Shown piece by piece: positions 1 through 64,000 of a DNA stretch of 64,000 bases. The position numbers and the translations under genes were made by a program. Position 1 is the first letter of the stretch. Every line of letters starts with the position of its first letter. This DNA comes from Candidatus Borkfalkia excrementipullorum (GTDB lineage: Bacteria > Bacillota > Clostridia > Christensenellales > Borkfalkiaceae). A model generated the notes under the pieces. It was not told the origin of the DNA. It worked only from the letters and a program-made list of their open reading frames with translations, and made no database searches. The stretch lies in the NCBI GenBank assembly GCA_019115565.1, contig DXDH01000071.1, positions 27,375-91,374 of the forward strand, in the 5' to 3' direction.

Positions 1-612
1 CATCCCGCCCCCAAACGATTGCAGGGCGAGCTTTCCGTCAATCGTATATGTAAAGGCGATTTCGGGGTTCCCCAACACAAATCTCTGCACAAAATTGGTG
101 ATTTCCCCCTCCTCTCCCTTGTCCGTCCGCATAAACTTCGCGCGGACGGGAGTATTGAAGAATAAATTCTCCGCCGTAATTTCCGTACCCGAGCCGAGCG
201 CGCACGGCTGCACGCCCGATATTTGCCCGCCGACGCAGGAAATTTCAAACGCCTCGCCAGCATCCTTCGCCTTTGAGCGAAGCGTTACCCTGGCAACGGA
301 AGCAATGCTCGCCAACGCCTCGCCCCGAAACCCGAGCGTACGGATTACATCCAAATCCTCCGCCTTGGCAATCTTGCTGGTCGCATGCGGCAAAAAGGCG
401 GAAGTGAGGTCACCCACATCGATTCCGCCCCCGTCGTCGCTGACGCTTATCAAATCTTTGCCGCCCCGCTCGATTGCGACGGCAATATTTTTTGCGCCCG
501 CATCGATGCTGTTTTCGACAAATTCTTTGACGACGGAATACGGCCGGTCGACGACCTCGCCAGCCGCAATCCGATTATAGACACTACTGTCTAAAATGTT
601 TATTTTCGCCAT
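1..612 (-). CDS. mutL: DNA mismatch repair protein MutL (N-terminal part; truncated by the window edge)
   Basis: Manual translation from ATG at 612 gives MAKINILDSSVYNRIAAGEVVDRPYSVVKE...HATSKI...TLGFRGEALASIA (GHKL ATPase motifs of MutL); directly downstream of mutS; not in the ORF track. Confidence 0.95.
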   Translation of the reverse strand, partial: MAKINILDSSVYNRIAAGEVVDRPYSVVKEFVENSIDAGAKNIAVAIERGGKDLISVSDDGGGIDVGDLTSAFLPHATSKIAKAEDLDVIRTLGFRGEALASIASVARVTLRSKAKDAGEAFEISCVGGQISGVQPCALGSGTEITAENLFFNTPVRAKFMRTDKGEEGEITNFVQRFVLGNPEIAFTYTIDGKLALQSFGGGM

Positions 613-617
613 AAATA

Positions 618-3200
618 TCAATCCTTTTTGACCATATCCACCAAATCGGACAGCAAATTAAACGCCTGCATCGGCGTGAGGTTGTTCATATCCGTATCCA
701 ACAGAATCCGCTCCGCGGGGCTGTATGCAGGCTCCGCGACCGGTGAAGAATGTTCTTCTTTTGCCGCGGACTGCCGGGCGATATCGCTCTTTTCCAACTG
801 CTTCAAAATCTCTTTCGCGCGCGAAGTGACCTCCGCAGGCACGCCCGCCAAACGGGCCACCTCGATGCCGAAACTCTTATTCGCCCCGCCGCGAACGATT
901 TTGCGAAGAAAAATTATCCCGCTTCCGCTCTCTTTTACGGATACTTTGTAATTCTTTACCCCCTCGATTTTGCCTTCCAATTCAGTAAGCTCATGATAAT
1001 GCGTGGCAAAGAGAGTTTTCGCACGGATACGCTCGGTGATGTACTCCAGCACCGACCACGCGATACTCAAGCCGTCGTATGTGCTGGTGCCGCGCCCTAC
1101 CTCGTCCAAAATGAGGAGAGAATTTTCCGTCGCGTTCAAAACGATAGACGCGACTTCCGTCATTTCGACCATGAACGTGCTTTGGTCGAGAATGAGGTTG
1201 TCGCTCGCCCCGACACGCGTAAAAATGCGGTCGATAACGGGAATCTGCGCCGACTTTGCCGGGACATAACACCCGATATGCGCCATCAGCACGATGAGCG
1301 CGTTCTGGCGCATGTAGGTACTCTTGCCCGCCATATTCGGCCCGGTGATAACCATCGTTTTGGCGTTGCTTCCAAGGTCTGTATCATTGGGCACAAACCG
1401 CTCTTTGCTGAGCGCTTCCACGACCGGGTGCCGCCCGTCGCAAATTTTTAAATCCCCGCCGGCGTCCACAATCTGAGGTTTGCAATAGCCGCGCTCTTTG
1501 GCGACGCTCGCAAAGGAAACGAGGCAGTCGAGCATCGCAACGGATGCGGAAAGTGCCTTTAACTTCGGCATCTCTCCACTAAGGCGCGCCTTGATTCGCT
1601 CAAAAAGTTCGATTTCCAAGCGGAGGCTCTGCTCCGTGCTCGACAAAATTTTCTCCTCGAGCGCCTTCAGCTCGTCCGTCGTATACCGCTCCGCGTTGGC
1701 GAGCGTTTGGCGGCGCTGGTAATTGTACGGCACCTTATCCTTGAACGAGTTCGTCACCTCGATGGAATATCCGAAAACGCGGTTGTATTTAATCTTTAAG
1801 TTGCGGATTCCCGTGCTCTCGCGCTCGCGCGCCTCGATTTCCGCTATCATTTTTGCGCCGTTGTCTCGCACGGAACGCAGCTCGTCCAACTCCCGGTCGA
1901 ATCCTTCCCGAATGTAGCCGCCCTCCTTGATATTGACGGGCGGATTTTCGATGAATGCAGATTTTAAAAGGGCGGCAAGCTCTGAAAAATCCCCGAGGTT
2001 TCCCGCTATGCTCTGCATCTGCGGCGTAGAAAAGCCGGAAAGCTGAAACTTTAAATTCGGCAGCAAATCGAGGGAAGAAGCCAAATTTTCGCAATCGCGC
2101 GGCGTCAGATTGTTGTTGGAAATTTTTCCGGCAATGCGCTCGATATCGCGAATACCGCCCAGCGTGTCCGCAATCCCGATGCGAATCACGGTGGCGTTAA
2201 ACAGCTCGCTTACGCCGTTCAGCCTGTATTCGATGTCCGCCCGGTTCTGCAACGGATTCAGAAGCAGCCGGTTCATAAGCCGCGCCCCCATTGCCGTCTT
2301 TGTTTTATCCAAGAGCCACAAGAGCGACCCCTTCTTTTTTCCGTCGCCGAGGGTGCGGACAAGCTCCAAATTGCGAATCGCACTGTTGTCCAGCATCATC
2401 GTCTTGTTCTCGTTGACGAATTTGACGGAATCGATGATTTTGAGCGCGTGCTTCTGCGTCTCTTTCAAATATTCGAGCAATGCGCCGCACGCCGAAATTG
2501 CCGCCTGTTCCCGCGCAATCCCGAACGGCTCCAGCGTCTTGCAGTTGAGCTGCTCCAAAATATTTTTTTCCGCATGCCGCAGCGCGAAAGCCCACGGAAC
2601 ATAGCAGGAAAAAGGCGGGAGCGCGCGCAGCAACGGTTGCTCTTTGGATTGAAGCAGAAATTCGTCGTTGCAAATAATTTCCGCGGGGGAAATCTTTCCA
2701 AGATATTCCAGACTCAAATCGATGCAGTTCCCGCCGGAACACGTCCCCGTGTTAAATTCGCCCGTCGTGATATCCGCCCAGGCGAGGGCGCATACGTCGC
2801 CCTCTTTGTAGGCGCAGGCAATATAATTGTTCGCCTTTTCGTCCAACAAATTCTCTTCGATGAGCGTACCCGCAGACACGACGCGGATAACGTCCCTCTC
2901 GACGATTCCGCGCCCCGGCGTCGGGTCAGTCAGCTGTTCGCAAATTGCGACCTTTTTACCGAGCGACACAAGCTTGGCAATATAGGTATCCGCCGCATGG
3001 TACGGGATGCCGCACATGGGCGCGCGCTCTTCCAAGCCGCAATCCCGCCCCGTCAGCGTCAAGTCAAGCAGCTGCGAAATTTCCTTTGCGTCCTCGAAAA
3101 ACATTTCGTAGAAGTCGCCCAAGCGGTAAAAGACGACGCAGTCTTTGTATTTCTCTTTAATCTCCAGATAGTGCCGCATCATCGGCGAAAGTCCGTTCAT
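618..3200 (-). CDS. mutS: DNA mismatch repair protein MutS
   Basis: 860 aa; FYRLGDFYEMF, Walker A TGPNMAGKSTY, STFMVEM, DEVGRGT, FATHYHEL. Confidence 0.98.
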   Translation of the reverse strand: MNGLSPMMRHYLEIKEKYKDCVVFYRLGDFYEMFFEDAKEISQLLDLTLTGRDCGLEERAPMCGIPYHAADTYIAKLVSLGKKVAICEQLTDPTPGRGIVERDVIRVVSAGTLIEENLLDEKANNYIACAYKEGDVCALAWADITTGEFNTGTCSGGNCIDLSLEYLGKISPAEIICNDEFLLQSKEQPLLRALPPFSCYVPWAFALRHAEKNILEQLNCKTLEPFGIAREQAAISACGALLEYLKETQKHALKIIDSVKFVNENKTMMLDNSAIRNLELVRTLGDGKKKGSLLWLLDKTKTAMGARLMNRLLLNPLQNRADIEYRLNGVSELFNATVIRIGIADTLGGIRDIERIAGKISNNNLTPRDCENLASSLDLLPNLKFQLSGFSTPQMQSIAGNLGDFSELAALLKSAFIENPPVNIKEGGYIREGFDRELDELRSVRDNGAKMIAEIEARERESTGIRNLKIKYNRVFGYSIEVTNSFKDKVPYNYQRRQTLANAERYTTDELKALEEKILSSTEQSLRLEIELFERIKARLSGEMPKLKALSASVAMLDCLVSFASVAKERGYCKPQIVDAGGDLKICDGRHPVVEALSKERFVPNDTDLGSNAKTMVITGPNMAGKSTYMRQNALIVLMAHIGCYVPAKSAQIPVIDRIFTRVGASDNLILDQSTFMVEMTEVASIVLNATENSLLILDEVGRGTSTYDGLSIAWSVLEYITERIRAKTLFATHYHELTELEGKIEGVKNYKVSVKESGSGIIFLRKIVRGGANKSFGIEVARLAGVPAEVTSRAKEILKQLEKSDIARQSAAKEEHSSPVAEPAYSPAERILLDTDMNNLTPMQAFNLLSDLVDMVKKD

Positions 3201-3237
3201 TCGTATCCCTCTATCTCTCTGTTTGAATACTATCCGC

Positions 3238-4557
3238 TCACTCCGCGAGTTCGCCCATCAGCGAAACGCCCGAAGTTTCCCCTATCTTCAAACGAACAAA
3301 ATCGCCGATGCAATCCCGTTCGCTCCTGAAATACCCCATGCGGCCGTACTCGTCGCGCCCGAGGTACAGCCCCTTCTTTTTATCGTAATCTTCGCACAGA
3401 ATCTCAATCGTTTTACCGCGGTAGGCGACGGATTTTTCGCGCGTCTGCTCGTTGACGAGTTCCACAAGGCGCATGATGCGCTCCTTTTGAACCTCCTCGG
3501 GAATCTGCCCGTCCATCGCCGCGGCGGCGGTGCCGCTTCGGCGGGAATAGACGAATGTAAACGCCGTTGCAAAGCCCGCTTCGCGCACGAGCGACAGCGT
3601 AGCCTGAAAGTCCTCCTCCGTTTCCGTGGGAAAACCGACCATGATATCCGTCGTGAGCTGGCAATCGGGCACATACTTGCGCAGAAGCTCCACCTTTTTC
3701 AGATATTCCTCCGCGGTATATTTGCGGTTCATAAGTTTTAAAATGCGATTGGAACCGGCTTGCACCGGCAGATGGACGAGATGGCACACCTGCGGACATT
3801 CGGCAATCGCCCGCACGAGCTCCTCGCCGAAGTCCTTCGGGTTGCTCGTCATAAACCGCAAACGGAACTTTTCGTCTCGCCGGCAAATGTCGCGCAAAAG
3901 CTGCGGGAAGGAGTATTCGCCGCCGCAATCGTTGCCGTAGGAGTTTACATTCTGCCCCAACAGCGTAATCTCTTTGTACCCGCCGCGGACGAGCGCGTCG
4001 ACTTCCTCCAAAATTTTTTGGGGTGCACGGCTCCTTTCCCGCCCGCGCACATACGGCACAATACAGTAAGAGCAAAAGTTGTTGCAGCCGTACATGATGT
4101 TAACCCAGGCATTGGGAAAACTCGTGCGATAGGAATAATCGTCCTCGCGAATTTCCCCTTCCTTGCCCCAGATATCGACAACCACTTTTCTATTGCCCGC
4201 TTTTCTGTCCAACAGTTCGCCGAGCGTATCGAGGTTGTGCGTTCCGAACACAATATCCACAAACGGGAATTTTTTCCGAAGTTTTTCAGCGGCGCCCGCC
4301 TGCTGCGTCATGCACCCGCCGACGGCAATCAAAAGCGACGGCCGGCTCTTTTTCAATTTTTTCAGCGCGCCGATGTTGCCGTAAGCGTGGTTTTCCGCGT
4401 TTTCCCGTATACAGCAGGTGTTGAATACGATGATATCCGCCTCCTGCTCGCTTTCGCCTTGCGTATATCCGCGCGAGCGCAAAATGCCCGCAATCTTCTC
4501 CGATTCGTGTACGTTCATCTGACAGCCGTACGTTACAATCCAATACTTCTTTTCCAT
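3238..4557 (-). CDS. miaB: tRNA-i6A37 methylthiotransferase MiaB (radical SAM)
   Basis: TYGCQMN, NTCCIRENAE, GCNNFCSYCIVPYVRG radical-SAM motif, C-terminal TRAM-like region. Confidence 0.95.
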   Translation of the reverse strand: MEKKYWIVTYGCQMNVHESEKIAGILRSRGYTQGESEQEADIIVFNTCCIRENAENHAYGNIGALKKLKKSRPSLLIAVGGCMTQQAGAAEKLRKKFPFVDIVFGTHNLDTLGELLDRKAGNRKVVVDIWGKEGEIREDDYSYRTSFPNAWVNIMYGCNNFCSYCIVPYVRGRERSRAPQKILEEVDALVRGGYKEITLLGQNVNSYGNDCGGEYSFPQLLRDICRRDEKFRLRFMTSNPKDFGEELVRAIAECPQVCHLVHLPVQAGSNRILKLMNRKYTAEEYLKKVELLRKYVPDCQLTTDIMVGFPTETEEDFQATLSLVREAGFATAFTFVYSRRSGTAAAAMDGQIPEEVQKERIMRLVELVNEQTREKSVAYRGKTIEILCEDYDKKKGLYLGRDEYGRMGYFRSERDCIGDFVRLKIGETSGVSLMGELAE

Positions 4558-4587
4558 TCAATCTTCCAAAAAAATTTACTCTCATTC

Positions 4588-4616
4588 ATTATAACTTTTT
4601 CGCGGATTTTTTTCAA
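4588..4616 (-). promoter_or_regulatory. sigma-A promoter for miaB-mutS-mutL
   Basis: Minus strand TTGAAA-17 bp-TATAAT. Confidence 0.7.
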
Positions 4617-4685
4617 GTCTTTCAACTTTGTTGCGAGCGAAATAATTTGCGCAAATTTTCAGATACTGTTAAAAGGGTTAGAAAT

Positions 4686-6902
4686 ATGAAAGCACTCAAA
4701 AAGATAAGTATCATTCTGCTGTGCGGACTGCTCCTGTGCACTGCGGCCGCCGGTTTTTACTACGTTGCGGCGACGGCGGGCGCAAAATTGGACGAAGCAA
4801 AACTCGAATGCACGGACGCCTGCATCGAAGTTTACGACGCAAAGGACAATAAAATTTCCGATTTATCCTTTAAGAGCGCCAACAAAAGCGTGCGGTTCAG
4901 CGAATTGCCCGCACACGTTCCGCACGCCTTTGTCGCCGCCGAAGATAAAAATTTCTATTCGCACCGCGGCCTGGATTATAAAGGCATGGCGCGTGCGCTC
5001 CTGAAAAATATAAAGGCGCGCTCCTTTAAACAGGGCGCCTCCACCATCAGCCAGCAGCTCATCAAAAACACACAGCTTTCGAGCGAAAAGACGCTCGCTC
5101 GGAAATTGAAGGAAATCAAGCTCACGCGCAGTCTCGAAAGGAAATACTCGAAAGACCAAATCATGGAAATGTATTTAAATACCATCTATTTCGGGCACGC
5201 CTGCTACGGAATCGCGGGCGCATCCGATTTCTACTTTGCGAAGGGCGCGGAAAACCTGTCGGTAGCGGAAGCCGCCATGCTCGCGGCAATCATAAAGTCC
5301 CCCAACAATTACTCACCTTTCCTCGCGCCCGAAAAGTGCATGAATGCCCGCAACGCCGTGCTGAACCGAATGTTCGCCCTGGGTTATATTTCGGAAAGCG
5401 AATGCAAGCAGGCGAAAGCCGCGCCGCTGCCCGAAAAGCAGGATAACTCCATCGCATCCAAAACGTACCTTGCCGGCGTCTATGCGGAAATGGAATCCCT
5501 TCCGCTGTATTCACCGTACCGCTACCGCGGCGGCTGCAAAATTTACACGTATATGGATAGAGACATGCAGGACTACGCGGAAAACTTAAAAACGGACGCC
5601 GACCGTTCCGGAAAGAGCATCCTGGTTTGCGACAACAAGGCGCACGGCATCACGGCCTGGCACACGACCGAAGGGGAAATACGCAGACAGCCCGGCTCGG
5701 TAATCAAACCGCTCGCCGTGTACGCCCCCGCCCTGGAAGAAAATAAAATTTCGCCCTGCACACCCGTCCTGGACGAAAAAATCGATTTCGGCGGATATTC
5801 CCCCTCCAATTATAAAGACGATTACAAGGGGTACGTTTCCGCAAGACAGGCCTTGGCGGAAAGCCTGAATATTCCCGCCGTAAAAATACTCAATTCTCTG
5901 GGCATTGAAAAGAGCGAACGGTATCTGCTCCAAATGCAGCTCTTCCTTTCCCCGGAAGATAAAACGCTTTCCCTTGCGTTGGGCGGCTTGAGCGAAGGTT
6001 TTACCCCGCGCGAAATCGCGGCCGCCTATACGGTATTTCCCAACGGCGGACAGTATTCTCCCCTCGCCTTTATACGGAAAATTGAAGACTCTGCGGGGAA
6101 CACCCTCTACGAGCGCAAAATTACCAGTCAAAAAGTATTTTCGGAAGACACGGCGGCTCTCATAAACGATATGCTGGCGAACGCCGCAAAAACGGGAACC
6201 GCAAAAAAACTTGCAACCTTGCCCTTCCCGGTGTGCGCCAAGACGGGAACCAGCGGAACGGAGGAAGGCAACACCGACGCGTGGGCGGTGTCCTATACCC
6301 CCGAACACACGATAACCGTTTGGATGGGCAACGCCGACAATTCACTCACCGATATAACGGGCGGCGGCTTGCCCTGCCACTACGCTCTCCTTTTAAACAA
6401 AAGGCTATACCGAAGCGCTCGCCCGGCCGAATTCCAATCCTCGCCAAAAGTCGTGGAATGCCTTTTGGATAAAATCTCCTACGAGCGAGACCACACCGTC
6501 AAACTCGCCGCGTCAAGCGCGCCCGAACAATACATCCTGCACGAACAATTCCGCGAATGCAACCAACCGAAGGAGTACGGAAGTACTTTCGGCGAGCCTA
6601 CGGCAAATGCGGCGATTTATTATAAAAATTCGAGGGTTTATATCGAATTATGCCAGACAGAATACTATGATTATTTAATTAAACGGGCGGAAAACGGAAA
6701 AACCACCGCACTGTTTGACGGCCACTGCGACGGAAATTATTGCGACGACAATGTTTTGCCGAACAAGAAATACACCTACTCGGTAACCCCTTACTTCGTC
6801 GGGAGCGACGGAGAAAAGCATTTCGGCAAAGAAATGTTCCTGCCCTCCGTCTACACCAAAAAGGAAGCAGCCAAACCGCCCAAAAATTGGTGGGCTTCGT
6901 AA
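4686..6902 (+). CDS. Class A penicillin-binding protein (transglycosylase/transpeptidase) with C-terminal FN3-like region
   Basis: N-terminal TM anchor; GT51 motifs EDKNFYSHRG, QGASTISQQLIKN, YLNTIYFG; TP motifs SVIK, SLN, KTG; ATG at 4686. Confidence 0.92.
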   Translation: MKALKKISIILLCGLLLCTAAAGFYYVAATAGAKLDEAKLECTDACIEVYDAKDNKISDLSFKSANKSVRFSELPAHVPHAFVAAEDKNFYSHRGLDYKGMARALLKNIKARSFKQGASTISQQLIKNTQLSSEKTLARKLKEIKLTRSLERKYSKDQIMEMYLNTIYFGHACYGIAGASDFYFAKGAENLSVAEAAMLAAIIKSPNNYSPFLAPEKCMNARNAVLNRMFALGYISESECKQAKAAPLPEKQDNSIASKTYLAGVYAEMESLPLYSPYRYRGGCKIYTYMDRDMQDYAENLKTDADRSGKSILVCDNKAHGITAWHTTEGEIRRQPGSVIKPLAVYAPALEENKISPCTPVLDEKIDFGGYSPSNYKDDYKGYVSARQALAESLNIPAVKILNSLGIEKSERYLLQMQLFLSPEDKTLSLALGGLSEGFTPREIAAAYTVFPNGGQYSPLAFIRKIEDSAGNTLYERKITSQKVFSEDTAALINDMLANAAKTGTAKKLATLPFPVCAKTGTSGTEEGNTDAWAVSYTPEHTITVWMGNADNSLTDITGGGLPCHYALLLNKRLYRSARPAEFQSSPKVVECLLDKISYERDHTVKLAASSAPEQYILHEQFRECNQPKEYGSTFGEPTANAAIYYKNSRVYIELCQTEYYDYLIKRAENGKTTALFDGHCDGNYCDDNVLPNKKYTYSVTPYFVGSDGEKHFGKEMFLPSVYTKKEAAKPPKNWWAS

Positions 6903-6904
6903 TT

Positions 6905-6963
6905 AAAAAAATGCGGCGGAGCAATTCATAAATCCAAAAGGTTTTATGTTGCTCCGCCGCATT
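6905..6963. terminator. Long hairpin between convergent pbp and thiI (probable terminator)
   Basis: AATGCGGCGGAGCAA...TTGCTCCGCCGCATT 15-bp inverted repeat with an A-tract on the left (U-tract on the minus strand). Confidence 0.8.
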
Positions 6964-6964
6964 A

Positions 6965-8119
6965 TCATATGCGCAGCGTTTCCAATGTTTCGAACGCTTC
7001 CTCTATCAATTTTTCGACGTCCAACCGCGCCTCCGCACGGAGAACATCTTCCATTTTGGGGCGAATCAGCGGATGCTTCGGCAGAAATACCGTGCAGCAA
7101 TCCTCATACGGCAAAATCGACGTTTCAAAGGTACCAATCTCGCGCGCCCGCTCAATAATTTCCGTTTTATCGAATCCGACGAGCGGACGCAGAATCGGCA
7201 GCTTTTTTACAACCGAACCGGAAGAAGTCATCCCCTCGATTGTTTGGCTGGCAACCTGCCCCAAACTCTCTCCCGTGACGATACATTGCCCGCCGACACG
7301 CTCAGCAAGGCGCTCCGCTATGCGCATCATAAAGCGCCGCAACAGCGTAATCATCATTTCCTCCGGGCAATTTTTATGAATCGCCTCCTGAATGTGCGTT
7401 ACGCTGACGACGTGCAAATTCATACCGCCCGTATAGCCGCTCAAAATATGCGCCAATTGCTCCACCTTTTCGCGCGCCTGCATATTCGTATACGGATAGC
7501 TATGAAAATGCAGTCCGTCCAAAACCATGCCGCGCTTGGCAATCATATGCCCGGCAACAGGGCTGTCGATTCCGCCCGAAAGGAGCAATATCCCCTTGCC
7601 GGATGTTCCGACGGGCATGCCTCCCGCACCTTTGATGTGCCTGCTGAATACGAGCGCGTCCCCGTTCTCCCGAATGTCGATGCAAATTTCATGCTGCGGC
7701 GCATGAACGTCGACCTTTAAATTCGGATTATCCTGCAAGAGCCGGCCACCGATTTCGGAGTTTACCTCCATGGAATGGAGCGGAAAACTTTTGGCGGCTC
7801 GGTTCGTTATTACTTTGAAGGTTCCGCCGGCGGGCGCAATCAATTTCACCGTTTCGTAAATCGTCTCGATATCCGCCGGGACTTTATACGCCGCACTCAA
7901 AGTGTGTGTACCGAAAACTTTGGATAATTTCTCCAAAATCTCGTCTGTGCGTTCCTGGTCAAAATTCTCAACGATATAGCGGCCGCTCGGTTTGCGAATT
8001 TCATGGCGAATCCCCGTCAGCGCTCTTTCCAGGTTCGTCATAAAAACCTTTTCGAAATATCCCCGGTTCTTCCCTTTTAAATGTATTTCACAATACCGTA
8101 CGATAATTACTTTTTCCAT
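6965..8119 (-). CDS. thiI: tRNA 4-thiouridine(8) synthase ThiI
   Basis: EIHLKGKNR, THUMP domain, PP-loop LLSGGIDSPVA, TGESLGQVASQT, PYEDCC. Confidence 0.96.
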   Translation of the reverse strand: MEKVIIVRYCEIHLKGKNRGYFEKVFMTNLERALTGIRHEIRKPSGRYIVENFDQERTDEILEKLSKVFGTHTLSAAYKVPADIETIYETVKLIAPAGGTFKVITNRAAKSFPLHSMEVNSEIGGRLLQDNPNLKVDVHAPQHEICIDIRENGDALVFSRHIKGAGGMPVGTSGKGILLLSGGIDSPVAGHMIAKRGMVLDGLHFHSYPYTNMQAREKVEQLAHILSGYTGGMNLHVVSVTHIQEAIHKNCPEEMMITLLRRFMMRIAERLAERVGGQCIVTGESLGQVASQTIEGMTSSGSVVKKLPILRPLVGFDKTEIIERAREIGTFETSILPYEDCCTVFLPKHPLIRPKMEDVLRAEARLDVEKLIEEAFETLETLRI

Positions 8120-8123
8120 CGGT

Positions 8124-9245
8124 TCACCTCATTCTCTCCGCAAGCTGGCCCGCGCATCGGTTCATTATCTCAACGGCTTGCACCGCTTCATCCATTGTCG
8201 TTTTAGCGGAAAACGAAATCCGCAATACGCCGTCCGCCGCTTTTTCGCTCAACCCGCACGCCAACATAACGCGGCTGTAGCGGTTTTTCGACGAGCACGC
8301 GGAACCGGTTCCCACGACGATGCCCTCGTCGTTCAGCATGTGCAGCAACACTTCGCCGCGCAGCCCCTGCGCCGATACGCTCAAGATATACGGAGACGCC
8401 TGCGGCGAAGATAAAATTGTAAATATGTCCGGTTGCAGATTTTCTCGAAAATAGCGATTGATTTCCGCAATTTTGCGAAAATCCTCCTCTAAGGACGAAA
8501 ATTTCTTTTCCGCGGCAAATTCAAACTGCTTAATCGCAAACATATTTTCGGTGCCGCTCCGCAGCCCCTTTTCCTGCCCGCCCCCGCAAACGAGCGGACG
8601 AATGTGCAGATTTTTCTTGAAAAACAGAGCGGCGGCACCGCGTACACCGCCGATTTTATGCGCGCTGACGGAGTACAAATCCATCTCCCGGTTCAGTTTA
8701 AACGGCACCTTGCCGAAAGCCTGCACCCCGTCGCTGTGAAAGAGATTTTTATTATTTTTCAATTTGACTTGTTTGGCAATTTCGCCGACAGGGTTGACGG
8801 CGCCCGTCTCGTTATTGACGTGAATAACCGAAACAAGCGATGTGTTTTTATCGATTAAGGAAAGCAAATTTTCGAGATTGACACTGCCGTCGGCATTGAG
8901 CTTCGCAAAGCGAACGTCGGTACCGCGGCGAATAAGCTCTTTGGCACTATTGAACACAGCCGCGTGTTCCCCTTCCGTCGTAACGATATTTCCGCGCGAC
9001 ACGCTGCAAAACAGAGCCTGGTTATCCGCTTCGCTTCCGGACGCGGTAAAAATGAGGTCGAAATCGGCAGCCGAAGCTATATGAGCCAGAATATTTTTCC
9101 TTGCCTCTTCCAACTCTTTATGCGCCGCAAACCCCTCCCGATAGAGCGCGGAGGGGTTGAAAAAATCATCCTGTAAAAAATGCATAGCCTTTTCCACTGC
9201 GTCCCCTTCCGGGCGCGTGGTGGCGGCATTATCCAAATAAATCAT
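8124..9245 (-). CDS. iscS: Cysteine desulfurase (IscS/NifZ-like partner of ThiI)
   Basis: MIYLDNAATT, VNNETG, SAHK PLP lysine, GSACSS catalytic Cys; adjacent to thiI. Confidence 0.9.
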   Translation of the reverse strand: MIYLDNAATTRPEGDAVEKAMHFLQDDFFNPSALYREGFAAHKELEEARKNILAHIASAADFDLIFTASGSEADNQALFCSVSRGNIVTTEGEHAAVFNSAKELIRRGTDVRFAKLNADGSVNLENLLSLIDKNTSLVSVIHVNNETGAVNPVGEIAKQVKLKNNKNLFHSDGVQAFGKVPFKLNREMDLYSVSAHKIGGVRGAAALFFKKNLHIRPLVCGGGQEKGLRSGTENMFAIKQFEFAAEKKFSSLEEDFRKIAEINRYFRENLQPDIFTILSSPQASPYILSVSAQGLRGEVLLHMLNDEGIVVGTGSACSSKNRYSRVMLACGLSEKAADGVLRISFSAKTTMDEAVQAVEIMNRCAGQLAERMR

Positions 9246-9829
9246 CGTCTGTTAAATTCCGATTCCAAAATATTCCTGCGGGTATAACGCAAAATCGTAG
9301 AAAGCAATTGCGGGCGGCATTCAAGTACCAAAATCCGTTTTCCGACATTCGTTGCCGCCTGGATATAGAAGAACTCTCTGTCCTCTTCTGCTTCGCTGTT
9401 CGGAGTCAGGATATCTTCCTTGGTATCGGGCGAGGCTTTCAGCTTTTTATATGTTTCGGAGTCGACGCGGCCAATCAAGATCAATTTATCGTCGGACAAG
9501 CGGTAAAGCAATTTGCGCTTTCTATTATGCAAAACTTTGCAAATCCGCAATTCTCCCGAAACAAACGTATAATCGTAACTCAGATAAAAAGAGTGCCTTT
9601 TTATAAAGAGAAATACTGCGCAGACGACCATCGCCACAAACATTATTCCCCATATGATAAAGGACGGAATATACTGTGCCTCCGCCGGAATTCCCATCAT
9701 CAGAGTAAAAAAGGAAATTACAGCAAAGACAATACACAAAACAGCTGTAACCGTAAATAAGGTATAGCGCCGTTTCGCCGGTTTTTCGTCGTGCAACGCG
9801 ACACTCTCTTCATAAAAGATTTCCTGCAT
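9242..9829 (-). CDS. Hypothetical membrane protein (2 N-terminal TM helices plus a soluble domain)
   Basis: 195-aa ORF; stop overlaps the iscS start (ATGA); two hydrophobic segments. Confidence 0.75.
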   Translation of the reverse strand: MQEIFYEESVALHDEKPAKRRYTLFTVTAVLCIVFAVISFFTLMMGIPAEAQYIPSFIIWGIMFVAMVVCAVFLFIKRHSFYLSYDYTFVSGELRICKVLHNRKRKLLYRLSDDKLILIGRVDSETYKKLKASPDTKEDILTPNSEAEEDREFFYIQAATNVGKRILVLECRPQLLSTILRYTRRNILESEFNRR

Positions 9830-9844
9830 ATCTGGCTCCGTGGT

Positions 9845-12800
9845 TTAATATTCTATCGCGCCTTCGAATACCTGCTTGACGCTGCCGGTAAGGCGCACCG
9901 TGCCGTCGGAGGAGTAGCGGACAATCAAATCGCCGCCGCGCACTTTGACGGTTATATCCTCGTCTTGTTTGCAATATCCGTTGAGAACTGCCGCAATCAC
10001 GCTGGCAGCTGCACCCGTACCGCAGGCGAGCGTTTCACCGTTGCCGCGCTCCCAAACGCGCATTTTCAGCGTTTTGTCGTTGACGACGCGCACAAATTCC
10101 GCATTGATTCGCTGCGGGAAATACTCCGCATACTCAAACAAAGGGCCGACATTCGCCACATCGACGGCATCGACTTTGTCGCAGAACACTACACAGTGCG
10201 GGTTGCCGACGTTGACGAGCGTAACCGCATAATCCTGCCCGCCGATAGAAATATTTCTCCCGACGACGGTATCACCTTCCAAAGTAGACGGAATAGATTT
10301 TCCGTCCAAAACGGCTTTGCCCATATCGACACTGACCGAGCTGACTTTGCCGTTGAAAGTATACAGCTGCAATTCCTTGACGCCGCTGAGCGTTTCGATG
10401 GTAATTTTGTTATTCTTTACAATTCCGTTATCAAACAAATATTTTGCGACGCAGCGAATCGAGTTGCCTGCCATCGCGCCCTCGCTGCCGTCCTTGTTGA
10501 AGATGCGCATCTTCGCGTCCGCCACGTCCGATTTTTCGATGAGCGTGATGCCGTCGCCGCCGATGCCGTAATGCCTGTCGACAAAGTTGATTGCGAGTGA
10601 TTCGGGGCAGGTTATCTTTCCGTCCATATTGTCAAAGAAGATATAGTCGTTGCCGCAGCTCTGCATCTTGATAAAGTTCAGCTTCAGCTTGTCGGTGCGC
10701 AGATGATTGATGTCGACGAGCTCGGTATTGCTCTCGTTGAAGCGGCTCGCGATGATGTCGGCGAGAGCGTTCGCCGTATCCAGGCTGGTGAGCGTCGTGA
10801 TGCCGAGCAATATCGCGTGATGGTACATGCGGATATAGTCGTTGATGGAATCCATATCCGTCTTGCCGGTGTAAACGATATAATCGATTTTTCCCTCGTC
10901 CATCAAATGGAAAATCTCGTCGCTCTGCGAGAGCCTGTCCACCGTCGTAACTTCCACGCCGAGGGTGCGGATGGTATCCGCCGTGCCCTTCGTCGCATAG
11001 ATATTCAGGCCGAGGTCGCTGAACTTTTTGGCAAGCCCTAAAATCTCAAATTTATCCTGGTCGTTGATGGTGAAATAGACGCCGACCTGGCGCTGTTTGG
11101 TGGGATGGCACAGCTTAAAGCCCGCCGAAACCAACCCCTTAAAAAGAGCTTCCTCGATGGTCTTGCCGATGCCGAGCACCTCGCCCGTCGATTTCATCTC
11201 CGGCCCGAGCTGGGAATTTACGTCGTTGAGTTTTTCAAAGGAAAATACCGGCACTTTGACGGCGACATACGGCGAGGTTTTATACAATCCTGTGCCATAG
11301 CCTAGCTTTTTCAGTTTCGCCCCGACCATGATTTTTGTCGCGAGCTCCACCATCGGCACGCCCGTCACTTTGGAGATGTACGGAATCGTGCGCGAAGCGC
11401 GGGGGTTAACTTCAATGACATACAACTCGTTATGGAAAACGAGGAACTGGATATTGATAAGCCCCTTCGTCTTGAGCGAAAGCGCAAGCTGCGTGGAGCA
11501 CTCGATTATTTTATCCAGCATGATGTCGCTCAGGTTGTACGGCGGATATACGGCGATGGAGTCGCCGCTGTGCACGCCCGCGCGCTCGATGTGCTGCATT
11601 ATTCCGGGGATGAGCACGTCCTTTCCGTCGCTGATGACGTCCACTTCCAGCTCCTGCCCCATCAGATACTTGTCGCAAAGCACGGGGTTTTCAATGTGCT
11701 GGGCGAGAATCACGTCCATATAGCGGGAAATATCATTCTCCGTAAACGCGATGGTCATGTTCTGCCCGCCGATGACGTAGGACGGGCGCAAAAGCACCGG
11801 GTAGCCGAGTTTGTCGGCTGCCGCCAGCGCCTCCTCTTTTGTCATGACCGTGAGCCCCTTCGGGCGGCTGATGCCGAAGCGCTCGAGCAGTTCGTCGAAG
11901 CGTTCCCTGTCCTCCGCCATGTCGACGCTGTCCGCCGAGGTGCCGAGGATACGGATTCCCTTCTTATCCAGGTAGTTGCACAGCTTGATTGCCGTTTGTC
12001 CGCCGAAGGTGATGACAACGCCGTACGGTTTTTCCTTGTCGATGACGTTCTGCACGTCCTCAGGGGTAAGCGGCTCAAAGTACAGCCTGTCCGCCGTGTC
12101 GAAATCGGTGGAAACCGTTTCCGGGTTGTTGTTGATGATGATAACTTCGTAGCCGAGTTTTTTCAGCGTCCAGACGCAGTGCACGGAGGAATAGTCGAAC
12201 TCGATGCCCTGCCCGATGCGAATCGGCCCCGAACCGATGACGATGATGCGCTTCTTCGTGCTCTCCGCAATGAACGGAGTTGCCTCGTCGTGCGAATACT
12301 CGTCGTAAGTCGAGTAGAAGTACGGCGTTTCCGCCGCAAATTCCGCCGCGCAGGTATCGACCATTTTATAGACGGCCTTTCTGTGGTACGGAATTTTCTG
12401 CCCCGAAAGATTTTCAAGTTCGTGGTCGGGGTACCCGAGGCGCTTGCCCTCGTCGTACAGCGCGCGCGTCAGCTTTTCGCTCTGCAAACGGCGCTCGTAC
12501 TTGACCAAATTGTTGAGCTTGGAGAGGAACCATCGGTCGATTTTCGTGATTTCAAAAATCTCGTCTACGGATATCCCCGCTTTCAAGGCGGCGAAGACCG
12601 TGAACAGCCGCTCGTCGGAAAGTTTTTTTAATTCTTCCCGCAAATCCACCCCTTCATACTTGTTGAGGTTGAGGGAGGAAAGGGAAATTTCCGCGCCGCG
12701 CACCGCCTTCATAATCGCCATTTCAAAGGAGGTGCCGATGGACATCACTTCGCCCGTCGCCTTCATGCGGGTGCCGAGTTCGCGCTTCGCATACAGGAAT

Positions 12801-13891
12801 TTATCGAACGGCCATTTTGGCAATTTTACGACAACATAGTCGAGCGCAGGCTCGAAGCAGGCGTACGTCTTGCCCGTGACGTCGTTCTTGATTTCGTCGA
12901 GGGTATAGCCGAGCGCAATTTTCGTTGCGACCTTCGCAATGGGATAGCCCGTCGCCTTGGAAGCGAGCGCCGAAGATCGCGAAACGCGGGGGTTGACCTC
13001 GATGACGGAATACTCAAAAGAGTTGGGATTGAGCGCAAATTGACAGTTGCACCCCCCTTCAATCTGCAATTCGGAGATGATGTCCAAAGACGCCGTGCGG
13101 AGCATCTGGTACTCTTTATCGGAGAGAGTGACCGCGGGCGCAATAACGATGGAATCGCCCGTATGGATACCGACGGGGTCGAAGTTTTCCATGGAGCAGA
13201 CGGTCAGAACATTTCCCGCACCGTCGCGCAAAACTTCGAACTCAATCTCTTTCCACCCGTAAATATATTTCTCAACCAACACCTGCGTGATGGGCGAGAG
13301 CATCAGGCCGTTGTGCGAGATGGTGCGCAGCTCCTCTTCGTTGTACGCCACGCCGCCGCCGGCGCCGCCGAGCGTAAATGCGGGGCGGATGATGACGGGA
13401 TACCCGATTTTATTCGCCACCGCGACGCACTCTTCCACGGTATACGCGATATCGGAGGGAACGACCGGCTGCCCAATCTTCTGCATCGTCTCCTTGAAGA
13501 GTTCCCGGTCTTCCGCGCGGTCGATTGCGTCCACCTTCGTGCCGATGAGTTTGACGCCCCATTTATCGAGGAATCCTTCCTTTGCGAGTTTGCAGCCGAT
13601 AGTCAGCCCCGTCTGTCCGCCGAGGGAAGCGAGAAGGCTGTCCGGCCGCTCTTTAATGATGATGCGCTTGATAGAGTCGATGGTGAGCGGCTCGAGATAA
13701 ATTTCATCCGCGAGCGCCTCGTCCGTCATGATGGTCGCAGGGTTGGAGTTGCACAATACGACGTTCACGCCCGCATCCTTCAAAACGCGGCACGCCTGCG
13801 CGCCCGCATAGTCGAACTCCGCGGCCTGTCCAATCACAATCGGGCCGGAGCCGATTACGAGAACCTTTTTTATATCGCTCCTTTTAGGCAT
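9845..13891 (-). CDS. carB: Carbamoyl-phosphate synthase large subunit fused to a C-terminal diaminopimelate-epimerase-like (DapF-fold) domain
   Basis: Starts MPKRSDIKKVLVIGSGPIVIGQAAEFDY; two ATP-grasp halves and an MGS domain; continues in frame into KMQSCGNDY...RHYGIGGDG...NVGNPHCV...ERGNGETLACGTGA. Confidence 0.95.
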   Translation of the reverse strand: MPKRSDIKKVLVIGSGPIVIGQAAEFDYAGAQACRVLKDAGVNVVLCNSNPATIMTDEALADEIYLEPLTIDSIKRIIIKERPDSLLASLGGQTGLTIGCKLAKEGFLDKWGVKLIGTKVDAIDRAEDRELFKETMQKIGQPVVPSDIAYTVEECVAVANKIGYPVIIRPAFTLGGAGGGVAYNEEELRTISHNGLMLSPITQVLVEKYIYGWKEIEFEVLRDGAGNVLTVCSMENFDPVGIHTGDSIVIAPAVTLSDKEYQMLRTASLDIISELQIEGGCNCQFALNPNSFEYSVIEVNPRVSRSSALASKATGYPIAKVATKIALGYTLDEIKNDVTGKTYACFEPALDYVVVKLPKWPFDKFLYAKRELGTRMKATGEVMSIGTSFEMAIMKAVRGAEISLSSLNLNKYEGVDLREELKKLSDERLFTVFAALKAGISVDEIFEITKIDRWFLSKLNNLVKYERRLQSEKLTRALYDEGKRLGYPDHELENLSGQKIPYHRKAVYKMVDTCAAEFAAETPYFYSTYDEYSHDEATPFIAESTKKRIIVIGSGPIRIGQGIEFDYSSVHCVWTLKKLGYEVIIINNNPETVSTDFDTADRLYFEPLTPEDVQNVIDKEKPYGVVITFGGQTAIKLCNYLDKKGIRILGTSADSVDMAEDRERFDELLERFGISRPKGLTVMTKEEALAAADKLGYPVLLRPSYVIGGQNMTIAFTENDISRYMDVILAQHIENPVLCDKYLMGQELEVDVISDGKDVLIPGIMQHIERAGVHSGDSIAVYPPYNLSDIMLDKIIECSTQLALSLKTKGLINIQFLVFHNELYVIEVNPRASRTIPYISKVTGVPMVELATKIMVGAKLKKLGYGTGLYKTSPYVAVKVPVFSFEKLNDVNSQLGPEMKSTGEVLGIGKTIEEALFKGLVSAGFKLCHPTKQRQVGVYFTINDQDKFEILGLAKKFSDLGLNIYATKGTADTIRTLGVEVTTVDRLSQSDEIFHLMDEGKIDYIVYTGKTDMDSINDYIRMYHHAILLGITTLTSLDTANALADIIASRFNESNTELVDINHLRTDKLKLNFIKMQSCGNDYIFFDNMDGKITCPESLAINFVDRHYGIGGDGITLIEKSDVADAKMRIFNKDGSEGAMAGNSIRCVAKYLFDNGIVKNNKITIETLSGVKELQLYTFNGKVSSVSVDMGKAVLDGKSIPSTLEGDTVVGRNISIGGQDYAVTLVNVGNPHCVVFCDKVDAVDVANVGPLFEYAEYFPQRINAEFVRVVNDKTLKMRVWERGNGETLACGTGAAASVIAAVLNGYCKQDEDITVKVRGGDLIVRYSSDGTVRLTGSVKQVFEGAIEY

Positions 13892-14963
13892 TGCGCTTTC
13901 CTCCTTTGTCCATGTTGGCAATAAAACGGTCGAAGAGATACGAGGCATCCAAAGGCCCCGAGCATGCTTCCGGGTGGAACTGCACGGTGAACGCGTTCAT
14001 ATCGCCGTAATCGACGCCCTCGCAGGTATTGTCGTTCGCGTTGACAAAGCTGATTTTGCCGACCGACTGCACCGACTCGTTGATGACCTCGTAGCCGTGG
14101 TTCTGGCTGGAGATGTACACCCTGCCCGTCTCCAGATTTTTGACGGGCTGGTTGGTGCCGCGGTGGCCGTACTTCATCTTTTTGGTTTTGCCGCCCATCG
14201 CAAGCGCGAACAGCTGGTGCCCCAGGCAGATGCCGAATACAGGCAGCCTGCCCGCCAGCTTTTTGATGTTTTCGATGATTCCGACGTTTTCGGCAGGGTC
14301 GCCCGGGCCGTTGGTGAGCATCAACCCGTCCGGCTTTAAGGCAAGAATCTGTTCCGCAGTATACGAAGCGGGCACGCGCACGACCTTGCAGCCGCGCTTG
14401 ACGAGCTCGCGCACGATATTCTCCTTTGCTCCGAAGTCCCACAGCGCTACCGTGCGTTTATTGCCATCGCCGTAGACGGCGGGTTCGGCGCAGGTCACGC
14501 TTTCCACCGCGTTGCGGATGGCGTACTTTTTAATTTCATTGATATCATTCACGGGGCGCGTAGAGATTACGGCGTTCATTACGCCCGTCTCGCGGACAAT
14601 GCGCGTCAGTTGGCGCGTATCGACGCCGTACACGCCGACGATTCCCTGCGCCTTTAAATAATCGTCTAACTTGCCTTCACAGCGGAAATTGGACGGCTCT
14701 TCGCAATATTCCCGCACAACATACGCGGAAAGGAACGGCTTGCGGCTCTCCGCATCGGCGGGAATCATGCCGTAGTTGCCAATCAGCGGAAATGTCTGAA
14801 TTACGATTTGCCCGTAATAGCTCGGGTCGGTCAGTGTTTCGATATAGCCGGTCATGCCCGTCGTGAAGACGAGTTCGCCCACCACATCGCCGCGCGCGCC
14901 GAAGCGCTTGCCTTCAAATACCTGTCCGTTTTGCAGCGTTAAATAAACTTTTTCTTCCTTCAT
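13884..14963 (-). CDS. carA: Carbamoyl-phosphate synthase small subunit
   Basis: GELVFTTGMTGY, NGPGDP, GICLGHQ catalytic Cys, QFHPE. Confidence 0.97.
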   Translation of the reverse strand: MKEEKVYLTLQNGQVFEGKRFGARGDVVGELVFTTGMTGYIETLTDPSYYGQIVIQTFPLIGNYGMIPADAESRKPFLSAYVVREYCEEPSNFRCEGKLDDYLKAQGIVGVYGVDTRQLTRIVRETGVMNAVISTRPVNDINEIKKYAIRNAVESVTCAEPAVYGDGNKRTVALWDFGAKENIVRELVKRGCKVVRVPASYTAEQILALKPDGLMLTNGPGDPAENVGIIENIKKLAGRLPVFGICLGHQLFALAMGGKTKKMKYGHRGTNQPVKNLETGRVYISSQNHGYEVINESVQSVGKISFVNANDNTCEGVDYGDMNAFTVQFHPEACSGPLDASYLFDRFIANMDKGGKRNA

Positions 14964-15005
14964 ATGCGACCCTATAAAATATTTTTAATCGATTGCTGAA
15001 ACAAG

Positions 15006-15908
15006 TTATTTGAGCAATTTGCAGAGCACCGCTTTCTGCGCGTGCAGCCTGTTTTCCGCTTCGTCGAAAATTTCGTCGGCATGCGCCTCGAAAACCTCGT
15101 CGGTAATCTCTTCGCCGCGGTGCGCGGGCAGGCAGTGCAGCACCATCGCATCCGGTTTCGCGACGGAAAGCAACTCTTTATCGACGCAATAATTCCGGAA
15201 CACCTTTTCGCGCTCCGCCTTTTCGCTCTCCTGCCCCATCGACGCCCACACGTCAGTATAGAGCACGTCGGCGCCCTCCGCCGCTCTTTTCAAATCGGAG
15301 GTGACGGTAAACTTGCCGTTTTCGGCCGCCCACTTCATGATTTCCGCATCGGGGCGGTAAGTATCGGGGCAGGCAATCGCAACTTCCATGCCCGTCTTGA
15401 TGCCGCCGACGATGAGGGAGTTCGCCATGTTATTCCCGTCGCCGACAAAGCACAGTTTCAGCCCCTTCAGGCTGCCTTTATACTCGCGGATTGTCATTAA
15501 ATCGGCGAGCACCTGGCAGGGATGGCAATAATCGGTGAGCCCGTTGATAATGGGAATGGAGCCGTATTTCGCCAAATCCTCCACGTCCTGCTGCGCGAAT
15601 GTGCGAATCATAATTGCGTCGAGATAGCGCGAAAGCACCCGCACAGTATCCTTAATCGGCTCGCCGCGCCCAAGCTGAATGTCGCGGTCGGACAAAAACA
15701 GCGCGGTGCCGCCGAGCTCGGTCATACCGACTTCAAAGCTGACGCGCGTACGCGTGGAAGACTTCGTAAAAATCATGCCCAATTTTTTGCCCGCGAGGTG
15801 CGGATGCGGAATGCCGTTCTTTCTCTCGTATTTCAGCTGGTCGGCAAGATTCAGAATACCGAAAATCTCTTCGGCGGAAAGGTCTGCAAGTTTCAGTAAA
15901 TGCTTCAT
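15006..15908 (-). CDS. argF: Ornithine carbamoyltransferase
   Basis: SSTRTRVSFE, HPCQ, SMG, HCLPAHRG. Confidence 0.97.
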   Translation of the reverse strand: MKHLLKLADLSAEEIFGILNLADQLKYERKNGIPHPHLAGKKLGMIFTKSSTRTRVSFEVGMTELGGTALFLSDRDIQLGRGEPIKDTVRVLSRYLDAIMIRTFAQQDVEDLAKYGSIPIINGLTDYCHPCQVLADLMTIREYKGSLKGLKLCFVGDGNNMANSLIVGGIKTGMEVAIACPDTYRPDAEIMKWAAENGKFTVTSDLKRAAEGADVLYTDVWASMGQESEKAEREKVFRNYCVDKELLSVAKPDAMVLHCLPAHRGEEITDEVFEAHADEIFDEAENRLHAQKAVLCKLLK

Positions 15909-17071
15909 TCGGAAATCACCTCGTTCAAAATTCTCAGCCCAAAATCAATCTCGTCCTTTTTAATCGTGAGCGGCGGAAGCAGGCGAACCCTGTCCTTCGC
16001 CGTCAAAACAATCAATCCTCTTTCGAGGCACGCCTCGGAAACGGCGCGCGCCTTTTTCGTCGTCAAGAGGCCAATCATCAGCCCCATGCCCGTCACTTCG
16101 GTTACGTTTTTAATTCGGCCGAGGTGCGTAAACATGTATGCGCTCTTGCCCTGCACTTCAAGCAGCAAATTTTTATCGATGCGCGAAAGAATGCTGCAGG
16201 CACCCGCGCAGGCGACGGGATTGCCGCCGAAAGTCGAGCCGTGGTCGCCCGCGGCAAAAACCTTTTCCGTCTTTTCAAAGAACATCGTCGCCCCGAGCGG
16301 CAATCCGCCCGCAAGCCCCTTCGCCGTCGACACGATGTCGGGGGAAATGCCGAACTGTTCGTAAGCGTACAGCGTTCCCGTGCGGCCGTTGCCCGTCTGA
16401 ACCTCGTCAATTATCAATAAAATGTCGTTTTTCTTGCAGAATTTTTCGATTTTCTGCACCTCTTCAACGGGAAGCGGGCGCACGCCGCCCTCCCCCTGCA
16501 TGAGTTCGAGCATAACGGCGCAGGTCGCCTTTGTGCATTTTGCACGCACACTCTCGAACGTCGGCTCGGCGTAATCAAAGCCGTCCAGCATCGGCGCGAA
16601 ACTGCGGTGCATCGCTTCCTGCCCCGTCGCGGACAGAGTCGCCATCGTCCTGCCGTGGAAGGAATTTTTCAGCGTAACGATGCGGAAGCGTCCCTCGCCG
16701 TATTTATCGAAGGAATACTTGCGAGCCGCCTTGATGGCACACTCGTTCGCCTCCGCGCCCGAGTTGGAAAAGAATACCTTTTTGGCGCCCGTGCGGGAGC
16801 AGAGCATCTCCGCGAGCTCTGCCTGCGGGCGTGTGTAATATAAGTTGCTCGCGTGCTGTACTTTATTCAGCTGCGCGATGACGGCGTTTTTCCACTCCTC
16901 GTCGTTCACCCCGAAGGAATTGACCGCGATGCCGCTGCCGAAATCGACATACTTTTTTCCCGATTCCGACCAAAGCGTCGCCCCTTCGCCGCGGCAAAGG
17001 TCGGTCGGAAACCGGCTGTAAGTGTTCGCAATGTACTGTTGGTCTTTCTGCTTTATCTCTTCAAAGCTCAT
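15905..17071 (-). CDS. argD: Acetylornithine aminotransferase (class III PLP)
   Basis: NSGAEANE, SFHGRT, DEVQTG, AKGLAGG, HGSTFGGNP; arg-cluster context. Confidence 0.93.
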   Translation of the reverse strand: MSFEEIKQKDQQYIANTYSRFPTDLCRGEGATLWSESGKKYVDFGSGIAVNSFGVNDEEWKNAVIAQLNKVQHASNLYYTRPQAELAEMLCSRTGAKKVFFSNSGAEANECAIKAARKYSFDKYGEGRFRIVTLKNSFHGRTMATLSATGQEAMHRSFAPMLDGFDYAEPTFESVRAKCTKATCAVMLELMQGEGGVRPLPVEEVQKIEKFCKKNDILLIIDEVQTGNGRTGTLYAYEQFGISPDIVSTAKGLAGGLPLGATMFFEKTEKVFAAGDHGSTFGGNPVACAGACSILSRIDKNLLLEVQGKSAYMFTHLGRIKNVTEVTGMGLMIGLLTTKKARAVSEACLERGLIVLTAKDRVRLLPPLTIKKDEIDFGLRILNEVISE

Positions 17072-17089
17072 AATGCACCTATTTTATCT

Positions 17090-17118
17090 ATTCTATCACA
17101 AATCGCCGGGGAAAGCAA
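17090..17118 (-). promoter_or_regulatory. Internal sigma-A promoter upstream of argD
   Basis: Minus strand TTGCTT-17 bp-TAGAAT with extended -10 (TGa) in the 128-bp argB-argD gap. Confidence 0.6.
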
Positions 17119-17199
17119 TTGTTTCCCCCTCCATTTTGCGCACGCTTTTGCGGAAGTTTTTCCCGCCGCAAAAACTCATAAAAAGAGACCGATTAAAAA

Positions 17200-18072
17200 T
17201 CAGTCTCCGTTCACAAACATGGTGCCGATACCTTGGTCGGACAATGTTTCGACGAGGATGGAATGTTCCACCCTTCCGTCAATTATAAATACTTTTTTAA
17301 CGCCGCGGCGAATCGCCTCGCGGCAGCAATCGATTTTCGGAATCATGCCGCCCGAGATGATTCCCTGTTTGACGAGCGAAGGAATATCGCTCACGTAAAT
17401 TTTTTCGATGAGGCTGGATTCGTCGTCCTTGTTGCGAAGAACCCCCTTCGTATCGGTCATGAGAATGAGGCTGGTCGCCCCGAGCGCCCCTGCAATCACT
17501 GCGGAAGCGGTGTCGGCGTTGACGTTATAGATATGCCCCTCGTTGTCATACCCGACGGTAGAAACAACGGGGATATATCCGGCGTCGAGCGCGTCGGTAA
17601 TGACCTTGGTGTTCATATCGGTAATTTTTCCGACATAGCCGAGCCGCTCGTCCGCCTTGCAGCACTTCATCATGTGCCCGTCGATGCCGCACAGCCCGAG
17701 CGCCTTGCCACCGATGCTCTCCAAAAGGTTGACCAGCGATTTATTGATTTTGCCCGCCAGCACCATGCGCACGATTTCCGCCGTCTCCTCGTCCGTGTAC
17801 CGAAGCCCGTCGACAAAGACGGATTCTTTGCCGACCTTTTTGAGCATTTCGGAAATTTCCGGCCCGCCCCCGTGCACCAACACGACTTTGACGCCGATTA
17901 AATTGAGAAGAACGATGTCCCGCATGACGGACATCTTCAACTGCTCGTTAATCATAGCGTTTCCGCCGTATTTGACGACGATAATCTTTCCGTTATAGTC
18001 CTGAATATACGGCAGCGCCTCGATGAGCACCTGCGCGCGGAATTTTTTGTCGTTGATTTGGTTGATATCCAT
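17200..18072 (-). CDS. argB: Acetylglutamate kinase
   Basis: VVKYGGNAM, VHGGGPEI, GLRYTD, NVNADT, GGMIPK. Confidence 0.97.
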   Translation of the reverse strand: MDINQINDKKFRAQVLIEALPYIQDYNGKIIVVKYGGNAMINEQLKMSVMRDIVLLNLIGVKVVLVHGGGPEISEMLKKVGKESVFVDGLRYTDEETAEIVRMVLAGKINKSLVNLLESIGGKALGLCGIDGHMMKCCKADERLGYVGKITDMNTKVITDALDAGYIPVVSTVGYDNEGHIYNVNADTASAVIAGALGATSLILMTDTKGVLRNKDDESSLIEKIYVSDIPSLVKQGIISGGMIPKIDCCREAIRRGVKKVFIIDGRVEHSILVETLSDQGIGTMFVNGD

Positions 18073-18125
18073 ATTATATTGCCGCCTTTCGTTCGCTTCA
18101 AATTCAATAATAAAACCGTCTGATT

Positions 18126-19337
18126 TCAGGTGCGGTAATCGCCGTTAATCTTTACATAATCGTAGGTCAAATCGCAGCCCCACGCCGTCGCCCTGCCGCC
18201 GCGGTCGTTCATGTTGATGAGTATTTCGATTTCGTCACAGGAGAGAATTTTTTTCGCCTCTTCCTCCGAGAACGGTATGCCGCTTCCGCCGCGGCACACG
18301 GCGAGCGTGCCCGCTTTGCTCTTAAAATCCACGTCGATTTTCGTTATATCCGCATCCGCGCCCGCATAGCCGATTGCACAGAGCACCCGTCCCCAGTTTG
18401 CATCCGCGCCGAACATCGCCGCTTTGAACAGGGAAGACTTGATAATTGATTTTGCAATGAGCTTCGCCGCGCTCTTGCTCTTAGCCCCGCTCACCTTACA
18501 TTCGAGGAGCTTCGTCGCGCCCTCGCCGTCTTTGGCGATGCGGCGGCAAAGGTTTGTCGTAACCTTGTTCAAAGCCTTGCGGAAAATCAAATAATCCTTT
18601 CCGTTTTCCTCGATACAGTCGTTGCCCGCCAAACCGTTTGCGAGCACGCAGACCATGTCATTCGTCGAGGTATCCCCGTCGACGCTGACCATATTGAAGG
18701 AATCCTTTACATCGGCGGAGAGCGCCTTTTGCAGCATCGCCGGCGAGATGGAAACGTCTGTCGTAATAAAGATGAGCATGGTCGCCATGTTCGGGTTAAT
18801 CATACCGACGCCCTTGCCAATCGCCCCGATTTTGCACTCCTTTCCGCCGAGCGTAAAGGTATAGGCGATTTGCTTATCGACCGTGTCCGTGGTCATGATG
18901 CCCTGCGCCGCAAACAGGCTGTTATCGCCCAGCCCTTTGACGAGTTCGTCCATGCCGGCCGCAATCGGTTCCAGCGAGAGGGGCTGGCCAATCACGCCCG
19001 TCGACGCGACGACGACATCCTCCGCGGGGATACCCGTCTTATCGGAAACGAGGCCGCACATGCCCTCCGCGATTTCCTCACCGTTTGCGTTGCAGGTGTT
19101 GGCATTGCCGCTGTTGCAGACAATCGCCTGCGCATAGCCGTCCGCCACGTGCCGCTTTGTCACGGTGATGGGCGCGCCCTTCACAAGATTCTGCGTATAT
19201 ACGCACGCCGCCGAACAGCGCACGTCACTCACGATGAGCGCCAAATCTCTCTTTGTCTTATTTTTGCGGATACCGCAATGCACGCCGTTCGCTTTAAACC
19301 CCTCGGGCGCGCACACACCGCCTTCAATCTTTTTCAT
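18126..19337 (-). CDS. argJ: Ornithine acetyltransferase / N-acetylglutamate synthase ArgJ
   Basis: NSGNANTC, STGVIG, IMTTDT, GMINPNMATML autoprocessing site, DGDTSTND, WGCDLTYDYVKING. Confidence 0.97.
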   Translation of the reverse strand: MKKIEGGVCAPEGFKANGVHCGIRKNKTKRDLALIVSDVRCSAACVYTQNLVKGAPITVTKRHVADGYAQAIVCNSGNANTCNANGEEIAEGMCGLVSDKTGIPAEDVVVASTGVIGQPLSLEPIAAGMDELVKGLGDNSLFAAQGIMTTDTVDKQIAYTFTLGGKECKIGAIGKGVGMINPNMATMLIFITTDVSISPAMLQKALSADVKDSFNMVSVDGDTSTNDMVCVLANGLAGNDCIEENGKDYLIFRKALNKVTTNLCRRIAKDGEGATKLLECKVSGAKSKSAAKLIAKSIIKSSLFKAAMFGADANWGRVLCAIGYAGADADITKIDVDFKSKAGTLAVCRGGSGIPFSEEEAKKILSCDEIEILINMNDRGGRATAWGCDLTYDYVKINGDYRT

Positions 19338-19423
19338 AACCAAACCTCAATTCAAAACTTCCAATCCAAGCAATTCAGCCGAAGTAAATCCGCTCGCGCT
19401 TTCCGCCTTTCCCGTTTCCTCGC

Positions 19424-20350
19424 TTATAAAAGCGAAGTGCGCTCGTCCAAACCGAGCATTATATTCATGCACTGTACGGCGGCGCCCGATGCGCCCTTGC
19501 CGAGGTTGTCGAATACGGATGCGAGCAAAATGCGCTCGTCATTTCCGCCGACATAAATTTTCATTCCGTTCGTTCCCGCAAGTTCGTTTGCAGGGAGATA
19601 GGCCGGCATTTCGTCCGCAATTTTTATAAAATTACCTGTCGCATAGTACTCTGCAAAATACGATTTTATATCATTTACAGACATTTTTTTATTTAAAAGC
19701 CTGCCGCAAATCGGAACAGTGACGCACATGCCGCTGTAATAGTCGGACACAATGGGATTGAATACGGGCTCGAATTGCAGCCCGCAGACGGCCTTCATTT
19801 CCGGGAGATGCTTGTGCATCTGCGCCGTGCCGTATTGGCGAGGGCTGTCCAGGAGCGGCGAGCGCCCCTCCGCTTCGTATTCGGCAATCATCTTCTTTCC
19901 TCCGCCGCTGTACCCCGTAACCGAATGGCACACGAACGGATACTCCGGCGAAAGAATTTTGCCGGCAACAAGAGGATACACCAGCGAGATGAAACCGCTC
20001 GCGTGGCACCCGGGCACGGCGACGCGGCGGGAAGCCGCAATCTTCTTCCGATGCTCCGCCGACAGTTCGGGGAATCCGTACGCCCACGCTTTATCCGTGC
20101 GGTGCGCCGTCGATGCATCGATGATTTTTACCCTTTCATTCTCACAGAGGGAAACCGATTCCCGCGCCGCCGCATCGGGCAGGCACAGAAAGACGATGTC
20201 CGCCGCATTGATTTTCTCTCTCCGCGCGTCGACGTCTTTGCGCAATTCCTCCGGGAGCACGCTGAAGCGTACATCCTCCCGCTTTCCGAGCCTGTCGAAT
20301 ATCTGAAGCCCTGTCGTACCCTCTTTTCCGTCGATAAATACGTTTACCAT
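19424..20350 (-). CDS. argC: N-acetyl-gamma-glutamyl-phosphate reductase (short, type 2)
   Basis: VFIDGKEGTTGL, DASTAHR, PGC catalytic Cys, DNLGKGASGAAVQ. Confidence 0.95.
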   Translation of the reverse strand: MVNVFIDGKEGTTGLQIFDRLGKREDVRFSVLPEELRKDVDARREKINAADIVFLCLPDAAARESVSLCENERVKIIDASTAHRTDKAWAYGFPELSAEHRKKIAASRRVAVPGCHASGFISLVYPLVAGKILSPEYPFVCHSVTGYSGGGKKMIAEYEAEGRSPLLDSPRQYGTAQMHKHLPEMKAVCGLQFEPVFNPIVSDYYSGMCVTVPICGRLLNKKMSVNDIKSYFAEYYATGNFIKIADEMPAYLPANELAGTNGMKIYVGGNDERILLASVFDNLGKGASGAAVQCMNIMLGLDERTSLL

Positions 20351-20367
20351 AATCCCATTATACAGAC

Positions 20368-20398
20368 GGTTTGCGGCACTCATTTTGCGCCGCAAACC
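20368..20398. other. Intergenic hairpin between argG and argC
   Basis: GGTTTGCGGC-N11-GCCGCAAACC perfect 10-bp stem with no adjacent U-tract. Confidence 0.6.
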
Positions 20399-20416
20399 AC
20401 CCTATCGTTTCAATAT

Positions 20417-21640
20417 TTATTTCAGCTTTTTGTTCTGAAGCATCGCGCGCACTTTGATGGGCAAGCCGTACAGATTGATAAATCCTTCCGCATCGTGCTG
20501 GTTATACACGTCCTCTTCGCCGAACGTAGCTATCTCCTCGCTGTACAGGGAATGTTCGCTCTTCATTCCGGCAAGAATGATATTGCCCTTGTAAACCTTC
20601 AGTTTCACCTCTCCCGTCACATTCTCCTGCGTTTTATCGACGAATGCGGAGAGCGCTTCGCGCAGAGGCGTAAACCACTGGCCGTTGTATACAAGCTCGG
20701 CAAATTTAATGCCGATGTGCTGTTTGAAATGCTGTGTATCCTTATCCAAGCAGAGCATCTCGAGGTATTCGTGCGCCGCATAGAGAATACTGCCGCCCGG
20801 CGTTTCATACACGCCGCGGCTCTTCATGCCGACGAGCCTGTTTTCAACCATGTCGACCAAACCGACGCCGTTTTCTCCGCCGATTTTGTTGAGCTGCTCG
20901 ATGAGCTCGACAGCGCCGACTTTTTTGCCGTTGAGCGCCACGGGGATACCCTTTTCAAATTGGAGCGTCAGATAGGTGGGCTTATCGGGAGCTTTTTCGG
21001 GGGACACGCCGAGCTCGAGAATCTTATCGTACTGCGGCTCGTTGGCGGGGTCTTCCAAATCCAGCCCCTCATGCGACAAATGCCACAAGTTTTTGTCCTT
21101 TGAATAGTTCGTCTCGCGCGTAATCTTCAAGGGAATATTGTGCGCTTCCGCATAGTCAATCTCCTCGTCGCGGCTCTTGATATTCCAAATCCGCCACGGG
21201 GCGATAATCGTCATTTCCGGCGCGAACGCTTTTATCGTCAATTCAAAACGAACCTGGTCATTCCCCTTGCCCGTGCAGCCGTGGCAGATAGCGTCCGCTC
21301 CTTCCTTTTTCGCAATCTCGACGATGCGCTTTGCGATAATCGGGCGCGCAAACGAAGTACCGAGCAAATACTTGTTTTCATATACAGCGCCCGCCTTCAT
21401 CGTCGGATAAATGTAATCCTCGATAAATTCTTTGCGAAGGTCTTCGATATACAGTTTGGAAGCGCCGGTCTTTAAGGCCTTTTCTTCCAAGCCCTCCAAT
21501 TCACTCTCCTGCCCGACGTCGGCAGAAACGGCGATTACCTCGCAGTTATTGTAATTTTCCTTCAGCCAGGGGATAATAATCGACGTATCCAACCCGCCCG
21601 AATAAGCCAAAACAACCTTTTTGATTTCCTTCTTTTCCAT
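20417..21640 (-). CDS. argG: Argininosuccinate synthase
   Basis: [40 protein letters not shown]. Confidence 0.98.
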
Positions 21641-21672
21641 AGCTGTTTGCTTCCTTTGCTTTACTGTGTTAG

Positions 21673-21701
21673 ATTATACATGGATTCACCGCACAAGTCA
21701 A
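21673..21701 (-). promoter_or_regulatory. sigma-A promoter of the arg operon
   Basis: Minus strand TTGACT-17 bp-TATAAT, 32 bp upstream of the argG ATG. Confidence 0.8.
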
Positions 21702-21728
21702 GCGTTTCAAGCACATATTTTAAAAAAT

Positions 21729-21806
21729 ATGCAAATAAATTCATTCATTATTGCATAAAATTTATAAATATGCGCTTTTATGCAAGATTTTTTGCATAAA
21801 CATGTC
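21729..21806. promoter_or_regulatory. Cluster of ArgR/AhrC (ARG box) operator-like sites
   Basis: TGCAAATAAATTCA (21730-43), TGCGCTTTTATGCA (21771-84) and TGCATAAACATGTC (21793-806) resemble TGMATWWWWATKCA; upstream of argG. Confidence 0.65.
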
Positions 21807-22460
21807 TTACAGGGATTTCCTATACATTTGCGTCAAAAAGGAATACTCCCGCAAATTTTTCCGCAAGGTACGGTACGCGGGGCAATACAGCCCGACAATT
21901 TTCCAAAAGGCGGCGGAGTGGTTGAGTTCCCGCAGATGACACAATTCGTGAACGAGCACATAATCGCGCAATTCGGGCGGCAGCATGGTGAGCCGCCAAT
22001 TGAGCTTTATGCGCCCGTCCGCGTCACAGCTCCCCCATCGTGCCTTAAAATCGCAGAGCGACAAATCGCTCGGGGAGACACCCATGCTGCGCGCAAAGGA
22101 ATGCAGACATTCCGACAGGAGCCACCCGCGCGTCTTTTCGAAATAGGCGCGCACCGCATGTTGATTTTTTAAATAGAACCCGCCGTCGGTTTCCCCGTTC
22201 TTCGCCGCACCGTAAGCAACCGGCTTCTCCACCCCCGCATCCAGCAGGCTGACGCCGCTTCGCACGCAGGCAAAGCGCTCCGCAACGGTCTTCTGTTCGG
22301 CCAGCTTCGCCTCGAGCCACCGCCTTTTTTCGGAGATGAATTTTAATATTGACTCTTCCGGCATGCCGTACGGCGCTTTGACGACTACCTTTCCGCCGCT
22401 CACGGTCAAAGTAAGCGTTCGCCGCCGCGAGCGCATGAGCGTATACTCGATATTATTCAA
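21807..22460 (-). CDS. YgjP/M48-like (DUF45) zinc metalloprotein
   Basis: RSRRRTL, KARWGSC, YVLVHELCHLRELNHSAAFW (HEXXH). Confidence 0.88.
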   Translation of the reverse strand: MNNIEYTLMRSRRRTLTLTVSGGKVVVKAPYGMPEESILKFISEKRRWLEAKLAEQKTVAERFACVRSGVSLLDAGVEKPVAYGAAKNGETDGGFYLKNQHAVRAYFEKTRGWLLSECLHSFARSMGVSPSDLSLCDFKARWGSCDADGRIKLNWRLTMLPPELRDYVLVHELCHLRELNHSAAFWKIVGLYCPAYRTLRKNLREYSFLTQMYRKSL

Positions 22461-23193
22461 ACCACACCCTCGCCGCGATTACCTGCTCTCCGCCGTTTTT
22501 GATTCCCTCGATAGTAAATACGCCGTTTTCCCGTTCCTCCCGATAGAAATCCAACACATCGTTTTCATGCGATTGCTTTACATAATGAATCTGGAAAGCT
22601 TTCAAGCGGCGCGCCTTCAGCTCCGCGACCGAAAAGCAGTTGAAGATATAATCGGCATATTTAATATTGTTGACGTGGTTGTTCAAATCGTATTCCGAAT
22701 TTGCTATTTTTATGGAAAAGGCGGGATGCGTCTTTTCCTGCACGCCGTCGATGCGCCACTCGCCGCACTCGGCCGCCCTTTCATCGATAAAATCGATTTC
22801 AGGCTGTGCTATTTTCGAGCAGGGAACAATGCGGCCGTTTTTTGCGTCGAGGATGCACCAACGGGAAAAGACGCGCAAAAGCAATTCACCCGAAGCGCCG
22901 CGCACCGTAAAACTCCGCTCGTAAATCGCCTTATTCGGCACATGCGGCCAAGTCGCAACGGTGATTTCGTCGCGGAAGGCGGGAAGAGACTCGACTTCCG
23001 CATATATTTTCGAGAGAACCCAAAAATGCCCCTCCCGCGCCAGCTTTGCAAACCCCAGCCCCATTTCCTCGGAATGGTCTCCCGCCGTTTCCTGAAAATA
23101 CCCCAACACAGCGGAAGGTTTCAGCTTCTGCGCAAAATCCGTCTCATAATTGCGAATCGTAAATTTCCGTTCCAGTTTATTGCTCGCTTTCAT
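22453..23193 (-). CDS. Acyl-ACP thioesterase
   Basis: Double hot-dog features: YETD, WVLSKI, DLNNHVNNIKY catalytic motif. Confidence 0.88.
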   Translation of the reverse strand: MKASNKLERKFTIRNYETDFAQKLKPSAVLGYFQETAGDHSEEMGLGFAKLAREGHFWVLSKIYAEVESLPAFRDEITVATWPHVPNKAIYERSFTVRGASGELLLRVFSRWCILDAKNGRIVPCSKIAQPEIDFIDERAAECGEWRIDGVQEKTHPAFSIKIANSEYDLNNHVNNIKYADYIFNCFSVAELKARRLKAFQIHYVKQSHENDVLDFYREERENGVFTIEGIKNGGEQVIAARVWFE

Positions 23194-23349
23194 CGTATCA
23201 GAACCTCGCTTATATGAGTCTATTTTACAACAGAAGGGCGCCGTTTGTCCAACATTTCAGCAAATTTTATTTTTTGGATTTTCCTCCGCATTATACCAGA
23301 CATAATACCTTGTAAAAATATGTATTTTTCAATATATCTTCTCCAAATG

Positions 23350-23378
23350 TTGACAAATTTCGACAAAGATAGTATAAT
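23350..23378 (+). promoter_or_regulatory. Consensus sigma-A promoter with overlapping tandem Spo0A-like boxes
   Basis: TTGACA-17 bp-TATAAT; reverse strand reads TGTCGAA-att-TGTCAAC across the spacer and -35; AGGAGG RBS at about 23390. Confidence 0.75.
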
Positions 23379-23401
23379 ATTTTCAAACAAGGAGGTCTGC
23401 C

Positions 23402-25327
23402 ATGAATCCAGACAGTACCAATGAAAACGAAAAAGATACTTCCGGAAACACGTCCTCAATCAGCAGCGACCTGATTCGCGGCCATATCAATACAATTATT
23501 CTGCGCACGCTCTATGACGGCGACAAGTATGGCTACGAAATTATCAACGAAATCGAAGAGAAAAGCAAGGGGCAGTACACATTAAAGCAGCCCACCCTTT
23601 ACAGCGCCCTGAAGCGTCTGGAAAGCCAGGACTTTTTAACTTCGTACTGGGGCGGCGTGAGCAACGGCGGCAGGAGAAAGTACTTTCAGATTACCGATAA
23701 GGGCAGGAAAGTCGTCGAACAAAATTTGGCTGAATGGGAATATTCGCGCACCGTCATCGACAGCCTGATTTCCGAGCGGGATTACGACTTCAGCAATCCC
23801 CCGCCCTCCTCTTCCGTCGATTTCAATATCCTGAAAAAATCGACTACGCGCGTTCCCGTCGGCAAGGGCGACGAGGAAGATTTTATCGACTTGGGCGAGG
23901 GTGAATTGGACGCGGAGGAAACAGAACCGGGCAAAGCAGAAACAGCCGTTTCGGACGCCCGTGAAGAAGCCGCGCAAGCCCCCACCGCGCCGGCAGACGC
24001 CGGAACGGAAGAGCCCGCCGCAATCGAGCAGCAGGAAGCTGCGCAAGCCCCTTCCCCGCAAGAGGCTCCCGCCGAAAGTTTGGTGCAGGAACCTGCCGAG
24101 CAGGAGCCCCCCGTCCAGCCTTCCTACGCGGCCGCAGCAGAGACGGCGGATAGCATCTCGCAGCAGCCGTACGCCGAAACCGCTCCGCAGGAAACGGCAG
24201 CCGGCCGGGCCATTCCGGAATCGCCGATTGCCCCGAAAGAGGAACCGCCCCTGTCGGAGGAAGAGAAACAGCGTATTCACGAGAATTATAAAGTGTTGAT
24301 AGGCGACGACAACGACGCGACATCGTACTATTATACGCACGTTGCCCAGCGAAACCGCGAAGACAGAAACACCTTTGACAGTACTGTATTCGGCAACGCC
24401 CCGCGCGAAGAATATCCTCCGCAGCAACCGCCCATGCAGGAACCGGCCTACGAGCAGCCGCCGCAGGATTTATATCCGCCGCAACCGGAGTATTATTATG
24501 CTCCCGCCGAACAGTACGGCGGACAGCAAATGCCGCAGGCGGCCGAGCAGCCGGCGCCTCCCCCCGCGGAAAATGAGGCGGCAGATTTGCTCTATGCAAA
24601 CCGCTCGCCGGCGGAGCGCAACTACAAGTCGCTCCTGTCCCGCCTGTACGACAACACCATCAAGACGCACGAGGACGAGGAGCAATACCCCGAACCGGCG
24701 GAAGATGCAGCCGAATATACGGAAGCAGAAACGGTACAGCCCGCCCCCGCGGCACCCGCCGAGCAACCTACGGCGAATTCCGCCCCTGCCCGCGTTCACG
24801 CTGGGAAGACGGCGAGCAATATAGAATTTTACGACGTCGAGGAAAAGGCGGAAAACGAAGGGCTTCGCATTACGACCACGAACGGTTCGCGCAACAGAAC
24901 GGTTTCGAAGACGGTAAACAACACTTTCGACAAGGGCAAAGCGCTCTTTATCACGGCGGTCTACGTATTTATCATTGCGCTCGCAGAATCCATCATCAAT
25001 ATCTGCCTGAAAGACGTGATGCAGTCGCATACCGCATATGTCGTAATTCCGTTTGTAATCGATTTCGTAATGCTGGGAGTATTTCTCTTCCTGTACCTGC
25101 GCGGTTACGGAAAGAACAGCCGCAAGTCGCAATCGAAATCGTACATTTCGGCGAGCCTCATTATCTTTGTAAACCTCGTTTTAATCACTTGCCTGATTGC
25201 ATATCTCATTTCTGCGGCAACAGATACCCCGCTCAACTTTATGATTTATGCGATTTTCCCCTGCATTTATCTGTTCAACGTACCGCTCTTTGCAATCTTA
25301 TACAACTATAACAGCAATAAATATTAA
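23402..25327 (+). CDS. PadR-family winged-helix protein with a long acidic Pro/Gln/Ala-rich linker and 4 C-terminal TM helices
   Basis: SSDLIRGHINTIIL...YGYEI...QPTLYSALKRLE...GGRRKYFQIT (PadR); low-complexity middle; four hydrophobic segments in the last ~125 aa. Confidence 0.85.
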   Translation: MNPDSTNENEKDTSGNTSSISSDLIRGHINTIILRTLYDGDKYGYEIINEIEEKSKGQYTLKQPTLYSALKRLESQDFLTSYWGGVSNGGRRKYFQITDKGRKVVEQNLAEWEYSRTVIDSLISERDYDFSNPPPSSSVDFNILKKSTTRVPVGKGDEEDFIDLGEGELDAEETEPGKAETAVSDAREEAAQAPTAPADAGTEEPAAIEQQEAAQAPSPQEAPAESLVQEPAEQEPPVQPSYAAAAETADSISQQPYAETAPQETAAGRAIPESPIAPKEEPPLSEEEKQRIHENYKVLIGDDNDATSYYYTHVAQRNREDRNTFDSTVFGNAPREEYPPQQPPMQEPAYEQPPQDLYPPQPEYYYAPAEQYGGQQMPQAAEQPAPPPAENEAADLLYANRSPAERNYKSLLSRLYDNTIKTHEDEEQYPEPAEDAAEYTEAETVQPAPAAPAEQPTANSAPARVHAGKTASNIEFYDVEEKAENEGLRITTTNGSRNRTVSKTVNNTFDKGKALFITAVYVFIIALAESIINICLKDVMQSHTAYVVIPFVIDFVMLGVFLFLYLRGYGKNSRKSQSKSYISASLIIFVNLVLITCLIAYLISAATDTPLNFMIYAIFPCIYLFNVPLFAILYNYNSNKY

Positions 25328-25331
25328 AGAG

Positions 25332-25364
25332 AAAGCGCCTCAACCCGAAAATTGAGGCGCTTTT
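25332..25364. terminator. Bidirectional rho-independent terminator
   Basis: AAAGCGCCTCAA-N8-TTGAGGCGCTTT between convergent genes. Confidence 0.82.
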
Positions 25365-25383
25365 GCTATTTCTTTAATCAATT

Positions 25384-25932
25384 TTAAGACGGATTCTTGC
25401 TCGGCTTTTTCTTATATGCGAGCAATCGGAACAGATACGGAAAAATTTTTGCGTCGGAAGTATCGAACATCAAATTTTTCCGCCCGCGCTCGGCAACCGC
25501 CATGTCGTAAGTCCATTGAATCGCTCCGCGCGGAAAGGAATCCCTTTCCCGTTCAAACCGCGCGCACTCCTCTTCTCCGAAAGAAATAATCAGGTTAAAT
25601 GTATCCAGGCACAGCCCGAAGCGGCATAAAACTTCGCCGCCCTTTTTTACCGAATAATAGAGCTCCCACAGGGCGTCCCCGCGCGTCCATCGGCAGTCGA
25701 GCTCTCCGTACCGGGCGCGAATTTCGTCGAGCAAGGCAAAGAGCGCGCAAAATTTCTCCTCTTTGAGCATCTGCAGAGCAAGCTCTCTGCCCTCCTCGTC
25801 CGTCTGCAGCAGATATCGCGTGCGGGGAAGAAGCACACGGCGCAGGAGTTCGCGCTCTTCATCGTTTAACTTTGCCCGGTCAAATTTCAATAAAATTTTT
25901 TGCCCTTCCGTATATCTTCTTTCGTTTCGCAT
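25384..25932 (-). CDS. DUF3788-like protein
   Basis: W..G..W.L.YS.KKGG..LC and FG.EE..RFE..R..F patterns recalled for DUF3788; ends YKKKP. Confidence 0.6.
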   Translation of the reverse strand: MRNERRYTEGQKILLKFDRAKLNDEERELLRRVLLPRTRYLLQTDEEGRELALQMLKEEKFCALFALLDEIRARYGELDCRWTRGDALWELYYSVKKGGEVLCRFGLCLDTFNLIISFGEEECARFERERDSFPRGAIQWTYDMAVAERGRKNLMFDTSDAKIFPYLFRLLAYKKKPSKNPS

Positions 25933-25951
25933 TGACGCAACAACCCGTATA

Positions 25952-26725
25952 TCAATCTAATTCCGAAACTCTTTTTTCAAAAGCGGCAATTCCTTCGGCG
26001 CCGGAAGCCGCTTTTTGCAACAGCATCATATACTCTATATTTTTATTTTCACGGATGGGAGCGGGCGTAACATTCCGCGGAATTAAGCCGCACCGCGCGG
26101 CCGCCGCGGCAAGTTCGTTTACTATGTCCAGTCTCTTTTTTCTGTCTTTGACGATGCCGTGTTTATTCAGCCCTATCCCTCCGCATTCAAATTGCGGCTT
26201 TACCAATACATATGCAGCGCCGCCCTCCTCGAGCAGCCCCGCAATGACGGGAAAAATCAGCTTCAGAGAAATAAAACTTAAATCCGCGGTGACGACGTCG
26301 ATTCGCTCGGCGCCGATATCCTCCCTGCGGAGATAGCGCACGTTCGTTTCATCCAGCACCCGCACGCGGGAATCGCCGCGCACCGCTTCGTCGAGCTGTC
26401 CTTTGCCGACATCCACGGCATAGACAACCGCGGCCCCCGCTTGCAGCAAACAATCGGTAAACCCGCCCGTACTCGCGCCCAAATCGACGCAGGTACAGCC
26501 GCAGACATCCCGCGCGAAATCATCCAGCGCCTTCCGCAATTTATATCCGCCCTCCGAAACGAAGGAGAGCGGTTTTTCCCGTATCTCGATTGAATCGCCG
26601 TCCGTAACCTCGTCGGACGGTTTGCCCGCCCGTCCGTTCACAAAGACGCGCCCCTCCGCTACCGCGCGTGCGGCCTTTGTGCGCGACGAAAAACCGTGTT
26701 CGGACAAATATTTATCCAACCGCAT
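25952..26725 (-). CDS. tlyA: TlyA-family rRNA 2'-O-methyltransferase (S4 plus FtsJ domains)
   Basis: MRLDKYL..SRTKA, FVSEGGYKL, DLGASTGGFTD, DLSFISL, LVKPQFE. Confidence 0.93.
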   Translation of the reverse strand: MRLDKYLSEHGFSSRTKAARAVAEGRVFVNGRAGKPSDEVTDGDSIEIREKPLSFVSEGGYKLRKALDDFARDVCGCTCVDLGASTGGFTDCLLQAGAAVVYAVDVGKGQLDEAVRGDSRVRVLDETNVRYLRREDIGAERIDVVTADLSFISLKLIFPVIAGLLEEGGAAYVLVKPQFECGGIGLNKHGIVKDRKKRLDIVNELAAAAARCGLIPRNVTPAPIRENKNIEYMMLLQKAASGAEGIAAFEKRVSELD

Positions 26726-27609
26726 TAAGATTCCCTGCTCCGAACATATTCGGTTAAATCCGCCAAAAAGGAACAGTCGTACGGCAATTCATCCAAAATA
26801 CGCATGCAGATATCCCGATGCTGGTCTGCCATTTCGCCGCACTTTTCCAAACCGTAAATCCGAACGGAAGAAAGTTTCTCCTCGGCGGCGTCCTTTCCTA
26901 TCGTCTTGCCGACTTTTTCAAAATCCCCGGTGACGTCCAAAATATCGTCTGTAATTTGAAACAGAAACCCGAAATGTTTGCCGAACTCGGCAAACAGCGC
27001 AACTATATTTTCGTCGGCACCGTAGACCAAGGCGGGAACGGTGACGGCGGAAACAATCATCTTCGCCGTCTTGTTGAGAATGATGAACTCCTCTTCCGCG
27101 GCACCCGCCTCCTTTCCCTCGAAAAACAAATCGGCGGCCTGCCCCGCAATCATGCCGTGCATTCCGGCATTCTTACAGATTTCCGCCGCCGCATTCAGAT
27201 ACGTTTTTCCGTTGCGGCACTCCTCAAAGCACACGGAGAACGCCTCATTGAGCAGAGCGTCCCCCGCCAAAATTGCCTGGCCTTCCCCGAATACCTTGTG
27301 GTTTGACGGCTTACCGCGGCGGTAATCGTCGTTGTCCATCGCCGGAAGGTCGTCGTGAATGAGGGAATAGGTATGAATCATTTCCAGGGCGAGGGCAAAC
27401 CGGGCGACGTCGCTCGTCTTGCCGCCCAAAGCGCGCGCGCATGCAAACATCAACACGGGGCGCACCCTCTTCCCGCCGAGCGCAAGCGAATAGCGTACGC
27501 TTTCGCTTAAAACCTGCGGGCGCACCTGCATTCCCTCGAGATATTCCCCGAGCGCCTTTTCAAATTCGGCGCGATATTCTTCCCACTTTTGTTTAAAATT
27601 CGAATCCAC
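26725..27609 (-). CDS. ispA: Farnesyl/geranylgeranyl diphosphate synthase
   Basis: GGKRVRP, HTYSLIHDDLPAMDNDDYRRG (FARM), FQITDDILD (SARM). Confidence 0.93.
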   Translation of the reverse strand: MDSNFKQKWEEYRAEFEKALGEYLEGMQVRPQVLSESVRYSLALGGKRVRPVLMFACARALGGKTSDVARFALALEMIHTYSLIHDDLPAMDNDDYRRGKPSNHKVFGEGQAILAGDALLNEAFSVCFEECRNGKTYLNAAAEICKNAGMHGMIAGQAADLFFEGKEAGAAEEEFIILNKTAKMIVSAVTVPALVYGADENIVALFAEFGKHFGFLFQITDDILDVTGDFEKVGKTIGKDAAEEKLSSVRIYGLEKCGEMADQHRDICMRILDELPYDCSFLADLTEYVRSRES

Positions 27610-27610
27610 T

Positions 27611-28456
27611 TCAACTCCTGGAAGCCGTCAAAACGGTATTATACAACAGCATGGTGATGGTCATCGGCCCGACGCCGCCCGGAACGGGGGTGATATACGA
27701 CGCCTTGTCCTTGACTCCTTCAAAATCGACGTCTCCGCACAGCTTACCGTTTTCATCCCTGTCCATGCCGACGTCAATCACCACGGCGCCCTCTTTGACC
27801 ATGTCCGCCGTCACAAACTTTGCGCGCCCGATAGCGACCACGAGGATATCCGCCCCGGCGCACACTTCCTTCAGATTTTCTGTCTTGCTGTGGCAGACGG
27901 TGACGGTCGCATCCGCATTCAACAGCAGCATCGCCATCGGTTTGCCGACGATATTCGAGCGGCCGAGCATGACCGCGTTTTTCCCTTTCGGATTGATGCC
28001 GTACTCCTCCAGCATCTTCATGACTCCGAACGGCGTGCATGCGACAATCGTCTCGCGGTTCATCGCAAGATTGCCGACATTTTCCGCACAGAAGCCGTCG
28101 ACGTCCTTTTTCGGAGGGATACGGCGGAGAACCGCGCGCTCGTCGATATGTTTGGGCAGGGGCAGCTGCACAAGGATTCCGTGTACATTGTCCGCCGCGG
28201 CAAGTTCATCCACCAGCCCGCACACCTGCTGCTGCGTCGCATCCGCAGGCAGATGATAGGAGAAAGATTTGACGCCGACCTCTTCGCACGCCTTGATTTT
28301 ATTGCGCACATAGACTTGCGAAGCGGAATCTTCCCCCACAAGTACGACCGCGAGGCCGATTTCTTTCCCGCGCTCCGCCTGAAATGCCGCAACGCGGGTT
28401 TTAATCTCCGCGCGCATTTTTGCAGCCAATGCCTTACCGTCGATAATCGTACTCAT
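27611..28456 (-). CDS. folD: Methylene-THF dehydrogenase/cyclohydrolase
   Basis: IIDGK, YVRNK, VQLPLP, KDVDG, GRSNIVGKP, TPVPGGVGPMT. Confidence 0.97.
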   Translation of the reverse strand: MSTIIDGKALAAKMRAEIKTRVAAFQAERGKEIGLAVVLVGEDSASQVYVRNKIKACEEVGVKSFSYHLPADATQQQVCGLVDELAAADNVHGILVQLPLPKHIDERAVLRRIPPKKDVDGFCAENVGNLAMNRETIVACTPFGVMKMLEEYGINPKGKNAVMLGRSNIVGKPMAMLLLNADATVTVCHSKTENLKEVCAGADILVVAIGRAKFVTADMVKEGAVVIDVGMDRDENGKLCGDVDFEGVKDKASYITPVPGGVGPMTITMLLYNTVLTASRS

Positions 28457-28851
28457 TATTCTTTTCCTCCGTTCAGAAATGCGGCGAGAACGCCGTTCAC
28501 AAATCCGGCGCTGCGCTCCGTCGAATATTTTTTCGCAAGCCCTACGGCCTCGTCGATAGCGACGATGTCCGGAACGTCGTCCACGTATTTCATTTCCGCC
28601 ATCGCCATCATCAACAGGCTCTTATCGGCGGGGAAAATGCGTTTTTCCGAAAAACCAATCGAATACTTGTCCAAAAAGCCGGCCAGCTCCGCTTCATGGC
28701 TGCGGACAAGCCCGACCAATTTCTCCGCATAGGCGATCTCTTCCTCGTCGAGTTCCTTGTATACCCCGCGGCGGAAAGACGGCGTCTCTTCCGCTGCGAA
28801 CAAAGAGGCAAAAATAATTTTAAACGCACATTCCCGCGCTTTGTTTCTCAT
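28456..28851 (-). CDS. nusB: Transcription antitermination factor NusB
   Basis: RNKARE, VAIDEAVGLAKKY, FVNGVL. Confidence 0.93.
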   Translation of the reverse strand: MRNKARECAFKIIFASLFAAEETPSFRRGVYKELDEEEIAYAEKLVGLVRSHEAELAGFLDKYSIGFSEKRIFPADKSLLMMAMAEMKYVDDVPDIVAIDEAVGLAKKYSTERSAGFVNGVLAAFLNGGKE

Positions 28852-28885
28852 ACGCTTTCTTCCTGCTGAATTTTTCTTTATACAT

Positions 28886-28929
28886 ACGATTAGGTTTTCC
28901 CCTCAAAATCCGAGGGGAAAACCTATCGT
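28886..28929. other. Strong intergenic hairpin between asp23 and nusB
   Basis: TAGGTTTTCCCCTC-N7-GAGGGGAAAACCTA perfect 14-bp stem with no clear U-tract. Confidence 0.65.
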
Positions 28930-28936
28930 TAAATCG

Positions 28937-29275
28937 CTATTCTGCGGCGCGCTCCTGCGAAAAGTCAACGCCCACAACATATACGTCAACGCGCTTGACT
29001 TTATACTCCGTCATCGCCTCGACGTTGTGTTTGACCGATTGCTGTATCTTAAACGCGACGTCCGGCACGCTGTAACCGTAGTCGGCGTTGACGGATATTT
29101 CCGCATAGATGCCGTCCTTTTCAAAGTACAGCTTCAGCCCCTTTTTCTTGCCGGCGAGCAGCTCGACTCCCTCCACTTCTTTGACAGCGAGGGCAACGAT
29201 ACCGCTCACAATGCCGGAGTTGTACGAAACCTTTCCCTTCTGTCCCTCCGGAGGTACCCGTTTAAATAAAGCCAT
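28937..29275 (-). CDS. Asp23/Gls24-family protein (YqhY-like)
   Basis: GIVALAVKEVEGV, YGYSVPDVAFKIQQSVK..VEAMT..V.RVDVYVVGV; usual position upstream of nusB. Confidence 0.9.
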   Translation of the reverse strand: MALFKRVPPEGQKGKVSYNSGIVSGIVALAVKEVEGVELLAGKKKGLKLYFEKDGIYAEISVNADYGYSVPDVAFKIQQSVKHNVEAMTEYKVKRVDVYVVGVDFSQERAAE

Positions 29276-29345
29276 CAACCAATCTCCTAAAAGATTTTCT
29301 CGATGGTATTATAACACATTTTTCCGAAATTGAACAGTATTTTTT

Positions 29346-29834
29346 TCAACTTTCCGAATTTATCGGCATAATATTTACATTTGCGGGGTCACAGCCGGCT
29401 TCTTCGGTCAAAATATTATAGATAGAGAGGAAATCGTTATACGCAAGCTCCGTCGCGTTGACGAACACGTTCACATTATCCGAATCCATGCCGATGCTCA
29501 CGACCGCGTCCTGATACCCGAGCGATTTGATGTAGGTTTCGAGCAGCAATTCGCGCTCCATGATTTCGACAATCTCCAATTTGAGAGCCATCGCCTCTTC
29601 ATACGCGGCGCTGCCAGCCTCCGCGTCCTGCAAGATGGAATCGAGCTGCAAAAGCTCCTCGTTGCGCGTCGTGGTGCGCTCCGTCCTGTACGTCGAAAAA
29701 TAATTCGCCGTCGTTACGCCATCCGTATCCGCACTGCCGGGCAGAGTGCCCGCGAGCACGAAATTGAAAATCGCCGTCACTGCGAGCAGCAATACCAATC
29801 CGGACATGATAATGATTTTCTTTGTCTTAGACAT
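29346..29834 (-). CDS. spoIIIAH: Stage III sporulation protein AH
   Basis: N-terminal TM, NYFSTYRTER..TR.EE, E..IKSLGY.DAVV; last gene of the spoIIIA operon. Confidence 0.88.
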   Translation of the reverse strand: MSKTKKIIIMSGLVLLLAVTAIFNFVLAGTLPGSADTDGVTTANYFSTYRTERTTTRNEELLQLDSILQDAEAGSAAYEEAMALKLEIVEIMERELLLETYIKSLGYQDAVVSIGMDSDNVNVFVNATELAYNDFLSIYNILTEEAGCDPANVNIMPINSES

Positions 29835-29859
29835 CTTTCCATACTCCTTTTATTGAAAT

Positions 29860-30345
29860 TCAGCCGCCCTTTGTGTATACCTTGATTATGCTTTGGTTTA
29901 TATTTAAAACGGATGCCGCTGCTTCCAGCAAGCTGAATCTGACGCCCAGGTCGTTTGCCCCTTCCGAGACAATCAGAACTCCCGTTATTTCCGGAAATTT
30001 TTCCTCCAGCACCACTACCTCGCCGTTTACCAGAACCGGCTTCGTCGTAACGCTTCCGTCCTCGTTCACCGTCGTCTCCATCGCCAGAACAAGTTCGCCT
30101 TCCGAGCGGGCATTGATAACGACTTCGACATTGCCCGCCCCCTCCATCTGCGACAGCGTTTTCGACAGTTTTTCCTCCAAAACCGCGATGTAATCCACCG
30201 ATTCGCCCGCCGCGGTATTGTCTTCGCTGCGGAAAGAAAACAGCAGCAGCGCGGCAATGACAAGGATAAATACAGCTACGGCTATAATTTCCGGCAATTT
30301 GCCGAACCGCAGTTTTTTCTTTGGAGAGCCGGCCGAATCATTCAT
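29860..30345 (-). CDS. spoIIIAG: Stage III sporulation protein AG (short form)
   Basis: TM, LEEKL...LSQMEGAG.V.V, PEITGVLIVSEGA. Confidence 0.88.
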   Translation of the reverse strand: MNDSAGSPKKKLRFGKLPEIIAVAVFILVIAALLLFSFRSEDNTAAGESVDYIAVLEEKLSKTLSQMEGAGNVEVVINARSEGELVLAMETTVNEDGSVTTKPVLVNGEVVVLEEKFPEITGVLIVSEGANDLGVRFSLLEAAASVLNINQSIIKVYTKGG

Positions 30346-30820
30346 ATACGTTTACCTCCGCATCCGGAATCAGTTCCTGCGTACGGCTTTCGACCTGAGC
30401 TATAATAATTATATGCTCGTCGTTTCCGTACATTCCGAAATTTTCGATTTTTATGTTTACATTCGTCACATTATACGCGTATTCGGCATAGTCCCACAAT
30501 ATCTCCGCCGAAACGCCGATGGCGAATTCCTCTTCGAGCAGCTCCTCCAGCGAATCCGCCTCCTCCTGCGCACGCTTGCCGAACATGTATTCGATAAAGT
30601 CGTCGTCCAGCTCCGCACCCGCAGAATCGCTCCCGTCTCCCGCGGGCGGCTCGCCCGTAAACTTTTCAAACAGCGCAAACAGCGGCGCAATCATAACCGA
30701 AAGGCAAAATAATTTTAAAATCCCGTTGATAAACTTGCCGATTTTTCCCTCCGGCATGAGAATAGCCGCCAAGGCAGAAATAATCACCGCGCCGCATACG
30801 GCCCATATATACGCTTGCAT
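30338..30820 (-). CDS. spoIIIAF: Stage III sporulation protein AF
   Basis: Two N-terminal TMs with MPEGKIGKFI; position between AE and AG. Confidence 0.8.
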   Translation of the reverse strand: MQAYIWAVCGAVIISALAAILMPEGKIGKFINGILKLFCLSVMIAPLFALFEKFTGEPPAGDGSDSAGAELDDDFIEYMFGKRAQEEADSLEELLEEEFAIGVSAEILWDYAEYAYNVTNVNIKIENFGMYGNDEHIIIIAQVESRTQELIPDAEVNVYE

Positions 30821-30821
30821 T

Positions 30822-32015
30822 TTAAAACAGGCTGTTCGAAGAACAAATCAAAAGGAGCATGGTAATAAAATACATAAAGGCAACCGATATAAGCCCGGCG
30901 ATAAAATAATTGATTGTGCCCGAAACGGAGGAGAGAAAATCGGAGATGCCGGAATCCCCGACGGGCTCGGTAACGGCGGCGGTGAGCTTAAAAAACAAGT
31001 TGCACACGATTAACTGAATGAGCGGCGCCGCCAATACGATGACGAGCAAGGCGATTCCGCACGAGCCGACGGCATTTTTGATGAGCACGCTCCCTGCAAT
31101 AACGAGGTCGAAGCCGCTGCCGAGAAAGCCGCCGATAATCGGCACCGAATTGCTTATCGCATACTTCGCCGCCTTGAAGGACAATCCGTCATACGTTGCA
31201 GACGTGATTCCCTGCACCGTGAGGAAGACGGTAAACGCGGCGAGCGTTATCCCGAGCGTCCACTTGATAATCCCGGCAAAAAACGCGGAAAAATTTTTTA
31301 CCTTAATCTCTTTGCTCATGTTGCCGACCATATTCAAAACAAAGATGAGCCCCGCGAGCGGAAAGATCGCGGACGTGATAATCCCGACGACCGCTTCGCT
31401 CAAAAAAAGCACCGCCGGCTGGTATACCGCCACCGAAACACTGCCTCCGCTGGTCGCAATAAGCGTGAGCAATACCGGGAAAATCGCCTGCATCTGAGAG
31501 CGCATGGAATTCACGGCGGCAATGCAATCCCCCAAAACGCCCGCAAGAGAAGACAAAATGAGCACGAGGATTGCCGAATACCCGACGAAATGAATGAGCT
31601 TCGCCGTTCCGTTCTCCGCAAAGGAACTTCGGAAATGCGTCAGAAGCCCGCATAAAATCGTGATGGAGCAAATCACGCAGAAGGCGGGAAGCATCCCTTT
31701 CAGCCCGTCGAATATCAGCCCCGCGACGGCGGAAAACACGTTGGAATAATCCAGCTTAAAATCCCCGCTGATTACGGAGCGTATCGCGTCGGCAATGTTA
31801 TCGCCGAACAATTCCCGCTGCTCCTCGGTGAGCGAGTCCAAATATTTTTGCAGCTCCTCCGTATCCAGTTCGGAAAGTATTTCCTCGATATTGCCCGCCA
31901 AATCGGCGTCCTGTTCCCCTTCGCTCGCCGCTACAGGGCAAAAATTCAGTGCGAGCAGCATCGCGAGCAAAACAAACAGCACAAACCGCCGGCGGCGCTT
32001 TGCAATACGCTTCAT
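30822..32015 (-). CDS. spoIIIAE: Stage III sporulation protein AE
   Basis: Polytopic membrane protein; KAAKYAISNSVPIIGG, GSVLIKNAVG. Confidence 0.92.
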   Translation of the reverse strand: MKRIAKRRRRFVLFVLLAMLLALNFCPVAASEGEQDADLAGNIEEILSELDTEELQKYLDSLTEEQRELFGDNIADAIRSVISGDFKLDYSNVFSAVAGLIFDGLKGMLPAFCVICSITILCGLLTHFRSSFAENGTAKLIHFVGYSAILVLILSSLAGVLGDCIAAVNSMRSQMQAIFPVLLTLIATSGGSVSVAVYQPAVLFLSEAVVGIITSAIFPLAGLIFVLNMVGNMSKEIKVKNFSAFFAGIIKWTLGITLAAFTVFLTVQGITSATYDGLSFKAAKYAISNSVPIIGGFLGSGFDLVIAGSVLIKNAVGSCGIALLVIVLAAPLIQLIVCNLFFKLTAAVTEPVGDSGISDFLSSVSGTINYFIAGLISVAFMYFITMLLLICSSNSLF

Positions 32016-32407
32016 AGCATCTCCAGAAAATTGCCGATTAAAACGACCATACTGCGAATGATAGGAACGGAAACGGTAAATATAATTACCTTTCCCGCAA
32101 ACACGAGCTTGTCCGCAACGCTCTTTGAGCCGAAGTCCTCCACGATGCCCGCCGCAAACTCGACGAGATACCCTATCGCAATTATCTTGACGATAATCTT
32201 CACGAGCGCGTCGTCGATGCCCGCCATCTCTCCGATTTCGGCAAAAATCCCGAAAGTTTCGCTCACCAAATCGATTGCAAAAATCAATATGATTACGACG
32301 CCGGCGACGGTAACGGCGAAGGAAAGCTCCGGCTTCGTCGAACGGAGCAGCACCGCAGCGATAGCCGTGACCAAACCGACGCCGATAATCTTAATCAACT
32401 CCGCCAT
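32012..32407 (-). CDS. spoIIIAD: Stage III sporulation protein AD
   Basis: IIKIIG-type start, KPE, KIIAIGYLVEFAA...D.G.KSVA.K..FAGK. Confidence 0.92.
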   Translation of the reverse strand: MAELIKIIGVGLVTAIAAVLLRSTKPELSFAVTVAGVVIILIFAIDLVSETFGIFAEIGEMAGIDDALVKIIVKIIAIGYLVEFAAGIVEDFGSKSVADKLVFAGKVIIFTVSVPIIRSMVVLIGNFLEML

Positions 32408-32410
32408 ACG

Positions 32411-32608
32411 TCAAAACAAATCGAATATACTTCGAACGGAATCAAACAAATCCGCGACCATATCGATTACGACGGCGAGCACGATAATCAATCCCGCCAA
32501 ACTGACAATCGTGGCGATGTCGTCGCGGTCGGATTTTTTCAGTATCTGGCAGACAATCGTCACGATGATGCCGACCGCCGCTATCTTAAATATAATATCG
32601 ATTTGCAT
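32411..32608 (-). CDS. spoIIIAC: Stage III sporulation protein AC
   Basis: MQIDIIFKIAAVGIIVTIVCQILKKSDRDD; GGAGGA RBS. Confidence 0.93.
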   Translation of the reverse strand: MQIDIIFKIAAVGIIVTIVCQILKKSDRDDIATIVSLAGLIIVLAVVIDMVADLFDSVRSIFDLF

Positions 32609-32625
32609 ACGTCCTCCACGGCGGC

Positions 32626-33093
32626 TCATACGAGCAGAATAATCAAAACCAAACCGGCCAAAACGCCAAGCTTCAAATAGAGCGAAAAGTACCTTTTATA
32701 CACCTCGTCGCTCGCGCGGCGCCGCTCTTCAATCTCCTTGCGAAGGGCGGATAAATATGTTTTCTGCGACGCGGCGTCGCTCCCGCCGACCATGCGGAAA
32801 TAATCGCCGAGAAATTTTTTTTCGTCCTCGGTCAGATATTCGAACTCATATTTTTCCGCCTGAAAATCGTCCTTTTTGTCCTCCAGCATCTTTCGGAAAT
32901 CGCCCGTAAACTCGTATTTTTCCGCAAACGCCGGCAGCGGAATCCTCGTATAGCTCACTTCGTTTAAAAGCCGCTCGTTGAACAGGTCGAGATTGTAGAA
33001 AAAATCTTTTCGCTTTCGGTATTTCCTCGTCAGCCAGAACGCACAGCCGACGCAGAGCACAAACAAAAGAACACAGAGCAGTACTTTCAGCAT
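32626..33093 (-). CDS. spoIIIAB: Stage III sporulation protein AB
   Basis: N- and C-terminal TMs, EVSY..IPLP, KLGVLAGL..IILL. Confidence 0.85.
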   Translation of the reverse strand: MLKVLLCVLLFVLCVGCAFWLTRKYRKRKDFFYNLDLFNERLLNEVSYTRIPLPAFAEKYEFTGDFRKMLEDKKDDFQAEKYEFEYLTEDEKKFLGDYFRMVGGSDAASQKTYLSALRKEIEERRRASDEVYKRYFSLYLKLGVLAGLVLIILLV

Positions 33094-33095
33094 CT

Positions 33096-33995
33096 CTATA
33101 GCGCTGCCGCCCGCAGTTCCGCGTCGTAAATCCCGCTCACCTTTCCCACCCCCTCGGAGGCGAGCACGATATAATAATCAAAGACCTTTTCGCGCAGGGC
33201 ATTTTCAAACACGGGCGAGCGAAGCAGGCTCTCGAAATCCCGGCAGTGCGCCGAGGCAATCACGTCGATTCCTCCGCGCACGCAGGATGCGAGCGCATCC
33301 GCCTCCTCCGCGGAAACGATTTCGTCCGTAATAATGAGGTCGGGCCGCATCGCACGCATTGCGCATACGAGCGAATCGCGCTTGTCCGCATAGCGTATAA
33401 TATCGGTAAAGGCGCCCGTATCCAGCGAATAGTCTTTGCAGCAGGCGCAAATCTCGTTTCTCTCGTCATTGATAAGAATATTGATAAAATGGTGCGCCGA
33501 AATGAGCCGCGCCAAATCGCGCAAAATCGTCGTCTTGCCCCGTCCCGGCGCAGATACGAGCAAGGCATTTGCCGGCCCGCGCGCAAAGCACGCGCGGTAA
33601 ATCGCGTCCGCACACCCGCGAACCTCGTGCGGCACGCGGATATTGAGCGACGTGACGTCCTTGACCGTGAAAACGCTGCCGTTTTCGTAGACAAATTCAC
33701 CGGACAATCCGATGCGCTCGCCGCCGGCGCCTGCGATAAAGCCGCGCCGCAATTGTTCCGTTACGGAATAGACGGAAAATTCGCTCGCGCGGTAAATAAT
33801 TTTTTCGATATCCGCATAGCTTGCGGCGAGCGCACCGCCGATGTTGTCGGTTACGCCGCGGCCGCCCAAAAAGGTATACTTTCCCCCGTAGTTGAGCACA
33901 ATCGGCTTATTGGCGCGAATGCGCAATTCATACACGAGGTTGATATTTACGTTTTTCAGAGCCGCTGCTATGCTTTCCGTCAAAAAATTGAGCAT
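33096..33995 (-). CDS. spoIIIAA: Stage III sporulation protein AA (ATPase)
   Basis: ELRIRANKP, GERIGLSG, SLNIRVP, Walker A PGRGKTT, DERNEI, RAMRPDLIITDEI. Confidence 0.93.
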   Translation of the reverse strand: MLNFLTESIAAALKNVNINLVYELRIRANKPIVLNYGGKYTFLGGRGVTDNIGGALAASYADIEKIIYRASEFSVYSVTEQLRRGFIAGAGGERIGLSGEFVYENGSVFTVKDVTSLNIRVPHEVRGCADAIYRACFARGPANALLVSAPGRGKTTILRDLARLISAHHFINILINDERNEICACCKDYSLDTGAFTDIIRYADKRDSLVCAMRAMRPDLIITDEIVSAEEADALASCVRGGIDVIASAHCRDFESLLRSPVFENALREKVFDYYIVLASEGVGKVSGIYDAELRAAAL

Positions 33996-34025
33996 GGCTT
34001 GTCCTCTCTTTCGCGTGTTTACCTT

Positions 34026-34054
34026 ATGTATATGCGCAAAGTTCCGGAGTATGC
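34026..34054 (-). promoter_or_regulatory. Putative sigma-E (mother-cell) promoter of spoIIIA
   Basis: Minus strand GCATACT-N13-CATATACAT resembles the sigE consensus; spoIIIA is sigE-dependent in Firmicutes. Confidence 0.5.
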
Positions 34055-34055
34055 C

Positions 34056-34085
34056 AAAAGCCCCCGCGGTTTTTACCGCGGGGGC
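34056..34085 (-). terminator. Terminator after serS
   Basis: GCCCCCGCGGT-N4-ACCGCGGGGGC followed by TTTT on the minus strand. Confidence 0.75.
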
Positions 34086-34100
34086 CATCCGAATTTTTAT

Positions 34101-35387
34101 TTATTTCCGGGGCAGGAGCTTCGTCTTTCCGCCCATATATTTTTGCAAAACTTCGGGAATATTTACGCTGCCGTCCTCGTTCAGATGATTTTCCAGGAGC
34201 GCAATCAACATGCGCGGAGGCGCAACGACCGTATTATTGAGAGTATGCGCGAAGGCGTTTCCCTTTTCCGTCTTATACCGTATCCCCAGCCGCCGCGCCT
34301 GCGCATCGGTCAGGTTGGAACAGCTTCCCACCTCGAAATACTTTTTCTGGCGGGGGCTCCAAGCTTCCACGTCGATGCTCTTGTATTTGAGGTCGGCCAA
34401 ATCGCCCGAGCAACATTCGAGCGTGCGGACGGGAATCTGCATGGAAACGAACAGCTCGACCGTATAATTATACAGCTTTTCAAACCACGCGCTGCTCTCT
34501 TCCGGCTTGCAGATAACAATCATCTCCTGCTTTTCAAACTGGTGGATGCGGTAGATTCCCCGCTCTTCAATGCCGTGCGCACCCTTTTCCTTGCGGAAGC
34601 AGGGCGAATAGCTCGTCAGCGTAAGAGGCAGCTGTTTTTCGTCGAGCACGGTATTCATAAAGCGGCCAATCATCGAATGTTCGCTCGTGCCGATTAAATA
34701 TAAATCCTCACCCTCGATTTTATACATCATGCCGTCCATCTCTTCGAAGGACATGACGCCCGAAACGACGTCGCTGCGAATCATGAAAGGAGGAATAACA
34801 TACATGAACCCCTTATCAATCATAAAATCGCGCGCATAAGTGAGCACGGCCGAATGCAGGCGGGCAACGTCGCCCAAAAGATAGTAAAAGCCCTGCCCGC
34901 TCGTGCGGCGCGCGGAATCGAGGTCGATGCCGCACAGCCTTTCCAATATATCCAAATGGTACGGCACTTCGAAAGGCTTTTCCTTCGGCTCGAGGAAGCG
35001 CTTTCTCTCTACGTTTTCCGAATCGTCCTTTCCGATGGGAACGTCGTCGGCAATGATGTTCGGAATCGCCATCATATCCTGCTTGAGTTTGGCCGCGATT
35101 TCCTCCGTTTCCTTTTCGATTTCGGCGATGCGCTCGTTATTCTCCACAACCTGCGCTTTGACTTTATTCGCCTCGTCGACGTTCTTATCTTTCATCAATT
35201 TGCCAATCTGCGCGCTGAGGGAATTGCGCATCGCGCGGCGGGAATCCCCCTCCTTTTGCAACTCGCGGCGCTTCGCATCCAACGCAAGCACCTCGTCGAC
35301 CAGCGGCAATTTTTTGTCCTGAAATTTTTTCCGAATATTGTCGCGAACGACGTCCGGGTTCGCCCGCAAAAAATTGATATCAATCAT
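34101..35387 (-). CDS. serS: Seryl-tRNA synthetase
   Basis: N-terminal coiled coil, LIGTSEH, CFRKE, RIHQFEKQEM, EVGSCSN, HTLNNT. Confidence 0.97.
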   Translation of the reverse strand: MIDINFLRANPDVVRDNIRKKFQDKKLPLVDEVLALDAKRRELQKEGDSRRAMRNSLSAQIGKLMKDKNVDEANKVKAQVVENNERIAEIEKETEEIAAKLKQDMMAIPNIIADDVPIGKDDSENVERKRFLEPKEKPFEVPYHLDILERLCGIDLDSARRTSGQGFYYLLGDVARLHSAVLTYARDFMIDKGFMYVIPPFMIRSDVVSGVMSFEEMDGMMYKIEGEDLYLIGTSEHSMIGRFMNTVLDEKQLPLTLTSYSPCFRKEKGAHGIEERGIYRIHQFEKQEMIVICKPEESSAWFEKLYNYTVELFVSMQIPVRTLECCSGDLADLKYKSIDVEAWSPRQKKYFEVGSCSNLTDAQARRLGIRYKTEKGNAFAHTLNNTVVAPPRMLIALLENHLNEDGSVNIPEVLQKYMGGKTKLLPRK

Positions 35388-35430
35388 CCTCAAGCCTCCT
35401 GTCTGACCTATCTATAATAATGCAAGTATT

Positions 35431-35459
35431 ATTTTAAACCAAAAATATTTTTTTTGCAA
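35431..35459 (-). promoter_or_regulatory. sigma-A promoter of serS
   Basis: Minus strand TTGCAA-17 bp-TAAAAT. Confidence 0.6.
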
Positions 35460-35600
35460 TAAAATGCGCATCGGTAACGCCGCCGAATCAAAAATATTTC
35501 GAAACCGGCAAAAAAAATTTATGAATAAATCATTTGTAAAGCAATATATTTTATGGTATAATAATTATTATAAACTAACGAACCGCAAAAGGGAGAATCT

Positions 35601-38327
35601 ATGAACCTTTTTACCCCGAACGAACCTCGGCCCGACGATACGGGCGCCGAAAAGAAGCGCAAAGCCAATAAGCCCGTTTCCGCCGAGAAAAAATCTTCGG
35701 ATACGGCCAAAAAATCATTCGTTGCCGCCAAAGTTTCGAATATTTTACGGCGTAAAAGCCCGAATGCGGAAAATGTTTCGGAAACTCAAAAACCGCAAAA
35801 TATCGAGCAATACGTCAAGCAGCAGCTGGAAAAAAACGAACGCAACGAGCAACCGGCAGCCGAATCCGTCGATTTGAAGGAGATCAAAAAGCAATTCAAC
35901 CGGAAGCGGGCGCAGATTCCCGAATACAGCAACGTTCAGCGGTATTCGCCGGACATAAGCGCGGGCTTGACGGACGCGCAGGTCAACGAGCGCTACTCGC
36001 AGTTCTTGTTCAACGATACCAATCAAAAATATTCGAAGTCTTACGCGAGCATCCTCATCGGAAACCTTTGCACCTTTTTTAACCTGCTCTGCGTGCTCGC
36101 CGCCATCGCGCTCGCCTATTCGCAGGCGCCCGTCTCACAGTTCCTGTTTGTCGTAATCTTTGCGCTCAACCTCGGCTTCGGAATCGTGACGGAGATTGTC
36201 GCTAAGCGCAAAATCGATAAACTGTCCCTGCTGACGGTACCGACCTCAAAGGTCGTGCGCAACGGCGCTGTTGCGGAAGTAAAATCGAAGGAAATCGTTT
36301 TAGACGACATCGTCGTCCTTTCCCTCGGAAATCAAATCCCTGCCGACTGCATCGTCCTCGACGGCGTGGTGGAAGTAAACGAGTCCCTCTTGACGGGCGA
36401 ATCCGTCCCCGTCAAAAAGGAACCGGGCGACCTCCTCTATGCGGGAAGTTTCATCTCCAGCGGCACCTGCAAGGCGCGGGCGGATAAGGTCGGCAAGGCA
36501 ACCTACCTGAATTCGCTTTCAGCGAAAGCGAAAAAGTACAAAAAGCCGAACTCCGAACTCATGCGTTCGAGCAAGCTCATCATCTATATCGTCGGAATCC
36601 TCATCATCCCGATTGCCGCGCTGATGTTCTTCGTCAACTGGAACAACTATATCCCGAGCGAGATTTCACGGCTGAACGATACCATTCAGCGCACTGTGTC
36701 CATCGTAATCGGAATGATTCCTTCGGGAATGCTGCTGCTGACGAGCATCGCGCTCACGCTCGGCATTATACGGCTTATGTCCCGAAATACGCTCGTACAG
36801 GATTTGTATTCCCTCGAAATGCTCGCGCGCGTAAACGTCCTGTGCTTAGACAAAACGGGAACAATCACCGACGGGCGCATGAAGGTGAACGACTGTATGC
36901 TTCTGAACAACCCGACCGATTATTCGGTAAACGAAATCGTCGGCTCCTGTCTCAATTCCCTGCAGGACAACAACCAGACCTCCATTGCCCTTTACAATTA
37001 TTTTGGCCACAACACTGTTTTAAAGGCGAGCGCGACGCTCCCCTTCTCCTCCAAGCGCAAGCTCTCCGCCGTGACTTTCGACGAAATCGGCACCATCGCA
37101 ATCGGCGCGCCCGAATTTGTTTTGCAGAGCCTGCCGGATAAAATCAGCCGCATCATCAACCAATACGCTTCTATGGGCTTGCGCGTTCTGATGGTCGCGC
37201 ATTCCAACGGCAAACTCGCGGGCGACAGGCTGCCTTCCGGTTTTAAACCGCTCGCCATCATATCCATAGCGGACAACATCCGCGACGATGCCGCGCAGAC
37301 GATACGCTGGTTCAAGGAAAACGACGTGGCTATCAAAATCATCTCCGGCGACAACCCCGTAACTGTTGCGGAAGTTGCACGGCGCGTCGGGGTAAACAAT
37401 GCCGATAAATACATTTCGCTGGAAGGGCTGAACGACAAAGAAGTCGCTTCCGTCGCGAATAAGTACACCGTTTTCGGCCGCGTTACCCCCGAGCAAAAGG
37501 CAATCCTCGTCAAAACGATTAAATCGGAAGGGAATACGGTCGCCATGACGGGCGACGGCGTAAACGATATTCTCGCAATGAAAGAAGCCGACTGCGCCGT
37601 AAGCGTCGCTTCCGGCAGCGATGCGGCGAAAAATGTCAGCCACATCGTCTTGATGGACAACAACTTTTCCAACATGCCGAATGTCGTTTTCGAAGGGCGG
37701 AGAGTTATCAACAATATCCAAAACTCCTCTTCCCTCTATCTGATGAAGACGCTGTTCACGACCATCTTCGCCGTCATCTCCATCATTTTGCAGCAGGTTT
37801 ATCCCTTTAAAACGAACAACATGATGTTGATGGAAATATTCGTAATCGGCGTCGCGTCCTTTTTCCTATCCTTGCAGCCCAACAAGTCGCGCGTGCAAGG
37901 AAAATACCTGCCATACGTGCTGTCGCGAACGATACCATGCGCCATCGTGTTGGTTTTGGCGGTCGAAAGTACGCACGTCGTAAATTTGATTGTTCCAGAA
38001 TATTTCAACGAACATTTGCAGGAAATGTCCGTCGTAATTATAACCTTTGCAGGGCTTGTAATGCTCTACCGCGTCTGCTTGCCGCTCAACTTGTACCGAA
38101 CTGTTTTGCTCCTGGCAATGAGTGCATGCTGTATTCTCGGCGTGACCGTCATGCCGACGATGTTTTTCGGCGAAGGCTACGCGCCCTTGGATTTTGTGTG
38201 TATTCTCTATGTCATCGTCGTCGTAATGTTGTGCGTTCCTCTTTCGGGAATCTTTATCAAGATATTTGACAGAATGCGTGAAAACAAAAAGAACGATGAT
38301 TTGCGCGGGTTGCCCCTCCGAGGCTGA
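35601..38327 (+). CDS. P-type ATPase (CtpE-like subfamily; TM4 motif IPSG)
   Basis: ESLLTGES, CLDKTGTIT phosphorylation site, ISGDN, TGDGVND; about 10 TM helices. Confidence 0.93.
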   Translation: MNLFTPNEPRPDDTGAEKKRKANKPVSAEKKSSDTAKKSFVAAKVSNILRRKSPNAENVSETQKPQNIEQYVKQQLEKNERNEQPAAESVDLKEIKKQFNRKRAQIPEYSNVQRYSPDISAGLTDAQVNERYSQFLFNDTNQKYSKSYASILIGNLCTFFNLLCVLAAIALAYSQAPVSQFLFVVIFALNLGFGIVTEIVAKRKIDKLSLLTVPTSKVVRNGAVAEVKSKEIVLDDIVVLSLGNQIPADCIVLDGVVEVNESLLTGESVPVKKEPGDLLYAGSFISSGTCKARADKVGKATYLNSLSAKAKKYKKPNSELMRSSKLIIYIVGILIIPIAALMFFVNWNNYIPSEISRLNDTIQRTVSIVIGMIPSGMLLLTSIALTLGIIRLMSRNTLVQDLYSLEMLARVNVLCLDKTGTITDGRMKVNDCMLLNNPTDYSVNEIVGSCLNSLQDNNQTSIALYNYFGHNTVLKASATLPFSSKRKLSAVTFDEIGTIAIGAPEFVLQSLPDKISRIINQYASMGLRVLMVAHSNGKLAGDRLPSGFKPLAIISIADNIRDDAAQTIRWFKENDVAIKIISGDNPVTVAEVARRVGVNNADKYISLEGLNDKEVASVANKYTVFGRVTPEQKAILVKTIKSEGNTVAMTGDGVNDILAMKEADCAVSVASGSDAAKNVSHIVLMDNNFSNMPNVVFEGRRVINNIQNSSSLYLMKTLFTTIFAVISIILQQVYPFKTNNMMLMEIFVIGVASFFLSLQPNKSRVQGKYLPYVLSRTIPCAIVLVLAVESTHVVNLIVPEYFNEHLQEMSVVIITFAGLVMLYRVCLPLNLYRTVLLLAMSACCILGVTVMPTMFFGEGYAPLDFVCILYVIVVVMLCVPLSGIFIKIFDRMRENKKNDDLRGLPLRG

Positions 38328-38346
38328 TCCGCCCCCTATTGAATTG

Positions 38347-38384
38347 AAACGGCAGCGAATAGCTATGCTTCGCTGCCGTTTTTT
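38347..38384. terminator. Terminator between convergent P-type ATPase and aldehyde dehydrogenase genes
   Basis: AAACGGCAGCGAA-N9-TTCGCTGCCGTTT followed by a T-tract. Confidence 0.82.
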
Positions 38385-39777
38385 ATTTGATAATCTTGCG
38401 CGCCTTTTTCAGTTTTTTCTCCGTAAACGGAGGATATGCCAGGGGGATACGAATAAGGGTTGAACGCTTTAGAACGCTCCTCTGATGGGAAAACGTCAAA
38501 AAGCCAGCTTCGCCGTGGTAACTGCCGATCCCCGAATGTCCTACCCCTCCGAACGGCAAATTCGGATTGATAATCTGACTGATCGTATCGTTTATCGCTA
38601 CTCCGCCCGAACTTGTGCCTTGCAGTATTTTTTTGATGGCTTCTTTATTCTCGCTGAAAATATACAGTGCCAGCGGCTTTTCATGCCCGTTGATATATGC
38701 CATGACATCGGACAGTTGCTCATAGACAAAGACAGGCAAAATCGGGCCGAAAATCTCCTCCCGCATGCTCGCAGTATCGCGATTTCCGGGGCAAAGCACT
38801 GTCGGTTCAATGTATCGGTTTGCAACGTCGCAGCTACCCCCGTAAACGACGGAATCACGCTCCGCCTCCAACAGGGAGACCAACCGTTCCATATGCCTGC
38901 TGTTTACAATTCTGCCATAATCGGCATTCGTCTTCGGATCATCGCCATAGAAGCAGCGAATTTTTTCCTGCAAAGTCTGCAGAAAGAGTTCGGAGATCTT
39001 CCGATGCACGAAAACATAGTCGGGCGCGACGCACGTTTGCCCCGCATTCATGAATTTCCCCCAGGCAATGCGCTCACACGCAATATCTGTTTGGGCTGTA
39101 TCGTCTACAATGACCGGACTTTTTCCCCCGAGTTCGAGTGTGACGGGAATTAAATTATCCGCCGCCGCGCGCATGACGATTTTCCCGACATTCACGCTGC
39201 CCGTAAAAAAGATTGTATCGAATCGGCCGCGCAGCAATATTTGATTGTTTTCGACTCCGCCCTCCGCGCAATAGACATATTCTTCGCCGAATGTCTCCGC
39301 AATCATTCGCCGAACAGTCGCCGACACATGCGGAGTCTGCTCCGAAGGGCTTAAAACAGCACAATTTCCCGCCGCGACGGCGGCGATGAGCGGCTCAAAC
39401 AGCAATTGAAACGGATAATTGTACGGGCCCATAATCAAGGCGCTTCCGTATGGCTGCTTTTGAATCCAGCTCCTTGCCGGAAAAACTGGTAAAGGAGAGC
39501 GGACTTTGACAGGCTTCATCCACTTTTTCAAGTTTCGGAGCGTATGCGTAATGTCGGAAAGTACGAACCCGATTTCCGTGAGGTAGCTTTCCTGTTTACT
39601 TTTTCCTAAATCCGTCTGCAGTGCTTCGTACAGTTCTTCTTCACAACGTTGAATTGCACTTTTCAGCTTACATAACTGCTCTGCCCTATATCGATATGGC
39701 AAAGTTATCCCCGTCGCAAAATACTTTTTTTGCTTTTTTAACAACTGATTTACGGCATCGGCCGTCAAATTGCCCAT
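38383..39777 (-). CDS. Aldehyde dehydrogenase (ALDH3/YwdH/AldH-like)
   Basis: PYNYPFQL, FFTGS, LELGGKSP, NAGQTCVAPDY catalytic Cys, EEIFGP, PFGGVG.SG. Confidence 0.93.
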   Translation of the reverse strand: MGNLTADAVNQLLKKQKKYFATGITLPYRYRAEQLCKLKSAIQRCEEELYEALQTDLGKSKQESYLTEIGFVLSDITHTLRNLKKWMKPVKVRSPLPVFPARSWIQKQPYGSALIMGPYNYPFQLLFEPLIAAVAAGNCAVLSPSEQTPHVSATVRRMIAETFGEEYVYCAEGGVENNQILLRGRFDTIFFTGSVNVGKIVMRAAADNLIPVTLELGGKSPVIVDDTAQTDIACERIAWGKFMNAGQTCVAPDYVFVHRKISELFLQTLQEKIRCFYGDDPKTNADYGRIVNSRHMERLVSLLEAERDSVVYGGSCDVANRYIEPTVLCPGNRDTASMREEIFGPILPVFVYEQLSDVMAYINGHEKPLALYIFSENKEAIKKILQGTSSGGVAINDTISQIINPNLPFGGVGHSGIGSYHGEAGFLTFSHQRSVLKRSTLIRIPLAYPPFTEKKLKKARKIIK

Positions 39778-39812
39778 TTATTGACCTCCTGCCTATAGTA
39801 TGTTCCGATTTC

Positions 39813-39843
39813 AAAAAAAGCCGGCCATGCAAAGCCGGCTTTT
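39813..39843 (-). terminator. Terminator after the FNR-[2Fe-2S] reductase gene
   Basis: AAAAGCCGGC-N8-GCCGGCTTTT with a 7-nt U-tract on the minus strand. Confidence 0.75.
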
Positions 39844-39846
39844 ATT

Positions 39847-40992
39847 TTATGCCTTAGGAACTATCAGCTCCATGTCGGAGTCCGGATAGGAACAACAGGG
39901 ATGGATATAGCCGAACTTTGAATCGGCAAGCCTGCGTTTATCCTCTCCCGCTATGCTGAAATCCCCAGCAACGAGTTTGCTGTGGCAGAAGCCGCAGCCT
40001 CCCGCCCGACATTTGGAAGGTACCTTCAACCCCGCCCTTTCCATTGCCGTCAAAATTGTTTCGCGCGAATCCGCGGGAACGGTAAACGTATCAAACCCGA
40101 TATGCACGACCAGTTTAAAAATTTTTCCCTCGGCATCGCGCGTCCCTACACAATTTGCCTCTTTTTTAATACGGCGGAGCGGTAAATTGAGCGAATTCAG
40201 CTCCTTTTGCGCAAACTCATACATGGCCTGCGGCCCGCACATCAAGACGGTAAAATCCCCGGATACATACTTCCGCAACAATTCTGCTCCGATAAAACCA
40301 TGTTCATAACCCGCCTTTTCTTCGTCGCTGAGTACATAAATTGTCTTTATTTTTTCCGAGGAGAGCGCATCGAATTCCCTTTTGAAAATCAAATCGTGCT
40401 CCGTCTTCGCGCCGTAAAAAATTGTCAATTTGTAATCGTCCGTACCGTCCGCAATTGCCTGCGCCATGCTGTAAAACGGAGTGATGCCGCTTCCTCCCGC
40501 AAGCGCGACTACATGCTTTGCGTCCTTCACCGGCTCATAGCAAAAATCGCCGGAAGGGTCACCCAAAATAAAGGTATCTCCGATGGCTGCGTTATCAAAT
40601 AAATACCCGCTGAAAAAACCGCACTTTTTGACTGTAAGCGCGACTTTTCTGCCAAGCGCTGCCTTCGGCGAGGAAGAAATCGCATACGGTCTGGAAACTT
40701 CGCTGTTGCCAACCTTGCAGCCAAGCGTAACGTATTGTCCAGCGCGAAAGTACAGCGGCCGCTCCGTTTCCAAGGTATAAGTTTTCGTATCGGCAGAATT
40801 CTGCTCTATACCGATCAGCTTTGCACTTTGATAACCGGGATGCAATATTTTCGCCGTCTCGTTGACGCGATAGCTTTTCGGCAAAGCTGCGGAAGACCCG
40901 TTTTCCAATTTTTTGCGGCGGTTGGGAACCAGCTTTTTGAAGCGGAGCAAATCCATAAAACCGAATATCTGTTTCTTGAATGTAAACGGCAT
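39847..40992 (-). CDS. FNR-type FAD/NAD(P)H oxidoreductase with a C-terminal [2Fe-2S] ferredoxin domain
   Basis: RPYAISS (FAD), AGGSGITP (NAD), CGPQAM, CRAGGCGFC...PCC plant-type ferredoxin motif. Confidence 0.92.
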   Translation of the reverse strand: MPFTFKKQIFGFMDLLRFKKLVPNRRKKLENGSSAALPKSYRVNETAKILHPGYQSAKLIGIEQNSADTKTYTLETERPLYFRAGQYVTLGCKVGNSEVSRPYAISSSPKAALGRKVALTVKKCGFFSGYLFDNAAIGDTFILGDPSGDFCYEPVKDAKHVVALAGGSGITPFYSMAQAIADGTDDYKLTIFYGAKTEHDLIFKREFDALSSEKIKTIYVLSDEEKAGYEHGFIGAELLRKYVSGDFTVLMCGPQAMYEFAQKELNSLNLPLRRIKKEANCVGTRDAEGKIFKLVVHIGFDTFTVPADSRETILTAMERAGLKVPSKCRAGGCGFCHSKLVAGDFSIAGEDKRRLADSKFGYIHPCCSYPDSDMELIVPKA

Positions 40993-40995
40993 AAT

Positions 40996-42522
40996 TTAAC
41001 CCTCCCTTTTAATGTCTCCGACCGTCTGTCTGCCGGAAATATCGCCCGAAAAATAGGCGCTGGAATACCCGGAAAGACGCATTGCATATCCTCCCGCAAA
41101 CCGCAGACCGCGCACTTTGTGATCTTCTGCCATCATCTGCAGACGAGGCATTAACCCGTCCCAATATTGCGACTCATATCCGTAGATAACCCCTTCGGGA
41201 TGACCGCAATAACGAGCATACGTCATCGGAGCCGCCACGGATATTTCCTCGATGTGACCGCGCAACTTAGCCCCCGTATCCTGCTCAAATCGGTCAATCA
41301 TTTTATTGGCGACATAGTCTTTTGTCTTATAATAGTCTTCTGCTTTTACGTTGCCCCAGTCGTCGGACATATAGAGCGTCGTGAAATACATCATGCACGT
41401 ACCCTTCGGCGAACATTCCGGATATGCGCGGTTCAGGCATACCGTCGCCTGTACTTCATTGTCCTGAATGGTGCGCATCTTGTTATACTGCGCGACGGAA
41501 TCCATCGTGTCGTACAAAAAGTAATTGTGGTTTTCAATACCCAATTCGTCCGCATCCGCATCGAGCCCGAGAAACATCGTAAATCCGCGCCCCGCAAACT
41601 TGCGCGCATTGGTGGCCCGGATTTCGCTTTCCGGAACCTTATCCATCATTCTACCGAACACGAGGTGCGGCGCACAATTTGCCACTACGTGCCGCGAGGC
41701 AATCTGCGTCCCGTCGTCCAAAACGACTCCGTTCACGCCCCCGTCCCTTTCGTCCGTCAAAATTTTGACTGCTTCCGTATTAAAGAGGATATCGCCGCCC
41801 AACTCACGAATCCGTTCTACGAGCGCGAGAGAAATTTCATGCGAGCGCATCTTCGGCATACTGGCTCCGCGCATGATATAGCGGTTCACCATGCTCGCAT
41901 AATGAACAAAGCTCAAATCGTCGCAATGCGCCCCGAGGTAACACCAATATGCATTGATAATATCCCGCGCCTTTTTCGGCATCTTCAGCGCCGCGAGAAC
42001 TTCGTTGACGGAATAAGAACCTGCCCGCACAAAATTACCGTATTTGCTCACCATTACCTTGGAATCAGTATTGCCGTTCACCGCGGAACTGTAGGCCTGC
42101 GCCATCCGCACTTCTTCCGCCAATTCAAAAAATTTTGAAACGGACGGGCGGCTCCCGGGAACATATCGTTCCATCGCATCGATAAAAGACTTCACCCCAA
42201 ACGGCATAGTCGCATCTATTTTTTCCGCGCGCGCTATAACCCGATAGGCTTCCGGTATCTCAATCCAATCAATTTTTTCGGTCACGCCCAACTCGTCGAA
42301 CAGAACCCGAACGTCCCCCGCATTATCCGCCGTACCAAAATCGTTCAATTCGTGCAGCGACGCCTCGAACTCAAATCTTCCGCGGCGGAAACTTGTAGCA
42401 AATCCACCCGGAAGGTTGTGCTTTTCTACGAGCAACGTCTTAGCCCCGCCCTGCAAAAGCCTGATAGCGGCAACCAAGCCGCCGTTCCCGGCACCGATTA
42501 CTACGGCATCGTACTTTTTCAT
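40996..42522 (-). CDS. Phytoene desaturase/CrtISO/retinol-saturase-like FAD oxidoreductase (COG1233 family)
   Basis: YDAVVIGAGNGGL..A, EKHNLPGG..TSFRRG.FEFE, C-terminal P.TY.RY..HP.G.IYG and GL.FAGG. Confidence 0.85.
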   Translation of the reverse strand: MKKYDAVVIGAGNGGLVAAIRLLQGGAKTLLVEKHNLPGGFATSFRRGRFEFEASLHELNDFGTADNAGDVRVLFDELGVTEKIDWIEIPEAYRVIARAEKIDATMPFGVKSFIDAMERYVPGSRPSVSKFFELAEEVRMAQAYSSAVNGNTDSKVMVSKYGNFVRAGSYSVNEVLAALKMPKKARDIINAYWCYLGAHCDDLSFVHYASMVNRYIMRGASMPKMRSHEISLALVERIRELGGDILFNTEAVKILTDERDGGVNGVVLDDGTQIASRHVVANCAPHLVFGRMMDKVPESEIRATNARKFAGRGFTMFLGLDADADELGIENHNYFLYDTMDSVAQYNKMRTIQDNEVQATVCLNRAYPECSPKGTCMMYFTTLYMSDDWGNVKAEDYYKTKDYVANKMIDRFEQDTGAKLRGHIEEISVAAPMTYARYCGHPEGVIYGYESQYWDGLMPRLQMMAEDHKVRGLRFAGGYAMRLSGYSSAYFSGDISGRQTVGDIKREG

Positions 42523-42536
42523 AACAACCTCCTTTA

Positions 42537-43100
42537 TTATTCTGTGCTTTTCCTATCAAGAATAGAAATTAAGCCTCGGCAAACGTCACTGAGCATGCCG
42601 CGTATTTCCTGCTCCGTAAAATTAGCGGTTTCCGCGGCCAACATGGCGGCGATACCGTGAGAAAAAAGCCACATATCTTTGTAAATAATCTGCGCTTTCG
42701 GCCCTGAGATATGCTCCGCCTCCTCAATCACACTCAAAACATATTCCATCTCAACAGCAGCGCCAACCAAATCTGTCTTTCCGAAGTCGCTCATAAATAA
42801 CATCCGAAACAATTCACGCTCTTCTATCGCAAAGCGAATATAATTCAACCCGACAGACATATATCGCGACTCGCAGTCATTTTCCCGCCGAAGTGCGCGT
42901 CCGAAAATCGCCATCGCTTCGGCAAATATCGCTCTTTTGAGAGCATCCATGTTTTCAAATTGCCAAAATATTGGTTGCGTCGAACAATTCAGTGCTTCCG
43001 CAAGAGATTTCGCCGTAAGCGCTGCAACACCCCTCTCTCTGACGAGCCTCAGAGCCTGTTCCAAAATATTCTGTTTAGTAATTTTAATTTTCGGCGGCAT
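42537..43100 (-). CDS. TetR/AcrR-family transcriptional regulator
   Basis: MPPKIKITKQNILEQAL..VRERG..ALTAKSLAEALNCSTQPIFWQF HTH; WLFSHG C-terminal motif. Confidence 0.92.
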   Translation of the reverse strand: MPPKIKITKQNILEQALRLVRERGVAALTAKSLAEALNCSTQPIFWQFENMDALKRAIFAEAMAIFGRALRRENDCESRYMSVGLNYIRFAIEERELFRMLFMSDFGKTDLVGAAVEMEYVLSVIEEAEHISGPKAQIIYKDMWLFSHGIAAMLAAETANFTEQEIRGMLSDVCRGLISILDRKSTE

Positions 43101-43118
43101 GGTCGCATCAAACCTGTT

Positions 43119-43167
43119 AATATATATTACTTGTTATATATTATATACTATATATCTTTTTTGTCAA
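43119..43167 (-). promoter_or_regulatory. sigma-A promoter and putative TetR operator
   Basis: Minus strand TTGACA-16 bp-TATAAT; inverted repeat AATATATA-N8-TATATATT (43119-43142) over the -10 and start region. Confidence 0.6.
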
Positions 43168-43319
43168 TAGCTAATTTAAAATTTTTTCGAAGGTCAACGT
43201 TTAATGACACTTATTTGAAAAAACTCGTCCTAAATTTTTAAAATACATTGGCTAAACCTCTGTTTTTCTCTTGTAATGCTTTATCCTTTCGCTCTGCGTT
43301 ATATTTTCTTTCAAACAGC

Positions 43320-43360
43320 AAAAAAGCCATGAAAAACGAACTGTTTTTCATGGCTCTTTT
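43320..43360 (-). terminator. Terminator downstream of tRNA-Leu
   Basis: AGCCATGAAAAAC-N5-GTTTTTCATGGCT stem flanked by A/T tracts. Confidence 0.75.
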
Positions 43361-43387
43361 GTTTTGCAACCTTTTCGTCTGCAATCC

Positions 43388-43474
43388 TGGTGCGAGTGAC
43401 AGGACTTGAACCTGCACGGAATCGCTTCCACTAGAACCTGAATCTAGCGCGTCTGCCAATTTCACCACACTCGC
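43388..43474 (-). tRNA. tRNA-Leu(CAG)
   Basis: GCGAGTG acceptor stem, D-loop TGGTGAAATTGGCAGAC, anticodon arm CTAGA-TTCAGGT-TCTAG, long variable arm, GGTTCAAGTCC, encoded CCA. Confidence 0.97.
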
Positions 43475-43489
43475 ATCCGTTCTACCGCA

Positions 43490-44200
43490 TTACAGAAGAA
43501 CTTGCGGCTGAATAATCTCCTTGCGGAGTTTCCCCTTTTCGCAATAAATGCGATAGGCGTTGCCGCCGCAACTCAATGATTGAACGATTTCACCGTTCAA
43601 TATCTCAATTGCACTATTGTCTTCCAATCCGATAGCGTCTTTATTATTATACGAAATTATTTTGTCAAAGTCAAGCGCACGAAGCCCATAATGCGGAGAA
43701 ATTATTCCTTTTATCCAATTTAATCCGGGATAAAGCGCGTATTCGCCCTCGCCGCGCGCCTGCGCCGAATCGGAATACATTGTTTCGAACCAGCAAATTG
43801 CCCCGGCAGACAAGCCGCATAAAATTACGCCGCGATTATACGCATCGCGTATCAGCTTGAGCATGCCGCTCTTTTTCCAATGCTCGAGCATAAATACGGT
43901 GTCGCCCCCGCCGACATAGATAAAATCGGCTTTTTGGAATTTGTCCGCAATTTTTTCCATATTCATCTCGCCGTATACGGTGAGGGCAACGTCCGCCTTG
44001 ATATCGTATTCCGAAGTATACGTCTTTCGAAAACTGTTGAAGTACGGCATGCTGTCGTGACTTGCAGTAGGAATAAACAGTCCGTAAGCACGCCTGTCGC
44101 CCGCATGCTCTTTTGCCAACGCGGCTATATAGCCGTCAATTTTGAGAGTTTCCTTCGTTTTCAGCTCGCCGCCGCCAATGCAAATGATTCTTTTGTCCAT
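43490..44200 (-). CDS. Peptidase E (S51) family protein
   Basis: IGGGE, FIPTAS, IYVGGGDT, GLSAGA nucleophile, PHY. Confidence 0.88.
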   Translation of the reverse strand: MDKRIICIGGGELKTKETLKIDGYIAALAKEHAGDRRAYGLFIPTASHDSMPYFNSFRKTYTSEYDIKADVALTVYGEMNMEKIADKFQKADFIYVGGGDTVFMLEHWKKSGMLKLIRDAYNRGVILCGLSAGAICWFETMYSDSAQARGEGEYALYPGLNWIKGIISPHYGLRALDFDKIISYNNKDAIGLEDNSAIEILNGEIVQSLSCGGNAYRIYCEKGKLRKEIIQPQVLL

Positions 44201-44209
44201 AAATATCGC

Positions 44210-44680
44210 TTATCGTGCGCGTTTTGCGCTCAGGTCTTTATCCCTCTCCAATACAAGGTCAATCGATGCGATGGCCCTGTTTGTCTTTTTCAGCGCATCA
44301 TCCAACCCACTCAAATCCTCTTTGCCCTTCGCTTTAAACTTATAGGGCGATATACATTCGTGCGCTTCCGTCAGCAAGGTGGAAATGGAATCGAGATTGC
44401 CGTCCCGTTCCTTCTGCGCCATCAACGTAACCGTATATGCGAGCTTGTTCGCCCTGTTGGCACATTTTGCCGTCATGCGGAAAAAATCGTAAGCGTTTGT
44501 CTCCGCCTCTCCGTCCTTCTCCATCAAAGAATTTATGTCGCCGGATAAAGAGACCAGTCTCTTTTTCAATTCGCTGTGCGACGGAAGTTTCGTCACCCGC
44601 TTGATAAAGCCCAAAACGAGGAGCCCCACGACGATAATAGCGGCATACATTACATACTGCAGCAACAATTCGATGGTCAT
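44210..44680 (-). CDS. Hypothetical membrane-anchored protein
   Basis: N-terminal TM followed by a helical domain; start overlaps the mscS stop (ATGA). Confidence 0.7.
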   Translation of the reverse strand: MTIELLLQYVMYAAIIVVGLLVLGFIKRVTKLPSHSELKKRLVSLSGDINSLMEKDGEAETNAYDFFRMTAKCANRANKLAYTVTLMAQKERDGNLDSISTLLTEAHECISPYKFKAKGKEDLSGLDDALKKTNRAIASIDLVLERDKDLSAKRAR

Positions 44681-45627
44681 ACCGTTCCCCTCCCTTGCTG
44701 CTCTCCGTCATCTTCCTGCGGCAAATTTTCACGCACATCAGCCGTTTTCGGAGTATCCTCTCTCTGTACAATCCGCACGTCCATCTGATTGAACGGAATG
44801 GATATCCCCTGCGCTTTCAAATCATTGAAAATCTTGTCCGTCAAATCGTACAAAGTATCCCAATAATTCTCATTGAGCGCCCACGCGCGGGCCGAAAACA
44901 TCAACGCGCTCGCCCCGTACTCCTTAAGAACGACCGAGGGAGCGGGCGCCTTTACGGTATACTTGTATTCGGTCAACGAATTCAGAATAATTTCCCTTAC
45001 TTTTCCCGTATCGGCATCATACGGCACAGGGACGTCGATTACGACGCGGCGGAGGGGCATTGCGCTGTAATTGATCATTTTGGTGCTCAATATTTCGCTG
45101 TTGGGAATAATTATCTCTTCGTTGCTGTATGTGAGAATTTTTGTATTAAAGAGGCGGATATCCTGCACAAGCCCGTCATATTCGTTGATTTGGACATAAT
45201 CCCCCTTCTTGAATGGCTTCGTAAAGATTATAATCACCCCGTTGGCAAGGCTTCCGAGACTGTCTTTCAATGCCAGCGCAATCGCCAAGGCAACGGCAGA
45301 AAATCCCGCGATGATTCCCGCCGTAGAAAACCCGAGGGAACTGACGAGGATAATAATTAAAGCCACATACAGGATAACTGTAACGACGGAAATGATGAAC
45401 GAAGCTGCCGCGTTATCGAGCCGGCTGCTCCGCAGCGTCGCATTGCGGGTGATCGCCTGAACGATTTTTATAACCACCAAGCCCAATACGAGAAAAGCGA
45501 GCGTCCGCACAATCGCCAGCCCCGTATTTTCCGCAAAATCTTTTCCGATTTGCTGCAGTGTTTCCCAAAACCCGAGGCCCGTTTCCGATGCGGGCGCCTC
45601 TGCCGATTCTGCCAATAATTGATACAT
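44677..45627 (-). CDS. mscS: Small-conductance mechanosensitive channel
   Basis: 3 TMs; ALALKDSLGSLANG, KPFKKGDYV, IPNS, GISIPFNQ. Confidence 0.92.
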   Translation of the reverse strand: MYQLLAESAEAPASETGLGFWETLQQIGKDFAENTGLAIVRTLAFLVLGLVVIKIVQAITRNATLRSSRLDNAAASFIISVVTVILYVALIIILVSSLGFSTAGIIAGFSAVALAIALALKDSLGSLANGVIIIFTKPFKKGDYVQINEYDGLVQDIRLFNTKILTYSNEEIIIPNSEILSTKMINYSAMPLRRVVIDVPVPYDADTGKVREIILNSLTEYKYTVKAPAPSVVLKEYGASALMFSARAWALNENYWDTLYDLTDKIFNDLKAQGISIPFNQMDVRIVQREDTPKTADVRENLPQEDDGEQQGRGTV

Positions 45628-45639
45628 GTTTCCTCCGTG

Positions 45640-46920
45640 TTATAATGCGGAAATCAACCTGTCTCTTCGCGCTTCGCACTCCGCATATATTTTATCCAAT
45701 GTTTCGCCGATATAAAAATTCCCGCGGTCGTAGACAATCTTCCCGCCCGCGACGGTCATAAGGACGTCGGACGTATCGGCGCTGTAAACGAGGCTTTTGC
45801 GGATATCGGATAAAGGCCGCATATTCGGCGCAGACAAATCGAGCAGCGCCATATCCGCAAAATACCCTTCCCGCAAAGCGCCGCCCGGAAAACCAAGCGC
45901 CGCATACCCGTGTTCCGTTGCCGCCGCGAGCGCCTGCTCCGCGCTCACCGCGGCAGCGTCTTTGAGTGCTTCCTTTTGCAGACAGGAAAAAAGATACATC
46001 TCGCGGAACATGGAAGCGGCGTTATTGCTCGCCGTTCCGTCTGTTCCGAGCGCGGGCATAAGCCCCTGCGACAGCATACTGTAAACGGGCGCAATTCCGG
46101 ACGCAAGTTTCAAATTGCTCGCGCCGTTGATAACGGGCGTCACTCCGCTCTGCTTTAATAAGGCTATATCATCTTTGTCGCAGTACACGCAATGCGCGGC
46201 AAATCCTCCGTTATCAAAAAAGCCGAGTTTATGCAGATACTGCGGCGGCGTCAGCCCGCCGTGGCGCACGGTACATTCTCCGACTTCCTTCAATGTTTCC
46301 GACAAATGGATATACGTCTTTGCTCCGCTTTCCGCGGCAAAATCCGCCACCTTTGCTATCAGGCTCTCTGCGCAGGTATATTCCGCGTGAAGCCCCGGAA
46401 AATAGCGAATTCTGTCTGACATAGTATTATATTTCGAGTAACATTCTTCGATAAATCGGAGAACGTCTCCCTCCGAATCGGACATTGAACCACCGCACAG
46501 CGCGACGCAGAGATTTGCATTTTTTGCCGCCTCACAGACGGAATCGATGTAAAAATACATATCCGCAAAGCAGGTGATACCGCCCCGCACGTATTCGGCG
46601 ATTTGCAGCATCGCTCCCCAATACATATCCTCGGGAGTCAGATGTTCCTCCAACGGAAATATCCGGTCGTTCAGCCATTCGTCCAACGGCATATCGTCGG
46701 CAATCCCGCGGAACAGGCTCATGGCGGCGTGCGTATGCGCATTGCAAAAGCCGCTCATCAGCAAATTGCCTCCGCAGTCGATTTGCTTTTCTGCCAGATT
46801 GGCAAACGCGCCGCGCTCCCCGATTCGCGCGATCCGGGAATCCTCCGTTAAAATTTCGCCGTCGAAAATATCTTCCGACGGTGAAGGTAAAATCTTTGCA
46901 TTGTAAAAACGGTATCGCAT
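45640..46920 (-). CDS. mtaD: Amidohydrolase, MTA/SAH deaminase-like
   Basis: NAHTHAAM, HAEYTC, IHLSET, AHCV, SNLKLASG, LGTDG.ASNN. Confidence 0.75.
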   Translation of the reverse strand: MRYRFYNAKILPSPSEDIFDGEILTEDSRIARIGERGAFANLAEKQIDCGGNLLMSGFCNAHTHAAMSLFRGIADDMPLDEWLNDRIFPLEEHLTPEDMYWGAMLQIAEYVRGGITCFADMYFYIDSVCEAAKNANLCVALCGGSMSDSEGDVLRFIEECYSKYNTMSDRIRYFPGLHAEYTCAESLIAKVADFAAESGAKTYIHLSETLKEVGECTVRHGGLTPPQYLHKLGFFDNGGFAAHCVYCDKDDIALLKQSGVTPVINGASNLKLASGIAPVYSMLSQGLMPALGTDGTASNNAASMFREMYLFSCLQKEALKDAAAVSAEQALAAATEHGYAALGFPGGALREGYFADMALLDLSAPNMRPLSDIRKSLVYSADTSDVLMTVAGGKIVYDRGNFYIGETLDKIYAECEARRDRLISAL

Positions 46921-46927
46921 AGTTTTT

Positions 46928-47812
46928 TTATTTCAGCTTTGCCGCAAGCTCCAACAAATAATCTTTGAACGGTGCGCCCAGCTCCTTATCGCGCAGCGCA
47001 TATTCCACGTTCGCCTCCAAAAACTCCAGCTTATTGCCCGCATCGTACCGCTTGCCCTCAAAGCGACAGCCCATCAGGCGCCCCTGCGAGGCGAGGTACT
47101 GCAGCGCGTCCGTAAAATACACTTCCCCCTTCGGCGACGGCGGCGTATTGCGGATGATATCGTAAATATCCGATTCAACGACATAGCGGCCAATTACGGC
47201 ATTGTTGGAAAATTTATCCTTTACGGCGGGCTTTTCCACTATTTTGTCGATTGCATACCGCCGCTCGCCGATTTCCTCGCCGCGAATGTTGGCATATTTC
47301 GGAATATCCGCATCGGGTACTTCCATAACCGCTACAGCAGGCTTGCCGGTGTCGTAATAGCAATCCACCAACTGAGCGATTCCCGGCTTCGTATTTTCGT
47401 CCGTATAAATGATATCGTCGCCCAGCAAAATCGCAAAAGGCTCGTCCCCCGTGAAAGCGCGCGCATACATAACCGCGTCAGCAAACCCCGTCGGGTGTTT
47501 CTGCCGCACGAAATACATATTGACGAGATTTTCCATTTCTCGGGAAATTTTCAAAAAGTCGCTCTTCCCGTCCTGCTCCAAAAGCGCGTCTAATTCGGGC
47601 GTGTAGTCGAAGAAATCCTCCAGGATTTTTTTGTTCCTGCCCGTGATAACCAGGATATCTTCTATCCCCGCCGCAACGGCCTCTTCGACAATGTATTGCA
47701 ACGTAGGTTTATCGACAATCGGCAGCATCTCCTTGCAAACCGATTTTGTTACCGGCAGGAATCTCGTCCCGAACCCGGCCGCAGGAATAACGGCCTTTGT
47801 GATTTTTTTCAT
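46928..47812 (-). CDS. galU: UTP-glucose-1-phosphate uridylyltransferase
   Basis: KAVIPAAGFGTRFLP.TK...KEMLPIVDKP, LLGDD, VEKP. Confidence 0.95.
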   Translation of the reverse strand: MKKITKAVIPAAGFGTRFLPVTKSVCKEMLPIVDKPTLQYIVEEAVAAGIEDILVITGRNKKILEDFFDYTPELDALLEQDGKSDFLKISREMENLVNMYFVRQKHPTGFADAVMYARAFTGDEPFAILLGDDIIYTDENTKPGIAQLVDCYYDTGKPAVAVMEVPDADIPKYANIRGEEIGERRYAIDKIVEKPAVKDKFSNNAVIGRYVVESDIYDIIRNTPPSPKGEVYFTDALQYLASQGRLMGCRFEGKRYDAGNKLEFLEANVEYALRDKELGAPFKDYLLELAAKLK

Positions 47813-47836
47813 GAAAAAAGCTCTCCGTTTCGATTT

Positions 47837-48466
47837 TTATTTTGTACCGAACAGGCGGTCGCCCGCATCGCCCAGCCCGGGCACAATGTAGGCATGGTCG
47901 TTCAATTCTTTATCCAGCGCCGCGATAAAGATATCCACGTCCGGATGCGCCTTTTGCAGCGCTTCCAAGCCCTGCGGCGCGGCGATTAAACAGCAAAATT
48001 TAATGTTGGTGCAGCCCCTGGCCTTCAAAAATCCGATTGCCGCCGCGGCACTGCCGCCCGTCGCGAGCATCGGGTCGACGACTATCAAAGTCCTCTCCGT
48101 CGCGTCTGCGGGAAGCTTGCAGTAGTACTCGACCGGCTTCAAAGTCTTCGGGTCGCGATATAAACCGATATGCCCCACTTTCGCATTGGGAACGAGCTTC
48201 AGCATGCCGTTGACCATGCCCAGCCCCGCGCGCAGAATGGGAACGATGCCGATGCTTCGGCCGGACACCGTCTTTGCGACAGTCTTGCAGATAGGTGTTT
48301 CCACCTCGATATCCTCCAACGGGAGGTCTCTCGTCACCTCATACGCCATCAAGAGCGAAATTTCCTCCGCAAGTTCGCGGAAATCTTTCGTGCTGGTATT
48401 CTTATCGCGCAGCATCGTAATTTTGTGCTGCACGAGCGGATGGTCCATTACAAAAACTTTAGCCAT
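47837..48466 (-). CDS. upp: Uracil phosphoribosyltransferase
   Basis: [39 protein letters not shown]. Confidence 0.98.
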
Positions 48467-48499
48467 AGTAAATATTCTCCCTTATTGACATTTTTATGT

Positions 48500-48949
48500 T
48501 TATTTAAAATATTTTTCTTCGATTGCTTTAATTTTATCGATGCGGCGCTGGTGCCTTCCGCCCTCAAATTCGGTATTTAAGAAGGTTTCCACGATTTCCA
48601 GCATCAGCCCGTCGCCGATTATCTTCTGCCCGAACGCGAGCATATTCGCGTCGTTGTGCAGGCGGGTGTATTTCGCCGAATAGGTATCATGGCAATGCGC
48701 GCAGCGGATTCCCTTGACTTTATTCGCCGCTATGGAAACGCCGATGCCCGTGCTGCAAACCAAAATACCCCTCTCGCATTCCCCGCTCGCAACGGCTTCC
48801 GCCGCAGGAAGAACAAAATCGGGATAATCGCACGACTCCGCCGTACAAGTGCCGAAATCCATAATTTCGTAGCCATTCTTTTTCAAGTATTCGAGTAAAA
48901 CATTTTTCAGAGCCAAGCCACCGTGGTCACATGCAACGGCTATTTTCAT
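48500..48949 (-). CDS. rpiB: Ribose-5-phosphate isomerase B
   Basis: ACDHGG, DYPD, CSTGIG, ANKVKGIR, HNDAN, GGRH.RR. Confidence 0.96.
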   Translation of the reverse strand: MKIAVACDHGGLALKNVLLEYLKKNGYEIMDFGTCTAESCDYPDFVLPAAEAVASGECERGILVCSTGIGVSIAANKVKGIRCAHCHDTYSAKYTRLHNDANMLAFGQKIIGDGLMLEIVETFLNTEFEGGRHQRRIDKIKAIEEKYFK

Positions 48950-48972
48950 CGTATAAAACCTCCAAGTTCAAT

Positions 48973-49422
48973 CTATTTCATTTCTTCGGCCGCAAAAAAT
49001 TTTTCAATTATCGCAATTGCCGTCTGCTGCAGTTCGTCGGCGGCACGGCGGTACTCGTCGAGCGTTCCGCCATAGGGGTCGTTCACATCGAAACCGATGA
49101 TATCGCTCACCGCATAAACATTTCCCGAGCCCTTCAGCAAGTCCTTCTGCTCCCGCGTCATGCAGACGACGAGAAAACTCGTTTCAAGCATCTTGTGCTT
49201 CAGTTGCCGCGGATGAAATTTGGAATAATCGATTTTCCGCTCGTCCAGGCACGCGGCGCTGAGCGGATGAATCGAATCGCTGTCCGCCGCAAATATACCC
49301 GCCGACGCGGAGTCGACAAACTTAATTTTTCTCTTTTTAATCTCCGCGCGAAAAATCGCTTCCGCCATCGGGCTGCGGCAAGTGTTTCCCGTACAGACAA
49401 ACAATACTTTTCTGCGCTTCAT
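48973..49422 (-). CDS. ywlE: Low-molecular-weight protein arginine/tyrosine phosphatase (YwlE-like)
   Basis: FVCTGNTCRSPMAE P-loop, DPYGG; ywlC-ywlE-rpiB-upp synteny. Confidence 0.85.
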   Translation of the reverse strand: MKRRKVLFVCTGNTCRSPMAEAIFRAEIKKRKIKFVDSASAGIFAADSDSIHPLSAACLDERKIDYSKFHPRQLKHKMLETSFLVVCMTREQKDLLKGSGNVYAVSDIIGFDVNDPYGGTLDEYRRAADELQQTAIAIIEKFFAAEEMK

Positions 49423-50420
49423 TTTTCTTCACCGGCACACGCCTTGCACAACCTGTTCAAAACGCCGTCCATCACGCCGCCCCGCTCTTTGGGCTTGACG
49501 GCAATCAAGACGTCCGCTTTTCGCTCGGCAAGGCGCAGCAATTTATAGAGATTGGCAGCCATCTCCTGCGCAGTCTTTCCCAGCAACAGCGTATGCTCTG
49601 CAGGAAAGATATCCGCAGCACCGTCCTCGCACAGCACGAAGACGCGCTCAGCTTTTTCAGCATATTCCCGATAGCAAGCGAGGGCGCGAACCGCTTCCTC
49701 CGCCTCAAACAAAAAAGTACGGCAAGCGGGCGCATAGTGCTTGTACTTCATCCCCGGCGAGCGCACCTGCTCGCCCGTTTTCGGAACGTACAAATCGCAT
49801 CTGCCCGCGACTTCCGCTATCATTTCCCTCGAAACGAGCCCCTGCCGCAAAACGACGGGATATTCGCCCGTTACGTCACACACAGTACTCTCGATACCGC
49901 CCGAACACATGCCTCCGTCCAAAATAAGCGGAATTTTTCCCATCAAATCGTCGTAAACGTGCTGTGCCGATACGGGGCTGACATGCTTGGATATATTCGC
50001 CGACGGCGCAGCCACGGGAATATCGACATACCGCAAAAACTGCTGTGCGCAGGGATGCGACGGAACGCGCACCGCGAGCGTATCCAACCCGCAGGAAACC
50101 TTTGCGCTCACAGCCCCCCTGCTCTTATAGACCAAGGTCAGCGGGCCAGGCAGAAATGCCTTCCGAAGCCGAGCCGCATACGGCTGAACGTCCTCCACCA
50201 GCGATGCGATATCAAAATCCTGATGCACGTGAACGATGAGCGGGTTATCGGACGGCCGCCCCTTCACGCGGTATATATTTTCTACCGCCGCGTCGGAACG
50301 GGCATCCGCTCCCAACCCGTAAACCGTTTCGGTCGGGAACGCGACCAATTCGCCGGATAAAAGCAACGCCTTTGCCCTTGCCAACGATTCTTTTCCGAGC
50401 GGCAATATCTCCGTAACCAT
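49419..50420 (-). CDS. sua5: L-threonylcarbamoyladenylate synthase (Sua5/YwlC)
   Basis: AFPTETVYGLGA, KGRPSDNPLIVH, APSAN, SPGMKYKHYAP. Confidence 0.95.
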   Translation of the reverse strand: MVTEILPLGKESLARAKALLLSGELVAFPTETVYGLGADARSDAAVENIYRVKGRPSDNPLIVHVHQDFDIASLVEDVQPYAARLRKAFLPGPLTLVYKSRGAVSAKVSCGLDTLAVRVPSHPCAQQFLRYVDIPVAAPSANISKHVSPVSAQHVYDDLMGKIPLILDGGMCSGGIESTVCDVTGEYPVVLRQGLVSREMIAEVAGRCDLYVPKTGEQVRSPGMKYKHYAPACRTFLFEAEEAVRALACYREYAEKAERVFVLCEDGAADIFPAEHTLLLGKTAQEMAANLYKLLRLAERKADVLIAVKPKERGGVMDGVLNRLCKACAGEEK

Positions 50421-51910
50421 CACAAGTCCTCCTCATCCGGAGGCAGCTCTTCGTCCGGCGGCTCGCCGAAGCTGTCCAATGCGTCGTCGTAGGAGGCGTC
50501 GAAACGGTCTTCCTCGTCGCTCTCCTCCGCGCCCGAATGCCGCTCCTCGTCCGGCTCATCCGGCAAAAATCCGGGCGGAGGGTTGACGTAGCGAACCTGG
50601 TCGCCGCGGAAGCGCAGCTTCACCCTGCCCAATTCGCCGTTTCGGTGCTTTGCGATAATGAGGTCGGCGGCGTCTTTGATAATTTTCCCGCTCTTGATTT
50701 CCTCCTCCGTCGCAGCGACGTCGGGGCGGTGAATAAACATGACCATATCCGCGTCCTGTTCGATTGCGCCCGATTCGCGCAAGTCGGAAAGCTGCGGCTC
50801 CTCTTTGGAGGAAATACGGCGCAACTGCGAGAGCGCCAGCACGGGAACGTCGAGCTCCTTCGCCATTATCTTCAAATTTCGGGTAATCGACGCGATTTCT
50901 TGCTGGCGGTTTTCCTCGCTCCGGCGCTCGCCGCTGCCCATGAGCTGGATATAGTCAATCATGATGATATCCAACCCCTCTTTGCGCGACTTTAAGCGGC
51001 GGCATTTGGAGAGGATTTCCGCGGGCGTGATTTTGGAAGAATCGTCGATATAGATTTTCGCCTTTTTGAGGTCAGAACTCGCCTTCCAGAGTTTTTTCCA
51101 ATCGCTCTGCGAAAGCTCGCCCGAAAGCGCCTTCGACATGCTCACGCGCGCATAGGAACATAAAAGCCTCTGCGCCAGCTGAATACGCGGCATTTCCAGA
51201 GAGAACACGGCGCAGACCTTATTGTCTACCAGCGCGGCGTGCTCGATGATGTTCATGCCGATGGTCGTTTTACCGACGCCCGGGCGCGCCGCAAGGACGA
51301 TAAAGTCGGACTTTTGCAAGCCGTTCGTGATTTTATCCAGCTTCGTAAAACCCGTATTGACGCCGCGGAGCGCATTTTTATCGGTGGAAATCACCTCAAA
51401 CTTATTCAACACGCGGTCGTAGCTGTCGTCCTCGCGCATATCGACGAGCGTGGACGTATCCATCTTTTTCGAGATGTCAAAAACGAGCTTTTCCGCGTAT
51501 GCAACGCTGTCCGCCGAGTCGGCACCCTCCATCGAGTTTTCGATGATTTTCTGCGACGCCTTGATAAGCCGGCGGTTGACGCTGTCGCGTTTGACGATAT
51601 CCAGATACGATTTATAATTCGCCGCCGACGGCGTGATTTTGGCAAGGTCGGTTATGTAGGTAATCCCGCCCGCCTTGTCCAAACTCTTTTCGTTTTCCAA
51701 CTCATCCGCGAGCGTCACGAGGTCGACGGGCTTTCGCGCGTTGAATACAGCCTTCATCGCCCCGATAATGAGGCGGTGCGATTCCTGGTAAAAATCGTCC
51801 TCCGTCAGCTTATCGAGCACGTCCGTCTGCGTATCCACGTCAATCAAAAGGCAACCGAGGAGAGCCTGCTCCGCCTCGAGGTTGTTGGGTAAAATATTTG
51901 TTTTCGCCAT
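50420..51910 (-). CDS. dnaB: Replicative DNA helicase (DnaB family)
   Basis: EAEQALLG, AARPGVGKT, FSLEM, IDYIQL, LSDLRESGAIEQDAD, KHRNG; acidic tail; ATG at 51910. Confidence 0.95.
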   Translation of the reverse strand: MAKTNILPNNLEAEQALLGCLLIDVDTQTDVLDKLTEDDFYQESHRLIIGAMKAVFNARKPVDLVTLADELENEKSLDKAGGITYITDLAKITPSAANYKSYLDIVKRDSVNRRLIKASQKIIENSMEGADSADSVAYAEKLVFDISKKMDTSTLVDMREDDSYDRVLNKFEVISTDKNALRGVNTGFTKLDKITNGLQKSDFIVLAARPGVGKTTIGMNIIEHAALVDNKVCAVFSLEMPRIQLAQRLLCSYARVSMSKALSGELSQSDWKKLWKASSDLKKAKIYIDDSSKITPAEILSKCRRLKSRKEGLDIIMIDYIQLMGSGERRSEENRQQEIASITRNLKIMAKELDVPVLALSQLRRISSKEEPQLSDLRESGAIEQDADMVMFIHRPDVAATEEEIKSGKIIKDAADLIIAKHRNGELGRVKLRFRGDQVRYVNPPPGFLPDEPDEERHSGAEESDEEDRFDASYDDALDSFGEPPDEELPPDEEDL

Positions 51911-51926
51911 CGTTTTTCCCTGCCCT

Positions 51927-52484
51927 TCAGTCCGCGCGCGGCGGCTTTGTGCGAAGGTTCTTCTTTTCGCGGAACCGCTTGCCGAGCGAACGGAATATTT
52001 CCGCCAACTCATCTGCCGAGCCTTCCGTGATGTTCGACTTGTTTAAAATGAGCACCTGCGATTTTCCGATATAGATGTAGAAATACTGCTTTGTCTCATG
52101 AATTCGCGGAACCTGCGAATACGGTATTTCCAACTCTTCCGTGTGCTTCCCTGCCTCGATTTTCAAGCGAAACGACTCCTCTTCAAATTGAAAGAACTGT
52201 TCCGTTTTCAAATAATCGGGGTTTTGGGTTACCTTTTTGTCAATCTTCGCGTTTTGCATCGCAAGCGTTATGAGCGGCAACGCGATGGCCGCAACGAACA
52301 GTATCGCCGCCCCGGCATAGAGCGCGGCATTTTTGACCGCTATTCCCACGCAGAGCAGCATAACCGCCGCGAACAAAAACAAAATCGGATACGCATACGC
52401 CCGCACCCCGCGCGCGACAAATTGATGAAAGGCACACAATCTTTTATATTCCGGAAGATTATTCCTGTGAAAAGCCTTTACCAT
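51927..52484 (-). CDS. YcxB-like membrane protein
   Basis: Two TMs then Y..V.RIHETK.YFYIY......LILNK pattern. Confidence 0.75.
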   Translation of the reverse strand: MVKAFHRNNLPEYKRLCAFHQFVARGVRAYAYPILFLFAAVMLLCVGIAVKNAALYAGAAILFVAAIALPLITLAMQNAKIDKKVTQNPDYLKTEQFFQFEEESFRLKIEAGKHTEELEIPYSQVPRIHETKQYFYIYIGKSQVLILNKSNITEGSADELAEIFRSLGKRFREKKNLRTKPPRAD

Positions 52485-52489
52485 ACCGT

Positions 52490-54265
52490 TTATTTCATCA
52501 TCTCTTCAAAGCGATTCAACGTGTCTTCAAACTCTGCCATCGCCGCATCGAACGACTGCGGTTTCGTCAAATCGACGCCCGCAATCTTTAACAGCTCGAC
52601 GGGGCTGTCGCTCCCGCCCGAGGAGAGAAACGCCTTGTAATCGGCGACGGCTTTCGCCCCCTCCGATAAAATCCGGTTGACGATGGAGATTGCGCTGATA
52701 ATCCCCGTCGCGTATTTATACACGTAAAAGGAAGTATAAAAGTGCGGAATCCTCGACCATTCGTAAGCGATTTGCTCGTCGTGGACAATCGCATCGCCAT
52801 AATACAGCTTATTCAGCTTCAGATATTCGGCGCACAGATTTTCGCTCGTGAGCGGCGTGCCCGCCTCCACCAGGCCGTGCGCGACTGCTTCAAATTCCGC
52901 AAACATCGTCTGCCGGTGCAGCGTCGTGCGGACGGTATCCAAAAAGTAATTGAGCAGATATTTCTTCATATTCTCATCCTTCGTTTCGGAGAGAATATAT
53001 TTTAAAAGGAGCATTTCGTTGACGGTGCTGGCCACCTCAGCGACAAAGATGCGGTAATCCGCCTTCGCATACGGCTGATTGGCGTTGGAGTAATATGTGT
53101 GCAGGGAATGCCCCATTTCGTGCGCGATGGTAAAAACGTCGTGCGTGGTCTTTTGATAATTCAAAAGCACAAAGGGATGCAGCCCGTAGATGCCCGTGCT
53201 GTACGCACCGCTGCGCTTGCCCGCCGTTTCGCATACGTCCACCCAGCCTTCAGCAAAGCCCTTTTTAAGGAGAGAGCAATATTCTTCCCCTAAAGGAGAA
53301 AGTCCCTTGACAACTAAATCGCACGCGTCCTCGTAGGAAAGTTTCAGCTCCGCATCCGCGACCAACGGCGCATAGATGTCGTACATGTGCTGTTCGTCCA
53401 GCTTCAAAATCTTTTTGCGGAGGGCGATATATCGGTGCATCGCGGGGAGATTTTTGTGCACGGATTCAATCAGATTGTCATAGACGCGCACATCGACGTC
53501 CTCGCCCTCCAGCGCCCGCCGGAGGCAACCCTCATAACCGCGCGCGCGGCTGAGAAACACGTCCTTTTTGACGTTCCCGTAATAGGTCGCCGCGATGGTA
53601 TTGGTCAAGCCGATGTACGCTTCATAATAGCGCTCGAAAGCGCGGCGGCGAAGTTCCCTGTCGTCTCCGTGCAAAATCACGCCGTACATACCGTGCGTGA
53701 GGGCAATTTTCCCGCCCTTTCCGTCGTCGATTTCGCCGAGCTGAATATCGGCGTTGTCAATCATGGAAAAAATATTCTGGAACTGCGAATACACCTCGCC
53801 GCCCATTGCAAGCAGCGTCTCTTCCTTTTCCGATAAGACGTGTTTTTTGCTTCGGATGAGCTGTCTGAGAAAATAATCATAATCTTTGAGCTGCTCGCTC
53901 GCCAGATAACCGTTCAAAACGGATTCGGGCAAAGCAGTCAGCTCTGGTTCGGCGAAAGCCGTTTCGGATGAAAAGCGAACAAACAGAGACATGGCGCGCG
54001 ACTGCATCGCCGTGTATTTCGCGACGCGCGAATCCTCGTCGTGGCGCATATGGGCGTACAAATACAATTTCTCCAGCTTCGCGCCGACCTCTTCCTGCTT
54101 TTTGAAAAAGCCGCACAGCGCCTGCAAATCGCCGAGCTTGCCCTTAAATTCGCGGAAATCTATCTCCTTTTCCGCCAGAGCATAGCCCTCTTCCCACGCC
54201 TCGTCGGAGGAAAAAATATCCTCCACTCTCCATTTGTATTTGCTTTCGACTTCGCTTCTCTCCAT
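52490..54265 (-). CDS. pepF: Oligoendopeptidase F
   Basis: GKRSGAYS, TIAHEMGHSLH (HEXXH), FVAEVAST, WSRIPHFY, YVYKYATG. Confidence 0.96.
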   Translation of the reverse strand: MERSEVESKYKWRVEDIFSSDEAWEEGYALAEKEIDFREFKGKLGDLQALCGFFKKQEEVGAKLEKLYLYAHMRHDEDSRVAKYTAMQSRAMSLFVRFSSETAFAEPELTALPESVLNGYLASEQLKDYDYFLRQLIRSKKHVLSEKEETLLAMGGEVYSQFQNIFSMIDNADIQLGEIDDGKGGKIALTHGMYGVILHGDDRELRRRAFERYYEAYIGLTNTIAATYYGNVKKDVFLSRARGYEGCLRRALEGEDVDVRVYDNLIESVHKNLPAMHRYIALRKKILKLDEQHMYDIYAPLVADAELKLSYEDACDLVVKGLSPLGEEYCSLLKKGFAEGWVDVCETAGKRSGAYSTGIYGLHPFVLLNYQKTTHDVFTIAHEMGHSLHTYYSNANQPYAKADYRIFVAEVASTVNEMLLLKYILSETKDENMKKYLLNYFLDTVRTTLHRQTMFAEFEAVAHGLVEAGTPLTSENLCAEYLKLNKLYYGDAIVHDEQIAYEWSRIPHFYTSFYVYKYATGIISAISIVNRILSEGAKAVADYKAFLSSGGSDSPVELLKIAGVDLTKPQSFDAAMAEFEDTLNRFEEMMK

Positions 54266-54274
54266 GCCGAACTC

Positions 54275-55630
54275 CTAATTTTTATTGCTGTGAATGGGCG
54301 CGGGAATTCTTCCCCCGCGCAGGATGAACCGCGAGCTGTCCGTCGTGTTGACGGGCATAATCGGCGCCCTCCCCAAGAGTCCGCCGAACTCTACGCTGTC
54401 GCCCACGTCTTTGCCCGGTACGGGAATGACGCGAACCGCCGTCGTCTTGTTGTTAATCATGCCGATTGCCGCTTCGTCCGCGATAATCGCGCTAATCGTC
54501 GTGGCGGGCGTCTTTCCGGGAATGGCAATCATATCGAGGCCGACCGAACATACGGCGGTCATTGCCTCCAATTTATCGATATTCAGCAGCCCTTTTCCCG
54601 CCGCGTGAATCATGCCGATATCCTCGCTGACGGGGATAAACGCGCCCGAAAGTCCGCCGACGTGCGAGCTTGCCATCACGCCGCCCTTTTTCACCGCATC
54701 GTTGAGCATGGCGAGCGCCGCCGTCGTACCGTGCCCGCCCACACATTCCAGGCCGAGCTCCTCCAGAATATGCGCGACGGAATCGCCCATGACGGGCGTC
54801 GGCGCGAGCGACAAATCGACGATACCGAATTCGGCGTTTAACCGCTTTGCCGCTTCCTTTGCAATCAACTGCCCCGCACGGGTAATTTTAAACGCGGTGC
54901 GCTTGATCATCTCGGCGGCTTCATTCAAATTGGCGTCCGGGATATTCTCCAGCGCGTGCTTGACGACGCCCGGGCCGGACACGCCCACGTTGATGACCGT
55001 GCCGCTCTCGCCCACGCCGTGGAACGCGCCCGCCATAAAGGGGTTGTCCTCCACCGCGTTGGCAAACACGACGAGCTTTGCACATCCGAGTCCGTCCTGC
55101 GCGGCGGTCAGCTCCGCCGTGCGCTTGACGATTTCGCCCATCTGCTTTACGGCGTCCATGTTGATGCCCGATTTCGAAGAGCCGATATTCACGGAAGAGC
55201 ATACGCGCGTGGTCGACGCCAATAATTCGGGGATGCTGTCTAAAAATATTTTTTCGTAATCGGCCGTGCCTTTATGCACGAGTGCGGAATATCCGCCCAA
55301 AAAATCGATGCCGAGTTCGTTCGCCGCCCTGTCCAACGCCCGGCCGATCAAAACAGCCTTTTCGGGGAACGGCGCGCAGATGAGGCTGACGGGCGTCACC
55401 GAAACGCGCTTATTGACGATGGGAATGCCGTATTCCCCGGCGAGCCTGTCCGCTACTTCTACAATATTTTCCGCCTTTTTGCAGACGGTATCGTAAACAT
55501 TTTTTGCCGTCTTTTCGGCGCTCCCGGCAATGCAGGGCAACAAAGAAATGCCCATCGTAATCGTGCGGATATCCAAATGCTCCCGCTCAATCATGTCGAT
55601 GGTTTCCAATACGTCAAATTGATTGAACAT
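54275..55630 (-). CDS. UPF0210/DUF711 (PFL-like) protein
   Basis: [53 protein letters not shown]. Confidence 0.92.
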
Positions 55631-55641
55631 GTCCGTCCCTC

Positions 55642-55911
55642 TCAGATGTTGTGCATGGCGTTAAAAATCGCCTCGTGCTGCAAGCGGATGGACATGCCGA
55701 TTTCCTCGCCCAACTTTTCGCACTCTTTCGCCAAAACGGAAAGCTCTGTCTTGATATCGCTGATATCCACCAGCATAATCATGGCAAAATACTCCTGCAG
55801 GAGCGTTTGGCTGATATCTTCCACATTCACTCCCCTCTCCGCGAGGAAAGAGCTGACTTTTGCAATGATTCCCTTTTTATCCTTTCCCGTAACCGTTACA
55901 ACTGCTCGCAT
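55642..55911 (-). CDS. ACT-domain protein (UPF0237)
   Basis: [28 protein letters not shown]; usual partner of DUF711. Confidence 0.92.
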
Positions 55912-55925
55912 GTCTCTTCTCCGAA

Positions 55926-56501
55926 TTAAAATTGAATTTTAGGCCTGTTTTCGTCCTCTTTCCGCTTTTCGCCGACAAATTCGTCGTCGTGCCCGACGAC
56001 CTCGTATTCGACCATGATATTGCCCTGCGTCAGATACCGGACAATATCGCCGCCCTGAAATTCGGGGCGCGGCTTTTCCTTGTCGCAATAAATCTTTCTG
56101 TCCATGTATTCGGACTTTTTCTTGCTCCATTCGGACATGATGAGGACGTAATAATCGACACTGTCCTTCAGCTCCGGCTCCTCGTAGCGCAAAAATTTGC
56201 TCTCATTTACTTGTTTTAAACCAACCGAAATATAGGAGATAATTTTATAATATTTTCTCGCCCTTTGGAATTTGATACCCAGGAAAATATAGGAAAAAAT
56301 CACAAACAGGCAGCTTGCGACGCACACAATCCAAATCGGGATCGGCTGCATGGGGTCTTCGTACGGCAGAGACACATAGTATACGATGCAGGCGATGCAC
56401 AGGGCGACAAAGACCGCCAAAACGCCGAAGTATGCGTACCATATCCTCTGCTTTTGCTTAAAAGCATTGATTAAATCGTCGTCGTTGAAAATTACGTTCA
56501 T
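55926..56501 (-). CDS. Hypothetical membrane protein
   Basis: 191-aa ORF with two N-terminal TMs, inside the operon. Confidence 0.72.
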   Translation of the reverse strand: MNVIFNDDDLINAFKQKQRIWYAYFGVLAVFVALCIACIVYYVSLPYEDPMQPIPIWIVCVASCLFVIFSYIFLGIKFQRARKYYKIISYISVGLKQVNESKFLRYEEPELKDSVDYYVLIMSEWSKKKSEYMDRKIYCDKEKPRPEFQGGDIVRYLTQGNIMVEYEVVGHDDEFVGEKRKEDENRPKIQF

Positions 56502-56519
56502 AGACTTTCTCCGTAAAAA

Positions 56520-57368
56520 TTATTTGCTTATGAACAGCACGCCTATCGTATTGCGGCCGCAGTGGCTCGTGATGATGCTTCCGGCCACCGTCTCGATGAC
56601 CTCGTCGAAAGCGAACAGCTCCTTTACGAGCGCTTTCGCGCCTTCGACGAGCTCGGCGTCCGCATTGCTGTGCGTGATAAAACAGCGCGTGCTCTCGTAG
56701 TTCGGATACTCTTCCGCAAGGTCGTGCACATAATTTTTCAGGCAGCGCGACATTTTGCCGATATACTTTTTCTTCGGATACAGCTGCCCGCCCTTCATTG
56801 CAATCATCGGATGGATGGAAAGAACTTTTGCCCCGTAATAGGACAAAGTGGAACAGCGCCCGCCCTTATATAAATACAGCAATGTATCCGGAATAAAGGA
56901 AGTATTCACCTTGTCCCGCAATGCGTTGACGGTATCCGCGATCTCCTGCGCGCTCTTCCCTTCCCGGCGCAAATCGCATGCCTTCATTACGAGAAGTCCC
57001 TGCCCCGTGGAAAGCGCGAGCGAATCGATTACAATCACTTTTCCGCCGAACGACTGCGCCGCAGCCTGCGCAAAGCCGTTCGAACCGCTCGCTTTCGAGG
57101 AGATGTTGAAATGAATGACCGTTTGCCCCGCATCGACAAACGGACGGAAGAAATCCTCGTAATCCTTGACGCTCGGAGCCGCCGTTTTGGGGAGTTCCCC
57201 CGTATCTTCGAAGTAGCGGAAAATATCCGCGGGAACAATATCGATTCCATCGCGGAAAGATTCATCTCCCAGCATTACGCTCAGCGGCATAATGCCGATT
57301 TCGTTCTCCTTCAATTGCTCCGCGCTCAAATCGCACGTGCTGTCCGACGTAATTTTGATTTCGCTCAT
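56520..57368 (-). CDS. DegV/FakB-family fatty-acid-binding protein
   Basis: ITSDSTCDL, PKTAAPS, ISSKASGS, DSLALSTG, YLYKGGR, SHCG; AGGAGG RBS. Confidence 0.93.
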   Translation of the reverse strand: MSEIKITSDSTCDLSAEQLKENEIGIMPLSVMLGDESFRDGIDIVPADIFRYFEDTGELPKTAAPSVKDYEDFFRPFVDAGQTVIHFNISSKASGSNGFAQAAAQSFGGKVIVIDSLALSTGQGLLVMKACDLRREGKSAQEIADTVNALRDKVNTSFIPDTLLYLYKGGRCSTLSYYGAKVLSIHPMIAMKGGQLYPKKKYIGKMSRCLKNYVHDLAEEYPNYESTRCFITHSNADAELVEGAKALVKELFAFDEVIETVAGSIITSHCGRNTIGVLFISK

Positions 57369-57395
57369 GCGGCGAACCTCCTGATTGCTCATATT

Positions 57396-58004
57396 TTAAA
57401 ATAGGCCGAATAGTCCCGTCAAAAATTCTTTATGCGCCAAAGACCAGTCGGTCACGACGCCCATTACATTGGCAAGTTCGAGCTGCCCCAGCGTTCGGCT
57501 GTCCAAACTGACGCTGCGATGGTCGCCCAAAACAAAAACTTTGCCCTCGCCAATCGTCTGCTCCGCGATATTGTTATTTTCGCTCCAATCTTCCCCCAAA
57601 TACGGCTCTTCGACCTTTTCGAACGAATCCTCGCCCGCATTTTTGCGGTACAGCTCGCCGTCTTCGGCATAGATTGTGTCTCCGGGGAGCCCGATAACCC
57701 GCTTGATTATCCACTTATGCTCCGTTTGGTCGTGAACACTGTCTCTCTCGTTCGCTTCGATTACGACGATATCCCCGTGCTCAGGGGAAACAGTCGCATT
57801 GATAAACAGATAATCGCCCTCATATAAAGTCGGCTCCATCGAGGACCCCACGACCTGCACGCCTATGAATATCTGCGTAAACAGGATGGTAAAGCAGAGA
57901 AAAATTGCGAGCAGGACGACAAAAAATCGAAGGGTAGATAAAAATTCTTTGTGTGGGTTGCGGCGCTCTTCGAGCAGTTCGCCGAATTTGTTTTGTTCCT
58001 CCAT
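57396..58004 (-). CDS. lepB: Signal peptidase I
   Basis: TM, GSSMEPTL (Ser), IKRVIGLPGD (Lys), VLGDHR..SLDSR. Confidence 0.95.
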   Translation of the reverse strand: MEEQNKFGELLEERRNPHKEFLSTLRFFVVLLAIFLCFTILFTQIFIGVQVVGSSMEPTLYEGDYLFINATVSPEHGDIVVIEANERDSVHDQTEHKWIIKRVIGLPGDTIYAEDGELYRKNAGEDSFEKVEEPYLGEDWSENNNIAEQTIGEGKVFVLGDHRSVSLDSRTLGQLELANVMGVVTDWSLAHKEFLTGLFGLF

Positions 58005-58180
58005 CACCGCTCCTTATTCCTGATTGCGCGTAAAAAATCTTCGCGCGACAGCATCACGACTCTGCCGCACTTGTCGCACTTGATTTTGAAATCCGCGCCG
58101 ACACGGATCACCGTCCAGCTATCCCCGCCGCACGGATGCTTTTTTTTCGTTATAACTTTGTCTCCTATTGAGTATACCAT
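58004..58180 (-). CDS. DUF951-family small zinc-ribbon-like protein (58 aa; below the ORF-track cutoff)
   Basis: Manual translation MVYSIGDKVITKKKHPCGGDSWTVIRVGADFKIKCDKCGRVVMLSREDF...; stop overlaps the lepB ATG (TGATG). Confidence 0.9.
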   Translation of the reverse strand: MVYSIGDKVITKKKHPCGGDSWTVIRVGADFKIKCDKCGRVVMLSREDFLRAIRNKER

Positions 58181-58216
58181 ATTTTTCGGTTTATCAAAAG
58201 TAAATTGCGTGAAATA

Positions 58217-59902
58217 TTACAGCCAAAGCAAATTATTTATGCAAAACTCGTCCTGCGAATAGAATGTGAGATACCGCGCCCCATCCAATCCGGCCAAAGG
58301 CTTGTTGACTTCGTTCTTAAAATCCTTCGCACTGAGGAGATGATCGCCCCAACAGCCGCCGCCCGAAACGCGCAAAGTACAGGAATATCGCGCAGGCGCC
58401 CCGTTTTGCACGACGCCGATACAAATCTGCAGCAACGTCGGCTGCTCGCTGTATATATCAAATTTTAAAAGTCCGTTTTCACTCGGGCGGAAGCGCGCGT
58501 CGTTGATTCGGAAAAGTTTTAATCCGTAGGAAGAGTAGATGCCCTTGATACCGAGCGGGCCCTCCAAGAGCTGAACGGGCGCCCTGCTCGTATTTAAAAA
58601 GCAGTCGGCGAGCACATTCTTGTCGAACCTGTCGATGGTGAAGCTGTCCGTCCCGTTCGTGCTGCTGTACAAAATGCGGCTCTTTTTCTGCGCGTTGGCG
58701 TACGATTTATCCAGCCGCTTGACGGCAATCTTGGAGGAAACCGCAAACCCGCAGCTGTATTTCGCCTTTGCGAACACGAATACGCGCGAAGCGTTTTCGT
58801 AGGCGTTCAGAGAAAAAATCCACTCGTCCTCCCCGTCTTCGCGTTTGAACGCGCACTTCGTCCAATCGCGCGTGGGTGAATCGAGGTTATCTTCCGCCAT
58901 ATATACGTCGCAGTACTTCACTTCGCCGTTGCTGTCAAACTTAATGCGCGCAACGAGTTCTCCGTCGTCCTCCTCCACGCCGATTTCGACGGGAGTCGGA
59001 ATAAACACCTCGCGCCCCTTTAAATACTTGTCGATAAACAAATCCAAATCGTTTAAGCCCGTATTGCCGATATGCCCGTTATAGCGCGCGGCAAAATAAA
59101 AAGTTTTATCCATCGCGGGATTGATGCGCGCATACGTATCGAACGCCCTGTCCGCATCGAACCCTTCGTCGTTCGTCGAGCAGAGCATGAGCACGGGGCA
59201 CTTTACATACGGCGCGTATGCCTGCGATTCGACGCCCGCCAGAAAGCGATAGCGCTCGTCGTCCATTTTCAGCTCCGTCGATTCGCCGAACTTGTAGACG
59301 CCGCGGTAGGCGCGCCAGCCCCCCGCGCATACGGGAATCGCACAGGAAATCCCTTCAAAAGTGGCGGCGAGCTGCCATGCGACCTCCCCGCCTGCCTTGA
59401 TGCCAATCAACCCGATTTTCCGCTCGGGCGCAATGGAGCGCAGATACAGGCAGCTGTAGCGTGCGACGGCAACCCATTCATACCAGCTCGTTTCCTTTGC
59501 GCTTTCGTCCGCAAAGTCGAGCCGCCGCCCCGCCGCGCGGAAATTCGCGTATGCGATTGCATCCGGATAAATCGTGTACTCCTCGCAATCTTCCCATTCG
59601 CCCCGATAATCGGGCATGAGCACCGCATATCCCTTTTTGGCAAAACGCATGGCGAACGCCGCGTCCGCCGTCTGTGCCGCATCCGGCAAAACCAACAGAG
59701 CAGGCGCGCTGTCCTCGCCGGACGGAGCGCAATAAACAGCAAATATGTTGACGCGCACACCGCCGACGTCCCGGCCGAAATAGCGCAGCTTGCGCAGAAG
59801 AACGCCGTTTTCCTCGCGATCTTCCAAAACCGTGCATTGGATGGGGAGAGAATCGTCGAAATCGCTCCATAGTGTAATCGGGGTAAGAATCTTGTTAGCC
59901 AA
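58217..59902 (-). CDS. Alpha/beta-hydrolase-fold protein with a degenerate nucleophile motif and C-terminal beta-rich domains
   Basis: KKGYAVLMPDY, IGLIGIKAGG at the nucleophile elbow, PVLMLCSTND, NGH; likely TTG start at 59902 after AGGAG. Confidence 0.72.
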   Translation of the reverse strand: MANKILTPITLWSDFDDSLPIQCTVLEDREENGVLLRKLRYFGRDVGGVRVNIFAVYCAPSGEDSAPALLVLPDAAQTADAAFAMRFAKKGYAVLMPDYRGEWEDCEEYTIYPDAIAYANFRAAGRRLDFADESAKETSWYEWVAVARYSCLYLRSIAPERKIGLIGIKAGGEVAWQLAATFEGISCAIPVCAGGWRAYRGVYKFGESTELKMDDERYRFLAGVESQAYAPYVKCPVLMLCSTNDEGFDADRAFDTYARINPAMDKTFYFAARYNGHIGNTGLNDLDLFIDKYLKGREVFIPTPVEIGVEEDDGELVARIKFDSNGEVKYCDVYMAEDNLDSPTRDWTKCAFKREDGEDEWIFSLNAYENASRVFVFAKAKYSCGFAVSSKIAVKRLDKSYANAQKKSRILYSSTNGTDSFTIDRFDKNVLADCFLNTSRAPVQLLEGPLGIKGIYSSYGLKLFRINDARFRPSENGLLKFDIYSEQPTLLQICIGVVQNGAPARYSCTLRVSGGGCWGDHLLSAKDFKNEVNKPLAGLDGARYLTFYSQDEFCINNLLWL

Positions 59903-59916
59903 AAGGAAATCTCCTA

Positions 59917-62592
59917 TCAATAACTAATCTGTATTTGCGAACTGCCGCTCTCCGCCGCGCCGGTAACGACAATCTTCGTGCCGATGCGGTGCTTGAGCTC
60001 CTCCACGTGCGAAATAAGCCCGATGCAGAAGCGGCTGTTTTTCAATTTTTCCAAACTGTCCATCACCGTGTCAATCAGCTTTTCGTCGAGGGTGCCGAAC
60101 CCTTCGTCCAAAAAGAAAAATTCAATCGGCTTGAGCGACTTTGCGTAAATCGCCGAGGACAGCGCGAGCGCGAGAGACAGAGACACCAAAAACGTTTCGC
60201 CGCCCGAAAGGGTGTTGACGCTGCGCAGCTCCCCTCCGCAGAGGTTATCCCCCACAAAAAAGCCCTGCTCGTATTTTATGAAGTACCGCCCGCCCGTGAG
60301 CTTTAACAGAGTCGCCGTCGCGGCGGCGGAAATGTCGCACAGATATTCGGACGCAACAAACTCCATAAATTTATTTCCCCGCGTCAGCTCCTGCAATTTG
60401 GAAAGGAGGTCGAGTTTTTGTTTGAACGCATCGCGCTCCTTTTCTATTTTTTTCTTTTGCTCTAATTCGTTCTGCTTATGCGCGAGTTGCTGCTCATAGA
60501 CTGCAACTGCACTGTTCACGTCCTGCTTTTTCGTATTCAAACGGGAAAACTTTTCGCTCTCCGCCGAAAACTCCTCGTCGGAAATGTCGCGCGGAGTCCC
60601 GTCCGCCTGCAACATCTGTATCTTCGCCCGCAGGGATATGAGCGAGGCGTCGTATTCGGAAATCTTTTTCTCCGCGTCACCCGCGCGCTCTGCTGCGCGG
60701 GCAATCTCCGCCGCCTCTTCCTCGCTTTGAAACCCGCCCTCCGACAAGAGTGCCGCAATCTTTTTTTCGTCGTTTTCCTCTTCCGCTTTCAGCTGCAAAA
60801 GAGCGGCTTCCGCCTTGCCCGCCGCCAGCTCGCACGCGCGGATAGTATCGGCCGCGGCCTGCATCTGCATTTCCGAGCGGGAGCGGAGCAAGCCGAGCTC
60901 GTCGCGCTGTTTTAAAAGCGCGCGCTCGGCGGAAACGATATCCGTATCGGAATCCGCGCCGAGTGCCTCGCACATTCTCGCGCGCACAGCCTCGATTTCT
61001 CCCTTTAACCGCAGCCCCTCTTCCGCCGTCTGTGTCTTTTTCGCCTCGTATTCGCGCACGGAGCTCTCCGCGCGGGTGCGCTCCGCAGCGAGTTTATTCA
61101 GCGCCGCGTTCAGCTCGCCGCGCTCTTTTTGTTCTCGGCGGAAATCTTCGAGCAGTTTTTCCGCATCGCCCGACTTATTCGCCGAAAGGAGCATATTCGC
61201 CCTGTCCTCCAATCGGGCGAGCGATTCGTCCGCCCAATGGAACAATTCCCCTTCGGGAGCAAACCGATTGCGCAATTCGCCGCGCTTATCCGCGGCATAT
61301 TCGCTCTGGCGGCGGAACTCGGCACCGAGCAGCGCGCTCTCGAAATTTTTGGCGAAAAACTCCGATAAATCGGCATCGCCCAACGCGGCGAGATTCTTTT
61401 TTATCTCCTCTTCGCGCCTTGCCAGCCCTTCCGCTTCCCCCTGCGCTTTGGAAATCGCCGCCTGCAACGCCTGATATTCCCGCTTGAGCCGTTCGCGCTC
61501 CTCTCCCTTTTGGCGGAGGGATTCCGCATCCTGCTTGATGTAGGCGAGCGCCGCGAGTTTCGCGGAAATCTCCTCCGCCCGCGCAGCATAATCGGCAGAT
61601 TCGCTCTCTTCGCGCAGGCGGGCGAGCTCTCTTTCGCTCTCCGCTTTCTTCGCGAGCGAATCCTCCTTCACCCGTTCCTGCGCGGCGATATCGTTTTTCC
61701 GCTTTGCGCCCTTTGCCTGCAGGGAACAAACCTCGCGCGCCTTGGGCGCCAGCCCGACGAGGCGGCGGAGCTCTTCGATTTCCCCTTCCTTGCCTCGCAG
61801 CGATTGCAGTTCGGCCGCATATTTTTTCAGCGATTTTCCGCGGGAATATTCGTCCTTGAACTTTTCAAATTCCGCCGCAAAGCGGGTATACTCTTCGTCC
61901 AGCTGCGCTTTCTGCTCCTTGAGCCGCGCGCACTCCGCTTCCATGTCTGCGATATTCGCGCCGTCCAACTCGCCGTAGGCGCGGAGTTCCCCCTCCTTCG
62001 TATCGAAGGAAGACTTGACTTCGGCATACCGCTCTTTTAAACGCGCGTTCAAGAGGTCGCCGTATCTTTCCAACCCGAACAGGCGGGAAATGAGTTTGAG
62101 TCGCTCGCTCCGCTCCGCCTTGACGAACTGCGCAAATTCGCCCTGCGGCAACGCGATGCACTTTTTAAAATCCTCGAACGAAAGCCCGACAATTTCCTGT
62201 ATCTTGGCGTTCGTGTTCTTCACGCCGTCGCTGATTGGTTTGATTTGCTCTCCGCTTACCTCGGAGAGGGTGAGCGACTGCGCGGAATTTTTGCGCTTGA
62301 TTTCCCGCTCCACGCGGTACACCTTGCGCCCCTGCGGCGTTTCCGTTTCAAAATCGAAGCGGACGTACGCCCTGTCGCAATTATAATTGATGATTTCGTT
62401 CCCGACGCCGCCCTTGATACGGTCGATTCTGCCGTAGAGAGCGAAAATCATGCTGTCGAGAATGGTCGTTTTGCCGCTGCCCGTATCGCCGAAGATGCCG
62501 AATATGCCGCCCGAAAGCAGCTTCTCAAAGTCGATTTCCGCCTTGCGGGCAAAACTGTTGATGCCGGAAAACTCCAGATATTTAGGCTTCAT
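59917..62592 (-). CDS. sbcC: SbcC/Rad50-family SMC-like ATPase (no CXXC zinc hook)
   Basis: Walker A GDTGSGKTT, Q-loop LPQGEF, long coiled coil, LSGGE, FFLDEGFGTLD, ISHV. Confidence 0.93.
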   Translation of the reverse strand: MKPKYLEFSGINSFARKAEIDFEKLLSGGIFGIFGDTGSGKTTILDSMIFALYGRIDRIKGGVGNEIINYNCDRAYVRFDFETETPQGRKVYRVEREIKRKNSAQSLTLSEVSGEQIKPISDGVKNTNAKIQEIVGLSFEDFKKCIALPQGEFAQFVKAERSERLKLISRLFGLERYGDLLNARLKERYAEVKSSFDTKEGELRAYGELDGANIADMEAECARLKEQKAQLDEEYTRFAAEFEKFKDEYSRGKSLKKYAAELQSLRGKEGEIEELRRLVGLAPKAREVCSLQAKGAKRKNDIAAQERVKEDSLAKKAESERELARLREESESADYAARAEEISAKLAALAYIKQDAESLRQKGEERERLKREYQALQAAISKAQGEAEGLARREEEIKKNLAALGDADLSEFFAKNFESALLGAEFRRQSEYAADKRGELRNRFAPEGELFHWADESLARLEDRANMLLSANKSGDAEKLLEDFRREQKERGELNAALNKLAAERTRAESSVREYEAKKTQTAEEGLRLKGEIEAVRARMCEALGADSDTDIVSAERALLKQRDELGLLRSRSEMQMQAAADTIRACELAAGKAEAALLQLKAEEENDEKKIAALLSEGGFQSEEEAAEIARAAERAGDAEKKISEYDASLISLRAKIQMLQADGTPRDISDEEFSAESEKFSRLNTKKQDVNSAVAVYEQQLAHKQNELEQKKKIEKERDAFKQKLDLLSKLQELTRGNKFMEFVASEYLCDISAAATATLLKLTGGRYFIKYEQGFFVGDNLCGGELRSVNTLSGGETFLVSLSLALALSSAIYAKSLKPIEFFFLDEGFGTLDEKLIDTVMDSLEKLKNSRFCIGLISHVEELKHRIGTKIVVTGAAESGSSQIQISY

Positions 62593-63748
62593 CGTTCCCC
62601 TCCGTGACGGAAAGGAACAGCTCCGTCAAGTCCTCGGGCGGCTCCTTCGCATACAAACTTTTATAATATTCGCGGAAAAGTTCGGACGAGCTCATCTGCT
62701 TGCGCGAAACTTCCGCCCCCTCGATTGCTCCGCCCTGTATCGACGGGATTATGGAGATAAGCCCGCCGTTCGCCTCCTTAAGCTCGCGCACCTGCGAGGA
62801 TATGAGCGGCTCGGCAAGGTAGAGCGTCAGCTCGATAAAACAATCGGGATATTTTCGGATGAGCTCGATTCCCCCTTCCACGCTCGTCTCCGCAAGGCGC
62901 ACGAGCTGCCTGCCGCGCGTGAGCGGAATTTCGCGGATATTGCCCGCGCCGTTCCCGTCGATATCAAAGACGACGACGCTCTTTTTCGCGCCCGCCTCGT
63001 CGAAGGCGTACTGCAAAATCGAGCCGCTGTAGTAGACGTTGTTTTTAAAATGCTGGCGCCTGTGCAGATGGCCGAGCGCCGTATAGGCACATTTCGGCAG
63101 GAGTTCGAGGGGTACGGCGCGCGCGCCGCCCAAATCGATTTCCCGCTCCCCTTCGCTGACCTTTCCGCCCGCGACGAACAGGTGCGACAAAAGCATGGAG
63201 GGCAGATTGCGGGTATTCTTTTCCTCGCCCGCAGATATCCAGCGGCGCATCTTGTCGAAGTAGGTTTCCCCTTCGATTTTATCTTCTTTCAGTCGCGCCT
63301 CGTTCGGATACGGAAGGATATTGACGAACACCTCGTCGCCCGCGCCGTTCTTAAATATGATATGATTTGTGCCCGCTTCCGTGACCGAGAGAGCCCTGCC
63401 GGCGCAGGGTTTCGGCGTATGCCCGATATTTCCGTAAATATAGATGCCCTGCTCTTCCGAGAGGGCAGTCGCCGCGCAGAGGCGCACGTTGTCGTCGTGG
63501 TTGCCGCTGATGGCGAGCACACAGCGCTCCCGCCCGGCAATTTTTTTTATTTTTTCGTAGAAGATATCCTCCGCCTCCGCCGACGGCAGATAGGTATCGA
63601 ACACGTCCCCCGCAACGAGAACGAGTTCCACCCCTTCGCTGTCGCAGATTTCGGCGATTTCGTCGAGGACGGCGCCCTGCTCTTCGAGGCGATCGCGCCC
63701 GTTGAGCCGCTTTCCGATATGCCAATCCGATGTGTGTAATATCCTCAT
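62582..63748 (-). CDS. sbcD: SbcD/Mre11-family nuclease
   Basis: HTSDWHIG, AGDVFD, SGNHD, SHLF, ALGHLH, YSGS.LQYAFDE. Confidence 0.95.
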   Translation of the reverse strand: MRILHTSDWHIGKRLNGRDRLEEQGAVLDEIAEICDSEGVELVLVAGDVFDTYLPSAEAEDIFYEKIKKIAGRERCVLAISGNHDDNVRLCAATALSEEQGIYIYGNIGHTPKPCAGRALSVTEAGTNHIIFKNGAGDEVFVNILPYPNEARLKEDKIEGETYFDKMRRWISAGEEKNTRNLPSMLLSHLFVAGGKVSEGEREIDLGGARAVPLELLPKCAYTALGHLHRRQHFKNNVYYSGSILQYAFDEAGAKKSVVVFDIDGNGAGNIREIPLTRGRQLVRLAETSVEGGIELIRKYPDCFIELTLYLAEPLISSQVRELKEANGGLISIIPSIQGGAIEGAEVSRKQMSSSELFREYYKSLYAKEPPEDLTELFLSVTEGNDEA

Positions 63749-63806
63749 TCCATTCCGCCTGCCCGGCTTGCGCCGAAAAATTTCAAAGAAAAAACCGAAA
63801 ATAGCC

Positions 63807-63835
63807 TTGCTTTTGCGGCAAATTATTTATATAAT
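63807..63835 (+). promoter_or_regulatory. sigma-A promoter for the DnaD-like gene
   Basis: TTGCTT-17 bp-TATAAT. Confidence 0.6.
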
Positions 63836-63864
63836 AGTATAGCGTAATTTCCAAAATAAATCAA
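63836..63864 (-). promoter_or_regulatory. sigma-A promoter for the sbcD operon
   Basis: Minus strand TTGATT-17 bp-TATACT. Confidence 0.6.
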
Positions 63865-63885
63865 GCGTTGCGCGGAGCTTTACCG

Positions 63886-64000
63886 ATGGGATTTTGTTCT
63901 TACTCTCGCGAGTTTTCCCTCGCCTCCTATACGAGCGTGGAAAACCAATTCATCAATAAATATATGGCCATGGCGGACGGAGACGCCGTCAAGGCGTATA
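63886..64000 (+). CDS. DnaD/DnaB_2-domain replication protein, N-terminus (truncated by the window edge)
   Basis: Manual translation MGFCSYSREFSLASYTSVENQFINKYMAMADGDAVKAY matches the T.V.N.FI..YM..A.GD.VK.Y N-terminus recalled for clostridial DnaD-domain proteins; GGAG RBS. Confidence 0.7.
   Translation, partial: MGFCSYSREFSLASYTSVENQFINKYMAMADGDAVKAY

Follow-up and report, generated by a model that had tools for sequence, protein, structure and literature searches.

A carbamoyl-phosphate synthase large subunit fused to a DapF-fold domain with alanine at the first catalytic cysteine position

In the 64,000-nucleotide stretch of Candidatus Borkfalkia excrementipullorum DNA analysed here (the window), the large subunit of carbamoyl-phosphate synthase (CPS), CarB, continues into a DapF-fold domain that has alanine in place of the first catalytic cysteine (Cys1), and we could confirm that this fusion is real and not an error. 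Judging from patterns of conservation, we tentatively propose, with a confidence just short of even, that the fused domain tunes the synthase by binding meso-DAP or a comparable amino acid, without catalysing a reaction of its own. The fusion gene (9845..13891, minus strand) is one open frame of 1348 residues and the last gene of an arg/car run. Its start at 13891 overlaps the stop of carA, which encodes the CPS small subunit (13884..14963, minus strand), and argG (20417-21640), argC, argJ, argB, argD and argF (15006-15908) lie upstream of carA on the same strand (15006..21640). Three ARG-box-like matches are located upstream of argG (21719..21785, no strand assigned); they are weak evidence, as the pattern yielded four matches in the window, three of them upstream of argG, against a chance mean of 3.6. 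Contigs from RNA libraries cover the carB::dapF locus, such coverage being no proof of transcription. Residues 1-1050 represent a normal CPS large subunit, scoring 1416 bits against TIGR01369 (cut-off 1027) and comprising two ATP-grasp halves, the oligomerisation domain and the MGS domain, with carA as partner. The core of the MGS-like allosteric domain (10796..11047, minus strand; residues 949-1032) carries an effector motif that is partly remodelled in its clade. The following DapF-fold domain of 280 residues (1069-1348; 9848..10687, minus strand) was recognised by profile score and structure match: two DAP_epimerase repeats were detected in the C-terminal part of the protein, and the last 280 residues reached 275 bits against TIGR00652 (cut-off 114.65). 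The first-pass annotation had described an uninterrupted read-through from CarB into DapF, and this holds: the 100 junction bases of the in-frame 1348-residue protein contain neither a stop nor an AGGAGG-like site, and their sole ATG encodes the Met of a conserved F-x-K-M motif.

Ala73 of the domain (codon GCA, 10469..10471, minus strand) occupies the Cys1 position within the motif E-G-A-M-A-G-N-S. The second catalytic cysteine, Cys222 (Cys2; TGC, 10022..10024, minus strand), is kept and is encoded by TGC in 22/22 genus loci, and N13, N64, N75, N162, N195, E213, R214 and T224 of the DapF family are likewise present. The initial reading of the first motif was right in placing Ala in G-A-M-A-G-N-S, but not in its reference, since the intact form in this lineage is K-M-C-G-N-A/G and not E-M-C-G-N-G. 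As had been claimed, the second motif and GNPH are intact: both ERGNGETLACGTG and the G-N-P-H motif (10196..10207, minus strand), which holds the Asn binding the distal carboxylate (PMC5296763, excerpt), are present. Within E-R-G-N-G, the domain has Asn216 (10040..10042, minus strand), N or I being typical of Cys1-less fusions at this position. Independent public sequencing runs agree with the assembly. One contig of run X5 spans 9700-10649 with 6 differences, none of them at 10469-10471; over 10642-10841 (X10) and 10642-10855 (X15), the contigs show 0 differences. No indel is listed, and the agreement extends to the Ala codon and the junction. Moreover, all 22 fused genus loci, source genome included, encode Ala, using four codons (GCG 17, GCA 2, GCC 2, GCT 1), which argues against a private change or a sequencing error. 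A DapF match was found in all 24 genus relatives searched, and the stand-alone DapF copies of the genus have both cysteines in 20/20 cases.

There is good support for the earlier suspicion that the domain does not work as an epimerase, and on sequence grounds we consider it very probable that epimerase activity is absent. The equivalent exchange in C. glutamicum DapF, C83A, led to an almost complete loss of activity (PMC5296763, excerpt), and the fused domain is therefore likely not the epimerase of the cell. A search of the source genome for a stand-alone dapF or ddh, as the first-pass annotation had suggested, returned both, together with dapL. The stand-alone dapF, on contig C72, encodes K-M-C-G-N-A as well as the second Cys and is 53% identical to the fused domain; it follows gltB-like and ANTAR-like genes (labelled from their translations) and precedes pyrG and dapL. 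The source genome also contains lysA, and only a single carB was found in it.

To describe the spread of the fusion, we used samples at several taxonomic levels. In an even sample of the class with 399 scored genomes, a junction-spanning match was found in 70, one of which has an in-frame stop, leaving 69. Within the family, 53 genomes have the close orthologue, and in 51 of these the sequence continues across the junction into the tail; the two exceptions are one lost tail and one tail apparently cut by a contig end. A DNA pattern of the Ala motif, which does not require the fusion, gave at least 120 matches among those listed; these were in frame with the CarB MGS domain in 80/80 long-flank and 35/40 short-flank cases, and the taxa named included Clostridia (Oscillibacter, Dysosmobacter, Ca. 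Gallimonas and others), Treponema, Selenomonadaceae and Solobacterium. At the protein level, the best 120 of 7509 matches were inspected, and all of them lacked Cys1 and had Cys2; the remainder may include non-fusions. The source names of two protein matches mention CarB only. Fusions were read individually at the order level (70 fusions from 71 genomes, among the matches listed, with 134 weaker matches outside) and at the class level (63 fusions from 65 genomes).

In phylogenetic trees, all of which were computed with FastTree, a thinned set of 87 fused CarBs formed one clade with a support of 99 against 21 unfused CarBs. The sister of this clade is an unfused carB-dapF pair in genome G516, where the TAA that ends purF-carA-carB runs straight into the in-frame ATG of dapF, with a dapL-like gene behind it. 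According to these trees, the fusion is old and of single origin. Two-cysteine fusions were located near purF, pyrG, glnA, ANTAR, nadE or a class I aminotransferase gene in 27/33 loci and near arg genes in 0/33, and the stand-alone dapF genes occupy the same purF/pyrG/glnA/ANTAR-type nitrogen setting in 35/43 cases. Among 96 loci of Cys1-less fusions, 34 had arg neighbours, 6 a nitrogen cluster and 56 neither, mostly because their flanks were short. We envisage that carB was joined to a neighbouring dapF through stop loss within a gene cluster for glutamine/nitrogen metabolism, and that the first product would have been a two-cysteine bifunctional enzyme, both cysteines being ancestral. Cys1 would then have been lost where a second dapF or ddh made meso-DAP, and one Cys1-less clade, that of the source gene, would have come to the arginine operons in which it is now found.

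Cys1 loss has recurred within the fusion clade. Our tree of 135 fusions (omitting motif columns, pattern matches not tied to genomes, one locus that was too short and six rows from the genus) contains 72 Cys1-less and 63 intact members; retention of both cysteines in homologous fusions, which would have spoken against the first-pass reading, applies to about half of them (63/135). The distribution of Cys1 needs 9 changes, 8 of them forced by supported branches, and the residue left at this site is A, G or S. Cys2 is kept in 68/72 Cys1-less and 60/63 Cys1-intact fusions; it alone is lost in just 3 genomes, and the pockets are decayed there. Position 216 is N or I in 63/72 Cys1-less vs 2/63 intact fusions. 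A backup in the form of a second dapF or ddh accompanies 70/72 Cys1-less fusions, which further supports the absence of a working epimerase, compared to 42/63 intact ones. Of 23 genomes with neither second dapF nor ddh, 21 keep both cysteines, and all 21 of these have dapL; counted from the other side, both cysteines are kept in 21/22 genomes in which the fusion is the sole DapF and dapL is present. Because it is the only DapF found in these 21 genomes and dapL is present, the two-cysteine fusion is likely a bifunctional protein with a working epimerase. When only phylogenetically independent pairs were compared (8-9 pairs), the association of Cys1 loss with backup was not significant (2.0 same vs 0.1 opposite, p 0.5), and the values were 3.6 vs 1.7 (p 0.69) for stand-alone dapF and 4.1 vs 0.2 (p 0.125) for the state of position 216. 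The link between Cys1 loss and a stand-alone dapF became weaker with wider sampling: the order-level contrast (33/37 vs 5/33) shrank to 15/33 vs 6/30 at the class level, and the Fisher p value for this link, inflated by kinship, was discarded. ddh is common regardless, occurring in 53/65 class-level genomes. In 19 genomes from 8 families, the fusion is Cys1-less and ddh is the only backup; neither dapL (two models) nor dapH was found above cut-off in any of the 19. In 17 of them, the fused domain has all 12 pocket positions, and the other 2 differ solely by N13D.

The pocket is conserved well beyond these genomes. N64, N75, N162, H164, N195, E213, R214, C222 and T224, the counterparts of the residues that bind DAP in the C. 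glutamicum and Anabaena enzymes (PMC5296763 and PMC12039745, excerpts), are each retained in 123-131 of 131 Cys1-less domains. N13 is changed to D in 27/131 Cys1-less vs 0/76 Cys-intact domains. In the genus, the median dN of the fused domain is 0.110, compared to 0.245 for stand-alone DapF and 0.047 for CarB, and the fused domain has a lower dN than stand-alone DapF in 136/136 genus pairs, bearing in mind that the pairs are non-independent and that one genome pair looks mixed. Its dN/dS amounts to 0.09-0.24 in 14 of the 15 closest genus pairs, the remaining pair being identical in the domain. The rate ratio of domain to CarB ranges from 1.4 to 3.7 in five Cys1-less genera vs 1.6 to 5.0 in nine Cys-intact genera. 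One genus, g18, has a ratio of 6.8 and pocket changes of the N195Y/R214K type, yet it retains the domain. By these measures, g18 is what real decay looks like, unlike the other Cys1-less domains. The fused domain thus combines a lost catalytic residue, a kept pocket and purifying selection, as would be looked for in an allosteric pseudo-enzyme.

CPS is classically regulated at the MGS domain, with UMP, IMP, ornithine and N-acetylglutamate as effectors. In the E. coli enzyme, UMP, IMP and ornithine bind to the C-terminal domain, and T977, K993, S948 and T1042 are important for this (PMC6245113, excerpt). At these sites, the source protein has T for S948 and R for K993 and keeps T977 and T1042; in its own numbering, T941, K947, T970 and T1035 are kept, and R986 stands at the K993 site. 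As these four sites are either unchanged or carry conservative replacements, the MGS domain of the source protein may still respond to UMP and ornithine. The alignment of the source protein also gave Y for N1015 and G for T1017. All 33 Cys-intact fusions keep the equivalents of R950, K954, G976 and K993, the first three of which we take, like other residues outside S948/T977/K993/T1042, to be effector-motif sites of the E. coli MGS domain. The main Ala clade (113 sequences) keeps R950 in 10, K954 in 45, G976 in 78 and K993 in 25 members, and new residues have appeared with Y1007 in 89, G1009 in 94 and Y/F1019 in 101 of the 113, positions past 1017 being mapped by motif analogy only. At the site of E892, which has a role in ornithine binding in E. 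coli CPS, none of the fusions read has Glu. The canonical MGS motif is kept in an 8-member second Cys1-less clade and in several class-level Cys1-less fusions, many of the class-level Cys1-less fusions being without arg neighbours; across these samples, MGS remodelling is not coupled to Cys1 loss in general. The sole carB found in 17/17 family genomes was the fused one and pyrB was present in 5/5 relatives tested, so arginine and pyrimidine synthesis are probably supplied by one and the same CPS. An arginine-only CPS had been considered, as no pyrB was found in G000, and was rejected, given that G000 is 87.6% complete and has pyrF and that the five relatives have pyrB.

An AlphaFold model of residues 548-1348 (80 alignment rows) had a pLDDT of 87.3 and a pTM of 0.84, which exceeds the value of roughly 0.65 that we would expect for an unplaced domain and suggests a defined placement of the DapF domain; the Cys-intact control model reached a pTM of 0.62, but with 22 alignment rows vs 80, so this contrast is confounded. 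The domain model matched the closed DapF form 9mro with an rmsd of 1.5 Å and a TM(target) of 0.93, compared to 2.7-3.5 Å for most open DapF forms, a statement about predicted shape only, and the Cys-intact control was also nearest to a closed form (2.0 Å). When the C-terminal half of CarB and the DapF domain were modelled as a complex, the score was 0.01 against a mark of 0.32; with controls that did not fold, this value weighs on neither side.

According to our proposal, the domain would bind an amino acid whose distal end resembles that of DAP. The simplest choice is meso-DAP, which every one of the genomes considered can make. The domain would close on this ligand, as DapF does upon ligand binding (PMC12039745, excerpt); via the short linker, the motion would reach the allosteric domain and alter CPS activity. 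The position of the DapF domain supports a tuning role, because it follows the domain that binds UMP, IMP and ornithine in CPS of E. coli. meso-DAP is a candidate for a common ligand because the pocket is intact in the 19 genomes for which we found no enzyme making L,L-DAP; L,L-DAP itself was set aside as a general ligand, as the dapL and dapH models gave nothing above cut-off there. In Anabaena DapF, the first Cys is labelled by L,L-aziDAP and the second by D,L-aziDAP (PMC12039745, excerpt). A domain without Cys1 would leave the L-centre untouched and could allow exchange at the D-centre alone, with no turnover either way. Lysine, ornithine, citrulline or arginine, placed with the L head in the distal site, may be alternative ligands; N13D would suit the bare amine of such a ligand. 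Both the purifying selection and the conservation of the pocket agree with the allosteric-module idea of the first-pass annotation. A conserved pocket could also stem from folding constraints. We know of no physiological link from DAP to CPS. A fuller version, possible but doubtful, is that in gut Clostridia and some Treponema a fused enzyme of the lysine pathway was converted at least eight times, by removal of Cys1, into a dead-enzyme sensor through which meso-DAP, a precursor of cell wall and lysine, would set how much carbamoyl phosphate enters the arginine and pyrimidine pathways, the nucleotide site being partly replaced in the source clade.

Several other roles of the domain have to be weighed. 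An unlikely, though coherent, one is that of a structural add-on that dimerises CarB via the C-terminal DapF strand or covers a dependent CarB surface, the pocket serving folding and no signal. DapF indeed dimerises by its last strand (PMC5296763, excerpt), the monomeric Y268A variant of E. coli DapF is inactive (PMC6061791, excerpt), and E. coli CPS dimerises via its regulatory domains (PMC6245113, excerpt). The matching F/Y-x-G is retained in 129/131 Cys1-less domains, an observation on sequence conservation only, and g18 retains the domain despite an altered pocket. However, nearly every other Cys1-less lineage, the 19 ddh-only genomes included, has preserved the polar residues of the pocket, whereas pocket decay was quick where it is present (g18; G070, G271, G128), so the pocket residues are dispensable for mere retention of the domain. 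Distinctly unlikely is a one-thiol enzyme, in which Cys222 would take the alpha proton for an elimination or exchange, possibly on a ureido or carbamoylated amino acid. The retention of Cys2 in nearly all Cys1-less fusions agrees with such chemistry, as do a DapF-fold O-ureidoserine racemase (7vdy), the conversion of hydroxyproline epimerase into a dehydratase by a Cys-to-Thr exchange and the elimination of unnatural substrates by DapF (PMC8142540, excerpt). Yet A, G or S at site 1 cannot serve as a new catalytic group, the distal part of the pocket has the DAP form, and no partner gene of a new pathway recurs beside the fusions in the neighbourhoods read; the one-base enzyme on a carbamoylated substrate offered in the first-pass annotation has found no specific support, the DAP pocket signature being kept without a new catalytic residue.

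We regard it as very unlikely that the domain is a neutral relic of a bifunctional enzyme, slowly decaying since another gene makes meso-DAP. Cys1 loss almost solely where backup exists, the decay in g18 and the one lost tail would agree with neutrality, but the constraint data fit it poorly: dN is below that of working DapF throughout the genus pairs, Ala is fixed through four codons, the tail persists in nearly all family genomes though one stop would delete it, and the Ala motif is widespread, with records from Clostridia and Treponema. That the domain still usefully epimerises DAP through another acid/base group is hardly credible, despite the TIGR00652 score well above cut-off and the Cys1-less fusions of G288 and G319, in which no complete second dapF or ddh was found, given the near-inactive C83A variant, a dapF piece at a contig end in G288, the 91% completeness of G319, the presence of the extra Cys of the N-terminal motif in Cys-intact fusions too, and the two cysteines almost always kept where the fusion is the sole DapF beside dapL.

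Compared to known systems, the domain shares with DapF (TIGR00652, PF01678; PDB 2otn, 9mro, 1bwz, 5m47) the fold, Cys2, the residues that bind the substrate and the aromatic side chain in the dimerising strand, but it has Ala at the first Cys and Asn at 216, sits behind CarB and has an intact paralogue elsewhere. With CarB (TIGR01369; E. coli 1bxr, 1jdb, 1ce8) the protein shares the two ATP-grasp halves, the oligomerisation and MGS domains and the T977 and T1042 equivalents, whereas it adds 280 C-terminal residues and has changed MGS positions. The two-cysteine CarB-DapF fusions of other Clostridia (such as G045, G174, G061 and G571) have the same architecture and single origin, but keep both cysteines and the canonical MGS motif and lie away from arg genes. 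In human CPS1, N-acetylglutamate activates via the MGS-like domain itself (PMC4655335, excerpt), a precedent for a CPS controlled by an amino acid at its C-terminal domain, though with no fused DapF. E. coli DapF moonlights as an allosteric partner of RppH (PMC6061791, excerpt); there, DapF is free and active, whereas the source domain is fused and has one cysteine. A full-text literature search returned no description of a CarB-DapF fusion, although supplements and subscription papers may hold a mention, and none appears in the excerpted part of PMC9026213. The fusion is a conserved and apparently undescribed variant of well-known parts. The present analysis adds its unfused sister, a minimum number of independent Cys1 losses, the division between dapL and ddh genomes and the remodelled MGS motif. 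If our proposal is true, a fused pseudo-enzyme sensor would represent a new route of CPS control, linking the supply of lysine and cell-wall precursors to arginine and pyrimidine synthesis in common anaerobes (69/399 class-level genomes). Unfused neighbours, two-cysteine fusion, one-cysteine fusion and decayed domain also form a natural series for the origin of a pseudo-enzyme. As the one-cysteine domain scores above the DapF cut-off, pathway reconstruction from profiles would credit ddh-only genomes with an epimerase in error.

At locus L356 of genome G516 (contig C73, ~5240-5360), carB ends in a TAA stop that is followed directly by the in-frame ATG of dapF, and this adjoining dapF is of the two-cysteine form. 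Because the unfused CarB of L356 is the sister of all fused CarBs, the arrangement likely pictures the state that preceded the CarB-DapF fusion. A stand-alone dapF also lies directly after the two-cysteine fusion of L350 (G506:C29), the fused and stand-alone copies being 59% identical, and the fused copy already carries Asn216, Asn or Ile at this position being typical of fusions lacking the first catalytic cysteine (Cys1). G386 resembles G506 in having a fusion with Asn216 and both cysteines, with its second dapF located elsewhere.

In G712, a 1.1 Mb genome, a close CarB orthologue (C1:163977-164699; 70%, 1069 aa) has stop codons past the MGS allosteric domain, having apparently lost the DapF tail. 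More distant CarB frames of 1331-1377 aa (38-41% identity) in G764:C39, G818:C21 and G804:C46 are followed, after the stop, by DapF-like sequence; these are possibly CarA-CarB fusions beside a separate dapF.

Among the fusions, the domains of genus g18 (n=8; L164, L175, L208-L211, L213, L262) carry G74A, have N195 replaced in 8/8 cases (by Tyr in six), and show R214K or E213D/G as well. These changes would mark either a decaying domain or one that has switched to a ligand with no distal carboxylate. Fusions L215, L261 and L265 (G271, G070 and G128, respectively) retain Cys1 and have lost Cys2 together with several pocket residues; all three genomes contain ddh and gave no match to dapL.

The DapF domains of spirochaete (Treponema-type) Ala fusions (L038, L045, L050, L059, L064, L081, L103) align with gaps, which suggests insertions. 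Since the three placed in the tree fall with the Clostridia Ala clade, transfer is suggested.

Downstream of the window fusion, the minus strand encodes a 195-aa membrane-like protein (9242-9829; no Pfam or NCBIfam match), a NifS-like desulfurase (8124-9245) and thiI (6965-8119); 23 Cys1-less fusions likewise adjoin a NifS-like gene. A plus-strand 641-aa ORF (23402-25327), with no NCBIfam match at 1e-40, has an N-terminus that we take to resemble PadR, followed by an extended acidic region rich in Pro and Gln; its C-terminal part is hydrophobic. Elsewhere in the source genome G000, in whose assembly pyrB was not found, a second ornithine-carbamoyltransferase-like gene (L298, C47:14240-15130) lies outside the arg operon.
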